A stretch of DNA of 62,049 nt, the filler included. It is 6 parts of 6 records of this genome, joined end to end, with 100 filler letters (N's around TTAATTAATTAA, not from the genome) between each part and the next. Parts side by side here need not be neighbours in the genome. Positions count along the whole stretch, not along the records: positions 23,380 to 45,021 come from SRR2962707_5184; 5 more parts are not named here. One strand, written 5' to 3'. Position numbers and translations under genes: made by a program. The notes beneath the pieces were generated by a model. That model did not search any database, had not been told where the DNA came from, and was given only the letters and a program-made list of their open reading frames with translations. Positions 1 through 62,049 of this stretch are shown here, piece by piece. Within the stretch, counting starts at the first letter, position 1, and every line of letters starts with the position of its first letter.

Positions 1-29
1 AGCAGCAGCAGCAGCAGCAGAAGCAGCAG
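1..29 (+). repeat. (CAG)n trinucleotide repeat encoding poly-Gln in the FAB1 N-terminus
   Basis: agcagcagca... at the window start; in frame with the FYVE exon (QQQQQQKQQ). Confidence 0.85.
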
Positions 30-3000
30 CTCCTGCATGAACGGCTGACGATTGTTGCGTCACAGCAGCCGCAGCAAGACGTTCACGGCTCTGGCAGTTT
101 TGCCACTGCAGGGGCAGCAGCTACTGGCAGTCAAGCAGCACAAGCCACTGCTGGAACCAGCATGTTGCAGAGACGGAGCACACACAGTCGGCTCGAGTAC
201 ACGACGTTTCCGACATACTCGGGAGGCCGGCGAGAGGATGTCGAGGCCATCTCGCGGTCTTGTGAACTTGAGCCGTGGATAACAGAGCAACATTTGACAA
301 GAATCGGCAAGTTAAAGGTTGCGGTGAGCCCACAGCATCGAGTGAGCGATGCTTCTGGCAAGGCGCCTGGGGGCGCAGATGCACAAGGCGCACAAGAGGG
401 CAAAACCGGAGGGAAGGGGCTGCCTGCAGGCAGCGCTGTGCGGACGCATACTTTGGGAATTTCCATGTCCAGCGACAAATGCTCTTTCTGCTTTCGTTGC
501 GACGCACGATTTTCTTTGCTGACACGCCAACATCACTGTCAGCTCTGTGGGAGAGTGTTCTGCAGCACGTGCTGCGCCCGCCACGTCGGCTTGGATATGG
601 CACCGCTGCTACTTGCTCGCGTCCGACGGTCTCAAATCCGTGTGTGTGACGGTTGCTTTGCGCATTTCAAAGACACCGAGGTTTGGTTTTGGACTCTGGT
701 GCACTAAAATTGCTCTGCTGTCATACCGAATTGTATCCCCCGCTTTATGGTGACTCACTGTTTGTGCAACAGAATGGAAAGGGCCTTTTTTTAGCTGGCG
801 ACGGCGTGGAAGCCCTTTTCCATCAAGATGACATTGAAGGAATTGTCCAACATGCTCGGACCGAGATGAATAGAATAAAAGACGACGCTGCCGCCCCGAC
901 ACCTTCCCTGGTGAGTATGCGGGCCTTTGCTCTAGGATAAGAACGCTGTGTTGCATTCTTTGTTTTGGAGTCGGAGCGTTAATATTGAATCCAGTGCATA
1001 TGCGAATGCCCTGTCGGACTCCATCTGTTTTCAGGGTGGTGGCCCTTTTCGAAGTCGTCTCAACAAGATGCGGTTCGCGGGGGGGAGCACCAGTCGTTTG
1101 CTTTCAGCTCCGCTCTCGCGCGAACTATCCTTGCCAAACCACCATGAAACTGCGAGTCATCATTCTCATGAGAATCCAGCCCCCACTTTGCGACGCAACA
1201 ACAGTGCACCAGCAATGGTGTCAGTATCATTTGCCGACGCAAGGTCACGGCTTGATGCGTCCGATGACACTGGAAACGAGGCAGAAACTATGCCTGAATC
1301 GCTTGGGAAAGTGGATGCAGACTCAATCTTGCCACGCCCAATGACGAGGCGATTACTTGCCTCGGCATCTTTTGGTGTGTACCTGAACAAAGTACTCACG
1401 AAAGGTAGGCCACGGTCGTCAGGTTGTGTATCAGGCAAGAACCATCTCGTTTTTTTGGGAAGATGCAAGCATTGATTTTACTGATCTTGTTTTCGCTTTG
1501 CTGCGGCGCCACCTGCTGCTGCGGCATTCAGGTCCCGACATTGACAATCAATTTCGCAGCCGCAGCAATTCTTGCTCTATTCGCTACACGGATTGGGCAT
1601 CCCTTCCACGATTGCCTGTGACTTCTAATTCATCCGCACACAGCACCTATTGCCAATATTTTGACAACGAGAACGATTTAGCCGCTGCAGTGGCCGCTCA
1701 TCTTGGTGCTGATCATGATGTATTTGACGTGTTGGATTTTCGGTACGTATCGAAACTGTTTGTCGCACGGCCGATTGCAGAGCTTGGCTGGTTTTCCGTG
1801 AGGTTTCTCTTTCAACGTTGTTGCAGGCGTTACGTGAGAGTCATTGAGAGTTTTTCGCTGACCTCTGGAGAGTTTCCATCATCCCACAACTTCTCAACGC
1901 CGACGTCGGACCCAGAGGGTGCCTGCGTTTCGTTTTGTTACGACCTCTGGGGCGGCGTTGTTTTCCGAAAGTTTCTTGCTATGCGTACAATGCCTCACGC
2001 CATTAAAAGACCAAGAGTAATGCTTATTGACGGCTCTGCGAATTACATTGCACGCGAAGCTTTTTCGAGAATTGGGCGAGCCGAGCTGCAATGTGAATAT
2101 GCCCAAAAAATATGTGCCAAGGTGGGGGCATGTACATCCACTTGACTTGTGGAGTGGGGTGGGGGGTTGCTCGGTTACGTATTGTCGCAAGCATAATCAC
2201 AATGACGCCGTCACCAGCATCCTTTCGTGCTGTACGCAGGTGCTCGAAGTTGATCCTGATGTCATCGTGTTGTCTGGAAGCATGTGCATTGAAATGCTGG
2301 ACATTTTTCAGCAAGTTGGAGTTGCGGTATTGTTGCAAGTGAAGCGGGCGGAGTTGGAACGGATCTCACGCGTCACTGGCGCCATTATATTTGATTCCAT
2401 TGATTATTTGGAAACAGTTGGCAAAGACTTTTGGGTGCGTCTGGTTCTAAATTTCATGCTTTCCGGTCTTGGCACGCGCCAAGTTTGATTTCGAAGGCCT
2501 TTCTCCCCGCAGGTTGGAGCTCGTGCGTCACAGTTTATTGCCTCGGCGGACTGCGAGTTTAGTGCTAGTGTGAAGCCGGGCGATCGATGCCGAAACAAAA
2601 GCTGCGGGTGCCTGGGAATGGGACGTGGAGGCCACGTGTTCTTTGCGAACGGCTCGAGTAGTCTGTTTTTTACTGCGGTTGCGTCTTCCAAACAAACAGC
2701 AACGCCGCTTGATCTGAGAGCTACCGGTACTCGTGAAGCACCAAAGAGTCCAAAGCAACTGTCAGCGCCGACATCATCGGGTGTGCAAAGTCAACATTTT
2801 CCTGGTGGAACGGATATGCCCGCAGTGCAATTTCCCATGCTCGTGCAGAAAGCTCAGTTTCGGGTGTCTCAAGCAGTGCATTTTGCACAAGTTTATGCTC
2901 GACGGGTTGAGTTTCTTCATGAGTGCCAGCGCCAGGGCGTGTGCCTGGACTTGGACTCTTCACATCGCATGCTCAGGCGACCTGCACTGCCACGTGCGTG

Positions 3001-6000
3001 CCCAACCAATGCACAAAGTCACATGGAACAGGTCCAATTTGATGTGGTGTGGACAGCTTTTGGAGATCGGCTTGCGCTCCCCAACGCTGCTCATAGACAT
3101 GCGAGCCTCGATGCACCATCTTTGACAGGCACTGCTGCATCACCGAGCGGCCACGAGCAAAGCCCGTTGATTGCAGGCAATGGCACCGTAAACCAGCGTT
3201 TGTTTGACACACAAAGAGGGCAGGACGAAATTCAGGTCGAAGTGGACGGGGCCAACCCATCTGCAAATAACGCATGCCGTGCGGCTAACAAGTCCGCCTT
3301 CTCTTCAAATCAGTTCTGTGCGCCAGTGCGAGTTCATGTTGGTTTGTATTCCCCGCAAGACGTAACTCTTGGCGTGTGGTTGCTGCAGGTGCGTTAGTGC
3401 AAATTGACATTTTGATCGAATTGCCTTCCTATGCTGTCGACGCGAGAAAAAAATTCTGCGTAATGCTCAGCAAATGGCACCTATCCCCGAAATGTGTGTA
3501 TCACCACAGGCTTCCACAATGCAAGATACGCATTTGGGAGCTGCCTTTTTGCGGTGGCACCGGCTACAACTTGAACCTAATTTGGCGCATCATGGCATTA
3601 CCTCAAAATTGCTGTCGGCAGCACAACAACATGCCAGAAGTATGGCTCCAGTGTTTGGATTCTCCGCTGCTGCTGCGACAGCTGCTGCAAGCGGCGACGC
3701 AAGTGCGTACCTGCGAAGCTTTGTTCATGGAGACAGGTACATTCATGCATTTGTTGAGTTTAGTGACTCATATTTTGAGCCACTTGGTCAAGCTGTCGAT
3801 GGGCTGGGCGCAAGCACGGGGCACTCCAAACATTGCGGTGCAACACGCAACCCGCTTCAGCGGGCATCACCGCGAGCTCAAGAAGAAAAGCATAAGAGTG
3901 TGGGAACCTCGGGTTCCCCCACCAATTTTCCTTGGCGCGCAGACAGCTATGCTTCGCGTTCGATCCCAATCTTTATGTGGAGCTGGAACACGCAAGAAGA
4001 GCGGCACCAGTTTCAGCAACGGGTATGCCTCTTGCAGCGTGGTCATTGATTTGAGGGTGCCTTATCCGAGTGCTGAGTGTTTGCTGGGACTGGCCTTGAA
4101 TAGGCTATTTCTTCTGCGACTTGGGCATTGAGCTTTGCGGATTTTCTCAATTTTTGCTTCCATTCGCCACTTCTCTGTAACAACGTACTCTTTTTCGGTT
4201 ACAGCAACGCAGTGATCAGATTTGAACTCGAAACTTGCCCAGTGTACACTGTCGAGTCGGTCGCAGCAAACCGTCAGTCTGCTCCAGATCGAACGTGCGA
4301 GAAATGCTAAATCTGAGTCAGCTGATGTGCCATGTATCGCAATATCGCGTTCTGCCGATTCAATGCTGGATGGGGCGCTGCGATTCTAGCAAACTGTAAT
4401 CGTCCTCTCGCCGTATCATTGCCCTGCATTGTTAGGTTTGCTCAAATGGAAATCATATCGGTGCAAAATATGGTCACTCATCACTGTGCACGTGTCAAGC
4501 GAGAACTGCTGAAACTCATTGCACGCCCAGATGCACCCAAAGATGCAGCGCACGCAGTAATGCAAGGGTTTGCCCAACATGTGCGAAACGAGCGAGAGGT
4601 GTGGGTCTGCCGCTGCACCAACGTCGTAAATGGTACAGTCCTGTTCCCGCTTCCCAGTATTCTTCTGTTCCTTATTTTCATTGTCGCGTACAATGTATAG
4701 GCCATGAAAAGCGATATCAACCGACTCCGAGTCCTAGTGCAGTCACAACATTTGCAACTTCGCGTAAACGATCTATGGCTTCGCTGCCACAAAAGGATCC
4801 AGGTTTGGCAAGCAAAGCAGCGTTGCCACGTCAACGTTATTTTTACACAGCGTAATTTTTGCCTTGCCTTGCACTACGTGGCGATTTAGGCATTATACAC
4901 CACACTGCTGAGCCGACTGCAGCGTGGGAGAGTGTTTCTCGAGCATGCGGCCGTGTGGCAAACCCTCGCACAAGGCCCGGGTCGACACATACGAATTTGC
5001 ACGGATCATTGGACCGAAGCGTCGTCCCGCTGTCGCCGCCCAGTGCCACTGGTTGCAGCCTCCGCCAATTTGTTACAACCCGCAGATGAACCATCTCCAT
5101 CGGTGCGTGCCCGACAGTATGGCAGCACAATCAAACAAGGTGAAGGCGCTTCCCGTGCTCATTCACAGAGCATGCAGTCTTTCTCACACCATCCACCTCG
5201 CTCAATGGCGCTTCCCTTTCAAGGCACCACACCAACCAAAGGCAGCCAAATTCAAATCCATGATCAGCGAAGAAGACCAATAGCTGTGTCACTGGGCCCG
5301 CAATTGGCTTCCCATGTTCCTATTCTCTCAAAAACATCAGGTGATGAGGTGGTGGTCGGCGAACATAAACGCAGCGTCGAGTATGCCGTCGCGCAGCTTC
5401 CCCTTGGAGTCGACAATCTCGTTGCCCTGGTTCGGTTTGCAACTGCCGAAGGGTCACAACAAACATTGCCGAACATTACTTCATTGGTCGGGCATTCGTT
5501 GTGTTCCAAACCTTTTAACAAGGCGTTGTACAGCCTTCAAAAAAGTGTTCTGCCGCAAGGATTCCATACTCCCCACCACACGCACCCCGCAAAGGGTGTT
5601 AGCCTCACCAACAGCGAGGTACCAGCCCACGCCCTAAAGACCCCAACGACGCCAGCATTGTTTGTTCCGGGTCGACCGAACGCGTTGCAGCGCGAGGAGC
5701 TGCTTCATATCTTGACCTGTGCCCAAGACACCCACGTTTTGCATTCTTTTGCTGCTGAAGGTCTGTGCTGGTTCATTGTTTGCCTTGCTTTCTGCTGAGC
5801 GATGTATGCATACCAAAGACGATTTCTCACAGACGAAACGACACGTTTTGTACTGGGACAGGAATGCAATTTCACGTGCGAAGTTATTTTGCGCTGCAAT
5901 TTGCAGCGCTGCGCCAGTTGTGCCTTAATGACCCAGACAGTGCACTAACCTATATTGAGTCACTTGCTCGGGGTTCAGACTGGGCAACAAGTGCAGGCAA

Positions 6001-7479
6001 GAGTGGTTCCAGCTTCTTCCGTACTCTTGATGGTCGCTTCATATTCAAGGTGGGAACTCGGTGATCCGAAACCTGCCCTTCCCAATATTGTTGTTAATTG
6101 CTCAGGCAGCCTCGCTGCATACTCCTGACTACATCTCCTGAACCCTACCGTCTGTTGATGTTGCCTTTCCAGGCAATCGGCTCCAAGGAATTCCTCAATT
6201 TCAAGCACAACGCCCTCAACTACTTTAAGCATCTGTCCGGTACTTTTTTACCGGTTGAGCATGTGCACCACACGGCTCAAACACCAAAAAAACTCGTTTA
6301 CTCAGTCGAGGCGTCAATTTTGGTCAAGGTTGTCGGCCTTTATCGTGTTCATGTTGAAGACCCAACAAGAGAAATTACGTACCGCATCGTAGCTATGGAA
6401 AATTTAACATACTCAAAAGGCAGCCCAAATGAAAGCGAACACATTCAGGTGCGCTTTATTAACAAATGACAAATGAGTACAATTTAGACACGCGTTGACG
6501 TATTGCTCGTCGGTGCGTGGCGCTAATCAAACTGTGCTCCTTCGCCAGATATTCGACTTGAAAGGAACATTGGGACCGGCACTGCCAACGAATGCCCCTT
6601 CTGAGCTTTCAAGGCCAGCTTCGTCCGTTGGAGTTTCAACTCTTGGTGGAACCAGCGCCATGGATCTCGCAAACTCAAAGCATACCACAGGCCACCACGA
6701 ATCCGTCCATGGGGAATCCCAGACCAACGCGCCAGCTTCTCTAGGGCATGCAGGAACCATTGGCTTCGATGGAGATTTTATGCATTTCACCCGCGGATTT
6801 CCATTGCTTCTGTCACCATCTTTGCATACGCGTTTACATCATGCCATTTCGCGTGATGTGGAGTTTCTCGTATGTGCATGCCCATGAATTGACGAATTAC
6901 TTACTTGTGCAGACGACCGTTGAATGCATGATTTAGCACTTGATCGCTGTCTTTACTTGCATTGAAGGCACAAACTTGTTCAGTGATGGACTACAGCATC
7001 CTTTTGGTTGTTGACGAACTCCGCAAATCGATTTGCATTGGGATAATCGACTATTTGTAAGCTTGGGCCGCTGCATGTGGCAACACGAGCATTTTGCGTG
7101 CTGTGCAGACAATGGCAACCGCATGTATTCTTTTTTTCTTTCAGAACCAAGTACTCACTCATGTTCCACACATGCCTTGTGTGGTTTTTGCGCTTGATGT
7201 GTATTTTGTTAAAACTTTCCAGATACCCATACGACCTGCTTAAGTTTATGGAAAGTCATGGCAAACGAATGATGAGAGGTGCAGCACCGACAATCGTGCA
7301 TCCTATCAAGTACGCGTCTGTGCAAGCTTGTGCATTTTCATAGTGTGTGTTCCGGTTTTGCAATGGAGCCGCAACCAGAAATTGTGTCCCCGTGCTGTTC
7401 ATGTAGGTATAGCCAACGTTTTCTGAAACGTTTGCAGCGATACTTTCTTCAAGCACCGAAATGCGAAGACCATACTTGA
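3..7479 (+). CDS. FAB1: FAB1/PIKfyve-type phosphatidylinositol-3-phosphate 5-kinase; multi-exon, 5'-partial
   Basis: Domain order across GT-AG-spliced exons: FYVE finger (CFRC..FSLLTRQHHCQLCGRVFCSTC..RVCDGC, ~480-660); CCT/TCP1-like domain (GVVFRKFLAMRTMPHAIKRPRVML; VLLQVKRAELERISRVTGA); PIP kinase domain (YFALQFAALR, AGKSGSSFFRTLDGRFIFK, MENL, IFDLKG, VMDYS, GIIDYL, PTIVHP, YSQRF). Introns read directly: 681-772, 911-1034, 6870-6967, 7057-7222, 7310-7406. Frame is open from base 3. Not all internal exon borders were resolved. Confidence 0.93.
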
Positions 7480-7565
7480 AATATTAGTCAAAACAGTCAA
7501 AACAGATTTCATTACACCACCTCGAATAATTAATTTTACAAAGTGGCGTCTCGTTGCACTACTGC

Positions 7566-10472
7566 TTAAAGGTCGATTGAGCCTTCGTCTTTGCCAGCGT
7601 TGCCCTTGGAAAGTTTTTCTGAACGACCTCCTCCGCCTGCTTCCTCTGCAGTCACAGAGCTCATGCGTGACACCCCAGCAGAGCGGCGTGCGGTCAGGCG
7701 TCTGCGCCGACGGGCAACACGTGCTAAGGTTGGATCAACGCTACTGTCTTCAACACCATTGTCCATGGAGTTCGCCATAGCAAGTTTCGAGCGTAGCTTC
7801 TTGCGTCGAATGCGCGATTTCAGCGCTGCAGCTGCTTTCGAAGGTTTGACTTGGCCGACACGCGCGGCATCGCCATCGTCTTCGGTAGCTTGTGCAGCAG
7901 AGGCCTGGGATCGCAAACGCGAAATTCGTTTTCGACGTGTGCGGGACTCGGGAACCTTAACCGCGTCAACGGCGGTCGGACTAATGACCGAGATACCGTC
8001 ACCAAGGTCAGTCTCATCAACAAGATCCTCGGCCTGCGCTTCGCTCTTGACCCGTTGAACTCTCTGCAGCGATCCGCTCTTCTTTTCCCTGGCGGCCAAT
8101 GCCGTCGGGTCGTCAATATCGTCAGCGCCAGCTGCAGCGACAGTCGCCTTGCGGGCACGTCGAACGCCACGAGCTCGTCTGCTCTGTCCCGATTTGGCAG
8201 TCGCACTTGAGGCACGCCCAGAGGGCGTCATGATCTCGTCAGAACCATCAAGGTCATCGGCCGCGTCGACATCCTCAGCGACGGCCGCGCTGCGAGCACG
8301 TCGACTTGCACGAGCACGAGATCGAGCCCGTGCGCTACCTTTTTGGCTCGGTGAAGATGCAGAGAGAGACCCTGGGTCCTCGATGTCAGCATCGTCAGCA
8401 CGAGCGGCAACCGTGGACGACGTTGCCCGTCCGAGTGGTGCGATACCCATTCGATCAGGGGAAGCTGCGTACGATGCAGATGTGCCCCCGACAAGAATTT
8501 CGGATGTTCCTTGTCCACCACCTCCATTCTTTGCACCGTTTGTACCGTCAGCTTTGTTTGGTGCACCATCACCTGCCGCCTCAGAGAGAGCATCTGCCTC
8601 CCGCGAGCTGCGGCGCTTTGGTGACGAAACAGGCAAAATTTGAGCGCCAGCTGTTGGAGATGCATCCCACGCGGGGTCTCCGTGAACAACGCCGACACGA
8701 CCCTTTCGGCCCTTGCGTTTGCGCCGAACAACTAACACGACCACAATGACAATGACAGCGAGTACGAGCAACGCAATGACAATACCAACGACAATCCACA
8801 GCGAAGAGGCGTTTTCGTCGAGGTCATCAAAGGTGTCACTGAGGCTGGCCGCAACCTTGTTACAGACCCCACTACCGTCAGGATCGTTGACAGTATCGTC
8901 TGGGCATGAATCTACATCATCGCAGATGTCATCGCCGTCGCTGTCATTGTCGACATCGAAGGGACATGAATCGACATCGCCGCAAATACCATCGCCGTCG
9001 CCATCATTATCGCTATCGTATGGGCACGAATCGTTGACAGCACAAAGCTCATCACCATCAGCATCATTTTCAGCATCATTGGGGCAGGTGTCATGGCCAC
9101 ACTCCAAGGCGCAGGCACAGGAGCAAACGGTGCACATATCAACCCCAAGGTCTGCCCCGTCTTCCAAGCAAAGACCATGGTTTCGCTGGCCGCTGGAGTA
9201 TGAGGAGCAGGTTTGTCCAAAGTTGTTTCGAAACTGCGATGAATCACTGCAAAACAACATTGCGCAATTTCCATCTCCGTCCACGTCATTCTCCGTATCG
9301 TACGGGCAGGAATCCACATCGGCACACATGAGGTCACCATCAATATCGTCGAAGGCGTCAAACGCACACTCATCAATATCACCACATATGTTGTCGGAGT
9401 CTTCATCATTGTAGGCGTAGTCTGCACATGAGTCCACGTCTCCGCAAATTCCATCGCCATCACTGTCGTTATTAACATCGAAAGGACATGAGTCTTGATC
9501 TGCGCAAATACCATCACTGTCCGCGTCGTTGTCAAAATCAAGCGGGCAAGGGTCTTGGGAAGCGCACATATTGTCACCATCAATATCATTCTGAGAATCA
9601 TAAGGGCAAGAGTCCGTTGGAACGCACAGCAAGTCACTGTCGGCGTCATTTTCGGGGTCTGTTTCGCACCCAACCTCATCTCCGCCACAAATCCCATCGC
9701 TGTCTTCATCATTTCGGCTGTAAAGTGGGCATGGATCCACGTCCGCGCACAAGTTATCATTGTCTACGTCATTCTCGGTGTCCGTAGGGCAACTATCAAT
9801 GTCACTGCAAATGCCGTCGTTATCTTCGTCATTTTCAGCTGCGTTGGGGCATGGGTCGCTGCATTCTGAACTGCATGAGCAACTGCAGATATTGCACATA
9901 CTGTTTTGAACGCAACTCCCCTTGTAAACCCCTGCAATGTACTGATAGCAAATGTTTGGCTCTGATCCTATGTCACAGTTGGTGATTTGGCAAGTGTTGT
10001 CGCTGTCAGCATCGTCGTTAGAATCAAACGGGCAAGAATCTTCCGAATCGCAGAGCGAGTCTCCGTCGTGGTCATCAATTAGGTCCAGTGGGCAGGAGTC
10101 TTCGTTGTCACACACACTGTCGCCATCTTGATCATCGTTTGCGTCAAAAGGGCACGAATCAGAGTCACGGCATTTCCCGTCACCGTCGGCGTCGTTTTCA
10201 GGGTCTAACGGGCAAGAGTCAGCATCGGCACACACATTGTCGCTGTCGGCATCATCATCGGTATCATACGGACAGCTGTCAGCAGGTGCACACTTTCCGT
10301 CGCCATCAGCATCGTTCTCAGCATCGTTCTCGCAGCCCGCCTTCTCGTTGTTAGCACACGTTTGGTCGGCGTCGGCGTCATTTTCGGCATCGTACGGACA
10401 AGGATCACTGTTTCCGCACAGCGCATCCCCATCACTGTCATTTTCTGCATCGTAAGGGCAAGAATCCACGGT
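7566..10472 (-). CDS. Type-I membrane protein with 22 thrombospondin type-3-like (Asp-rich, putative Ca2+-binding) repeats; 5'-partial
   Basis: ~20-aa units DSCPxDxxNDxDxDxxC; hydrophobic helix LWIVVGIVIALLVLAVIVIVVVLVV (8727-8801) followed by RRKRK; long low-complexity tail. Frame is open to the contig edge. Confidence 0.85.
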   Translation of the reverse strand, partial: TVDSCPYDAENDSDGDALCGNSDPCPYDAENDADADQTCANNEKAGCENDAENDADGDGKCAPADSCPYDTDDDADSDNVCADADSCPLDPENDADGDGKCRDSDSCPFDANDDQDGDSVCDNEDSCPLDLIDDHDGDSLCDSEDSCPFDSNDDADSDNTCQITNCDIGSEPNICYQYIAGVYKGSCVQNSMCNICSCSCSSECSDPCPNAAENDEDNDGICSDIDSCPTDTENDVDNDNLCADVDPCPLYSRNDEDSDGICGGDEVGCETDPENDADSDLLCVPTDSCPYDSQNDIDGDNMCASQDPCPLDFDNDADSDGICADQDSCPFDVNNDSDGDGICGDVDSCADYAYNDEDSDNICGDIDECAFDAFDDIDGDLMCADVDSCPYDTENDVDGDGNCAMLFCSDSSQFRNNFGQTCSSYSSGQRNHGLCLEDGADLGVDMCTVCSCACALECGHDTCPNDAENDADGDELCAVNDSCPYDSDNDGDGDGICGDVDSCPFDVDNDSDGDDICDDVDSCPDDTVNDPDGSGVCNKVAASLSDTFDDLDENASSLWIVVGIVIALLVLAVIVIVVVLVVRRKRKGRKGRVGVVHGDPAWDASPTAGAQILPVSSPKRRSSREADALSEAAGDGAPNKADGTNGAKNGGGGQGTSEILVGGTSASYAASPDRMGIAPLGRATSSTVAARADDADIEDPGSLSASSPSQKGSARARSRARASRRARSAAVAEDVDAADDLDGSDEIMTPSGRASSATAKSGQSRRARGVRRARKATVAAAGADDIDDPTALAAREKKSGSLQRVQRVKSEAQAEDLVDETDLGDGISVISPTAVDAVKVPESRTRRKRISRLRSQASAAQATEDDGDAARVGQVKPSKAAAALKSRIRRKKLRSKLAMANSMDNGVEDSSVDPTLARVARRRRRLTARRSAGVSRMSSVTAEEAGGGGRSEKLSKGNAGKDEGSIDL

Positions 10473-10474
10473 TC

Positions 10475-10574
10475 NNNNNNNNNNNNNNNNNNNNNNNNNN
10501 NNNNNNNNNNNNNNNNNNTTAATTAATTAANNNNNNNNNNNNNNNNNNNNNNNNNNNNNNNNNNNNNNNNNNNN
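10475..10574. other. Artificial contig spacer 1
   Basis: 44 N + TTAATTAATTAA (stops in all six frames) + 44 N. Confidence 0.99.
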
Positions 10575-11650
10575 GTGATCAATTGCTCACCATCATTTAA
10601 GCCTTGTGACGCGATGACCATACCATTTTGCTCTCTAACGATATTGAGAGGTTTAAATGACAGCGTTAAATCGTCATTCATTACTACTATTTTACCGTTT
10701 TTCACTAAATGATGCGGAACGATAATCGCATTATCCAATTCACGGCCAGCAATAGTGGCATTGATATAAGAGCCATAACGCAGTGGTTGTTCACTGGCAT
10801 AAGGGGTATTCACTTGCGCAACTAAATAGCTCATACGACTTTTTTGATCGATAACACCTTCACTGCGGACAATCTTAGCCTGCCACGTCGTAGGCTTGCC
10901 AGCAAAGTCAGCACTGAGCGTAACGTTAGCGCCGATACCGCTGTTAGTCAGATATTGTAATTCTTTATCAGCCACTGGCAGGCGAATTTCAGCGACTAAA
11001 GTCGAGCTGAGAGCGCCAAACTGGCTGCCCGGGTTAACCACGCTACCCAAACTAATTACGCGTTCAGAAATAATCGCATCATAAGGCGCTTTAATATACG
11101 TACGTTCTAAATTACGGGTAGCGCGTTTTTCAGCTGCTTGCGCTGCACGATAGCGTGCTAGTTTTTCTGCCAATTGCGGCTTGCGCAAATAGAGTTGTGA
11201 TGGGATCACTTGGTTTGAATCGTCTTTTATACGGTCCCATTCAGCTTGTGCCACATGTGCTTGTGCGCGTTCAATTTCTAGGTCAGAGCTTGCTTGCGCC
11301 AACCCAGCTTGTGCTTCAATTAGTGCCGCTTCATAATCATTTGGATCTATTCGTGCTAGAATATCGCCTTGCTTAACAAAACCACCTTGCACAAATTGCT
11401 CAGATACAAACACTACTTGGCCACTTACTTGCGCAACCAGTGGAGTGTGATCTTTTGCTTTAACAACACCATACGATTTAACATCGAGGGTAATTGCATC
11501 AAGGTGAACTGGGTTAACAGAGACCAATGGGCGTGTATCTTGTGCTGGTTTTTCTTCTGGCGGTTGTTTCATTGCTGAAAACGCAACCGCTAGACCTATA
11601 CCCGCGACTAGCACGGCAATAGGTAAAATGATTTGTTTTTTAGTAGCCAC
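10575..11650 (-). CDS. RND efflux periplasmic adaptor (membrane fusion protein); 3'-truncated
   Basis: N-terminal anchor, LVAQVSGQV..GGFVKQGDILARIDP, coiled hairpin, LERTYIKAPYDAII. Likely GTG start at 11650 (MATKKQIILP). Confidence 0.92.
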
Positions 11651-11776
11651 AGGGCTTTCCTCATAATTAGGTGACATTGTCATTATAATGAAGAAAGTGT
11701 TTACAAGTCGTATGAAGATGTAACAAGTCATTACACAATTAACATATTAATGAAATAGATCACAAAAAGGCAGAGT

Positions 11777-12040
11777 ATGAACACATCAACAATGGCATGT
11801 CGGCTTGGCTGCGGGGCATGTTGTATTGCACCAAGCATTAGCTCACCGATCCCAGGTATGCCGCATGGTAAAAAAGCGGGAGAGCGGTGTATTCAATTAG
11901 ATAACAACAACTTATGTAAATTGTTTGGTGATGAAAGCCGGCCAAAAGTATGTAGTGATTTTAGTGCAACAATTGATGTATGTGGCACCAGCAACGCACA
12001 AGCATTGCAGTTGATCACTGAGCTTGAACAGATGACATAA
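11777..12040 (+). CDS. YkgJ family cysteine-cluster protein
   Basis: CRLGCGACCIAPSISSPIPGMP.GK.AGERCIQL...RPKVC; true start may be 11792. Confidence 0.9.
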   Translation: MNTSTMACRLGCGACCIAPSISSPIPGMPHGKKAGERCIQLDNNNLCKLFGDESRPKVCSDFSATIDVCGTSNAQALQLITELEQMT

Positions 12041-12071
12041 AAAAACCGCATCTTAAAAAAATGCGGTTTTT
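12041..12071. terminator. Bidirectional intrinsic terminator
   Basis: aaaaaccgcat-loop-atgcggttttt between convergent genes. Confidence 0.85.
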
Positions 12072-12087
12072 ATACATATTTTTTTAT

Positions 12088-13944
12088 TTACCAGCTATAA
12101 GTTGCACTCAAAGTGTATTGCTCGCCACGGCCAGGGGTGCCGGGGATTTCTTCAAATGATTCGCCCCATAAGTTATCAGCTGCGAGGGTGATAAATAAGT
12201 TATCAAGCGCTGACGGGGTTATCTTTAGCGTTAAGTGGGTAAATAACGCTTCATCATCGCCATTTCTTAATGAATTTTCATGTTGTTTACGCCATTCATT
12301 ATCTATTCTAAATTCCAGCAAATCCGTCGGTTGCCAAATTGCACCTAGGGTCGCGCGGTGATCAGGGAAATTTAACGCATAAAAACTAGCATCTATATCT
12401 GCTGCGCCATACGTTTCTGACTTATGCAGGTAAGTGTAACTGCTAATAAGTTCAACAGTATCAAAATGCTTAGTTGCTAAAAACTCAATACCTGCGGTGT
12501 CGATATCAACAGCGTTAGCTGCTCGGGCAGAGGTAGAGTCGAAGCTGTAAGTCCAATCAGTTAGATTGTCATCTTGGCGATAAAAAATCGCTGAATCTAA
12601 ACGCCAAGTAGATTCTTCAAGCAATAAACCCAGCTCTAGGTTCTGGGTGGTTTCGCGTTCAAGATCATAGTTACTTCTAAATAAACCACCTGATTCACTG
12701 CCGCCGATGGCTGTGTATCCGGCAACTTGGCTTGCCTGTGCATACGATAAGTACACTGTGCGCTCTGTGCCATCATTATTGAGGGTATGCCAAGCTAAGT
12801 CGCCAAGCAGTGAGAATTGCGAGTCGTCTCTGTTGGTATCGTCATATGCTGCGCCTAAGCGTATGGTCAGCAATTGGTTAGTATCAATGGCTGTTTTGTA
12901 TTCTGGTAACACGCTGAGCTTATAATAATTGCGTGAGGTAAAGTTATTCTCAAGGGTGGTAGATTCAATTGCATCTTCCATGTATTGCGCTGAGTAGTTT
13001 ATTGCAAACGAGTCACTGTTACTATGGCGCCCTGAAAGCGCGAGTGCTTTGACTTCTGTTTCATGAAACGCTTCAAATGCACTGGGATTTTCACGCGAGT
13101 AAATATAATGGTCGTTATTTTTACGATAATAAGCGGATACTTCAAAAGAGCTGTGTTTTGCATAGCCTTGTTTATGGTTAAGCATTAATAATTGCGTATC
13201 TAGATCTTCGGTTTCGTTCACTCCAAATGGCGTGTACAAGTTTGGCCAACCAAAAAACTTTTGCTGCGAGCCGTAAAATAAATCTGTTTGCGATTGCGGA
13301 CCAGTTAATTGCACACGGCCAGATGCCCGGGTAAAGTCATGATCGCCATTGTCTATGGTGCCGTCACTTTGCGAGTGCGCGTAGTCACCTTGAAAACCTA
13401 ACTGCCAATCAGGCTTGCCTGCAAGGGGCACACTGACTCCAGCATTGATGCTTTGTAAATTAAAGTCATTATTACCCGTACCTAATGACACACTGCCGCC
13501 AGTATTAATGGGGGTCCAGCCAAACGACACAGTGCCAACTGAACTATTCACACCATACAGGGCATTATCAACGCCAGTAAAAATATCGGCGGTATCAAGC
13601 ATCTGTGGTGCAATTGGAATTTCAGCAAAGTAATGACCTGATTGTGGGTCAAATAAGGTGGCACTGCCAACCCGAAAACCGGTGTTTTCAAAAATACCAC
13701 CACGAATAGTTACATCCGCTTGTGCTTCGGCCATATTACGCGATTGCAGATCAACACGCGGGTCGTATTCTAAATTTGAAATTGGCGCGGCAAAGGTACC
13801 AACGGGTTCATTATTTGCGGTTGCTGACACTTTTACTGTAATTTGTTCTATGTTGTCAGTGCTATTTTTTTCATCAGCCGCAAGTGCTGTGGTTGATAAA
13901 CTGCAAAAAATAGCAGGTAGGACTAGTTGTACTGTTTTTATCAC
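12088..13944 (-). CDS. TonB-dependent outer membrane receptor
   Basis: Signal peptide, TonB-box-like EQITV, plug (VDLQSR..QADVTIRGG), beta-barrel ending in aromatic YSW. Confidence 0.9.
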   Translation of the reverse strand: MIKTVQLVLPAIFCSLSTTALAADEKNSTDNIEQITVKVSATANNEPVGTFAAPISNLEYDPRVDLQSRNMAEAQADVTIRGGIFENTGFRVGSATLFDPQSGHYFAEIPIAPQMLDTADIFTGVDNALYGVNSSVGTVSFGWTPINTGGSVSLGTGNNDFNLQSINAGVSVPLAGKPDWQLGFQGDYAHSQSDGTIDNGDHDFTRASGRVQLTGPQSQTDLFYGSQQKFFGWPNLYTPFGVNETEDLDTQLLMLNHKQGYAKHSSFEVSAYYRKNNDHYIYSRENPSAFEAFHETEVKALALSGRHSNSDSFAINYSAQYMEDAIESTTLENNFTSRNYYKLSVLPEYKTAIDTNQLLTIRLGAAYDDTNRDDSQFSLLGDLAWHTLNNDGTERTVYLSYAQASQVAGYTAIGGSESGGLFRSNYDLERETTQNLELGLLLEESTWRLDSAIFYRQDDNLTDWTYSFDSTSARAANAVDIDTAGIEFLATKHFDTVELISSYTYLHKSETYGAADIDASFYALNFPDHRATLGAIWQPTDLLEFRIDNEWRKQHENSLRNGDDEALFTHLTLKITPSALDNLFITLAADNLWGESFEEIPGTPGRGEQYTLSATYSW

Positions 13945-14076
13945 TTTAAAATCTCTTTACGCTTTTATGTATACTGTGCGATAGCTATCGTTTTTTATAT
14001 ATTGCTGCATGAGCAAACACGCTATATCAGCGTATTATCTAATTAGGGCGCTATTGTATATGAATAAGAGAAAATT

Positions 14077-14095
14077 GCATTTGATAATCATTCGT
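14077..14095. promoter_or_regulatory. Putative Fur box
   Basis: gcatttgataatcattcgt matches 12/19 of GATAATGATAATCATTATC with an intact TGATAATCATT core; lies between the divergent TonB receptor and msrA. Confidence 0.6.
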
Positions 14096-14154
14096 AAAAT
14101 TCCCTTTTCATCGCCCGTTTTTTACGAACTTTTACATCATTAAGGTCTTAATAA

Positions 14155-14661
14155 ATGAATATACAACACGCTAAAAACCTTAATTTAGACTGTGTTTATT
14201 TTGCTGGTGGTTGCTTGTGGGGTGTACAAGAGTTTATCAAGCATTTACCGGGTGTGATCAGCACAGAAGCAGGGCGTGCCAATGGCACCAGTAGCAATAC
14301 CACGGGTGAATATGATGGTTATGCAGAATGTGTTCAGGTGGTTTTTGATACCGATAAAGTTGAGTTGAACACCTTGATCCGTTATTTCTTTGAAATTATT
14401 GATCCCTACAGTATTAACAAGCAAGGTGATGACGTAGGGCCCAAATACCGTACGGCCATTTACAGTAAACATCCAGCGCACCTCATCATAGCCCGTGACT
14501 ATATCAGCCAACGTGATGATACTGCTAAAATCGTAGTTGAAGTACTGCCGTTGACAAATTATGTAGCAAGCGATCCTGAGCACCAAGACCGCTTAACCAA
14601 TTACCCCGATGATTACTGCCATATTCCCCGGGATTTGCTGTATAAATATAAAGTCGAATGA
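14155..14661 (+). CDS. msrA: Peptide methionine sulfoxide reductase A
   Basis: YFAGGCLWG, EAGRANG, YAECV, DPYSINKQG.DVG.KYRTAIY, EHQD, YCHI. Confidence 0.93.
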   Translation: MNIQHAKNLNLDCVYFAGGCLWGVQEFIKHLPGVISTEAGRANGTSSNTTGEYDGYAECVQVVFDTDKVELNTLIRYFFEIIDPYSINKQGDDVGPKYRTAIYSKHPAHLIIARDYISQRDDTAKIVVEVLPLTNYVASDPEHQDRLTNYPDDYCHIPRDLLYKYKVE

Positions 14662-14685
14662 AGTAAACCTAAGTTTAGATACGAC

Positions 14686-14994
14686 CTAGCTGCTTGGCTC
14701 AGTGACTTTTTCATTTTTGCCAAAAAATATAATGAGTAGAGCGGCAAAAATCCCCACAAAACCAACTGTTGAAAATATTAGCTGATATTCACTGTATATA
14801 TTTAAGATATTCAAAATACTCGTCAGTAGTAATAACGTTATCCCCGTTATTTTTATGAGTGTTAGTTTTTTATTTAGACAAAACCATGCTTGGCATGAAG
14901 GACACTGCTTTTCAGCGTAAATACTGCCTTTGTTTATCTGTTTAATCTCTTTGATGTTAAATTTTTCTTGGCAGTGTGGACACGTTTGTTTCAT
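14686..14994 (-). CDS. Small Zn-ribbon membrane protein (CxxC..CxxC plus 2 TM helices)
   Basis: CPHC...CPSC followed by two hydrophobic helices; AAGGA RBS upstream. Confidence 0.7.
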   Translation of the reverse strand: MKQTCPHCQEKFNIKEIKQINKGSIYAEKQCPSCQAWFCLNKKLTLIKITGITLLLLTSILNILNIYSEYQLIFSTVGFVGIFAALLIIFFGKNEKVTEPSS

Positions 14995-15081
14995 TATTAT
15001 TCCTTTAATATAAGTTTTCCCAGTGTGGCCTTATAAGAAGTTGACGCTAAGTTAAAGCACTCTAAATCACATATTGGGCAC

Positions 15082-15109
15082 AAAAAAGCTCACTAAAAAG
15101 TGAGCTTTT
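15082..15109 (-). terminator. Intrinsic terminator after the DUF4136 gene
   Basis: aaaaaagctcact-aaa-agtgagctttt hairpin. Confidence 0.8.
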
Positions 15110-15128
15110 AAAAATTATTTATAGCAGA

Positions 15129-15677
15129 TTATTGTGCTAGTTTTTCAGGCGGGAAGCCAGAAAGAATAGTTGCAACCGCTTCTCTTACTGCTTCGTTACG
15201 TTCTTCAGGAGATTGCTTCTTCTGTAAACGACCCTCGCGTGCACCACGCCATACTAGTTGATTAGATTCGCGATCAACAACGTCTAAAATCAATGTACCC
15301 ACATCGTATTCATGAGTTGTAGTTTGCGTATTGTAGCCCATACCCCAGTAGTTCCAGCGTGCGCCATAACCTACGTTAAACGTATCAACATCAATTTTAG
15401 TATCTACAGACGCATGGTAGTTAAGTAATACGTCAGCGGCAGATAAATCAACAAGTGACATGCCTTGCGCTTGTAATTGTGTATTAACCGCTTCACGTAC
15501 ACGTTGTTCCATTAATGGACTGATTTGATAGTTACCTGCATTTGCAAGAGTAGCTTGTGGCATCCAAGCAAATGTTTTGTAATTACTAAAATCAACTGAT
15601 TTATCGTAATCAACATCAGGTGTTTTTGCACAGGCTGCTAGCATAAGCACTGCTGCGGCAATTAGTAAGTTCTTCAT
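15129..15677 (-). CDS. DUF4136 lipoprotein
   Basis: Lipobox LAAC, DYDKSVDFSNYKTFAW, YDVGTLILDVVD...LVWRG...FPP. Confidence 0.88.
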   Translation of the reverse strand: MKNLLIAAAVLMLAACAKTPDVDYDKSVDFSNYKTFAWMPQATLANAGNYQISPLMEQRVREAVNTQLQAQGMSLVDLSAADVLLNYHASVDTKIDVDTFNVGYGARWNYWGMGYNTQTTTHEYDVGTLILDVVDRESNQLVWRGAREGRLQKKQSPEERNEAVREAVATILSGFPPEKLAQ

Positions 15678-15818
15678 GTTTTTGCTCCTTGGCAAATTTA
15701 AGCTCTATTCATTTGATAACATAACATAAAAATAATTCAACGGAATGACATTTTTTACCTATTATATACAAACTGCTTGATTACAACTGAGTTTAGTCGT
15801 CTCAGGCTGAATGATAAA

Positions 15819-16703
15819 TTAATTTTCAGATGTCTCAGCCTGTTCATGCTCTACTTCTATCCAGTCTTTTTCATCGACCCAATTTTGCGCGCCGTCTTTA
15901 ACCGAACGAATGGGAACTATATAGTCACAACTAATTTGCGGTTTCACCGAGGCAAATATAGGCACAAACCCAAAGCTTAATGCTGTTTCGATAATCGCTT
16001 TTTGATTTTGCGGATCGATATCAGCTGCTTCATCAATGTAAATTGGAATACGGTATAAGTTTTGTTCTTGATCGCTTAATAGATAGCGAATAAACAACAT
16101 ACCGCACAATAACTTAATAGTGATCCGCGTACCATTTGAACCAGCTGAATCAATTTTTTCAAAGTGCTCAGTTTCGCCAGCGCGATTTACCACTTCAAAA
16201 CGAATATCAAATAAATCAGTTAAGGTTAAACCCGCTTTATCAGAGGCGAGTTTAATTAAGTGATCTTTGGCTTCGTTTACGGCACTTTCGCTATACGGTT
16301 CTTGGCTAAGTAAATCAAGCGTATCGCCTTGCTCAAACTGATTTGACGTGCTGATGATGGTATCAATACTATCCACTAACATCTTGCGTGGGATCACGTT
16401 AATTTTAAACGCTTGCAGGTTAGATATACGGTGCTGACTAATACCTTTGTTAAAGCTGTTCATCTCACGGCGCAGGCGGTCTAAATCTTCCCGCAGGCCT
16501 TTAATTGTCGCAGCTACTTCAGTCAATGCAACACGTGCTTGGCGTTCAACCGCGTCGCGTTCGTTATCAATATTATGAAACGCGCCAATGAGTTTTTGAT
16601 ATTTACTAAACTCGTCGTTTTCGTTATCAAATTTAGTAATACCGGCATTATAGATATGCAAATAGGTATTACGCACGTTGATATCAAAATTACGCAGCTC
16701 TTG
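15819..16703 (-). CDS. SMC-like ATPase of the MksBEF condensin family, C-terminal head; 5'-truncated
   Basis: Coiled coil, signature AGSNGTRITIK, Walker B/D-loop IPIYIDEAADIDPQNQ, then FGFVPIFASVKPQ; frame is open to the contig edge. Confidence 0.8.
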   Translation of the reverse strand, partial: QELRNFDINVRNTYLHIYNAGITKFDNENDEFSKYQKLIGAFHNIDNERDAVERQARVALTEVAATIKGLREDLDRLRREMNSFNKGISQHRISNLQAFKINVIPRKMLVDSIDTIISTSNQFEQGDTLDLLSQEPYSESAVNEAKDHLIKLASDKAGLTLTDLFDIRFEVVNRAGETEHFEKIDSAGSNGTRITIKLLCGMLFIRYLLSDQEQNLYRIPIYIDEAADIDPQNQKAIIETALSFGFVPIFASVKPQISCDYIVPIRSVKDGAQNWVDEKDWIEVEHEQAETSEN

Positions 16704-16704
16704 G

Positions 16705-16804
16705 NNNNNNNNNNNNNNNNNNNNNNNNNNNNNNNNNNNNNNNNNNNNTTAATTAATTAANNNNNNNNNNNNNNNNNNNNNNNNNNNNNNNNNNNNNNNN
16801 NNNN
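16705..16804. other. Artificial contig spacer 2
   Basis: N44-TTAATTAATTAA-N44. Confidence 0.99.
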
Positions 16805-16830
16805 AGAGAGAGAGAGAGAGAGAGAAAGAG
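16805..16830 (+). repeat. (AG)n microsatellite at the contig end
   Basis: agagagag... Confidence 0.9.
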
Positions 16831-16945
16831 ACAGCGACAGAGGCAGACACAGAGGCAGAGAGCTTTCCAGTTTCTCTGCAGGCGTCGGAAAGTGGAACAG
16901 GAAGGAAACGGGGGATAGGAGGAGGTGCTTAGTGAATTCGAAGAT

Positions 16946-19797
16946 ATGTCAGTGTTAAGGCTGCTCCGCTTCGTGGCCTTGTCTGCCCTGGCAAGCGTTT
17001 TTACCAATGCGCAAGACTTTAAGGTCGTTGAGATCGACTGGCGCGAGTTTGTGGTGCAGAAGACTGTCCAAGTCCCGACGAACAGCATCATCAAGTTTAT
17101 ATGGAACTCGGACAACAAGGACTACACAGTCACGGAGTTTCTCACGGAGGAAGACTGGCAGAACTGCGACTTTGGCACAAGCACGCTGCTTGCCTTAGAA
17201 AGTCCGTTTTATCTGATTCCGGACTCGGAATCGGACATTTACACCGGCGACTGGGAACCTAACAAATTCTATTACTTCGGCTGTGCAACCGGTAAGCACT
17301 GCCGCAACCGCGACATGAAAATCAAAGTGTACACGGGTGAGCTCCCGACCACCACCACGACGACCGTCACAACCACGTCCACCACGTCAACGACGACGTC
17401 CACAACTTCAGTGACACGCACAACGACCACATCATCATCCCGGACAACGACCACAACCACCACGACCACGACCACCACGCTTCCGCCAAACTTTCTCGTT
17501 GGCGTTGGGGCTGGGACTTGTGCCAGCGTGGATGGGTGTGGAATTGAGAGCGTAAAGCGGTGCAAGCAGGCTGCCACGTTGTTGGGTTTGTCAGATACCA
17601 CACCAAATATTGTGTCGCTCCCAGGAAAAGTGCCTGGCTGCTACTTGAATGCTTATGGGGACTTGACGTTCAACCAGCAAGTGTTTGCGAACACAAATGT
17701 TGGAACATCGGACCAGGTTCGTGTTGTTGGTTGCGCTTCTCGTCGATTGACACGTAGCTCTGCAGAAAGTGACTTCGAATATGTTGGTGCACGAATGGCA
17801 TTGACGTTTTGTGTTTTCGCGCCCGTGTGCTTGTACGTGATTGAATCCTTGTTGCTGTCCGTCCATTTCATGCGGCAGGACTTGCTGTGCATCGATTGCG
17901 GAGTGCGAACGTGCCCTTCGACGTGCTTTGGAGCCAGTTGCGACCTTTGGACCGAGCAGTACGCTATTTCCTGTTCAGAATTGGAGTCGGAGTACGAGTG
18001 TGAATGCGGTGGCTGCCTTTGCTGGTATGATGTGTACCGGTACGACGGAGGAGGCAGTGGCCAATCTCTCACCGAATGTGCAACCCCATGCGACCGAGTG
18101 CTTCTTGCTGGTGATGGGTATTGCGACGACGACAACAACGTGTGTGGTTGTGACTGGGATGGCGGCGATTGCTGCAGCCCAGAACTGCCAGTTTTGACGG
18201 ACTACTGCACGCGTTGCGCCTGCCTTGACCCTGAGTACTCCGACTATTGCGAGTTCTCGTGCGAGCTGCCGGCTCACCAAGGTGACGGGTTTTGCGATGA
18301 CGAAAACAATCATTGTGGGTGCGACTGGGATAGCGGTGACTGCTGCGGTCGCGCTGCTGAGTACGCGTTTTGCACGGATTGCGAGTGCTTGGACCCGAAC
18401 TTCGCAGGGGAAGCGTGCATGGGCGGATGTGAGCGCTCAGGCTGGCAAGGTGATGGAATTTGTGATGACGGCAACAACAACTGCGGGTGCGACTGGGATG
18501 GCGGCGACTGCTGTGGGACGGAGCCAAACTACAACTACTGTAAGTACTGCACATGCTTGGAGCCAAACTACTACATCGACAATCCGGTCACTGGGCGCTG
18601 TGCTGGCGCGTGCAAGAAGCCAGCGTGGAAAGGCGATGGTTTCTGCGATGATGGAAACAACAATTGTGGCTGCGACTGGGACTCTGGTGACTGTTGTGAC
18701 CTCGGTGCACACTACACGGCATGTGTGTACTGCAAGTGTGCCGATCTTTTTGACGTGCGGGAGTGCGACTCCACATGCCGGTACGACGATTGGCTCGGCG
18801 ACGGCATATGCGATGATGGAAACAATAATTGTGGGTGTGGCTGGGATGGTGGCGATTGTTGTGGAAACAACAACATGCAACATTGTGCCCGTGATTGGGA
18901 TGCAAACCACAAGACAGACCGTGACGCGTGTGAGTGTCTTGACCCGGACTACGTCCACACGGGGTGTGACGGTTACTGCCAATACCCAGCATGGAGCGGT
19001 GACGGTGTTTGCGACAGCAGTAACAACAACTGCGGATGTGATTGGGATGGCGGTGATTGCTGTGACCCAAGCTCGAGCTTTGAGTATTGCGTGGGGGACA
19101 AGGAATGTGATTGCTTGGACCACGACTCTGACACGGGCTGTGACGTTGGCTGCAATTTTCCTCGTTACCAGGGCGATGTAAGTCGTTGCTCGTTTGGCAA
19201 GTGCTTCGTATTTGCTGAACTGTTGTCTTTCGGACTGTAACCGACAGGCTGTTGCGAGAATGTTACCTTCGGCTGACGGTTTTCTTTGTGTGTACCCGAA
19301 TAATTGCTTGCGACCGCACATAGGGCTATTGCGATGACGAAAACAACGTCTGCGGATGCGACTGGGACGGCGGGGATTGCTGCTCCGGCTTGCTCACCTA
19401 CTGCACGGATTGCGTGTGCCTGGATCCAGAAGCAGGTAACTGCCATGGAATATGTGGGGCCCCTCGGTGGTACGGAGACCTTTATTGCGATGACATGAAC
19501 AACAACTGTGGTTGTGGTTGGGACGGTGGCGACTGTTGCGGCACGGAGCCGTACTATAACTACGATACCTGTGAGGAGTGCGAATGCAAAATGCCCGCTG
19601 GATGCGACAGCATGTGCGGGCATCGCGCGTGGACCGGTGATGGATATTGTGACGACGACAACAACAGCTGCGGCTGCAACTGGGACGAAGGAGACTGTTG
19701 TTCAGAGGAAGCAAACTACAACTTTTGTGTCGAATGTTCGTGCCTCAATCCGAAGTTCGGGAATTATTATGGCAGTTACTACAACCCTGGAAGCTAG
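16946..19797 (+). CDS. Secreted protein: phytocyanin/cupredoxin-like domain, Thr-rich linker, Cys-rich modules and 9 LNR(Notch)-like repeats; exons 16946-17716, 17879-19177, 19324-19797
   Basis: Signal peptide MSVLRLLRFVALSALASVFTNA; YYFGCATGKHC..MKIKV; poly-Thr; nine GDxxCD..NN.CGC.WD.GDCC units. Intron 19178-19323 (gtaagt..tag) splits repeat 7 cleanly (GD|GYCDD). Confidence 0.85.
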
Positions 19798-20002
19798 CCA
19801 ATTCAGCTGGAGAGAGAGGTTGTGTGTGTTTTGGGAGTAAAACTTTTAACCAAACGTGTGACTATCAATCGTCGATGATGGTTCGAAGTTTGACGCCGGG
19901 GCTTGCTGCGCCACTAACTCACTCCTGCTTGTCGTGAATCCACAAAGCGGCGTACTTGATCAGGTTCGCATTCGCAAGACTGGACAAAAAAGCCCGTCGA
20001 GC

Positions 20003-23000
20003 TCAATCAAACTCGACGATGACTTCGTCCAACGATAGAACGGCCCCAGCGTCTGCAAGAATAGCTTTGACCGTCCCCTTCTTTTCGGCACGCAAGATGT
20101 TTTGCATTTTCATTGCCTATCGAGGAGGAGGTAAGGAGATGAACAGAGTGACACACAGGCACACACACCCCGATGAAAACGGAACGAAACGCAAGCAGCT
20201 CTCAAACAGTGAGCAAGAGACAAGTACGCCGAACACACAGCACTGATGTGGAGGTCAAGCACAGGATACAGCAACTCCACAGCAACATCACATTGGCCTT
20301 GACAAACCTCGACAACGGCAATTTCCTGACCGCTCTCAACCGTGTCTCCAACGTTGACAGACAAAGAAATCAGGGTCCCTTCGCGCAGGCAAGGGCGGTT
20401 AGAAACATTTAAAACCATAAATATGTATACTTAGTGGCAAGTAAGTCGCAAGGCATCTCATTGAATAAAGCGTGACACACCTGGCATTGGCGTCATGCAG
20501 AACTTGGACGTGTCGACGGGCACCTTCGGGATCATGAACTTGGAATACTGTTGTTGCTTTTCTGTGCGGACGGACAGGTTGTACGTATTGCCCAGGAACT
20601 TCAGCTTCACACCCTGTTGTATTGCAAAGAGAAGCCGTCAGCCCGCGATCCATCCAACAACAAGGAAGTTTGGCGGGGAGGGGAACCCACCACTTCGTGA
20701 GCATTGCGAACACATGGGTTGTGAAACGTACATTATCCAGCATGTCCAAGAATTGCGAAACGAGTGGCCCAACGGCACCCTTGTCGTTGGACGCAATGGC
20801 TTCGAAGAGCGAGTTGTGTGCCTGGAAGGCGACATCGTTAAGCTCCATGGTGGACTCGTCCGAGAAAGTCAGGAGGACACCGTTGGAGCCATTGGGAGCA
20901 ACGTGTACCTGCACAGAAACCGCAAGCAGGACGCTCAATTGAGTGCGATGTACGTAGCGTATCGAAGTGTGAAATTCAACCACTCGAGGCGAGCGTACAA
21001 AATAACTAGCGCACCTTTTGCATCGTGTCGTCGGTCACACCACAGTAGAGGACCTGTGGATCGATGGCGCTGACATCCCCGCGCGTTTTCGAGAGCACCA
21101 TGGTAGCAGCCACTCCAGCCAGCTCCCGCTGGCGAAGCTCTGTCAACTGAATTTTTGGGGACAGGAATATTACCAAGGATGTGAGAGTGTTGCACGCTGA
21201 CCGAGGAAGTGAGGCATTCCCGAACCAACAGGGGATTCCGCTACACAGGACGATTTTGGGCAACGCACCTCAATCCCATGGAAACCATTCTTGTATTCAT
21301 TGTCAAGAAAGTCTGTTGTGAGCCGCCCAGCGACAAAGTCAGGGTGTTCGTAGAGAGCCCGCAAGAAGCAAATCTGCAAATAAATACCCCGAACCAAAAA
21401 GCGCAATCTTGAGTTTTTCACAAGGAGAGGAAGAAGAGGCGACAAGAGACAAAGTTCAATCGGCGAACTTCGACAGGGTGACGGGCGACCACGGGTTGCA
21501 GTGACATGACCAAACGCACATTGTCGTTGAGCCCACGAATGACGTAGTGATCAAGAGAATGGCACATAAGGTCAATGGCCTTTTGGCGACTCTCACGCTC
21601 TTTGCCAGGCCCGCTGTTAGCAAACGTGATGAGCTTACTGATCATCGGGTCGTAGTGCATTGAAATTTCGCTGCCCTCAAACACTCCGCTGTCGCAGCGC
21701 ACGCGTTGCTCCTCAGCAGTCACGCCTTCTGGGACGAGTGCGCTCGTGGGCTCAAGGTACCGCTGCAAATTGCCGATGGATGGAAGGAAGCCACGCAGCG
21801 GGTCTTCTGCGTAAACACGCGACTCAAAAGACCATCCTTTAAAGGGCACAGACCAGCACTTTTTGTCTTGGAATTCTTGGCTTCCTTCGGCATGGCGCAA
21901 ATGATCCGGGAGCTTGTTTCCCGCAGCCACGCGCAACATGAGTTCGACAAGGTCTTCGCCGGTCACTTCTTCTGACACTGGGTGCTCCACCTGCAGGCGC
22001 GTGTTCATCTCAAGGAAGTAGAAATTTTGGTCGTTGTCAGCGAGGAACTCCACTGTTCCGGCGGTGTGGTATCCGACCTTCTGGCAGAGGTCTGCAGCCT
22101 GTTGCTGCATTTTGAGGCGGGTCTCCTCTGACAGCAGCACAGAAGGAGATTCCTCGATGACCTTTTGCTTTCGGCGTTGAATAGAGCACTCACGTTCCGG
22201 GAAGCAAGCGACGTTGCCGAACTTGTCAGCGATCACCTGTTGAGAAGGCCATTCAGACAGTGAGAACGGTAGCCGACAGCACGCAGCGAGGTGGAACGCA
22301 CACACGCCAACCCGGACGAGGACAAAGGAGGAGGGGGTCATGATGGCGGTATTGTTGGGGATGGGGGTAGCCGCGCAGAGTTTGTGGCGCATGACATACT
22401 GCCTGCAGGCGCGCAACAATCAAACCTGAATCTCGATGTGGCGCCCGTCTGTGGGGCACACAAAGTGTTGCAACAACATGCGGTCATCCCCAAACGAAGA
22501 CTTTGCCTCTTCGCGCGCAAGACGGAAGCCGTCAGCCAGCTCACCCTCTGACCAGGCCACACGCATGCCTTTGCCACCACCACCAGCGCTGGCTTTCATG
22601 ATAACTGGGTAGCCGATGTCCCGGGCCAGTTCCAGTGCGTGGCCAACATCCCGCACTTCGCCGTCATACCGCGGCGCGCAGGACACACCTGCTTCTTGGG
22701 CGAGGCGCATGCTCATGATCTTGTCACCCATTGACCAGATGGCTTCAGGGCTCGGGCCCACAAACTCCACGCCAATACTTTGAAGAGCTTTGGCGAAGTT
22801 GCGGTTCTCGGAGAGGAAGCCGTAGCCCGGGTGCACGGCCTCAGCCCCCGAGCGCTTGACAATATCGATGACCTTGTCAATGTTCAGGTAACTTTGGTTC
22901 GAAGGTGCAGGCCCAACGCAGTAGGCTTCGTCTGCCATGCGCACGTGCTTGGCATCCGCGTCAGCCTCGGAGTAGATTGCGACAGTCTTGATGCCGAGTT

Positions 23001-23055
23001 TCTTGCACGACTTGATCACACGGCAAGAAATTTCGCCACGGTTGGCAATCAGAAC
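20003..23055 (-). CDS. PCCA: Propionyl-CoA carboxylase alpha chain (biotin carboxylase plus biotinyl domain); multi-exon, first exon missing
   Basis: [84 protein letters not shown]; biotin motif E|AMKM split by an intron. Introns include 22237-22425 and 21374-21519. Confidence 0.9.
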
Positions 23056-23250
23056 CTAGCGAGGGGCAGACACGACACACCGCCACAAGGGCAACAACAA
23101 CAACAAGCGTGAAACAGTGAGTGTGTGAGACATTCACCCCGTGCACAACATCATCGACAAGAGCCGATACTACAAGGCACACAGCGATAGTCGAGTTCAC
23201 AGCAACCACCCAGCCAGCCACCAAGGCACACATTGAGAGAGTGCCGTGAG

Positions 23251-23279
23251 GCGTGTGCGTGTGCGTGTGCGTGTGCGTG
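23251..23279 (+). repeat. (GCGTGT)n microsatellite at the contig end
   Basis: gcgtgtgcgtgtgcgtgt... Confidence 0.9.
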
Positions 23280-23379
23280 NNNNNNNNNNNNNNNNNNNNN
23301 NNNNNNNNNNNNNNNNNNNNNNNTTAATTAATTAANNNNNNNNNNNNNNNNNNNNNNNNNNNNNNNNNNNNNNNNNNNN
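23280..23379. other. Artificial contig spacer 3
   Basis: N44-TTAATTAATTAA-N44. Confidence 0.99.
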
Positions 23380-23502
23380 GAACATCATCTCGCCTTTGCG
23401 CATGGTCGAGGCGTTCTCGATCTCAAGCTCTTCGGCCATGGACAGCAGATCCTTTGGGCTTTTTGCCTTGAGATCGGCCAGATCCAGTTTTTCGATTTCC
23501 AT
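23380..23502 (-). CDS. rho: Transcription termination factor Rho, N-terminal 41 codons (truncated by the contig end)
   Basis: Hand translation MEIEKLDLADLKAKSPKDLLSMAEELEIENASTMRKGEMMF; GAGGAG RBS; absent from the ORF track. Confidence 0.92.
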
Positions 23503-23599
23503 GGAAACTCCTCACAGGATCAGCGTCGCTGCCCGTCTCGTCTTGGTCTTAGGGAAAATGCACCTTCGGACGAAGGCGAGAGAAGCATGTAGCTATGGT

Positions 23600-24044
23600 T
23601 TGGTCCAGAGTCAATCCAAACTGTCCCCAGAGCATGGAAGTGCAGGAGGCTCACCTAATAATAGATTAAGATTATAGAGATGATGAGGAATGTAGGAAGC
23701 GACAATCCTCTGGATAAGTCATTTCTACATGATTTATACACACCCGTGGACTCTGTGGGTAAAAGCACGGAAAATTTCATAAAAAACTAGATCATGATAT
23801 TCTAATACTATGATAAAAAGACAAAAACCGGGTTATTTTTCGATTCACACTCTGTGGATAAGTCTGGAGAGAAGTCTGAAGTTTCGCCGTTGTAAGCGGC
23901 CCTGACTTATTCTTATCCATAGGAGGAAAACATTGCCGACTCGGCGCGGGGAGATGGCGTTATCCCCCGCCTTGCAATACAAGCACTTTTTCCGCAGAAG
24001 AGACTCAGCTGATGTGAGCAGGGTTATCAACGGGTTTATCCACA
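23600..24044. other. Probable chromosomal replication origin (oriC)
   Basis: DnaA boxes TTATACACA 23734-42, TGTGGATAA 23853-61 and TTATCCACA 24036-44; one-mismatch boxes at 23709-17, 23754-62 and 23913-21; AT-rich tract ~23761-23840; several GANTC sites; lies between rho and maf. Confidence 0.8.
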
Positions 24045-24643
24045 TGCCGCAGGAGATCATTCTTGCCTCGGGGTCGTCCATTCGGTCGGATCTGCTGCGT
24101 GCGGCGGGTATTGTGCATCGAATCGATGTGCCACGGATTGACGAAGATGCTGTTCGCTCTGCGCTGGCCCTGGAAGAGGCGTCCCCGCGGGATGTGGCCG
24201 ATACGCTTGCTGAAATGAAGGCCCGAAAGATCAGTGACCGCACTCCGGGCGCCCTCGTTTTGGGCTGTGATCAGGTTCTGTCCATCGACCGTGATATACT
24301 TGGCAAACCAGCGGACATGAATGAAGCGCGGTCGCACCTGCAACGTTTGCGCGGTAAAACGCACATGCTCTTGTCGGCGGCGGTGTTGTATGAGGATAGC
24401 GCCCCGCTTTGGCGGCATGTGGGCATTGCCCGTCTGACCATGCGCGACATTTCGGATACCTATCTGGAAGATTATCTGAACCGCAACTGGGACAGCATCC
24501 ACCATTCGGTTGGCGGCTACAAACTGGAAGAGGAAGGTGTGCGCCTGTTTACCCACATTCAGGGCGATCACTTTACCATTCTTGGCCTGCCTTTGCTTGA
24601 ACTGCTCAATCATCTCATCCTGAAAGGAACCCTCCCTTCATGA
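24044..24643 (+). CDS. maf: Maf family nucleoside triphosphate pyrophosphatase
   Basis: IILASGS.IR..LL, KARKIS, LVLGCDQVL, SVGGYKLE, ILGLPL; start moved to the ATG at 24044. Confidence 0.93.
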   Translation: MPQEIILASGSSIRSDLLRAAGIVHRIDVPRIDEDAVRSALALEEASPRDVADTLAEMKARKISDRTPGALVLGCDQVLSIDRDILGKPADMNEARSHLQRLRGKTHMLLSAAVLYEDSAPLWRHVGIARLTMRDISDTYLEDYLNRNWDSIHHSVGGYKLEEEGVRLFTHIQGDHFTILGLPLLELLNHLILKGTLPS

Positions 24644-25473
24644 CCGTGGACCGGATTCCCCTGGCCGGCGTCATCGGCGCGCCGATCCAACATTCAAAAT
24701 CACCGCGTCTGCACGGGCACTGGCTGCGCAGATATGGGTTAAGGGGGCATTATATCCCGATGGAAATCGCGGCGGCCGATCTGGAAGGCGCGCTTCGTAT
24801 GTTGCCAAATCTGGGCTTCGTGGGCGTCAATGTCACCACGCCCTACAAGGAACGCGTGATGGAGATTGCGGATCTTGTGACGGATCGCGCCACGTTGATC
24901 GGCGCGGCCAACACGCTGATCTTTCGCAAGGACGGCAAGATCCATGCCGACAACACGGATGGCTATGGTTTTATCGAGAATTTGCGCCAGAACGCGCCCA
25001 ATTGGAATCCCGCCGCTGGGCCGGCCGTGGTTATGGGCGCCGGCGGTGCTGCGCGGGCTGTCATTGCGAGCCTGCTGGATTGCGGTGTGCCCGAAATTCG
25101 ACTGACAAACCGGACCCGCGTTAGGGCCGACAAGCTGCGCGAGGATTTTGGCCAGCGTGTCCATGTGGTTGAATGGGTTCAGGCCGGCAATGTGCTGGAC
25201 GATGCAATGACCGTGGTGAACACGACCTCGCTTGGCATGGAGGGCAAACCGGAAATGCGGGTTCCGCTGGATGGGTTGCGGCCCGGCACGCTTGTCACTG
25301 ACATCGTTTATACTCCATTGCAGACGCATCTGTTACGCATTGCTGCCGAACAGGGTTGCATCTGTGTGGACGGTCTGGGGATGTTACTGCACCAGGCCGT
25401 TCCGGGGTTTGAACGCTGGTTTGGCCGACGGCCAGAGGTTGATGATGTGACCCGCGCTGCCATTCTGGAATGA
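24640..25473 (+). CDS. aroE: Shikimate dehydrogenase
   Basis: HSKSP, GVNVT.PYKE, GAANT, DNTDGYGF, GAGGAARA, DGLGMLLHQA. Confidence 0.96.
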   Translation: MTVDRIPLAGVIGAPIQHSKSPRLHGHWLRRYGLRGHYIPMEIAAADLEGALRMLPNLGFVGVNVTTPYKERVMEIADLVTDRATLIGAANTLIFRKDGKIHADNTDGYGFIENLRQNAPNWNPAAGPAVVMGAGGAARAVIASLLDCGVPEIRLTNRTRVRADKLREDFGQRVHVVEWVQAGNVLDDAMTVVNTTSLGMEGKPEMRVPLDGLRPGTLVTDIVYTPLQTHLLRIAAEQGCICVDGLGMLLHQAVPGFERWFGRRPEVDDVTRAAILE

Positions 25474-26063
25474 GGTTCAAGCTGGGCCTGACCGGATCAA
25501 TCGGTATGGGCAAATCGACGACGGCAAATATGTTTGCCGAACAGGGCTGCGCCCTGTGGGATGCAGATGCAGCGGTGCACCGACTTTACAGTACAGGCGG
25601 GGCTGCTGTGGGCCCAATGCGGGCACTGTTCCCGGGGGCAGTTACAGCGCATGGCGTAGACCGGACCACTCTGCGCGAGGTTATTGCCAGAGATCCCACC
25701 GCGATCAGACAGATAGAAGCGATCGTGCATCCGCTGGTGCAGCAGGACCGGCAAAAGTTTGTCACCGCCAACCCGGGGCGCATCGGTGTGTTCGATATAC
25801 CCCTGCTGTTCGAAACTGGCGGGGGCGCGGAAATGGACGCGGTGGCCTGTGTTTATGTATCCGGCGACGTTCAGCGCCAAAGGGTTCTTGCCCGTGGCAC
25901 GATGAGTGTCAGCCAGTTCGAGCAGATCCTGGCGCGCCAGATGCCGATTGTGGAAAAACGCGCCCGATCAGATTATCAGATCGAAACCGACACCCTTGAG
26001 CATGCCCGTGCCCGAGTGCAGGATGTGCTGAAAGATATCGAAAGGCGGCTGACCCATGCGTGA
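25470..26063 (+). CDS. coaE: Dephospho-CoA kinase
   Basis: GLTGSIGMGKST, DADA.VH, IVHPLV, DIPLLFE. Confidence 0.96.
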   Translation: MRFKLGLTGSIGMGKSTTANMFAEQGCALWDADAAVHRLYSTGGAAVGPMRALFPGAVTAHGVDRTTLREVIARDPTAIRQIEAIVHPLVQQDRQKFVTANPGRIGVFDIPLLFETGGGAEMDAVACVYVSGDVQRQRVLARGTMSVSQFEQILARQMPIVEKRARSDYQIETDTLEHARARVQDVLKDIERRLTHA

Positions 26064-26748
26064 GATTGTGCTCGACACCGAAACAACGGGATTTGATCCG
26101 CAATCCGGTGATAGGATCGTCGAAATCGGTGCCGTCGAATTGATGGGTCACATCCCGACAGGAAACACCTATCACCAGTACATCAACCCGGAACGCATGA
26201 TGCCGAACGAGGCGTTTCAGGTCCACGGCTTGGGAGATGATTTCCTAAGAGATAAGCCCAAATTCGCGCAGGTCGCAGAGGCCTTTCTGGCCTTTGTGGG
26301 TGAGTCCAAGATGGTGATCCACAACGCCGCGTTCGACATGAAATTTCTCAACGCCGAATTGCGCAGGTTGGGTATGCGACAGCTGCCCTGGGAACAGGCA
26401 ATCGATACGCTGGCCATCGCGAAAAAGAAATTCCCTGGCTCGCCGGCCTCGCTCGATGCGCTTTGCCGTCGTTTCAACATCGATAATTCGTCGCGCACCC
26501 TGCACGGGGCCCTTCTCGATTCCGAGATTCTGGCCGAAGTTTACCTGGAACTTGTCGGTGGTAAGCAGCCCGATTTTGGTCTGTCCCAGACGCAAAATGA
26601 GTCGCGCACCAGCACGGCTAGCGACCAGAACTGGCGCCCCCTGCCGCGTCCACAGCCCCTGCCCGCGCGGCTTACGGAAATGGAAAAGGCGGCACATGCC
26701 GCCTTTGTTGCCAAGCTTGGGGATTCTGCCCTGTGGTCAAAGGGCTGA
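26056..26748 (+). CDS. dnaQ: DNA polymerase III epsilon subunit
   Basis: LDTETTG, HNAAFD, SLDALC, HGALLDSEIL. Confidence 0.97.
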   Translation: MREIVLDTETTGFDPQSGDRIVEIGAVELMGHIPTGNTYHQYINPERMMPNEAFQVHGLGDDFLRDKPKFAQVAEAFLAFVGESKMVIHNAAFDMKFLNAELRRLGMRQLPWEQAIDTLAIAKKKFPGSPASLDALCRRFNIDNSSRTLHGALLDSEILAEVYLELVGGKQPDFGLSQTQNESRTSTASDQNWRPLPRPQPLPARLTEMEKAAHAAFVAKLGDSALWSKG

Positions 26749-26749
26749 T

Positions 26750-27259
26750 TCAGGCGGTGCCGACCGGTGCCTGTGTGGCCTGACGGCGCGCGATTTCATT
26801 CCGATACAGTGACACAAAGTCGATGGTTTCGAGGTTTAGCGCAGGGAAACCGCCGTCGCGGGTCACGTCCGAAACGATCCGGCGCACGAACGGGAAAAGC
26901 ATGCGCGGGCATTCGATCAGCAGAAATGGATGCAGCTGGTCTTCGGGCACGTTTTCGATGTTGAACACGCCGGCATAGTCCAGTTCCATCAGGAACAGCT
27001 GGTCCCGGCTTTCCTTCGCCTTGGCATCGACCTTCAGCTTCATCACCACTTCGTACTGGTTATCCGCCGTACGCTTGCGCGCGTCGAGGTTCACCTGAAC
27101 CTGAACATCGGGAACGGTTTCGCCGCCCGTACCCCTTTGAGCGAGGATATTTTCAAACGACATATCGCGGATGAACTGTGCCAGCACGCTCATCTTGATC
27201 TGCGGTACCGCGGCGGCACCGTTTTGTGCGCCGTTTGCTGTCGGTTCGTCTGCCATCAT
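26750..27259 (-). CDS. secB: Protein-export chaperone SecB
   Basis: QFIRDMSFEN, YAGVF, LLIECPRMLFPFVR, GGFP.L.L..IDF. Confidence 0.96.
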   Translation of the reverse strand: MMADEPTANGAQNGAAAVPQIKMSVLAQFIRDMSFENILAQRGTGGETVPDVQVQVNLDARKRTADNQYEVVMKLKVDAKAKESRDQLFLMELDYAGVFNIENVPEDQLHPFLLIECPRMLFPFVRRIVSDVTRDGGFPALNLETIDFVSLYRNEIARRQATQAPVGTA

Positions 27260-27347
27260 CTTTTCCCTATGAAGTCAATTTCGCACAGTGCTTAACAGCA
27301 ACCTGCGACTGCCTCAATGGTTACACGCTGCACTGGAACCGTGGAAA

Positions 27348-27857
27348 TCAGTGCTTGGTCCAGCCTGATCCCGGGTGCGTGGGCTGCTTGGTTGGCAGGG
27401 CTTTGTCGGGTGACGTGACGTCTTCGTATTCGCCGTCGATCACATCGCCAGGTGTGCCGGGATGCGGACGCCTTTGTGGACCCGGTCCACCACCCATTTC
27501 AAAACGCTGCACCTTGACGTGTTTGCGCAGGTAATTGATCACGGCGGTCCGGACAGGCGGTGTCAAAAGTGCGAACCCCATGGCATCCGTGAAAAAACCC
27601 GGTGTCAGCAGCAGTACGCCGGCGACAAGGATCATGGCACCGTGGGCCAAGGGTTCGGTCGGATCGCGCAGGTCGGAAAATGACTGACGTACATTTTTAA
27701 GCGCCAGCGCACCCTGTGATCGCACCAGCCACGTCCCCAGAACAGCGGTGAGAACCACAATCGCGAGTGTTGGCCAAAGACCGATCAGCCCCCCGACCTT
27801 GATGAACAAAGCAATCTCGATGATCGGGACTGCTAGAAAAGCCGCAAACAGCCACAT
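27348..27857 (-). CDS. fxsA: FxsA family membrane protein
   Basis: PIIEIALFI.VG, LLLTPGFFTD, VIDGEY. Confidence 0.93.
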   Translation of the reverse strand: MWLFAAFLAVPIIEIALFIKVGGLIGLWPTLAIVVLTAVLGTWLVRSQGALALKNVRQSFSDLRDPTEPLAHGAMILVAGVLLLTPGFFTDAMGFALLTPPVRTAVINYLRKHVKVQRFEMGGGPGPQRRPHPGTPGDVIDGEYEDVTSPDKALPTKQPTHPGSGWTKH

Positions 27858-27961
27858 AGGTCTGGTCTCCTTCTCCTGCGGTGCGGTGGACACAACCGCT
27901 TACAGCACCTACATAAGGTATTAACTGACCCTTTTAAATGCACGCCCACCGCGAGGTCTCG

Positions 27962-28621
27962 ATGAACTCACCGATAATACAGCTTCTGGTTCTTGCCGGA
28001 GTGGCCGTTTTCCTGATTTTGCGCTTGCGCGGCGTGTTGGGAACGCGGGAAGGTTTTGAAAAACCGACGACACCGGCACCGATGTCAAAAAGCAAGACAC
28101 GTCCCGAATTCGAGGTGATCGAGGGGGGGCCGGATCACGATATCATCGATCATGTGCCCGAAGGCAGCCCCGCTGCGGATGCGCTGGCGCGTATGAAGCG
28201 GATCGAGCCGAGCTTTGGCGTGGGTGATTTTCTTGGTGGCGCCCGCGGCGCCTATGAAATGATCTTGATGGCCTTTGAACGTGGTGATCTGGCGGAAATT
28301 CAGCCCTTTTTGGGCCCGGATGTTGCCGAAACCTTTGCTGTGGTGTTGCAATCCCGCAAGGAGCAGGGGCTGGAGATTGAATCAGACTTTGTTGGTATCC
28401 GCGAAATGGTGTTGCAGGATGCGACGCTGAACGACGAAACCGGTCTGGCAGAATTGACGGTCCGGTATGTTGGGGAACTGACCTCGGTCGTGCGTGACAG
28501 CACCGGAACGATCATCGAAGGCAACGCCAAGCAGACCAAAAAGCAAAAAGATATCTGGACCTACGCGCGCAACATGGGCAGTGACGATCCCAACTGGCAA
28601 CTCGTCGCCACGGGCGAATGA
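27962..28621 (+). CDS. Tim44/TimA family adaptor protein
   Basis: FLILRLR.VLG.REG, FL.GARGAYEMI, DIWTYAR..DPNWQLVAT. Confidence 0.93.
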   Translation: MNSPIIQLLVLAGVAVFLILRLRGVLGTREGFEKPTTPAPMSKSKTRPEFEVIEGGPDHDIIDHVPEGSPAADALARMKRIEPSFGVGDFLGGARGAYEMILMAFERGDLAEIQPFLGPDVAETFAVVLQSRKEQGLEIESDFVGIREMVLQDATLNDETGLAELTVRYVGELTSVVRDSTGTIIEGNAKQTKKQKDIWTYARNMGSDDPNWQLVATGE

Positions 28622-28665
28622 TCCGGGCGCGGTCTGCGTCAGCTTTGTTGGATCTGCATCCATGA
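28618..28665 (+). pseudogene. 15-codon mini-ORF; probable in-frame deletion scar of mltA
   Basis: MIRARSASALLDLHP*. Its ATG overlaps the tim44 stop (ATGA) and its TGA overlaps the smr start (ATGA), at the position normally held by mltA. Confidence 0.5.
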
Positions 28666-29255
28666 CTCGGCGGCGCGTGCGTCCCGAAGAGCTTGAGCTT
28701 TGGCGCGAGGTGGCGCGCACTACCGAAAAGCAGGGCCGACGGGACCACTTTGCACCCATCGGCCCTGCCCCGCGCAAGCCGATCAGCGAAAATGCGCCCA
28801 ATCCAGTCGCGCCACTGGCACCGTTCACGCTGGGTCAGACATCCCAGACCCGTCCGGAAAGTCCGTCCTTGCCCCGCACCACGGCACAGCGGCTGAACGG
28901 CGCGCCGGTTCAGATGGATAAAAAGGCGCATACCCGTCTCAAGCGCGGCAAGCTCGCGCCAGAGGCGCGGATGGACCTGCACGGCATGACGCTGGATCAG
29001 GCGCATCCAAGCCTGATCCGGTTCATCCTGACACAACAGTCCCAAGGCGCTCGGCTGGTTCTGGTAATCACCGGCAAGGGTCAGCGCGAAGACCCCTATG
29101 CGCCCATGCCCCACCGCCGCGGCGTGTTGAAACAGCAGGTGCCGATGTGGCTGCGTATGGCACCCGTGGCGCAGGCAGTGCTTCAGGTGACAGAGGCGCA
29201 TATCCGACATGGCGGCGGTGGGGCCTATTACGTCTATCTGCGTCGCAGTCGTTAG
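28662..29255 (+). CDS. Smr/MutS2 domain protein
   Basis: ARMDLHGMT, LVLVITGKG, GVLKQQVP.WL, HGGGGAYYVYL. Confidence 0.93.
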   Translation: MTRRRVRPEELELWREVARTTEKQGRRDHFAPIGPAPRKPISENAPNPVAPLAPFTLGQTSQTRPESPSLPRTTAQRLNGAPVQMDKKAHTRLKRGKLAPEARMDLHGMTLDQAHPSLIRFILTQQSQGARLVLVITGKGQREDPYAPMPHRRGVLKQQVPMWLRMAPVAQAVLQVTEAHIRHGGGGAYYVYLRRSR

Positions 29256-30478
29256 ACGTTGCCGACCTTTAGCAAGGGCGTCGCCTGCCGCACACCGATC
29301 AGCATCATCACTGTGGTAAAGATAAAATAGGCGGCGATGGCGACATACTGCGTGTCGATGGACACGTCGGCGTCGATCAGAACGCCGGTCAGCCCTGGCC
29401 CGATAGCTGTGCCAAAGACCATGACCGCTGTGCCCATAGCCTTGATTGAACCCATGTGCTGGGTGCCAAAGAATTCCGCCCAGAAGGCATTTGGCAGGGT
29501 CGATTGCATGCCTTGGGTGAGGCCCAGGAACATCAGGCCCAAGAATGCGCCGCCAAGGGTTCCGGACTGTGCAAAAAACAGGAATGCGACTGCGGACGGC
29601 AATTGGAACCACGGCAACACCCGTGGGGTGCCGAACCGGTCGAGCGCCCAACCCGAGGCGATCATTGATCCGACCCCGAACAGTGTGAAGACGGGGAACA
29701 TGGTGACCAGCGACAGATGATCCCAGCCCTTGGTAGCGGCAAAATGCACTTGATGGAAAAAGAACGCGGTGGTGAACGCGGGCGGCCCTAAAAGCGCTGG
29801 CACCATGAACCAGAACAGCCGGTTACGAAACACTTCGCCACGGCGCCAATGGCGGCCTTCCATGCCGGTGGATTGATCGGTTTGTGCCATGCTTTGTGGC
29901 GTGCGCTCCTCGCGCAGCAACAGGAAGAGCACCGGAATTGCTGCCAGAGCCACGCCGGCGACGATAACCCAGAGCAGGCGCCAGTCCACGACCAGCATCA
30001 GCGAAACAACGGTGATTGGCAGAATCGCCTCGCCCACCGCGATGCCAAGGCCGGCTATCGACAGCGCCTTGCCTCTTGTGGCGACAAACCAGCGCGACAT
30101 GGACACCACCGCGATGTGATTGGTCATGCCTTGTCCGAAAAATCGCAGTGCGAAAATGACCACCGGCAGCAGGGCGGCCATGGGATTGAGCGCCATGAAA
30201 AGGCAGGCGAACGCCAGAAGGCACAGCACAACGGCCCCGAGAATACGGGAGCGGTAATGGTCCGTCAGCCCGCCGGCCCAGACCATCACAATGGCTGAAC
30301 AGGTGGTGCCCAAGGCATAAATTCCACCCCAGGCGCCGTTGCTCAGGGAAAAAGCATCGCGGATTTCACCAGAAAAGACTGAGATAAAGAAGGTCTGCCC
30401 AAAGCTGGATAGAAAGCTGAGCATCGCGCCGGCGGCGAGCCATCGGGCATTTTCGCGGAAAAAGGAGTCAGAAGCCAT
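29252..30478 (-). CDS. MFS transporter
   Basis: About 12 TM helices, SSFGQTFFIS, GWALDRFG. Confidence 0.9.
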   Translation of the reverse strand: MASDSFFRENARWLAAGAMLSFLSSFGQTFFISVFSGEIRDAFSLSNGAWGGIYALGTTCSAIVMVWAGGLTDHYRSRILGAVVLCLLAFACLFMALNPMAALLPVVIFALRFFGQGMTNHIAVVSMSRWFVATRGKALSIAGLGIAVGEAILPITVVSLMLVVDWRLLWVIVAGVALAAIPVLFLLLREERTPQSMAQTDQSTGMEGRHWRRGEVFRNRLFWFMVPALLGPPAFTTAFFFHQVHFAATKGWDHLSLVTMFPVFTLFGVGSMIASGWALDRFGTPRVLPWFQLPSAVAFLFFAQSGTLGGAFLGLMFLGLTQGMQSTLPNAFWAEFFGTQHMGSIKAMGTAVMVFGTAIGPGLTGVLIDADVSIDTQYVAIAAYFIFTTVMMLIGVRQATPLLKVGNV

Positions 30479-30539
30479 GAATCCTCTTTGTCGCCGACAA
30501 TTGAGCTGTGCAAGCGGATTTCGCCGCCGCCCGATTTCA

Positions 30540-30900
30540 CATCTGCATGGCCCGCCGTTCTGACAGATTTACGTGCAATCCCTGCAGTACCCAAGCGATA
30601 AGCATAACGGCTGGCGCCGACTCGCGGTGGCGCACCTTTTCCTCGGTCCAGAAACCGGTTTCAGGTATCTTTTTTGTGCCATTCCTTGGCATCAGGTTCA
30701 CAAGTTATTCAAATATTGTCGCCGACAACTTGGAAAAGCGTAGCTAAAACGTCACGCCTGCGTGCGGTGTATGCAATGCCGGTGGCTTCATTCATCTTGC
30801 GTACCTTGCTCTGGGCTTTGCATGTCGGTCTACTGCGGCGATATTGCTGCAACCATGACGCCACTTGGGGCAGGGAAGGCGGATCCAAAACTGCCGTTGA
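30540..30900 (-). pseudogene. Eroded relic of crtD (methoxyneurosporene desaturase); 5' and possibly 3' ends
   Basis: HGCSNIAAVDRHAKP/(frameshift)SKVRK...RDVLATLFQVVGDNI resembles the recalled CrtD N-terminus (GxDVTVxxRHxxPGGKMR...RHVFxxLFxxxGExL). RGKGAPPRVGA (30613-30645) resembles the C-terminal AGGGAHPGAGV. Divergent from crtE. Alignments were made by eye. Confidence 0.5.
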
Positions 30901-31028
30901 CAGGTGGTGCATACCGGGATTTTGGTCAGGGTTTTGGTGATATGCAGACTGAATTGGAATGAGTACTTATTATGATTTACGCAGTGGGCTGATGGCAGCA
31001 TGACACATCCAGTCGCAGGAGCCCGCCC

Positions 31029-31901
31029 ATGCCCCTGAATGCGCGTATAGAAGCCGCTGTACGCAATGCCGTTTCAGTTGGGCAAGGCGGGTTCGCGCCG
31101 CCGCATCTTTCCAAGGCGCTGTGCTATGCGACCACCCCCGGCGGCGCACGGATCAGGCCGACCATCCTAACATCCGTGGCGATGGCCTGTGGGGATGACC
31201 AACCTCAGCTGACGGATGCGGCGGCGGCGGCGCTTGAACTTGTGCACTGTGCCAGCCTTGTGCATGACGATCTGCCCTGCTTTGATGATGCGGATGTGCG
31301 GCGAGGTAAACCTTCGGTCCACAGGGCCTATTCGGAATCGTTGGCAGTTTTGACGGGCGATTCCCTGATCGTTCTGGCGTTCGAAACACTGGCAAGAGCG
31401 GCAACCTCTGTGTCCGACAGAGGAATCCGGTTGGTCCTGTCGCTGGCCCAGAAGACCGGTATGCCCGGCGGTATCTGCGCCGGGCAGGGCTGGGAAAGCG
31501 AACAAAAGATTGATCTTTCAGCCTATCACCAGTCAAAAACCGGGTCGCTTTTTATTGCCGCTACCCAAATGGGTGCTATTGCCGCCGGCCAGGACTGCGA
31601 ACCGTGGCATGAACTCGGTGCCCGCATAGGTGAGGCGTTTCAGGTCGCGGACGATCTGTGCGACGCACTGCAGGATGCAGCCACCCTTGGCAAACCGGCA
31701 GGTCAGGACGCATTGCACGGACGGCCCAATGCGGTCTCTCAACTTGGGATTGAGGGGGCGATGCAACGGCTCGAAGATATCCTTGCCGGCGCGATCGCAT
31801 CGATTCCGTCCTGCCCGGGCGAGGCGCAGCTGGCGCAGATGGTCAAAATGCAGGCGGATCGTATCATGCCCGTTATGAAGCCCGCAAAGGCCCGTGCCTA
31901 A
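31029..31901 (+). CDS. crtE: Geranylgeranyl diphosphate synthase, photosynthesis-cluster type
   Basis: PGGARIRP, HCASLVHDDLPCFDD..RRGKP, GICAGQGWESE, YHQSKTG, FQVADDL, IPSCPGEA.L. Confidence 0.93.
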   Translation: MPLNARIEAAVRNAVSVGQGGFAPPHLSKALCYATTPGGARIRPTILTSVAMACGDDQPQLTDAAAAALELVHCASLVHDDLPCFDDADVRRGKPSVHRAYSESLAVLTGDSLIVLAFETLARAATSVSDRGIRLVLSLAQKTGMPGGICAGQGWESEQKIDLSAYHQSKTGSLFIAATQMGAIAAGQDCEPWHELGARIGEAFQVADDLCDALQDAATLGKPAGQDALHGRPNAVSQLGIEGAMQRLEDILAGAIASIPSCPGEAQLAQMVKMQADRIMPVMKPAKARA

Positions 31902-31962
31902 GGCGCGATCCTGATGCATGTATCACCCAAGTCCGCAAAGGTGCCTGCCCAATGAAGATGTG

Positions 31963-32127
31963 GTCTTAGGGATCTGTGGTTTCTTTTGCAGAGCTGACAA
32001 GATCCTGAGTTGAGCGGCAGACGGGTGGCAGAACATCGATATTCAAAACCTGATTTTCCTGGCTTATATTGCAGACCATCTGATCAAGGCGCGCTGGGCT
32101 GCGCACCCGGGGATCGGGGTCACGAGC
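31963..32127 (+). pseudogene. Eroded 3' relic of bchP (geranylgeranyl reductase)
   Basis: One frame reads VLGICGFFCRADKILS*AADGWQNIDIQNLIFLAYIADHLIKARWAAHPGIGVTS, colinear with the recalled BchP C-terminus (..DxDVQRLTFEAYMNKKLVKARPLAHLKIGVKN). Internal stop at 32011; no start; directly upstream of idi. Confidence 0.65.
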
Positions 32128-32147
32128 CCACCAAAAGGAGACGATAC

Positions 32148-32684
32148 ATGGCCACGAGTATTCCCACCTGGGTGAATGGAACCCTAGTTCCGGTGGGCAA
32201 ACTTGAGGCGCATGTAAAAGGCCTGCGGCACAAGGCCGTGTCAGTTTTTGTCGTCCGTGGGAAAGAGGTGCTGATCCAGCGTAGGGCGATGGGCAAATAT
32301 CATACGCCCGGTCTATGGGCGAACACCTGTTGTACCCATCCGCAATGGGATGAAGCCAGCGCGGATTGCGCCGACCGTCGTCTGCGCGAAGAGCTTGGCA
32401 TCAGTGGCTTGTCGCTTCGGTATCGCGATACCGTGGAATACCGCGCAGATGTTGGTGGCGGGCTGATCGAACATGAAGTGGTCGATATTTTCGTCGGCAA
32501 GGCCCCTGCCGGGCTGACCTTTGATCCGGACCCGTCCGAGGTGATGGCGACGCGCTGGCTCGATTATGCCACGCTGTTGTCAGAGATAAAGGCCACCCCC
32601 GAGAAGTTTACACCATGGTTGCAGATCTATCTTGAATCCCACGCGGGCAGCATATTTTCGCCGGAGCTGCTTGCGGGGATCTGA
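32148..32684 (+). CDS. idi: Isopentenyl-diphosphate delta-isomerase type 1
   Basis: KL.AH..GLRHKAVSVF, QRRA..KYHTPGLWANTCCTHP, RRLREELG, EHEV, FTPWL; AAGGAG RBS before the ATG at 32148. Confidence 0.95.
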   Translation: MATSIPTWVNGTLVPVGKLEAHVKGLRHKAVSVFVVRGKEVLIQRRAMGKYHTPGLWANTCCTHPQWDEASADCADRRLREELGISGLSLRYRDTVEYRADVGGGLIEHEVVDIFVGKAPAGLTFDPDPSEVMATRWLDYATLLSEIKATPEKFTPWLQIYLESHAGSIFSPELLAGI

Positions 32685-32966
32685 CCTGTTGGAATGAACG
32701 CCTTTTGTCGGTACACCATCCTGCCCTAAGTGACAGATTCAGCCGAAACGCCTTTTTAAAAGACCAAAATCGCAGAGACGGTCCCCAAAATCCTGGCTAG
32801 AAAACAGTGCGGGTGTTTCCAGATTACCGGAGCGGGGACGGCGCCGCCATTTGGACGCCTGATGCGCTACGTTTCCTAGCGTGCGGTTCATGCCATTTTG
32901 GTATAGCGTTGTTGCCACAGGATATGAGTCTTTTTCCCAAAGGAACGCGTTGGTGAGGGAACTTTG

Positions 32967-34076
32967 TCATATCCCCGAGACGCTTTGCGCCTGGCTGGTC
33001 AGGCCGAATACGCTGCCGATCAGACTGAAAACAGTTTGGGCCTTTGTCAGCGGGGATTCGGTGGCAAGCACGGTATCCTGTGGGTGAATGACAAACTTTT
33101 GGGCCGCGAATAACCCGTCCGCCGAGGTCAAATCAAAGGTAAAGATGACCTGCTGCCGCCCTGGCCCGGCATTGTCCGGGCGCACCTGACCCGCTGCATA
33201 TTCGCGCAGGACCATCACCCCCTTGGGGTCGGCGCGCGAATCCTGAATGCCACCCATCAGCGACATTGCCTCCAACGCGGTGATTTGATCTTTGGGGAAA
33301 TAGATCATGTCCTCGCTTCCCGAGGCGCCCAGAGCGGTAAAGCTGCGCTGGTCCTCTTCTACCACGATGGTGTCGCGGGCGCGGAGGGTCGTATTCCGCG
33401 CACCGGATTCATATAGATCCTTGGCAGTAATCCGATAGGTTGATCCACCGCGCAGCAGTTTTACCACGGGATTGCGCAGGGTCGGCGAAATGCCCCCGCC
33501 GGTGGCCAGCAGGGTAAGGATCTTATAGTTGCGGGATGGCATGGGATAGCTATCTGGGCGCGCCACGCCACCAACCAGATCGACGGAATTCGCCAAACCG
33601 GGTATCAGGCTTAGCTGAACCTGGGCCGAAGGCACGATTGTTTCGAGTTGGGACTGAACCCTTTCACGTGCGGATGCGGGTGTCAGGCCGCGGATATGCA
33701 CTTCGTTTACGTAGGGCAGAAAGATCGCGCCGCTTGCGCCGACCTCAATTGATTTCAGTGTGGTCACCTTTTCCGTCGCGCCGGTGAGCAGAGAATTTTC
33801 CTGGCTGTCCCAAATGATGACATCAACCATATCGCCGGTTTCAATCACCGAAGAGTTTACCCCCTGGCTGGCACCGATCCAATGATCGTCATATTCCACC
33901 CCGGTCATTGGCCAGGCTGATATGCCGGGCATGTTGGCCCCGGTTACCGGTACCACTTGGAAAGTCGGATTTTCGGCCCGGGATTCCGCCAACACTTCGG
34001 ATTGAAGCGCGGCGCCGCGTGGCAGACTGCAGGCGGCAAGAAAAACGACTGCCGCAAACATGACAGTGAGGCGCAA
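32967..34076 (-). CDS. Polysaccharide export outer-membrane lipoprotein (Wza-like)
   Basis: Lipobox LAAC, I.TGD.V.V.IW, GAIFLPYV, SLBB-like repeats, ADPKGV.VLR; start approximate. Confidence 0.88.
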   Translation of the reverse strand: MRLTVMFAAVVFLAACSLPRGAALQSEVLAESRAENPTFQVVPVTGANMPGISAWPMTGVEYDDHWIGASQGVNSSVIETGDMVDVIIWDSQENSLLTGATEKVTTLKSIEVGASGAIFLPYVNEVHIRGLTPASARERVQSQLETIVPSAQVQLSLIPGLANSVDLVGGVARPDSYPMPSRNYKILTLLATGGGISPTLRNPVVKLLRGGSTYRITAKDLYESGARNTTLRARDTIVVEEDQRSFTALGASGSEDMIYFPKDQITALEAMSLMGGIQDSRADPKGVMVLREYAAGQVRPDNAGPGRQQVIFTFDLTSADGLFAAQKFVIHPQDTVLATESPLTKAQTVFSLIGSVFGLTSQAQSVSGI

Positions 34077-34193
34077 GGAATTCCGCAAATATAGACCCCT
34101 GAAAAAATCGATTGACGTTCGGTTTCTTTCTACTGGTTGATGACGGATACACAAAGACAGTTTATGCGGGTGCAGGGAAAAGGACCGCGGAAA

Positions 34194-35060
34194 GTGGCGC
34201 AAATACGGCAGCATGCAAGAGTACTGGTTCTGGGGGCGAACGGAAAAGTCGCCAGATTGCTACAGGCCGTCTGGGCCAATGGCGGCGTTGACCGGATAGA
34301 ATTTACGCCAGTAGTGCGTCGTGACAGCGGTTTGCATGAACAGGTGATCTGGTCCCCAGGAACGGCCTCCTCCTCTTTGCCAAGGGCGGATGCGGTTATC
34401 GCGTTCTGGGGGGTTACGCCGGGCCCGGAGGCCAAGCTGGAAGATAATAGCAGGTTGGCGAAGGTCGCGATGGATATTGCCCGGACTGTTGGAGCAGACC
34501 GCGTTCTGCATTGTTCCAGCTCTGCGGTCTATGCGCCTGCGACAGAGCCGCTGAGCGAAGACGTTCCGGCGAATCCGATCTCGGCCTACGGTCACGCCAA
34601 GCTTGATATGGAGCGTGTCGCTGCGACCCATCAGGCAAACCATCCAATGGGCCCTCGCGCCGTGTGCCTGCGAATCGGAAATGTGGCCGGCGCCGAAAGC
34701 CTGTTTGGTGCAATAAACCGATCCGGTGATGTACATCTTGACCGCTTTGCCGATGGTGCCGGGCCTGAACGCAGCTATATCGCGCCATCGGATCTGGCGC
34801 ATGTGCTTGCGGTACTTGTCGGTCACCCTGTCCGGGATCTGCCTGCCACGCTGAACATCGCGGCGCCTGTGGCCACGTCAATGGAATCAATCGCGCGTGC
34901 GGCGCAGCGGCGGGTGATCTGGCGAGATGCATCTGAGGGTGCGGTGCGGCGGCTTGTGCTTGACACGTCCAGGTTGACTGCGCTGTGCCCCATGCATCGC
35001 GAATCTGCCCGACCAGAGCATCTGGTGGCGGACTGGCTGCGGTGGAAAGAAGCTGGATGA
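34194..35060 (+). CDS. NAD-dependent epimerase/dehydratase family protein
   Basis: VLVLGANGKVA, SSSAVY, YGHAK, LRIGNVAG; start uncertain. Confidence 0.85.
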   Translation: MAQIRQHARVLVLGANGKVARLLQAVWANGGVDRIEFTPVVRRDSGLHEQVIWSPGTASSSLPRADAVIAFWGVTPGPEAKLEDNSRLAKVAMDIARTVGADRVLHCSSSAVYAPATEPLSEDVPANPISAYGHAKLDMERVAATHQANHPMGPRAVCLRIGNVAGAESLFGAINRSGDVHLDRFADGAGPERSYIAPSDLAHVLAVLVGHPVRDLPATLNIAAPVATSMESIARAAQRRVIWRDASEGAVRRLVLDTSRLTALCPMHRESARPEHLVADWLRWKEAG

Positions 35061-35680
35061 CGCCGCAGAAAAAGATATTCGATATGCTAGGTGCTGCGGG
35101 ATTGGGTATCTTGTTGTCGCCACTCTTGATTGGTGTGGCGATGGTGATTTTTGTTCGGGACGGGCGTCCCGTGTTGTACAGATCGAAGCGGATGAAAACA
35201 CCTACACAGGCGTTTCTATTGTGGAAGTTCCGGACCATGACCGTGTTAGACAGGGATTCCGGCGTCTCTGGCGGCCACAAGGTGTCGCGCGTAACAGACA
35301 CGGGGCGAATACTGCGACGCAATCGTCTTGATGAGCTGCCGCAGCTTTGGAACATTCTTCGGGGTGATATCAGCTTTGTCGGGCCGAGACCGCCTTTGCC
35401 GCGCTATGTCAGGTTGTATCCGAAAATCTACAGCGCGGTGTTGCAGGCCCGCCCCGGCATTACCGGCCTTGCCTCGGTTGCGTTCCATAAACACGAAGAA
35501 AAACTTTTGGCCAACTGCCGGACGGCTCAGGAAACCGAAGACGTCTATTGCCGCCGCTGCATTCCGCGCAAAGCCCGCCTAGACCGTATTTATGCCGATC
35601 AGAGCACAGTTTGTAAGGATTTCAAATTGATGTGGGCCACGATTATAAAACGGATAAACATGCACCGGCGGGAGCGCTGA
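35057..35680 (+). CDS. Bacterial sugar transferase (priming phosphoglycosyltransferase)
   Basis: KFRTM, RVT..GR.LR..RLDELPQLWNIL.GDISFVGPRP, RPGITGLA. Confidence 0.93.
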   Translation: MTPQKKIFDMLGAAGLGILLSPLLIGVAMVIFVRDGRPVLYRSKRMKTPTQAFLLWKFRTMTVLDRDSGVSGGHKVSRVTDTGRILRRNRLDELPQLWNILRGDISFVGPRPPLPRYVRLYPKIYSAVLQARPGITGLASVAFHKHEEKLLANCRTAQETEDVYCRRCIPRKARLDRIYADQSTVCKDFKLMWATIIKRINMHRRER

Positions 35681-35796
35681 CCGCATATTCTGATGAGAGT
35701 TTCCGTGTAATACGCGCCCTTTTTGCCCAGCTGCGTATCATCGGCCTGAGTTGCCACATACAGATTCGGCCGCGATTAACTGAACATTTTTATATG

Positions 35797-35811
35797 TTAA
35801 GCCAACCGTAA
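35797..35811. promoter_or_regulatory. CtrA-like box upstream of motB
   Basis: TTAA-gccaacc-GTAA, one mismatch to TTAA-N7-TTAA. Confidence 0.5.
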
Positions 35812-35862
35812 GGCAGCTTCTGCTACCCCTCGTTCTGGGTGAGTACAAAAAAGGTGGTGAAA

Positions 35863-36705
35863 ATGGCTGTAGACAGCAATGTCGCGCCAATCGTTATCAT
35901 CAAACGGAAAAAGATCGTCGCGGGCGGCGGGCACCATGGTGGTGCTTGGAAGGTTGCGTATGCAGACTTCGTGACTGCGATGATGGCATTTTTCCTATTG
36001 ATGTGGCTGTTGAGTGCGACGACGGAAAAACAGAGAAGCGGACTTGCGGACTACTTTTCTCCGACAATTGCGATCAGCCGCATGTCGAGCGGCGGAGATG
36101 GCAGTTTCGGAGGGGAAACGCCCTTTTCCGAAGAGACGCTGCCCAAGGCGGGCAGGGGTGCCACCAGTCAAAGCCCGACTGAATCCAAAGAAGCGCGCGG
36201 GCAGGACGGTAAAAGCGAAGAGGGAAGAGCCGAGACCGCAGAAGACGAGATCTTTAAGGAGATCGAGAAGATGCTCACGGGGAGCAGCGGCGAAAGTATT
36301 GTCGCCGATCCGCTGCTAAAGCACATCGAAACCCGTGTCACCGACGAAGGTCTTGTGGTCGAGCTTTATGAGACCGAGGAAGCCCGGCTGTTCGACTCGG
36401 ACGGTACACCGACCGAACTAATGAAAGATTTGTCAGCCGTCATCCTGCGCGTGTCGGACCTGGTGTCCAACCCGCTTGCAATCGAAGGCCACGTTCGTTC
36501 TGCACCGATTGTGGTGGCACAGGACCGGTCTTGGGAAACATCGACCGAACGCGCTTCGGTGATGCGCGGCCTGCTTGGTGATCAGGGTATGTCAAATGCC
36601 AGATTCGATCGTGTCACGGCCCATGCTGACCGTGAGCCGGTCCGCAGCAACCGGATGGAATTCCGCAATAGCCGTATTGAAGTGATCTATCTTCGACGTC
36701 TTTGA
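35863..36705 (+). CDS. motB: Flagellar stator protein MotB
   Basis: HHGGAWKVAYADFVTAMMAFFLLMWL plus OmpA-like C-terminus. Confidence 0.95.
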   Translation: MAVDSNVAPIVIIKRKKIVAGGGHHGGAWKVAYADFVTAMMAFFLLMWLLSATTEKQRSGLADYFSPTIAISRMSSGGDGSFGGETPFSEETLPKAGRGATSQSPTESKEARGQDGKSEEGRAETAEDEIFKEIEKMLTGSSGESIVADPLLKHIETRVTDEGLVVELYETEEARLFDSDGTPTELMKDLSAVILRVSDLVSNPLAIEGHVRSAPIVVAQDRSWETSTERASVMRGLLGDQGMSNARFDRVTAHADREPVRSNRMEFRNSRIEVIYLRRL

Positions 36706-36742
36706 AAAGTATCGACATCTAGAATGGACTCGATTTTATCTG

Positions 36743-36757
36743 TTAGCGGCCCGTTAA
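36743..36757. promoter_or_regulatory. CtrA-like box upstream of flgE
   Basis: TTAG-cggcccg-TTAA, one mismatch. Confidence 0.5.
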
Positions 36758-36813
36758 GTCTGCGCGCGTATCTGTTGCTTTGAAAGTACTTGATACAGCA
36801 GAAAGGCGTGTCC

Positions 36814-38115
36814 ATGACCATTTCGTCCTCCCTGAATGCCGGCGTAGCGGGACTATCTTCCAACGCAAGTAAACTTGCTACGATTTCCGACAATATCGCT
36901 AACTCATCGACCTATGGATACAAGCGCGTAGAAACCGATTTTCAGACCATGGTCACCTCGTCGGGTAACGGCAAGTACACGGCCGGCGGCGTTCGGGCAA
37001 GTACACAGCGGCTGGTAGATGTTAGTGGATCATTGGTATCCACAACTAACTCGACGGATCTTGCCATCAGTGGTCGCGGGTTTTTGCCCGTCGCCAGCCT
37101 GAGCGAGGTCGAGAACGATAACGGTCTCCCGCAGATGTTCCTGACCACCACGGGATCCTTCCGGACAAACTCGGATGGTTATCTTGTGACAGCATCTGGG
37201 CAGGTTCTCATGGGCTTCCCGGCCGACGACGATGGTGCGATTCCGGCATACCCTAGGGATACGAGCGAAGGCTTGGAGCCTATTCAGATCAATAGAAACC
37301 AATTGGAAGGCGTACCGACGACAACGATGTCCTTGGGCGTCAACTTGCCCGCTTCAGATACATATTTTGATGCCTCGGGCGATCCTCAGGAAGTGCAGGT
37401 TGGATACTATGACAACCTTGGTGTGTCTGAAAGTTTCAATGTGACATTCACGCCGACAATCCCTGCAACCGGGGCGTCGAACGCTTGGACAGTTACAGTG
37501 ACAGATTCGGCGCAGTCTGGCGCGACTGTCGGCGAATATGAAGTGACGTTCACAGACTCCCGAACCGCAGGCGGCAATCTGGCCAGCGTGTCAACGACAT
37601 CGGGTGGAGTTTACGATGCGGCCACCGGAACAGTAATAGTCAACGCCGCCAGCGGTCCGATCGAGATTTTCATAGGCACGATCGGCGGCGATGATGGCCT
37701 TACCCAATTAGGTTACAATTTCGCACCTCTCAATATCTCGAAGGATGGCTCTCCGGTCGGCAGCATGACCTCTATCGAGGTCGACGCGCTGGGTATGGTT
37801 AATGCCTATTTCGATACCGGCATCGTCCGGACCATTTACCAGGTGCCGCTGATCGACCTTCCTAACCCGAACGGACTGATTGCGATGGATAATCAGGTCT
37901 ATATGCCGTCGAACGACAGTGGCTCCTACTACCTGTGGAACGCTGCTGATGGCCCGGTCGGAGAGGTCGTGTCATATTCTCGCGAGGAATCGACCACTGA
38001 CGTGGCCAGGGAGCTGACCGATCTGATTCAGACACAGCGCGCCTACTCATCGAACGCCAAGGTCATTCAGACCGTTGACGAGATGTTGCAGGAAACCACG
38101 AACATCAAGCGCTGA
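36814..38115 (+). CDS. flgE: Flagellar hook protein
   Basis: ISDNIANSSTYGYKR, DLAISGRGF, EESTTDVARELTDLIQTQRAYSSNAK. Confidence 0.96.
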   Translation: MTISSSLNAGVAGLSSNASKLATISDNIANSSTYGYKRVETDFQTMVTSSGNGKYTAGGVRASTQRLVDVSGSLVSTTNSTDLAISGRGFLPVASLSEVENDNGLPQMFLTTTGSFRTNSDGYLVTASGQVLMGFPADDDGAIPAYPRDTSEGLEPIQINRNQLEGVPTTTMSLGVNLPASDTYFDASGDPQEVQVGYYDNLGVSESFNVTFTPTIPATGASNAWTVTVTDSAQSGATVGEYEVTFTDSRTAGGNLASVSTTSGGVYDAATGTVIVNAASGPIEIFIGTIGGDDGLTQLGYNFAPLNISKDGSPVGSMTSIEVDALGMVNAYFDTGIVRTIYQVPLIDLPNPNGLIAMDNQVYMPSNDSGSYYLWNAADGPVGEVVSYSREESTTDVARELTDLIQTQRAYSSNAKVIQTVDEMLQETTNIKR

Positions 38116-38165
38116 TCAAAGTTAGACCGCGCTAAACCGACTCCATAGAATCAAAGGAAACCGTA

Positions 38166-39614
38166 ATGTCCCTTTCTGGTGCCCTGTCCAATGCGCTCAG
38201 CGGTCTCACCGCGAATGCGCGCGCCGCTACTCTTGTATCGTCGAATATTTCGAATGCCATGACGGACGGATATGCCCGTCGCGAACTGGCGACTTCCTCC
38301 AACGGCATGGGGTTCTATGGCGGGGTTCATATCGACGGCGTAACCCGATCAATCAATCCCGTGATTCTCGCGGATCGCCGTCTTTCCGATGCGGAAACCG
38401 GTAAGGGCCAACAGCTGCAAAGCTTCGCATTGCGCATGGAAAATCTGATGGGGGACGCTACTGACAGTGGATCACTCAGCGGACGCATGGCAGCGTTGGA
38501 AAATGCGCTGATCACTGCAGCGAGCAATCCAGCCTCAACACAGAGGCTGGATACTGTTTCACGCGCAGCGGACGATCTTGCAAATACCTTCAATTCCCTT
38601 TCGGACGGTATCCAGACAGCGCGAGAAGATGCTGACAGGTCGATCAGTTTTCAGGTCGAATCGTTGAACGATACGCTTGCTCAGGTTGAAAGTCTGAACA
38701 CGAAAATAAGCAAGGCCATCGTACTGGGCCGTGACCCCTCATCTTTGATGGATCAGCGACAGAGGGCAATCGACACCGTCGCAGAAGCCGTGCCGGTGCG
38801 CTCTGTTGAGCGTGGGGATGGCTCAATCGCACTGTTTACTATTGGCGGCGTGACGCTTGTTGATGATAAGGCCTCGACGATTGAGTTTTCCAACACGGCG
38901 ATCATCGTACCGCATATGACTCAGGTCGGCGGTCTGCTCTCTGGGCTCACGATCAATGGCCGGGCTATGGACACCTCGGAAGATGGCCCTTTGTCGGGTG
39001 GATCCCTTGGGGCGCAATTCCAGATCCGCGACCAGGATGCAGTCGAAATGCAGGCTCGGCTCGATGGAATCGCACGAGACGCCATCGAACGCCTTGGACC
39101 GGGCGGACCCGATAGTACACTCGGGGCGATAGATCCGGGTGTTTTCATGGATGCAGGCTCGGCTTTTGTGGCGGCTGACGAAATCGGGATTTCAGGGCGC
39201 ATCAAGCTGAACCCCATTGTATCAGTGAATGGTGGCGAGACCTGGCGCCTACGGGACGGGCTTGGAGCTGCGGCAGTCGGCGAAGTAGGTGATTCCAGTC
39301 TTCTTAACGGCATTTACGATATTCTTACAGAAACCAGTGTACCGGGTTCGACAAGCCTGGATCCCACAGCGCGCAGCTTGTCCGGTCTTGTATCGGAGTG
39401 GGCGTCCGGCGTCGGCGCGTTTCGTGTGCGCCAAGACGCACAACTTAGCTATGCGCAGGCGCAGAACGTCGCGTTGACCGAACTCGAACTGGCCGAGGGC
39501 GTGGATACCGATCAGGAACTGCAGCTGCTGATGCTGCTCGAACAGAATTACCAGGCCAATGCCAAAGTCATGACAACTGTTGACCAGTTGCTTCAGGCCA
39601 TCCTGGCGATCTAA
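38166..39614 (+). CDS. flgK: Flagellar hook-associated protein 1
   Basis: ALSGL..VSSNISNA.T.GYARR; GVDTDQEL..L..LEQNYQANAKV. Confidence 0.95.
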   Translation: MSLSGALSNALSGLTANARAATLVSSNISNAMTDGYARRELATSSNGMGFYGGVHIDGVTRSINPVILADRRLSDAETGKGQQLQSFALRMENLMGDATDSGSLSGRMAALENALITAASNPASTQRLDTVSRAADDLANTFNSLSDGIQTAREDADRSISFQVESLNDTLAQVESLNTKISKAIVLGRDPSSLMDQRQRAIDTVAEAVPVRSVERGDGSIALFTIGGVTLVDDKASTIEFSNTAIIVPHMTQVGGLLSGLTINGRAMDTSEDGPLSGGSLGAQFQIRDQDAVEMQARLDGIARDAIERLGPGGPDSTLGAIDPGVFMDAGSAFVAADEIGISGRIKLNPIVSVNGGETWRLRDGLGAAAVGEVGDSSLLNGIYDILTETSVPGSTSLDPTARSLSGLVSEWASGVGAFRVRQDAQLSYAQAQNVALTELELAEGVDTDQELQLLMLLEQNYQANAKVMTTVDQLLQAILAI

Positions 39615-39624
39615 GGAGAACAAG

Positions 39625-40626
39625 ATGCAATCCATTGGTGATATGGCACAATCCCTTATCATGCGGCACAATCAGACGAAGCTGCGTGAACAAATTAACT
39701 ATCTCGGGGTCGAACTTACTACAGGCGTCGTCCAGGATAAGGCGGCGCATCTGGGCGGTGATTTGACTGTTCTCGCAACGCTGGATCGTTCACTTACCGC
39801 GCTTGAAGGGTTCAGGATTTCTACGGCCGAGGCGACTTATGTGGCTGATGTCATGCAGACTTCCCTTGGCCAGCTACAAGATCGGAACGAAGCGCTATTG
39901 CCGCAGCTTCTGAATGTTGAACTCATAGTTTCAGAGACCATTCGTGCTTCGATGGCCGAGGACGCGGAAAGCGCTCTTGATGGAACTCTGTCGAACCTGA
40001 ACTCTACGGCAGCGGGTCGTACTCTTTTTGGCGGTGTAACCACCGACAGAGAGGCCATCGCGGATGTCGGGACGATTCTTGATGCGTTGCGCATCGAAAT
40101 TGCAGGTGAAACCACATTGGCCGGAATTCAGACAAAGCTTGATGCGTGGTTTGATACGTCCGGAGGTGGTTTCGAAACGGTCGCCTATACGGGGTCGACG
40201 ACAAGTGTCGATGACACGCGGCTGAGCGAGACTGATTCTGCCAAACTTGATGTTCGAGCGGATGATCCGGTTTTCCGCGATATTATCAAAGCGCTGTCGC
40301 TGGCCGCGCTTAGTGGCGATACCTCTTTGGGGTTCTCTCAGGACCTGAAGACGGAAATGCTGCTGTCCTCGGGCAGCCAAATGATGAACGCCCAAACCGA
40401 TCTCACAGACCTGCGGGCAGGTGTCGGCAATCTGCAGGCACGTATCGAGGAAACCGAAACGCGTAACGCTTCGGAGAGAACAGCGACACAGCTGGCGCGA
40501 CTGAAGCTCATCGGAACGGACCAGTATGAGACCGCGGTCCGGCTTCAGGATGCCCAGGTCCAGCTTGAGGCACTTTATTCCGTGACGGCGAGGGCCTCTA
40601 GAATGTCCTTTGTGGAGTTCATGTGA
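39625..40626 (+). CDS. flgL: Flagellar hook-associated protein 3 (flagellin-like)
   Basis: Follows flgK; ELTTG, GRTLFGG, DQYETA..L...QLEALY..TAR.S.MS. Confidence 0.88.
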   Translation: MQSIGDMAQSLIMRHNQTKLREQINYLGVELTTGVVQDKAAHLGGDLTVLATLDRSLTALEGFRISTAEATYVADVMQTSLGQLQDRNEALLPQLLNVELIVSETIRASMAEDAESALDGTLSNLNSTAAGRTLFGGVTTDREAIADVGTILDALRIEIAGETTLAGIQTKLDAWFDTSGGGFETVAYTGSTTSVDDTRLSETDSAKLDVRADDPVFRDIIKALSLAALSGDTSLGFSQDLKTEMLLSSGSQMMNAQTDLTDLRAGVGNLQARIEETETRNASERTATQLARLKLIGTDQYETAVRLQDAQVQLEALYSVTARASRMSFVEFM

Positions 40627-41741
40627 TGACAGGAGGCCTGCGCCCAGTCCTTTGGCTCATTTTCAGCGTGATCGCACTTGCGGCTCCGGTCGCATCTCAG
40701 AACGTCAGGATCAAGGATCTCGTCGAATTTGATGGCGTTCGTTCAAATGATCTAGTCGGCTATGGCTTGGTGGTGGGACTGAATGGAACCGGGGATGGGT
40801 TGCGCAACGCACCTTTTACGGAAGAAATTATGTCGAACATCCTCGAACGCTTGGGCGTGAACGTTTCTGGAGAGCAATTTAGACCCAAGAATGTGGCGGC
40901 CGTCTTTGTAACTGGTCGCCTGCCACCCTTTGGGCGTACTGGCGGTCAAATCGATGTCACAGTTTCGGCTATCGGCGATGCAAAGAGTCTTTTGGGCGGT
41001 ACGCTGATCATGACGCCGCTCAACGCCGCAGACGGGCAAATTTACGCAGTGGCGCAGGGAACGATTATTGCCGGCGGGATTGAGGCGACTGGGCAGGCGG
41101 CAACTGTTGTCCAGGGGGTACCTACTTCTGGTGTTATACCTGCTGGCGCGCGGATTGAACGAGAGGTTGAATTTGACTTTACGCAACTGTCGTCTTTGCG
41201 ACTGGCTCTGCGTGAACCGGATTTTACCACCGCCGCACGTATCGAATCCGTGATCAATCGCCAGTTCGGCCGCGCCTCCGCGCTCATGCTGGATTCAGGT
41301 ACCGTAAGCGTGGATCTCACCAGATCCGGGGCAAGTTCCCCGGCGCACGCCGTTGTTGCAATTGAAAATTTGCCCGTCGAACCTGAACGCCGCGCCCGCG
41401 TAGTGGTGGATCAGCGTTCGGGAACGATAGTAATGGGCGACGATGTCCGCATATCACGTGTGGCTGTATCCCAGGGCAATCTCACGCTTCGGATTCAAGA
41501 GGCCCCGATCGCGGTTCAGCCGAACCCCTTTTCCGAGGGCGAAACCGTGGTCGTGCCACGAACGGAAACAGGTATCATAGAAGAACCCGGTATCGGGTTG
41601 GCCGAAGTACCGGGAGGAACCAGTCTTTCCGAAGTTATTGCAGGGCTGAACGCGCTGGGTGTTTCGCCTCGGGACATGATCGATATCCTGAAAAGCATCA
41701 AAGCTGCCGGAGCACTGCACGCTGAATTTGTCGTGATGTGA
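40626..41741 (+). CDS. flgI: Flagellar P-ring protein
   Basis: RIKDL, N.LVGYGLVVGLNGTGD, KNVAAV.VT, IKAAGALHAE. Confidence 0.97.
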   Translation: MTGGLRPVLWLIFSVIALAAPVASQNVRIKDLVEFDGVRSNDLVGYGLVVGLNGTGDGLRNAPFTEEIMSNILERLGVNVSGEQFRPKNVAAVFVTGRLPPFGRTGGQIDVTVSAIGDAKSLLGGTLIMTPLNAADGQIYAVAQGTIIAGGIEATGQAATVVQGVPTSGVIPAGARIEREVEFDFTQLSSLRLALREPDFTTAARIESVINRQFGRASALMLDSGTVSVDLTRSGASSPAHAVVAIENLPVEPERRARVVVDQRSGTIVMGDDVRISRVAVSQGNLTLRIQEAPIAVQPNPFSEGETVVVPRTETGIIEEPGIGLAEVPGGTSLSEVIAGLNALGVSPRDMIDILKSIKAAGALHAEFVVM

Positions 41742-41834
41742 ATCGGGCGAACCGATGACACCAAAAAGATCCACGCTGAGATAATTTTAACATTCGCATG
41801 ACATCCTGATGGTGTCGGTTAACGGAGCTTTCGC

Positions 41835-42704
41835 ATGCTTGGAATCATTGGTATTATTTTGATTTTCGTAATGGTTTTCGGGGGTTACATTCTTGCCGGA
41901 GGCAAGATGGCAATCATTTTGAAATCCCTGCCATTCGAGATGATGATCATCGGTGGCGCGGCCGTCGGCGCCTTTATGATCGGCAACGACATGAGCGCAG
42001 TAAAGCATACGTTCAAAGACATGGGAAAAGTCTTCAAGGGGCCCAAATGGAAGGCTGAAGATTACCGTGATCTCCTGTGCTTGTTATTTGAGCTTGTTCG
42101 TCTGGCGCGCAGCAGTCCGGTTGCGGTTGAAGAGCACGTGGAAAACCCTCAAGAATCCTCGATATTTAGCAAATATCCAAAGATTCAAGGCGACCGTGAA
42201 TCCGTCGAACTGATTTGCGACACGCTCCGCTCTGTTTCCATGAACTATGACGATCCGCACCAGGTCGAAGAGGTCTTGGATAAACGGATGGAGGCAACGT
42301 TGACACACGCACTGCATTCCAGTCACGCTCTTCAGACTTTGGCAGACGGTCTTCCCGCACTGGGTATCGTCGCTGCGGTTCTGGGGGTTATCAAGACGAT
42401 GGCTTCCATTGATCAACCGCCCGAGGTTTTGGGAAAACTCATCGGCGGCGCATTGGTCGGTACATTTCTTGGGGTGTTTCTGGCATACGGCCTGGTCGCG
42501 CCTTTCTCTTCCAAGGTAAAAGCGGTCGTTGAGGAGGACGGTCATTTTTACCAGCTTATCCGCGAAGTGCTCGTTGCGAACCTTTACAATCATTCAACTA
42601 ACATTTGTATCGAGGTTGGTCGTCAAAATACACCGGCCCATTGTCGGCCCAGTTTTGTCGATCTCGAAGAGGCTTTGAAAGCCGTCAAGCAGGATGCCGC
42701 ATGA
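41835..42704 (+). CDS. motA: Flagellar stator protein MotA
   Basis: VFGGY, E.MIIGGAA, LPALGIVAAVLGVIKTM, ALVGTFLGV.LAYG. Confidence 0.96.
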   Translation: MLGIIGIILIFVMVFGGYILAGGKMAIILKSLPFEMMIIGGAAVGAFMIGNDMSAVKHTFKDMGKVFKGPKWKAEDYRDLLCLLFELVRLARSSPVAVEEHVENPQESSIFSKYPKIQGDRESVELICDTLRSVSMNYDDPHQVEEVLDKRMEATLTHALHSSHALQTLADGLPALGIVAAVLGVIKTMASIDQPPEVLGKLIGGALVGTFLGVFLAYGLVAPFSSKVKAVVEEDGHFYQLIREVLVANLYNHSTNICIEVGRQNTPAHCRPSFVDLEEALKAVKQDAA

Positions 42705-44956
42705 CACGAATACTTGTCACACTGCTTCTTGCTCTTTGGTCCGCAGGCGCTGCGTCTCAGACTTTGCAAGTGCGTTCCGGAGAGCACGGTGACTTCACCC
42801 GGCTGGTCATTGACATCGAAAGGGGAACGCGCTGGAGCCTGGAACCGGGATCAGATCCATTTGATCAGGTCGTAAGATTTCCAGAAGCGCAATTCACTTT
42901 TGATACTTCTGAAGTGTTTTCCCGCATTAACACCAAAAGAATTTCCGAAGTGAGTCAGATTGGGGCATCAAGCGATCTTGGCCTGCGCTTCTCTTGTGAT
43001 TGCACTGCAGAGGCATTTTTGTTGAATGGCAACATGCTTGTTCTGGATATAGCGGAGTATGACCCGGATACAGCCGCACGACCTGCAATTGCTCCACAGG
43101 AACTCCGGAAGTCAGAATTGGATAACAGCCTCAATCTGCCGACTACGCCAATAATGCCGATCAACACATTTGGTGCCCTGCCTCTCGATAAACTGGTTAC
43201 CGGCGGAAGTTCGATTATGATCGAAACTCCGGCCAGTGAGGAAGCGTCCAAAGATTCCGGGCAAACAGTGATCGCCGAGCTTGAACGTGACATCGCTGAA
43301 CAGCTGGCACGGGCTGTTACGGCTGGATTGCTTAATGTATCAGAGGCCCCGGCCCAGTTTATTTCCGAGCCAACGGCTCGTACACCCTTGAATCATGGCG
43401 TGCCTTTCGATCCCGCACTAGATTCACACGAGGCAGCACAGGAGTTACCTCGGGACGTTCCGCGATCAATGCTGGAAGACGGTCGCATTCTTTTGAGCGG
43501 CGATCATTGTGTAGCCGATAGTGACCTGGCCTTGGCGGCTTGGGCCAATGAAACGCCATTTGAGAGACAGCTGAGCAATCTGCGGGCAAGTCTGATAGGA
43601 GAATTTGACAGGCTCAACAGTGACGTCGCTATAAACCTCGCAAAATTTTATCTTCATTTTGGTATGGCTCCCGAAGCAAAGGAGTTTCTACAAATGGTGG
43701 ATTCGCCCACTGCGAGCACACTGGCTGGGCTGGCGATCATCCTCGATGACGAACCTGATCCAGCGGGTGCCTTTTCGGGGCAGACGCATTGCGAAAGTTC
43801 CGCCGCGATGTGGTCATTGCTGGATCTCAGGGGTTCAACGACCGGCCGTGAAATAAACAAGCGGGCTATATTACGGGGCTTCGAGGCGCTGCCCGACAAC
43901 CTCAAGAGCTACCTTGTAGACCGCTTGGTCGAAGCATTGCTTTCTTTGGGAGAGCGGGGGGCTGCGCAGGATCTCATGAAACGGTTGTCCCGGTCGCAGC
44001 CTGAGAAGAGCCCTGAAATTGAACTTGCCCGAGCTAAGATGGATATCGACGAAGGCGACTTCATAGCAGCGGCCGCACGCCTTACGGACGTCGCAAATTC
44101 GTCGGCGAATGCGGCTTCGGCTGATGCCGTGGAAACAATTTTGGAGATCTCTGCCAAACAGGGTGTCCCCGCCGAACCGGGCATTCCGCAACTCGCCTCT
44201 GCATATTCTGTCGAATTTAGGGGCTCCGAGGAAGGACCGGCGCTTTGGCGGGCTTATCTGAGGGCGCTAATTGGCCAAGGCAGCTTTGATGAGGTGTTTG
44301 GTGAATTGAAGGATGAAACTTCTGGCGACCAACAGATTGATGCGGATATCCGGAATGAGGCGGCGAATGCTCTGATCCGGAATGCAGAAGACATTAGTTT
44401 CATGCGCAATGCGCTGGCAACCAGCCCCGAACATCCACTTGGTACGGAACGCACAACTTTATTGGCTGCCGCTGATCGTATGTTATCCCTCGGTTTGCCG
44501 GACGCGGCTTCATCTTTAATGGAAAACATTGATGCGGATCGCGGTGATCGGGAAGCGCGTGTTCTTCAAGCCCGTGTTCTATTGGCAGAAGGTCGCCCCG
44601 AGGATGCGGAAATCATGCTGATCGGTTTACAGGGGGCTGATATTCTCCAATTACGGGCAGAGGCAAGAGGCATGATGGGAGATTACAGTTATTCGGGGCC
44701 TACAGATTTGATTACCGGTAGACCGCCTGAATCCCCTCAACCGTTTTGGACGCCTCGCGAATGGAACACACAGGCGCAAAATGATAATGAACCGCCTGCT
44801 GATTCAGTGCGGCCTGTATCTCTAAGCGGTGCGGTGCCGGATGCAGCTCTTACTGCCAGTCTTGGCGGATCGAAAGCGCTTGTCGCTGACAGCGAGACGA
44901 TGCGGGAAACATTGCGCGCCCTTCTTGAGTCCACTCAGATTCTGCCAGATAGCTGA
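42701..44956 (+). CDS. Conserved exported flagellar-cluster protein with a helical/TPR-like C-terminus
   Basis: Signal peptide, VRSGEHGDFTRLV, CDC, LIGEFD, LAKFYLHFG..EA; ATGA-coupled to motA. Confidence 0.75.
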   Translation: MTRILVTLLLALWSAGAASQTLQVRSGEHGDFTRLVIDIERGTRWSLEPGSDPFDQVVRFPEAQFTFDTSEVFSRINTKRISEVSQIGASSDLGLRFSCDCTAEAFLLNGNMLVLDIAEYDPDTAARPAIAPQELRKSELDNSLNLPTTPIMPINTFGALPLDKLVTGGSSIMIETPASEEASKDSGQTVIAELERDIAEQLARAVTAGLLNVSEAPAQFISEPTARTPLNHGVPFDPALDSHEAAQELPRDVPRSMLEDGRILLSGDHCVADSDLALAAWANETPFERQLSNLRASLIGEFDRLNSDVAINLAKFYLHFGMAPEAKEFLQMVDSPTASTLAGLAIILDDEPDPAGAFSGQTHCESSAAMWSLLDLRGSTTGREINKRAILRGFEALPDNLKSYLVDRLVEALLSLGERGAAQDLMKRLSRSQPEKSPEIELARAKMDIDEGDFIAAAARLTDVANSSANAASADAVETILEISAKQGVPAEPGIPQLASAYSVEFRGSEEGPALWRAYLRALIGQGSFDEVFGELKDETSGDQQIDADIRNEAANALIRNAEDISFMRNALATSPEHPLGTERTTLLAAADRMLSLGLPDAASSLMENIDADRGDREARVLQARVLLAEGRPEDAEIMLIGLQGADILQLRAEARGMMGDYSYSGPTDLITGRPPESPQPFWTPREWNTQAQNDNEPPADSVRPVSLSGAVPDAALTASLGGSKALVADSETMRETLRALLESTQILPDS

Positions 44957-45021
44957 AACGTCGGACCACCTGACCTGGCATGAGATAAAAAGTTCAGGCT
45001 GAACAACCTGATGCATTGAAG

Positions 45022-45121
45022 NNNNNNNNNNNNNNNNNNNNNNNNNNNNNNNNNNNNNNNNNNNNTTAATTAATTAANNNNNNNNNNNNNNNNNNNNNNN
45101 NNNNNNNNNNNNNNNNNNNNN
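45022..45121. other. Artificial contig spacer 4
   Basis: N44-TTAATTAATTAA-N44. Confidence 0.99.
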
Positions 45122-45132
45122 CTTTTTGCCAT
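45122..45132 (-). CDS. dnaJ: Probable first codons of dnaJ (MAK..), truncated
   Basis: ATGGCAAAAAG 1 nt after the grpE stop; call rests on grpE-dnaJ synteny only. Confidence 0.5.
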
Positions 45133-45133
45133 G

Positions 45134-45712
45134 TTATTGCTTCGCTCCTACAACCACTTTTGCAAATCGTACCACTGATTCTCCCAGGGTATATCCGGGC
45201 TCTACTACATCCACAATCTTACCCTCCAATTCCTTTTCAGCAGGAATCTGGGTGATCGCCTCGTGCATCTCATCGTCAAATGCATCGCCCTTTTTCACTT
45301 CCATTTTCTTCAACCCTCTGTTCTGAAGGGATTTGTTGAGCTTGTTCTGAATCAGCTCCATTCCTTCTCTCAGCGCCTTGATGTCTTCGCTACCTTCTGA
45401 AGCATTCATCGCACGCTCAAAGTCGTCCAATACTGGCAAAAGGTCAGCCATCAGGTCTTTGTTGGCGGTACTTATCAGGTCTAGTTTTTCTTTTGATGTT
45501 CTTCTTCTGAAGTTTTCAAACTCCGAATAGAGACGCAAGTATTTATCCTTGGCCTCTCCAAGCTGCTCTTCAAGTGTCGGCTCGGTTGATTCTTCAACCT
45601 CCTCCTCTTCAGCGTTTACTTCATTCTCCTCCACTTGCTCTTCCTGAGCCTGAGCTTCCTGCTCTTCTGATAGTTCCTGCTCCTTATTCACTTTTTCTTT
45701 TGTTTCCTTCAT
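45134..45712 (-). CDS. grpE: Nucleotide exchange factor GrpE
   Basis: YLRLYSEFENFRRR, LLPVLDDFERA, FD...HEAI, GY.L...VVRFAKVVV. Confidence 0.97.
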   Translation of the reverse strand: MKETKEKVNKEQELSEEQEAQAQEEQVEENEVNAEEEEVEESTEPTLEEQLGEAKDKYLRLYSEFENFRRRTSKEKLDLISTANKDLMADLLPVLDDFERAMNASEGSEDIKALREGMELIQNKLNKSLQNRGLKKMEVKKGDAFDDEMHEAITQIPAEKELEGKIVDVVEPGYTLGESVVRFAKVVVGAKQ

Positions 45713-45783
45713 TCTTTCAACTTGCTTAAAGACGTTCTGGGAATGACAATTTCTTTGCCAATGGGGCTTGATGTGCCAATATG

Positions 45784-46770
45784 TCAGTCATTTAACAGCT
45801 GCCAGATTTTATCCTTGAGAGGTTGAATGCCTAGCCCCGTAACACTTGATATAAACAGTGTCTCGACCTCCGGTAGCTCCTCTTTCATTTCGGTCATGAG
45901 CTCTTCATCCAGCAGATCTGACTTGGTAATGGCCAGAAGTCGGTCTTTATCCATTAACTCCGGGTTGTGCTTTTTCAATTCACCATTAAGAATTTCATAC
46001 TCCTTACGGATATCGGCTGCATCTGCCGGTATCATGAATAGCAGGATGGAATTACGTTCAATGTGTCGAAGGAATCTATTTCCAAGTCCCTTTCCTTCGG
46101 CAGCCCCCTCGATAATTCCCGGAATGTCTGCCATCACAAATGACTTATAATCACGATAAGGAACCACTCCCAGGTTCGGAACCAGTGTAGTGAATGGATA
46201 ATCTGCGATCTCGGGCTTAGCCTCAGAAACTACAGAAAGTAAGGTGGATTTTCCGGCATTCGGGAAGCCAACCAGTCCTACATCTGCAAGGATTTTTAAC
46301 TCGAGGATGATCGTAGCTTCTTTTCCTTCGATCCCCGGTTGGGCATAGCGCGGTGTTTGGTTCGTGGCGGACTTATAATGAACGTTTCCCTGACCTCCTC
46401 TTCCACCCGGAAGCAGCACTTTCTCCTCGCCATCTTCCATGATCTCCACCAGCTTCTCATCCGTTTCAGCGTCTTTGGCTATCGTCCCGATCGGCACTTC
46501 CAGAATGATGTCTTCCCCATCCTTGCCAAACTTACGATTGCCCTCACCATGACCTCCATTTTCTGCGGTGATGTGTTTTCGATACTTCAGGTGCAACAAG
46601 GTCCACAACTGACTGTTGCCACGTAAAATGATATGACCTCCATGGCCGCCATCTCCACCATCCGGCCCGCCTTTCGGGACATGCTTTTCTCTACGGAAAT
46701 GTACAGAGCCAGCTCCGCCATCACCTGATTTGGCGTAGAATTTTACGTAATCAATGAAGTTGGATTCCAT
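45784..46770 (-). CDS. obgE: GTPase ObgE
   Basis: [52 protein letters not shown]. Confidence 0.97.
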
Positions 46771-46776
46771 AGGTCT

Positions 46777-47352
46777 CTAGACCTCCAGTGCTGAGACGGT
46801 TTTGTCTATCTCCGAGAAAATATCATCGATATCACCGATACCATTCACGGTAGATAGCCTTCCTTGTTTTTCATAGAAAGGAAGTACGTGAACGGTCTTA
46901 TTGAAATACTCTCCGATTCTTCTGTCCAGCTTATCGGAAGCATCATCCGCACGGCCTTCGAGCTCTTTTCGTTTCGCAATACGATTTCGCACTTCTTCTT
47001 CTGTTACCTTCAATTCGATAACTGCATGGATCGCCGTGCCCATCGACTCCATAAGCGCATCAAGGGCTTTCGCCTGATCGACAGTTCTTGGAAAACCATC
47101 AAACAAAAAACCACTCGCCTGAGGATTCTTTTCTACTTCTTCCTTGAGCATCGCAATGGTAATGTCATCGGAAACCAGGTCTCCATTATTGATGATCTCT
47201 TTAACTATTTGTCCAAGCTCAGTATCGTTTTTCGTATGCCATCTAAACAGATCTCCTGTAGATATGTGACACAGACCGTACTTCTTAATTAGTCGCTCAC
47301 TTTGAGTTCCTTTTCCAGCTCCCGGAGGACCAAATATTATCAGATTTAGCAT
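46777..47352 (-). CDS. adk: Adenylate kinase (short LID)
   Basis: FGPPGAGKGTQ, HISTGD, GFLFDGFPRT, GRADD. Confidence 0.97.
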   Translation of the reverse strand: MLNLIIFGPPGAGKGTQSERLIKKYGLCHISTGDLFRWHTKNDTELGQIVKEIINNGDLVSDDITIAMLKEEVEKNPQASGFLFDGFPRTVDQAKALDALMESMGTAIHAVIELKVTEEEVRNRIAKRKELEGRADDASDKLDRRIGEYFNKTVHVLPFYEKQGRLSTVNGIGDIDDIFSEIDKTVSALEV

Positions 47353-47374
47353 ACCTTCAGTTTGTAAAAAGCGA

Positions 47375-47382
47375 CAAAGATA
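47375..47382 (-). promoter_or_regulatory. Bacteroidota -7 promoter element (TAnnTTTG) for adk
   Basis: TATCTTTG on the minus strand, 22 nt upstream of the ATG. Confidence 0.7.
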
Positions 47383-47444
47383 AGGGCTAAAAATGTTTCG
47401 GGCCGTCTGTTTTTAAACTAGTCTCTTTAAGTTAGCCAACTATT

Positions 47445-47894
47445 ATGGCCACAGCCCTAAAATATTTTACCGTTTACTTCCTCAGTGGACTCAAATTTGT
47501 GTTTGGCCCCACGTTCGGTGTAGCTAATGACCTGCCTGTTCCGGCTATCATTGTGCTAACAGCGCTGGGAATGATGACCACCATCTACCTATTCACATTT
47601 TTTGGAGATGAGATTCATCGATTCTTTCAGCGATTTAGAAAAACCAAGCGAATCTTCACTAAGAAGAGCAGACGGTTTGTGAGGATTTGGCGAAAATTTG
47701 GCCTAAAGGGTATTTGCCTTCTAACACCTCTAGTGCTCACTCCGCCAGGAGGTGGGTTATTGGTTAACCTTCTTGGGTCTAAGAAAAAACAGATTCTAAA
47801 ATGGATGTGGATCAGTGCAATTCTCTGGAGTACTGTTATTACTTTAATTGTGAAGTATGCGTTCTGGCTGATAGAGGATTTTGTGTCTTTTTAA
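47445..47894 (+). CDS. Conserved Bacteroidota membrane protein
   Basis: S.LKFVFGP, R.FTKKSRRFVRIWRKFGL.GI.LLTP.VLTPPGG. Confidence 0.8.
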   Translation: MATALKYFTVYFLSGLKFVFGPTFGVANDLPVPAIIVLTALGMMTTIYLFTFFGDEIHRFFQRFRKTKRIFTKKSRRFVRIWRKFGLKGICLLTPLVLTPPGGGLLVNLLGSKKKQILKWMWISAILWSTVITLIVKYAFWLIEDFVSF

Positions 47895-48799
47895 TCCTCC
47901 TCCGGTTCATCTTCCATCACTTCGATATCCTGAATCAGCACACGCTTGGAGATTGCGCGACCTGTTGGAGTAGCAGCCAATCCACCTTGCGCGGTTTCTT
48001 TGTATCGTGCCTCCATACTCTGTCCAACCTCACCCATAGCGTCCACGCATTCATCTACCGGTATCACCGGGCTCACATCTGCGAGTGCTATTTGTGCTGA
48101 TGAGTTGGCGATTGCTGCTGCGCTTGCATTTCGTACCACACAAGGTATTTCTACCAGTCCGGCCACCGGATCACACACAAGGCCCAGCATGCACTGAATC
48201 GTAATGGCGACAGCATTGAAAATCTGATCATTACTTCCACCCAGACAATAGGTGATTCCGGCTGAAGCCATCGCAGCTGCGGCACCCGTCTCAGCCTGAC
48301 ACCCCCCAACAGCTCCTGCTATGGAAGCGCGCTTTTCCAAAATCAAAGCTACCCCGGCACCAATTAAAAGGGCCTCATAGATTTTTCGATCGGGGATGTC
48401 ATGAATTTCCTGAAGGGTAACCAAAGTGCCCGGAAGTATCCCGCTCGCACCTGCTGTAGGTGCTGCCACCACCCGACCCATGCACGAATTAACCTCCTTC
48501 GCAGCAAGAGCGCGAGCAACCAGTTTTTGAAACTCCGGGGAAAGGACAGACTTAGGAAAGTTCATCACTTTTTTCGCCCCGTTATTGATCATGCCGGAAT
48601 AGGAGTTCATCTCTTCACTCAATCCGGATTGTACGGCTTCCTTCATCACCTGATACGCCTGGTCAATTCCGGTCCAGATATCTTCTTTTTTTTTGCCCTT
48701 TTGATTGATCTCAAAATCAAGAACCGGTTGGTATAAAGGAATATCGTTGGCCTGGCACTCCTTTTTCCACTCTTCGAAACTATTAAACAATACGCCCAT
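47891..48799 (-). CDS. sdaAA: L-serine dehydratase, iron-sulfur-dependent, alpha subunit
   Basis: EVNSCMGRVVAAPTAGASG, GAVGGCQAE, LGLVCDPVAGLVEIPCVVRN, YKETAQGGLA. Confidence 0.93.
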   Translation of the reverse strand: MGVLFNSFEEWKKECQANDIPLYQPVLDFEINQKGKKKEDIWTGIDQAYQVMKEAVQSGLSEEMNSYSGMINNGAKKVMNFPKSVLSPEFQKLVARALAAKEVNSCMGRVVAAPTAGASGILPGTLVTLQEIHDIPDRKIYEALLIGAGVALILEKRASIAGAVGGCQAETGAAAAMASAGITYCLGGSNDQIFNAVAITIQCMLGLVCDPVAGLVEIPCVVRNASAAAIANSSAQIALADVSPVIPVDECVDAMGEVGQSMEARYKETAQGGLAATPTGRAISKRVLIQDIEVMEDEPEED

Positions 48800-48802
48800 A
48801 CT

Positions 48803-48873
48803 CAAAGATACTATTTGTTTGGCCCAATAACTGAGGCTTTGTCGCCAGAGTTTCCTGATCATGTCTATTTTTG
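48803..48873. promoter_or_regulatory. Divergent Bacteroidota -7 elements for sdaAA and hemE
   Basis: TATCTTTG (minus, 48803-10) 3 nt before the sdaAA ATG; TATTTTTG (plus, 48866-73) 5 nt before the hemE ATG. Confidence 0.7.
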
Positions 48874-48878
48874 CGGCC

Positions 48879-49901
48879 ATGCTAAAAAATGACCTTATAC
48901 TCAGAGCTGCCAAAGGTGAGGAAACCGAACGAACACCCGTTTGGCTGATGCGTCAGGCAGGGCGTATTCTTCCTGAATATCGTGCGGTGCGAAACAGCTT
49001 GTCCGGCTTTAAAGAGTTGGTAGAGACTCCTGACTTAGCTGCTGAGGTGACGATACAACCGGTAGATCTGCTTGGTGTAGATGCAGCGATCATTTTTTCT
49101 GATATTTTGGTCATTCCTGAAGCCATGGGCCTTACCTACGAGATGGTGGAGAAAAAAGGGCCTCACTTTCCAAAGACCGTTCAGGCTGAATCAGATCTTA
49201 AAGCATTGAAGGTTGCAGATCCTGCCGATTTGGGATATGTCTATGAAGCCATCAAAATCACGAAAAAAGAACTGGATGGCAGAGTGCCGTTGATTGGTTT
49301 TGCGGGTGCTCCATGGACCATTTTTTCTTATATGATTGAAGGGGGTGGCAGTAAAACCTTTTCTAAAGCCAGAAGGCTTCTTTACTCAGAACCCAAAATG
49401 GCTCATAGGCTGCTTGATATGATCACTGAATCTACAATCGGCTATTTGAAGCAGCAGGTGCTGGCAGGTGCTGATATGGTGCAGGTGTTTGACTCCTGGG
49501 CGGGAGTGCTGCCGGCCGAACATTATTCTGAATTCTCCCTTAAGTATATCTCCGGGATTTGTGATGCGATCACTGAGGTGCCAGTCACTGTTTTTGCAAA
49601 AGGTGCATGGTGGGCGCTCCCTGAAATGAAAGACATCAACTGCCGAACAGTAGGTCTGGATTGGAATATGGATCCAAGGCAGGCTTGTGAAATCTTACCC
49701 AACAAGACACTTCAGGGAAATCTCGACCCATGTGCACTTTATGGGAGCAATGAGTTGATCAAGATGGAAACGAAGAAAATGCTTGAAGCTTTCGGTGATC
49801 ACCCACACATTGCAAACCTGGGACATGGTGTTTATCCTGATACAGATCCGGAGAAAGTGAAGTATTTCATAGAATCAGTGAAAGAGCTATCGTCTCACTG
49901 A
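48879..49901 (+). CDS. hemE: Uroporphyrinogen decarboxylase
   Basis: [54 protein letters not shown]. Confidence 0.97.
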
Positions 49902-52234
49902 TATTTGATATAGAGCGCTATCTTTCTTCTTAGCTCATTCGGATCAAATGGCTTGGTGATATAGTCATTCATTCCAGCTGCTATTACATCCTGACGAACT
50001 TTTAGCAGGGCCGACGCTGTAAGGGCAATGATTGGCGTTTTTTCATCAAATGTTCTGATTTTCCTGGTGGCTTTATAGCCGTCCATGATAGGCATCTGGA
50101 GATCCATCAATACCAGATCATATTTATTCTCCCTCATTTTATCCACTCCTTCCTGTCCATTGTGAGCAACATCCACTCTTAGCTCCCATTTTTTCAGGAA
50201 TTTTTCCGCCACCATGATATTCATCTGGTTGTCTTCCACCAGCAAGATTTTCTTGCCGGTGATAATGTTTGTATCCTCTTCCTCCTGTACTGCTTCATCC
50301 ACTGCTTCATGCATTACTTTTTTAAAGGCCAGGTCGAACCAGAAGATAGTGCCTGAATCAGGCTCACTTTTTACGTATATCTCCGAACCAACCATATTCA
50401 GGATTTTTCTGATAATCGCCAGTCCCAGGCCTGTCCCACCGTATTCCCGGGTTGTTGAAGATCCCGCCTGAGTAAACCTTTCAAAGATTACCTTTTGCTT
50501 GTTATATGGAATTCCAATTCCAGAGTCTACCACCTCTATTCGCAATTTTTGCTTGCGCTCATCATCACTCAGAACTGTGGTCTTCAGTTTCACATATCCT
50601 TTGGCTGTAAATTTCAGCGCATTGTTTATAAGGTTATTGAGGACCTGATAGATACGGGTTTGATCTGCCAGTACCATTGAATGCATATTCTCATCCAGCT
50701 CAAGCACCAAACTCAGCCCTTTTTCTTTTGCCAATGCACTATGAGCCTTGATGATCTTGTTAGCCATATTCTCAAGGTTTACTTCCGTAAACTCAAACTC
50801 AATAGAGCCAGACTCCAGTTTGTTGTAATCAAGGATATCGTTGATCAAGGCAGTAAGATGTTCGGCTGAAAACTGGAGAGATTCTAAGCTTTCTTTTTGA
50901 TCCTTTCGCGGTTCTTCATTCATCAAAAAGTGAGATATCCCTACCACTGCATTAAGTGGCGTTCGAATTTCATGTGAGATGGTGCTCAAAAAGTCTGTTT
51001 TGGCTTTAGAGGCGTCTTCTGCAGCATCCTTGGCTTTTTTTAATGAATGAGCAAATCGGAAAGAAAGAATAAGCGACTGGAAAAAGAAGAATAAGATAAA
51101 TCCGATAAACGTGAGAAAGGTATTTTCCTGCACAGGCGTTAGATACACGGAGATGAGATAAACCGCCACCATAAAAACTATCCCCGTACTGGCAAAAGCA
51201 TACTGGGCTCCCGTTCTATTCCGTTTGTAAGCAATCCAATAAACATATATCAGATAAAAAATTGCCACGATGACCAGGATGAAAAATGGCTCCACCAGCT
51301 TCGTGAATATTATGGTTGGTGTAAACAACGCCATCAGAGAAAATATGGCTGAAATCACTGAGAAGCCAAGCAATATCGTTTTCTTACTATCCTCGGGATA
51401 CAGCAAATAGCTATAGATTGTGAATATGCCGCACGGAATAAACAGTGCAAGGTATTCTGCACGAATAATCAACTCCCACGGCATATTGGGATACAATGCA
51501 TGGATCGCATATTCACCGCTACCAACCATTCGATAGCTAAATGTGAGGCAGAATAAAGCAAAGAAAAGTACGGAACGTTCATGTTGACCAAACATGAATA
51601 GACCCAGAAAGAAAAGTCCACCCATGATCAAACTTCCACTAAGCAAAAAATCATAGCTGAAATCGAAATCTCTTTTTGCATTGAGAACTTTTCGATCACC
51701 AATCATGATTGGTTCTCTTACACCCCCTTTGGTATGCCTGAAATTGGAAACCTGCAATACAAACTCCAACGTGTTTTGATATCTGGCCAGAGATAGAACC
51801 TTAGGCATCCAGTCAGGTGTGGAATCCTCTTTTCTCTTACCAACCTTTCCATTTTTTCCAAATTCAAACCCATCATAATAAAGGAGGTATGAATTATAAG
51901 ACTCACCTAATGATATCGCCAGCTCCGGTGTTTTGGGAGGTAAGATGACTCGCACCCTATAAGTGGCATAGCCTGAACTGGTAAGCTTTTGACCTCCTCG
52001 GGTTGTTCCACCATTCCAAAGTTTGGGAAACTTGTAGTAGTCCGGCTCATAGTAGTCAATCGAGTCGGGTTTAATGAGTTTTTCCCAATAGAATTCCCAC
52101 TCACCATTAAGTGGAACGGCATTGTTTTTAAGATCAGTTTTGGATAAGTCGATAACGCCATCAATAACCTCCTGACTACTGGAGTTGAATGGCATCCACA
52201 AAAGGATGATGAGTACTATTCCGAATCTTCTCAT
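49895..52234 (-). CDS. Hybrid sensor histidine kinase (7TM-DISM-type input, HisKA, HATPase, receiver)
   Basis: LNGEWEFYW extracellular domain, 7 TM helices, [51 protein letters not shown]. Confidence 0.93.
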
Positions 52235-52250
52235 GGCTGCACCAGCCAAA

Positions 52251-53249
52251 TTAAAGATATTTTTTGAGTATCGGATTTTCTTTTGCTTCCTTAAATAGTT
52301 TTTCCCTATCTATTGGAACCACTCCAGGCATTTCACACACCATCCCTCCTCCGATATTTGCCAGCTCGGCAATGAACTCCAACGGCAATCCCAGCGTCAA
52401 ACAAAGACCCGCAATGCTTATCACCGTATCTCCTGCTCCTAGTACCTCCACAATCTGCCTGGGGTGAGATCGAAGCTTACCCGACTCCTTGCCTGAATCA
52501 TAAAAGATTCCGTTTTTGGAAAGGGTAATGAAATAGTTATCAGCAGCTACACTTTCTTTCAGCTGAGTAGCTGCATTGGCAAGTTGTACTTCATCCTGGG
52601 CATCAAATTCAATATCCAGACCATCCTGCAGGTCTGCAACATTTACTTTAAACAACGAAACTCCCTGGTACTTGGTGAAGTTTCTCCGCTTTGGGTCCAC
52701 TGCTATCGGAATATTCTTGTCTTTTGCCAACTTGATTGTTTGCTCAATGACCTCCGGGTTGATCGTTCCTTTATCATAATCCTCAAAAATCACCAAATCA
52801 CATTCGTCTAGCAGGTTTCTAATATGGTGCAACAAGGATTTCTGATCCAAATCAATCAACGGGTGCACATCTTCGTTATCGACACGGATGAGGTGCTGTA
52901 ACCCCGATGTGATTCGAAGCTTGGTAGTGGTTACTCTGTTCTGACTTCTAATGATGCCTTTATTCGGCATATTTTCATAATTCAGCAGTTGCTCAAACGC
53001 CTCGCCATCAGGGTCATCACCTACTACAGAACATAAAATGGGTGTTGCTCCGAGTGCTCTCAAGTTCATCGCCACATTAGCAGCTCCTCCCAGTCTACTT
53101 TCCTTTTTCTCAAGTGTAAGTACAGGAACAGGTGCTTCCTTCGATATTTTACTAGCCTTCCCCCTTATGTAGTAGTCGACTACTACGTCCCCTACGACAA
53201 GTACTGTCTTGTTTTTAAATGCCTCAAATACGTCTTCGATGGAATTCAT
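52251..53249 (-). CDS. PfkB-family heptose-7-phosphate kinase (HldE/RfaE kinase domain only)
   Basis: VLVVGD, ISKEAPVPV, GGAANVA.NL, DYDKG, VDPK, GAGDTV. Confidence 0.88.
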   Translation of the reverse strand: MNSIEDVFEAFKNKTVLVVGDVVVDYYIRGKASKISKEAPVPVLTLEKKESRLGGAANVAMNLRALGATPILCSVVGDDPDGEAFEQLLNYENMPNKGIIRSQNRVTTTKLRITSGLQHLIRVDNEDVHPLIDLDQKSLLHHIRNLLDECDLVIFEDYDKGTINPEVIEQTIKLAKDKNIPIAVDPKRRNFTKYQGVSLFKVNVADLQDGLDIEFDAQDEVQLANAATQLKESVAADNYFITLSKNGIFYDSGKESGKLRSHPRQIVEVLGAGDTVISIAGLCLTLGLPLEFIAELANIGGGMVCEMPGVVPIDREKLFKEAKENPILKKYL

Positions 53250-53251
53250 TA

Positions 53252-54448
53252 CTAAGACAATTTAGCAAGAGAAACGGTCATTTTCGCAATGGCCTTTTTC
53301 AATTCCTCCTCTGATGCTGCATATGATAACCTCAAACATTCCGGATCTCCAAACGCCTCACCAGTTACCAAGGAAACATGTGCGTCCTCGAGCAAGAACA
53401 TACACAAGTCATTTACTGTCTCGATCTTCGTATCGCCATGCGACTTTCCAAGATAGTATCTGACATTAGGGAAGAAGTAAAATGCACCTTGTGGCATGTT
53501 CACTTCAAATCCCGGAATTTCTTTGAGGAGATTGTAGACCAGCGATCTTCTCTCTTCGTAAGCCTTGACCATTCGATGCGTAGGTTCCATTGGACCTGAA
53601 AGTGCTGTCAACGCAGCGCGCTGGGCAATGGAGCAGTTTCCAGAGGTGTATTGCCCCTGCATCTTGTTGGCGGCCTTCGCTATCCACAATGGCGCACCGA
53701 TATATCCAACACGCCAGCCCGTCATGGCAAATCCTTTGGAAAATCCGTTCACCGTTACGGTTCGTTCCAACATCCCGTCAAGGGTTCCTATACTCTCATG
53801 TTTGCTCCCAAAATTGATCAGTTCGTAAATTTCATCTGAAATAATGGTGATATCCTCTCGATCTCTAAGTACATCCGCAATTCCCTCAAGTTCTTCTCTT
53901 GTGAATACAGAACCTGTTGGATTGCACGGTGATGAAAAAATGATTGCTTTGGTTTTATCCGTGATAGCATCTTTAATCTGATCTGCGGTCGCCTTAAAAT
54001 CATTTTCAATCGTCCCTCTAACAAACACTGGCTTCCCTTCTGCCAGCAGAATCATAGCCGAATAACTCACCCAGTATGGCGTCAACACGATCACTTCATC
54101 ACCCGGATTCAGGATAGCCATAAATACGTTCGCTATTGATTGTTTTGCTCCATTTGAAACCACTATTTGGTCAGGACCATAGTCCAATCCATTGTCTCGC
54201 TTGAACTTTTCTGAAATTGCCTTTCTAAGATCGAGATATCCATTCACCGGGGGATAAGCGAAGTAGTTTTCTGAGTTAATGGCCGCTATCGCACCTTCCT
54301 GAACATGCTTAGGCGTTTTAAAATCCGGCTCTCCGAGACTAAGACTGATTACCTCAATTCCTTTTTCTTTCATCTCACGTGCCTTGGCTGCCATGGCTAG
54401 TGTCGCTGATTCGGGGATACTTTTGATTCGATTGGAAAGTGCGTTCAT
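53252..54448 (-). CDS. aspC: PLP-dependent class I aminotransferase (aspartate aminotransferase type)
   Basis: GEPDF.TP, GAKQS, SPCNPTG, SDEIYE, NGFSKGFAMTGWRVGY, GAFYFFP. Confidence 0.92.
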   Translation of the reverse strand: MNALSNRIKSIPESATLAMAAKAREMKEKGIEVISLSLGEPDFKTPKHVQEGAIAAINSENYFAYPPVNGYLDLRKAISEKFKRDNGLDYGPDQIVVSNGAKQSIANVFMAILNPGDEVIVLTPYWVSYSAMILLAEGKPVFVRGTIENDFKATADQIKDAITDKTKAIIFSSPCNPTGSVFTREELEGIADVLRDREDITIISDEIYELINFGSKHESIGTLDGMLERTVTVNGFSKGFAMTGWRVGYIGAPLWIAKAANKMQGQYTSGNCSIAQRAALTALSGPMEPTHRMVKAYEERRSLVYNLLKEIPGFEVNMPQGAFYFFPNVRYYLGKSHGDTKIETVNDLCMFLLEDAHVSLVTGEAFGDPECLRLSYAASEEELKKAIAKMTVSLAKLS

Positions 54449-54463
54449 ACAAATAATTTTTGG

Positions 54464-54511
54464 TAAAAATAGAAAGGAAGAGCCAACTCCTCATGGTCAA
54501 CTCTTCCTTTC
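54464..54511 (-). terminator. Intrinsic terminator after porV
   Basis: Minus strand gaaaggaagag..ctcttcctttc stem followed by tattttt. Confidence 0.7.
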
Positions 54512-54533
54512 AAATGTCTTTATTTTTAAGCTA

Positions 54534-55742
54534 TTAGCCTCCCTCGTCCTGGCTTTTATCCAGATTGAAAAGCAATGAAATACGGAGTGTATCAGCCAAT
54601 GGATGATTTTGTCCCTTTGGGATCAGATAAGAGAAATCAAACCCAAAAATTTGATACCTGAAACCTGCTCCTACTGTAAAATACTTTCGATCTCCCTTGT
54701 TTTTGTGCTCCGAGAAATACCCAGCCCTTGCGGCAAAAATATCTCTGTACCAATATTCAGCGCCTACTGAATAAGTAAGTTCCTGGAGCTCTTCTTTAAA
54801 TCCTCTTGGCGCGTCACCAAATGAACCAAAAGTTCCGGATAATAGTGGCCGATCCGGGTCCTTCCCTTTCGCTATGATCTTATTTCCATCACTGTCTGTT
54901 TCAATGTTTCCATTTCCATCCGTTTGATAAATGGGAGGTGTAGGAACCATCAGCTTATTGATATCAAATGCGAGAGTAATGGTGTTGTAAGGATCCAGGT
55001 TTGTCTTAAAAGCCGAACCAAGTCTGAAGTTGGCAGGAATGAAGTTTTCATTGCTCTCCGCACTGTAAGTGATTTTCTGTCCAATATTAGAAAGATGAGC
55101 ACCGATTGAAAGCTCAGAGTTTTTCCCGGATAGCAGGAAAGGTTTGGTGTAATACCATCCCAGGTCTACCGCCACAGAAGTTCCGGCTTTAGCGTCAGGA
55201 GCTCCGGTTATGTTACCTGCGAGGTTAGACCAAATAAAGCGAAGGGTAACACCAACACCCATGTTTTCAGAAAGCTTTCTGGAGTATGTCCCATCAAATG
55301 CAAGCTCGCTTGGGTTCTCCACCCCGTTCGGGTTAGCAAACTCATCGTAGAGTGCAATCTCCCCAAGATCGAAATACCTAAAAGAGGCAGCAAACGTCTG
55401 GGTCTGATCAATTTTTTTATAAAACGACAGATAGTTCAAAGACATATCATCCACGATGTTTCCCAACCATGGGGAATAAGAGAAAGAAAATCCCATGTCG
55501 GTTTCAATGAAGGCCAGTTTGGCATTGTTCCAGTGTACACTATTTGCATCAGGGGAGGTAGCCACACCAGCATCTCCCATAGCTGATGCACGGCTGTCAG
55601 GCGCAAAGCCTAAAAACGGGACGGCTACCGTAATGGGGTTTCTGAGACTATCCTGACCGGAAATAAAGGAAGACTGACCAAAAGTTGGAACAGCTGCAAG
55701 AACCAGAAGGATTGCGAATATCTTCTTCTCAAGATGATTCAT
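54534..55742 (-). CDS. porV: Type IX secretion system shuttle protein PorV
   Basis: NPITVAVPFL..APDSRASAMGDAGVATSPD, SYSPWL, DINKLMVPTP, GAEYWY...RAGYF.E...KG.RKYFT, HPLADTLR; TAAGTTTG promoter element at 55767-74. Confidence 0.93.
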   Translation of the reverse strand: MNHLEKKIFAILLVLAAVPTFGQSSFISGQDSLRNPITVAVPFLGFAPDSRASAMGDAGVATSPDANSVHWNNAKLAFIETDMGFSFSYSPWLGNIVDDMSLNYLSFYKKIDQTQTFAASFRYFDLGEIALYDEFANPNGVENPSELAFDGTYSRKLSENMGVGVTLRFIWSNLAGNITGAPDAKAGTSVAVDLGWYYTKPFLLSGKNSELSIGAHLSNIGQKITYSAESNENFIPANFRLGSAFKTNLDPYNTITLAFDINKLMVPTPPIYQTDGNGNIETDSDGNKIIAKGKDPDRPLLSGTFGSFGDAPRGFKEELQELTYSVGAEYWYRDIFAARAGYFSEHKNKGDRKYFTVGAGFRYQIFGFDFSYLIPKGQNHPLADTLRISLLFNLDKSQDEGG

Positions 55743-55781
55743 TCGAATGAATTTATAAAAGGATGCCAAACTTAACATTAT

Positions 55782-55881
55782 NNNNNNNNNNNNNNNNNNN
55801 NNNNNNNNNNNNNNNNNNNNNNNNNTTAATTAATTAANNNNNNNNNNNNNNNNNNNNNNNNNNNNNNNNNNNNNNNNNNNN
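55782..55881. other. Artificial contig spacer 5
   Basis: N44-TTAATTAATTAA-N44. Confidence 0.99.
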
Positions 55882-55910
55882 GAGAGGGAGAGAGAGAGGG
55901 AGAGCGAGAG
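55882..55910 (+). repeat. GA-rich microsatellite at the contig end
   Basis: gagagggagagagagaggg... Confidence 0.85.
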
Positions 55911-56786
55911 ACCAACTTCACGTGTTCGTGTTCGTTCCGCAACACCTCTTCTGACTACACCAATTTAACCTTTGTATTTTTACAAATCAACCATACTAAA
56001 ACAGTTAATTATCGTCTACTAACAATGTTTTAAACAAGCAGTTTTTTCTCGCGAGAACCAGGGCTCGTGGAAAGCCGCTGCGGCTCGCACAGAAAAGCTC
56101 GAGCAAAAACTCAGCGGGACAGGGCTTTGTACAGGCTGGTGGTGGAAGCATCGCCGACTACACACACACACAGCCTGTATGATCTACGAGGCGGAGCCCT
56201 TCTTGGTCCATAGCCTGTACGATGGCGCTGCGCGTTGCGGACTCGCAGCTGTCTCGCTCCCACACTCACTCGTTCTCTTTTTCCTCCCTCTCTCACTCTC
56301 TCACTGCTCCTTGCTTGTGGTCCTCCACTCACCACTCACCACTCCAGCAGCTGTCTTCTCTCTCTCTCTCCGTCTCTCTCTCACGCAGTCTCTCTCTGTT
56401 TGTCACTGGATGTCGCGCTCTCGCAATCTGGAGGCTGTGGTGGAAATTGCGGAGTGGGTTTGGTGGAGTTGCAGACGAGGCTGTTGAAAACTGCGGCTGG
56501 AGGGAGCGTGGTACGACGTCGATCTACATGCACGTCTCACTTTCCGTGGAGCGAGATGTCGAGTCAATAGGGACGGATCAAATGGAACAAGAACACGCGT
56601 GAAGTTAAACCGCCATATTTCGTCATATTTGTTTCGCTGTCCACTCAACACCACAGTGCTTAGCATGCCACGTTCGTAGACCTACGTTCTGTCTAAAAAT
56701 CCATCAGCTCTGTAGTTCGTGGACTTTCGTCCAGGGCACCGTGCAGCTTTGTCCAGCGATCAGCATTGAAGTGATTGTTGACTTTA

Positions 56787-58189
56787 ATGAAAAACCTCAC
56801 AACCTCGCCACATCATCGCCACAACCTCACCACGTCAGGGAGCGCAGGAAACGATGGTTCTCTTGATCTCGTTCTCGCTGTTGTTTTCACTGTCGGCAGT
56901 GCGGCAGCCAACAGCCTTGGACTGGTGATGCAGAAGTGGGCAAAGAAGCCGTGTGGTTTGTGGTGGATCTTTGGCAACCTCATCTTCCAGAGCGGTTCAC
57001 TGCTCATGGCTGCAGGCTTGGCATTTGGAGAGCAACTGCTAGTCGCCCCTCTGGGGGCTCTTGTGATGGTGTTCAACATCCCTTTCTCCCACTGCTTTCT
57101 AAAAGAAAAGGCCTCGCCATGGGACATTCTGGGGTCTGTCTTCATTATGGCGGGTGTGGTTTGCGTCGCTTTGTTTGGGCCAGTGTCAGATACGAAGCCG
57201 ACAGCTGACCAACTAGACGATCTGCTGCTGCGCCCAGTGTTCATTGGTGTGGAAAGCTCCATACTTGTGTCCATGCTGGTTGTGGCGCTTGTTGCCCACT
57301 TTCAAGCGAAAAAAGTAATTTCTGATCATGAAGTGAAAGTTGCCTTTGCCGCACTCCACGAGCCACTGGCTGCCGGCTATTTGGACGAAGAGGATAGCAG
57401 CAGTGATGTGCTGAGTCAAAATGAGCGAGGGACAGACGGCGAGGTGACAAAACCTGTCACAGAGCCAGAGTCTCTGCAATTGCAGTTGGACAGCTGCCGC
57501 TCTTATTTTCTCTTTTTCGGATACGCTATTCTCATGGCAATGTCATCTGGCTTTTTGATGTGCGCTGCACAACTGCTGGAAATTTTAGTCATTGATGCCG
57601 TCAACAACCAGAGCGGTCCCAACATTGCCACGAACGGGCTTTTTTGGGGGCCCCTTGTGTTTCTTATTGTTTTTCTAGTTCTGCAGAGCAAGTTTGCCAA
57701 CAATGGACTTCGGGTATGTTATTGGTGTCGTGAAGGAGATTTTTTTCACGTGGGAGTCGCTCTGTGTGTTGCCAACTTTGCCCCACTTCATGCATGTGCC
57801 GCTTCACTGTGTCGTAGCTCTTCAGCGCCTTAACGCTTGTTCCGACCATCCAACTCTTCAATCAAATCGGCGTTGCGGCAATTGGAGCCGTGTACTTTGA
57901 AGAGTTCGACTTCTACGACACGCATACTTTGTACGTTTCCTTCTGCCCCTCTTGCTGAACGACTGCACCTTGCCATAGTCTCATTCGTCAACTTGTTATG
58001 TGATGGCGTGTGATTGTTTCTAGGTATGCAGGCTTGTTTGCAATGGCGATTGCGCTTTTGTTCGCGGGTCTCATTATTATCCTTGTGTGCCGTCACCGTA
58101 CACTTCAGCGCACATCGCGAAAAGACATCGACCAATTTGCGGCGCATGGAGGCCGCTTTGAAAGCAGCGATTCCTGGGCAGAAAACTAG
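56787..58189 (+). CDS. NIPA-like (DMT superfamily) Mg2+ transporter; exons 56787-57713, 57818-57930, 58024-58189
   Basis: GL.MQK, LAFGEQLLVAPLGAL..VFN..FSH.FLKEK, GL|RLFSAL..VP, G.VYFEEF; GT-AG splicing keeps the frame; start uncertain. Confidence 0.82.
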
Positions 58190-58301
58190 GCAGTGAAGCT
58201 CGTGGGTGTAGTGAGCCATTGGTGTTGCAATTTTGTGAAGGCCGACATCAGGAGCACATCAGCCCAAGTGTAATTTTTAGAATTCAGTGTTTGCCAAGCT
58301 T

Positions 58302-60196
58302 TCAATTTGTGCTGGTCGATCGCCGTTGCAGGATGCACGGAACGCCACCGGCCGCCGTCGCCACAACGGTGACATTGTGCTTTCCCGAAAATCCCTCCGG
58401 TGGTGCTGGTCGGATTTTGTATCGCTGCAGAAGTGCCACCAGCACAAGCTCTGTCTCCAATAGAGCAAGCCCTCGACCAAGGCAAAGTCGGGGCCCAGCA
58501 TTGAAAACAGGGTACTTGTAGTCGCTGACAGCGGACGGGCGAAAAATGGACTTCCGCCGATGTTTATCACCGTGCTCACCGTCATCACGCTTGCTGAGGA
58601 AGCGAGTGTGGTCGAATTTGAGAGGATCCTCCCAAATTAGAGGATTGCGACCCATGACGTAGGGAAGGTAAAAAACGGCAGTCCCTTTCTTCACAGGGAT
58701 ATTGGAGCCGTTTGGGTCCATGACATTGTCCTTGACGCAGATTTTCAGATCTCGCATCACTGGGGGGTGGAGGCGCAGCACCTCCAGGACCACGGCACGT
58801 GTTTGGACAAGGTTTCGTGACAGCACGCTAAATGCTTCAGCTTTCGGAAGGTCCATGAGCATGGTTCCGGCGGGAATATGTTCCTAGCCGAGCAAGTAGC
58901 AGAACGCAGGAACACAGGCGGTGGTGGGACAGCAAGAAACTCGCCACAAGAAAAGCTCCACATTTGAACTGCAAGCCCATACCTCCACTTCGGACAGAAT
59001 GATTTCCTCAAGGTGTGGATTTTTAGTCAATTCATAGATGCACCACGTCAGGGACGAGGCTGTAGTGTCGCGGCCAGCTAACAAAAAGTTAAAGACAACA
59101 TCACACAACTGGTCGTCACTGATGGTGGTCCCATCTCGCTCCGCTTTGTCCAAAAACCGAGTCACAAGGTCTACCCCGTGCATTTTCTGCACAATACCCA
59201 ACACAGAGAGCAGCCGCCAAGTTGTGAAAAGCAACATTCGCGTGAGCCGACCGCAGTCAGTCAAACATCCAGGACGACAGCTGGAAAGTGACGCATCAGT
59301 ATGAAAAGACGACGAACTTGATCTTCCCCAAGAGGTGATGCATTGCGTCGGCGGCCTTGAACAATGCGCTTTACAAAGTTACGGACCACAGAGGCATCCT
59401 TTGAGAACTGCCTTTCAGCCGGCGAGCGGATGAGCCGCATAAACTTCCACGCCGGGTTTAACAATCTGTGCCGAAGAAGATGGAGTTGGCACGCATCGAA
59501 GCTCTTGGAGAAGGGGTGGGGTTGTGTTTGCGTGCCAAGGTTCTGTCCGAATGCGATTTCGGAGAAGGTGTCCATGGTAAAGGCGAAAAAGCATGGTTGC
59601 AGATCAATGGCTTCACCAGTTTCGGCGTGTTTGTCTAACAGGCTCAGCAAGGTGCGCACATGCGAAACCGCCACATCCGTTCCGTCAATCATCAAATTGT
59701 TGGAGAACATGTTGGCTGCCACTTTGCGGTGAAACTTCCATGCCTCGCCGTCCTCGATGAATATGCCCGAGGACGCCACACCTTGCGCGGCCTCTAGAAA
59801 TGATTCTCCCTTGGCGTAGCACTTAAACCCGTCCTTGAGCAAGTGTTGTACTTCGGACGGCGTCGTGAGGACAATAGCCTGCCCGTTGCTAAACACACCC
59901 GCCCGCGGCATGGTGAATCCCCACGCTTTTTTGAACCTTCCGTACTTTTCTGTGCCCTTGAAAAACCATTCATCAAGTGAGTTGAGATTTTTCGCAATGG
60001 ATAAGGCACTGCCAACGAAGGGTGTTCCAGTTGGACCGTCAGTGTGCGTTTGCCTTCTCGGGGCGAGTGACTTGATCACAAAGTACGTGACGAAAAAAAT
60101 GAGCGTGTATGCAGTGCCTGACAGAAACACATCCTTCGTGCACCACTCTTCAACAAAAATGGCGCTTCGCGCGACAGTTTCTTGGGTGTTCTCCAT
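58302..60196 (-). CDS. Cytochrome P450, CYP86/94/704-clan-like; exons 60196-59318, 59186-58983, 58883-58302
   Basis: N-terminal TM helix, WKFHRK, FTMD..SEIAFG, I-helix NFLLAGRDTT, ExxR EVLRLHPPV, PYVMGR, heme motif FNAGPRLCLG. Confidence 0.93.
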
Positions 60197-60271
60197 CCTC
60201 GCGCGCACCGTTGGGTTCCGCAGTGTAGGACGTTCCAGAGTGCGACAGTTTCTATGGCTTTTTTCTTTTTA

Positions 60272-60327
60272 CATGTATGTATGTATGTTGTCATGTATGT
60301 ACGTTGTCATGTATGTATGTATGTATG
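60272..60327 (+). repeat. (ATGT)n imperfect microsatellite
   Basis: catgtatgtatgtatg... Confidence 0.85.
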
Positions 60328-60639
60328 AACGTCGACAAAAGCTGCACCTGTACTACAGCCGCAAACAACAGACATTCTAAAACAACCTGACACACAATAC
60401 TACACCTCATCTTGCTTGCAACCACAGCCAAGCAGCAACTGCAACTACCGGTACCATAACAACTGCGCCTGCGCCCGCATGCTTGCGCAAGGTGCCACGC
60501 ACACAATAAAACACGAAGCATCCGTCTCGTTAGCGCCTACGAAACGCACGCAAGCAACACAGGCAGAGACAGAGACAGAGCACAGACACACACACACAAT
60601 CGAAAGCCTTCGCCGGGCGTACACACGCTACTCACACAT

Positions 60640-61015
60640 CAACACAAGGCACAAGTCACCACACAGCACAAACACAGCAGCACAGTACACGCACAGCAAA
60701 ACACACGCAACACAAGGCACAAGTCAACACACAGCACGCAGCGAGCTATCGGAACACTTCATCAACACCATGCACAAGTCACCTCCACGCAGCACACAGC
60801 ACACTGCACCGCGAGCTAGATCTACCCATCAGCACAACAAGGCAACACACAGCACAAGATAACACACAGCACACAGCAGCACACAGTTAGTTAGCTGCCC
60901 ATCAGCACACAAGTCAACACACAGCACAAAAGGCAACACACAGCACACAGCACACAGCACTCATCAGCACTCAGCACACAGCACGCAGCACTCAGCACGC
61001 AGCACGCTGCACTCT
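60640..61015 (+). repeat. Degenerate GCACACA/CAGCAC low-complexity tandem repeat
   Basis: acacagcacacagcacacagcac, actcagcac units. Confidence 0.8.
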
Positions 61016-62049
61016 GCACCTGAGCGAGCCACGAGATCCATCTCGAAGATCCACCGGTAATCTACCGCGGTGTGAACAAGAGGACGGAAAAAAATAGTGA
61101 CGTCACGCGAATACCTGGCCTGATCTACACTGTGTCGCGTAGTAAGGGCGTATCAACTGAGCCATTGTGAAAAAGCAAAAGCGTACCGGTATGGTTGCAC
61201 CGCTTCGCGATCAATTTCGCAAAATTGGGTAAATTTGAAATTTGCGACTGTGCTTGGATAGCTGGGCCCAGAGTACGCGCGTTTTATGAAAGTCGAATTT
61301 ACTCATAATTTAACGAAATTTGAGGCGTGATCCTACTGCGTTCCAACACCACAAATAATTACAACACTATACGATTATATTTATGTTCTGTATTGAATAA
61401 TTTATGAACTGTATGTCCTTTACTAAACAGTTTTGTAACGACTAAAACTGTGCTGCATGCGCAGCTCGGTTGAACATCCATATGGTAAATGTACCGTATT
61501 AAAGCATGTACAAGTGTGTATGCATTATAAACTTAGATACGTAAAGGGAGAATGAAGGCGAAGGAAACTATCTGCGAATAGTACGTGAACACAACGAGCA
61601 TGTGTGGGTGCGTACATCTTGGTTTAAAAGTAAATATTGTTCAATACTTGAAGGTTTACTCACGTATTACAATAAGCCGCACGTTCGCTCACTCCTTCGC
61701 GCGACTCACTCACTGTCAGCCCCACTGAATACATAAATTTCGTTGAATACTGATTTTTGACTCGGTCAAGGTGGGGTATTATGCGAGTTTTACGATTGGT
61801 CTGTAGAGGCTGCTTTGGAGTGGGTGGCCAACACAGCGACGGCAGCTGGGGCTGTGTCCTAGATGAAGTTTCTGAATATGCGAGTTTTACTAGCTACGAA
61901 AGTAATTTAATAGGGCAAGATTCACGGTAAACTATCGCTTTCAAGCGCCCAGAAGCTCCTCATGAAGCCATAGTTGGGCTGCTCTACCCCAACTCAAGCG
62001 CTCACTCTGCTCTCTCTCACAGCAACGTCGCTCTCACACTCACTCCACT

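Follow-up and report, generated by a model that had tools for sequence, protein, structure and literature searches.

A 2.5-kb stretch of DNA from a marine bacterium is, as the evidence strongly supports, the leftover of a bacterial photosynthesis gene cluster (PGC) of about 46 kb, in which crtE and idi stand intact among the eroded scraps of their former neighbours. Located between an MFS transporter gene and a wza-like gene within the window, as we call the whole 62-kb stretch of DNA that was analysed, this remnant holds only two intact genes, 246 nt apart, out of the roughly 40 of a PGC. The ancestors of the bacterium would accordingly have been phototrophs, a view for which direct sequence evidence provides strong support, and we consider it very probable that the interval between the MFS and the wza-like genes is the collapsed remnant of a chromosomal PGC with the layout and the events proposed below.

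Synteny with PGC-bearing relatives is what we would regard as decisive for this reading. Both flanks of the window are collinear with four genomes (G001, G406, G409, and G410), in all of which pufLM was found. Taking G001, the closest locus, window positions 23396-30478 correspond to C4 105891-97781 and positions 32967-44956 to C4 51405-40086, while crtE matches C4 87646-86777 and idi, in reverse orientation, C4 73554-74213. About 46 kb including the PGC separate the same MFS and wza genes in G001, G409, and G410, as given by the spacing of MFS, crtE, idi, and wza; G406 has a matching wza, idi, and crtE spacing, with no MFS match listed on its contig. The MFS gene (29252-30478, minus strand; PF07690, 121.8 bits), which is not a PGC gene and bounds the former PGC site on the left, is 82% identical to its counterpart in G001 (C4 97781-98989) and 86% to that of the sister genome G094; in G001, G409, and G410 it lies next to the crt end of the PGC. 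Its upstream region (30479-30575) is also homologous to the flank of the relatives, window 30301-30575 aligning by nhmmer to C4 97958-97684 of G001 (E 9.3e-33). On the right flank, the wza-like polysaccharide export gene (32967-34214, minus strand; PF02563 and PF22461) is 75% identical to C4 50215-51405 of G001 and 85% to its counterpart in G094, and adjoins the opposite end of the PGC in all four relatives. A cluster of DnaA-box-like sites lies at 23709-24044, upstream of maf-aroE-coaE-dnaQ, and makes plausible the distance of about 7 kb from oriC that the initial annotation had assigned to the site. An Rfam scan of the window gave 0 matches at the gathering score.

Between these flanks little of the cluster is left. 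Stop-to-stop ORFs of G001 C4 56000-116999 and of a Marivita genome (G004) were compared with the window by tblastn; outside the shared flanks, the PGC-region ORFs match solely at crtE, at idi, and at a relic of bchP, and neither pufLM nor bchXYZ nor any other reaction-centre or bacteriochlorophyll gene was found within the 62-kb window. On the left side, about 9.7 kb of G001 (C4 88012-97684) are missing, comprising the rest of crtD, crtC, tspO, crtB, crtI, and more, and on the right side about 22 kb, with the genes for cytochrome c, hemA, acsF, puhBA, bchH, bchN, bchF, ppsR, bchG, pucC, and most of bchP. The initial annotation, which had described crtE and idi as the intact survivors, with no other intact photosynthesis gene nearby, of a PGC deleted at its ancestral site, and which had called for a comparison of the MFS-to-wza interval in the closest genomes, is borne out on each of these points.

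The first survivor, crtE (31029-31901, plus strand), is predicted to encode an intact PGC-type polyprenyl (geranylgeranyl) diphosphate synthase of 290 aa (PF00348, 166.7 bits for a cut-off of 27). Its product shares 82% amino acid identity with the PGC-linked CrtE of G001, is altered at 0 of the 108 columns that are invariant in 83 PGC-linked CrtE, and possesses both Asp-rich motifs (DDLPCFD at residue 80 and DDLCD at residue 208). It scores below the NCBIfam equivalog cut-offs for CrtE (NF045685, 139.7 vs 460) and for FPP synthase (NF045485, 191.1 vs 275), and is named crtE because of its orthology to the PGC-linked genes, not from these models. The best 80 CrtE-encoding loci among 185,579 species genomes are 69-82% identical to the window CrtE, and a CrtD tblastn match was obtained in 80 loci of the database containing them. 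The second survivor, idi (32148-32684, plus strand; 178 aa), is a predicted type 1 isopentenyl-diphosphate isomerase gene (TIGR02150, 110.2 for a cut-off of 105.8; NF002995, 130.1 for a cut-off of 127), likewise intact and 73% identical to idi of G001.

The sequence immediately upstream of idi (32025-32147, plus strand) bears a robust relic of bchP, reduced to about the last 48 codons, in which a stop and indels break the frame. A BchP profile made from 10 sequences matches the spacer in frame +1 at nt 32029-32124 with 17.4 bits, the best of 100 dinucleotide shuffles reaching 2.4 bits; the match is confined to profile positions 347-378 of 392, and a full-length open frame matching TIGR02023 (BchP) is absent. 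Compared by nhmmer with the 3' end of G001 bchP, the spacer gives an E value of 4.4e-7, and all four PGC relatives align with the window from 32025-32029 onward. In an eight-genome alignment, the relic is 57-65% identical to the PGC genomes, which are 86-93% identical among themselves, and the Shine-Dalgarno sequence of idi (GGAGAC, 32137-32142), which lies inside the relic, is kept in 8/8 genomes. The rest of the spacer (31902-32024), without homology to the PGC genomes, would hold the junction between the 3' end of crtE and the idi segment; an imperfect copy (19/24) of the last 24 nt of crtE is found there at 31929-31952. No terminator-like site was found on the plus strand between crtE and idi, and a promoter-like site occurs at 32042-32070, within the bchP relic. 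On the other side of idi, positions 32685-32783 (plus strand) are its native downstream sequence; by nhmmer, window 32026-32783 aligns to G406 C47 80317-81098, reaching about 100 nt beyond the idi stop. No homology was found for the right-junction spacer that follows (32784-32966), and nhmmer searches of 32640-33000 and of 32685-32966 detected neither dxs nor any other relic between idi and wza.

Both spacers had been said to contain eroded coding relics, and what holds firmly for bchP holds less surely for crtD. About the first 90 codons of crtD seem to persist, with no open frame, at 30686-30940 (minus strand), where they are seen by nhmmer as DNA only and with moderate significance. Searched in a 290-kb database, positions 30686-30844 match the syntenic crtD 5' region of G406 with 21.3 bits (E 1.1e-5) and that of G001 with 16.3 bits (E 3.5e-4), where 30 shuffles reached at most 12.5; whole-interval alignments run continuously from crtE into 30686-30940. 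The best window match of a DNA profile of the crtE upstream region (79 loci) falls on the same spot at E 0.12. Protein searches were negative: a CrtD profile scored -3.3 bits on the MFS-crtE spacer, vs a shuffle maximum of 4.4, and when the two spacers were run in six frames by tblastn against the 80 CrtE loci, no match was better than E 0.09. The 110 nt on the far side of the relic (30576-30685), which would mark the junction of the left deletion, have no homology to any PGC genome.

By alignment to G001, what was probably the divergent promoter region of crtD and crtE now serves as the putative promoter and leader of crtE (30941-31028, plus strand). We take the consensus of PpsR-type operators to be a TGT-N12-ACA palindrome, present twice upstream of crtE in a PpsR-regulated PGC promoter. 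G001, G406, G409, and G410 have 2 such palindromes each upstream of crtE, G094 has 1, and the window, G407, and G408 have 0; in their place the window holds degenerate palindromes at 30964-30981, where both half-sites are lost, and at 30988-31005, where one is. Comparison with these relatives thus shows the decay of two predicted PpsR-type operators. The crtE promoter of G094 has 48/66 identical positions vs 57/101 in the relic (p 0.006), and the third positions of idi have 115/179, so any constraint on this promoter in G094 is weakly indicated, being only marginally above that of idi third positions.

The ancestral layout was probably that of G001, G406, G409, and G410. From the MFS gene onward it would have read crtI crtB tspO crtC crtD toward the MFS gene, then crtE crtF bchCXYZ puf dxs in the opposite direction, then, facing these, idi bchP pucC bchG ppsR and, farther on, bchH and puhA acsF hemA and the cytochrome c gene, before wza; at the G001 locus itself ppsR-bchG-pucC-bchP-idi are present, bchP overlaps idi, and crtD is divergent from crtE. 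The initial annotation had supposed one deletion running from the end of crtE into bchP. That proposal fails: in each of the four PGC relatives with these flanks, bchP-idi and crtE are antiparallel and convergent, about 12.5 kb apart, so that a single deletion cannot yield crtE followed by pseudo-bchP and idi in one direction, and the layout calls for an inversion as well as several deletions. The bch/puh half of the cluster, moreover, lies beyond bchP toward wza in the relatives and needs a deletion of its own. The orientation of idi in the window is the inverse of that in the PGC-bearing relatives, and its segment (32025-32783) is inverted relative to both flanks. We therefore propose that, in the ancestor that the window's organism shares with G094, one deletion would have run from about codon 90 of crtD to the MFS promoter, and further deletions from crtF through dxs and from bchP codons 1 to about 346 on to the wza side of the cluster. 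The surviving segment of about 0.76 kb (bchP 3' end, idi, and its downstream sequence) would have been inverted, leaving idi co-directional with crtE and 246 nt downstream of it. These steps may have come in any order, and a large inversion may have preceded the deletions. Repeats, inverted or direct, that could mark the junctions amount to matches of 11-13 nt, about chance level. crtE is now predicted to be expressed without PGC control, and transcription of idi may read through from crtE or begin at a promoter within the bchP relic, with translation from the original Shine-Dalgarno sequence of idi in the bchP 3' end.

One may wonder whether the organism is still phototrophic, its PGC having been outsourced to a plasmid or another replicon, and the locus being no more than a scar on the chromosome in which copies of crtE and idi were left behind. 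The gene search of this organism covers the 62-kb window, so that a PGC elsewhere is conceivable; plasmid-borne PGCs exist in Rhodobacteraceae, according to the parts of Brinkmann et al. (2018, PMC6052148) used here, and one of the 80 best CrtE loci (L039) lies on a Tateyamaria plasmid. We nevertheless judge such a relocation very unlikely. The sister genome G094, the closest relative, has the same scar and gave 0 PF00124 (pufLM) matches, no ppsR, and no crtI-family protein over the cut-off, the repressor gene having been lost with the cluster; G407 and G408 also lack pufLM, and decayed PpsR operators would be unexpected were PpsR still present. G094 further disposes of the idea, for which we see no specific point in favour and to which we give practically no credence, that the junctions are artefacts of metagenome-bin assembly: in this independent assembly the genes follow one another as in the window, idi is likewise inverted, and the bchP breakpoint is shared (C4 73532 vs 73548).

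The site has been emptied more than once. Differently built remnants occur at the same place in G407 and G408, with both genes intact. There, idi is still antiparallel to crtE, as in its native setting, and lies about 60 nt from the crtE 3' end, in contrast with the inverted idi of the window; the breakpoints, too, are other than those of the window. G407 retains about 16 nt of bchP and about 230 nt of crtD, and G408 about 112 nt of bchP and nothing of crtD. The spacers of G407, G408, and the window do not align with each other (28-42% identity). A tree of the flank proteins nests the remnant-bearing lineages among PGC-bearing ones and needs at least three independent PGC losses, all three of which spared crtE and idi. 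An AU test on the flank tree of 5,377 columns, with groups named only once that tree was in view, rejects a single origin of the four remnants, passed on between species (p 1e-61 with three, p 3e-43 with four), and the differing junctions and idi orientations also contradict it; on the short CrtE+Idi tree, one shared origin is not rejected by the same test (p 0.079). The reverse history, in which crtE and idi were an ancestral pair at the site around which the relatives later gained or assembled a PGC, seems extremely improbable to us. The family does have documented cases of whole PGCs transferred horizontally (PMC6052148, in part), but the remnant has fragments of bchP next to idi and of crtD next to crtE as well as decayed PpsR operators, remnant lineages are nested among PGC-bearing ones, and the CrtE+Idi tree, which the initial annotation had named as a check, is congruent with the flank tree. 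In a sample of 401 genomes, pufM was found in 178; among the pufM-negative ones at least G094 and G296 carry crtE, and in G103, G127, and G063 idi adjoins a cytochrome c gene, which in G001 is located at the PGC end.

Both surviving genes are under purifying selection, with dN/dS of 0.06-0.2, as the check proposed earlier on these ratios now establishes. For crtE the ratio is 0.085-0.112 in the window and 0.055-0.125 across 21 pairs, and for idi 0.077-0.215 across 28 pairs, these values being rough for most pairs, where dS exceeds 1; idi of the window and G094 gives 0.185 at a dS of 0.75. No difference in dN/dS was seen between remnant and PGC lineages. Could crtE and idi nevertheless be neutral leftovers that have not yet decayed and have no present function? 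The crtE gene of G094 is a pseudogene that has lost its start codon and carries a 19-nt deletion, and in G006 both genes are missing from the site, so that retention is not obligatory; G094, G407, and G408 are all without a carotenoid desaturase, and each genome searched has two other polyprenyl synthases. We find neutrality improbable all the same, given that the idi comparison between the window and G094 follows a path wholly after the loss, that the invariant CrtE residues are all unaltered while the adjoining bchP relic has eroded far below the identity seen among PGC genomes, and that both genes are intact in three independent remnants. It is tempting to go further and to suppose that crtE and idi form a selected isoprenoid module independent of photosynthesis, a part of the PGC exapted and not merely left behind, as three independent collapses at one site that all ended at the borders of crtE and idi might suggest; we offer this as a tentative and rather doubtful possibility. 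If true, the inversion would have made a new two-gene crtE-idi operon under a former PGC promoter without PpsR operators, and non-phototrophic roseobacters would turn geranylgeranyl diphosphate into some product still to be recognised.

Loss of phototrophy in the Roseobacter group reportedly follows a model of 'regressive evolution' put forward by Koblizek and colleagues in 2013, in which a heterotroph likewise derives from a phototroph via PGC loss. The chromosomal PGC of Rhodobacteraceae is exemplified by Dinoroseobacter shibae, with the order crtI crtB tspO crtC crtD crtE crtF bchCXYZ pufBALMC DXPS idi bchP pucC2 bchG ppsR in the portion of Brinkmann et al. (2018, PMC6052148) consulted; G001 has this order and these orientations between the genes that flank the remnant. 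Measured against it, crtE, idi, and both relics are orthologous pieces, whereas the window lacks the reaction-centre, bacteriochlorophyll, regulatory, and other carotenoid genes and has the idi segment inverted. Where that study, as far as its available parts go, counted losses on trees from presence and absence, the window records the loss directly in its relics, its conserved flanks, and its breakpoints, with three such losses at a single site; in the main texts of PMC6052148 and PMC5553392, 'remnant', 'relic', and 'pseudogene' are each used 0 times. A partial photosynthesis gene set in an alphaproteobacterial genome is also described for Citromicrobium, in the available part of Zheng et al. 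(2012, PMC3338782), where gain and loss between two strains concerns an extra, incomplete PGC, in contrast with a two-gene remnant at the native site here.

Whether the patchy phototrophy of Rhodobacteraceae reflects loss or horizontal gain has so far been argued mainly from trees, and the locus adds physical evidence of loss: its flanks are conserved, its breakpoints mapped, its pseudogene scraps eroding, and its operators decayed. Taken together, the genomes compared make up a graded series at one site, from the intact 46-kb cluster through three independently derived two-gene remnants and one remnant in which crtE is dying to an empty site. Such a series permits the dating and ordering of the steps of cluster decay and lets one ask why crtE and idi were repeatedly spared, and remnants of this kind may be used as markers of past phototrophy in genomes that are now without it.

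Synteny is the decisive evidence that the locus is the remnant of a photosynthesis gene cluster (PGC). Between an MFS transporter gene (29252-30478) and a wza-like polysaccharide export gene (32967-34214), both on the minus strand, the plus strand of the window carries crtE (31029-31901; 290 aa; PF00348, 166.7 bits) and idi (32148-32684; 178 aa; TIGR02150, 110.2 against a cut-off of 105.8), with spacers of 550 nt (MFS-crtE), 246 nt (crtE-idi) and 282 nt (idi-wza); gene calls and domain scores bear out the initial annotation on both intact genes and on the distance between them. When the MFS-wza interval was compared among relatives, as had been suggested, the same bordering genes enclosed a PGC of ~46 kb in G001, G409 and G410, versus 2.5 kb in the window. 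On contig 4 of G001, window 23396-30478 corresponds to 105891-97781, crtE to 87646-86777, idi, in the opposite orientation, to 73554-74213, and 32967-44956 to 51405-40086. Between the two flanks G001 carries a cytochrome c gene, hemA, acsF, puhB, puhA, bchH, bchN, bchF, ppsR, bchG, pucC, bchP, idi, dxs, pufM, pufL, bchZYXC, crtF, crtE, crtD, crtC, tspO, crtB and crtI. G409 and G410 share its spacing from MFS through crtE and idi to wza, and G406 shares it on the wza side, no MFS match being listed on that contig; all four PGC relatives possess pufLM. In the window, flank homology stops on the left at 30575, homology to crtD and the promoter starts at 30686, and the idi segment spans 32025-32783; the window lacks ~9.7 kb on the crt side, ~12.5 kb separating crtE from idi and ~22 kb separating bchP from wza. 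The MFS frame is open for ~40 codons (30479-30598) upstream of its ATG at 30478, resembling the G001 homologue, and the gene may truly start, or have a conserved leader, further upstream.

Scanning one genome per prokaryote species, we examined 600 candidate stretches and confirmed 424 relatives of CrtE, with 69-82% identity for the best 80 of them; in the database containing the best CrtE loci, 80 loci gave a CrtD tblastn match. At the closest CrtE locus, that of G001, crtD is divergent from crtE, followed by crtF-bchCXYZ-pufLM, and elsewhere on the same contig lies ppsR-bchG-pucC-bchP-idi, where the bchP stop overlaps the start of an idi whose product is 73% identical to that of the window. 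The pseudo-bchP initially proposed in the crtE-idi spacer was confirmed: a BchP profile of 10 sequences matches frame +1 at nt 32029-32124 (QNIDIQNLIFLAYIADHLIKARWAAHPGIGV against HDIDVQKLTFEAYMNKKLVKARPMAHLKIGI) with 17.4 bits, versus a top score of 2.4 bits in 100 dinucleotide shuffles, and nhmmer aligns the spacer to the 3' end of G001 bchP (E 4.4e-7). In an eight-genome alignment this relic is 57-65% identical to the PGC genomes, which are 86-93% identical among themselves, and bears a stop, an 18-nt insertion and a 17-nt deletion; the idi Shine-Dalgarno sequence GGAGAC is its sole piece kept in all eight. The crtD relic is far more eroded. The pseudo-crtD of the initial annotation holds at the DNA level but not at the protein level, six-frame tblastn and a CrtD protein profile giving no CrtD signal in the MFS-crtE spacer: by nhmmer, 30686-30844 aligns to the 5' part of syntenic crtD in G406 (21.3 bits, E 1.1e-5) and G001 (16.3 bits, E 3.5e-4), the top of 30 shuffles reaching 12.5 bits, and whole-interval alignments with both genomes continue unbroken from crtE across the former intergenic region to the stretch beginning at 30686.

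The layout had been ascribed to a single deletion from crtE into bchP. None of the arrangements seen would yield the window's order by such an event: in the four PGC relatives that share the window's flanks (G001, G406, G409, G410), crtE and bchP-idi are antiparallel, and in the remaining arrangements (G003, G005 and locus L076) idi is upstream of crtE. The observed order requires either multiple deletions together with inversion of the idi segment or deletion after a larger inversion; the idi inversion is common to the window and its closest relative, G094. In the junction spacer, 31929-31952 imperfectly repeats (19/24) the final 24 nt of crtE, which lie 51 nt upstream, and may be a trace of the rearrangement.

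G094, whose flank proteins are 66-96% identical to those of the window, has the same MFS-crtE-idi-wza layout and a bchP breakpoint at most 16 nt from the window's; its genome (completeness not given) yielded neither a PF00124 match nor ppsR, nor any crtI-family protein above the cut-off. Its crtE is a pseudogene (contig 32, 75970-76883; L100, L111/L112) with a lost ATG and a 19-nt frameshifting deletion, and its idi is intact; therefore the two survivors are unequally protected. In G407 and G408, where pufLM is absent from the genomes (completeness not given), intact crtE and idi stand between MFS and wza, idi in its native antiparallel orientation and separated from the 3' end of crtE by ~60 nt; the two have different junctions and spacers that do not align. 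In G006 (L119, contig 1, 4088727-4091118) the MFS and wza homologues lie 118 nt apart with nothing between, which reflects either complete loss or a lineage in which the PGC was never at this site. A maximum-likelihood tree of 16 syntenic flank proteins (5,377 columns) gave (G004, G006, ((G409, G410), (G408, (G407, G001, (G406, (G094, window)))))), G004 being a Marivita genome, with support of 100/100 both for window plus G094 and for the PGC-bearing G406 as their sister. A single clade of remnant genomes was rejected on this tree (p-AU 1e-61 for three, 3e-43 for four, groups named post hoc). The CrtE and Idi phylogeny that had been proposed is congruent with the flank tree but short, and does not reject one remnant clade alone (p 0.079). 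Given the flank tree, the rejection of one clade and the differing junctions and orientations, the simplest reading is at least three independent reductions, each sparing crtE and idi. Elsewhere in the family, three pufM-negative genomes (L133 in G103, L134 in G127, L135 in G063) carry a PGC-type idi, 65-70% identical, within ~200-300 nt of a cytochrome c homologue (53-60% identical to the gene at the wza end of the G001 PGC), and may be further remnants with different survivors. A lone PGC-type crtE (L132; G296 contig 1, 100484-101190) is 68% identical over 280 aa, with no further PGC ORF match in 12 kb (~5.5 kb upstream, 5.8 kb downstream) and no PF00124 match in G296.

The dN/dS check suggested in the initial annotation gave pairwise ratios of 0.055-0.125 for crtE (21 pairs) and 0.077-0.215 for idi (28 pairs), dS being saturated for most pairs, with no difference between remnant and PGC lineages; the cleanest pair, idi of the window and G094, is wholly post-loss (dN 0.139, dS 0.75, ratio 0.185). 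In the window CrtE both Asp-rich motifs are present, and none of the 108 residues that are invariant across 83 PGC-linked CrtE sequences has changed. Besides CrtE, each genome searched has two polyprenyl synthases, and no carotenoid desaturase was found in the remnant genomes searched. The TGT-N12-ACA palindrome, the PpsR operator consensus, occurs twice upstream of crtE in each of the four PGC genomes (at -66 and -42; -74 and -50 in G409), once in G094 and not in the window, G407 or G408. We infer that co-transcription of crtE and idi is plausible, since their spacer holds no plus-strand terminator-like site; it has a weak promoter-like site at 32042-32070. A 13-nt exact palindrome, TTGTCGCCGACAA, lies just 5' of the MFS start (30488-30500) and again, 228 nt away, within the crtD relic (30716-30728); by our estimate, about 0.05 such pairs would be expected by chance in 2.6 kb. 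The palindrome, which is not conserved in G094, may be an operator. Seven of the 17 DnaA-box-like sites of the 62-kb window (TTATCCACA, at most one mismatch), two of them perfect, cluster at 23709-24044, just upstream of maf-aroE-coaE-dnaQ and then secB, fxsA, a Tim44-like gene and smr. This cluster is likely oriC, ~6.5-7 kb from the remnant, in line with the ancestral PGC site ~7 kb from oriC proposed at the outset.

Brinkmann et al. 2018 (PMC6052148) and Kopejtka et al. 2017 (PMC5553392) discuss PGC loss versus transfer on the basis of tree reconciliation, and "remnant", "relic" and "pseudogene" do not occur in the main text of either; among the literature matches on PGC remnants, the sole relevant ones were a paper on the incomplete PGC of Citromicrobium and Brinkmann et al. 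We therefore regard the locus as a new and well-documented case of a process already known, in which the new element is the recurrent sparing of crtE and idi.
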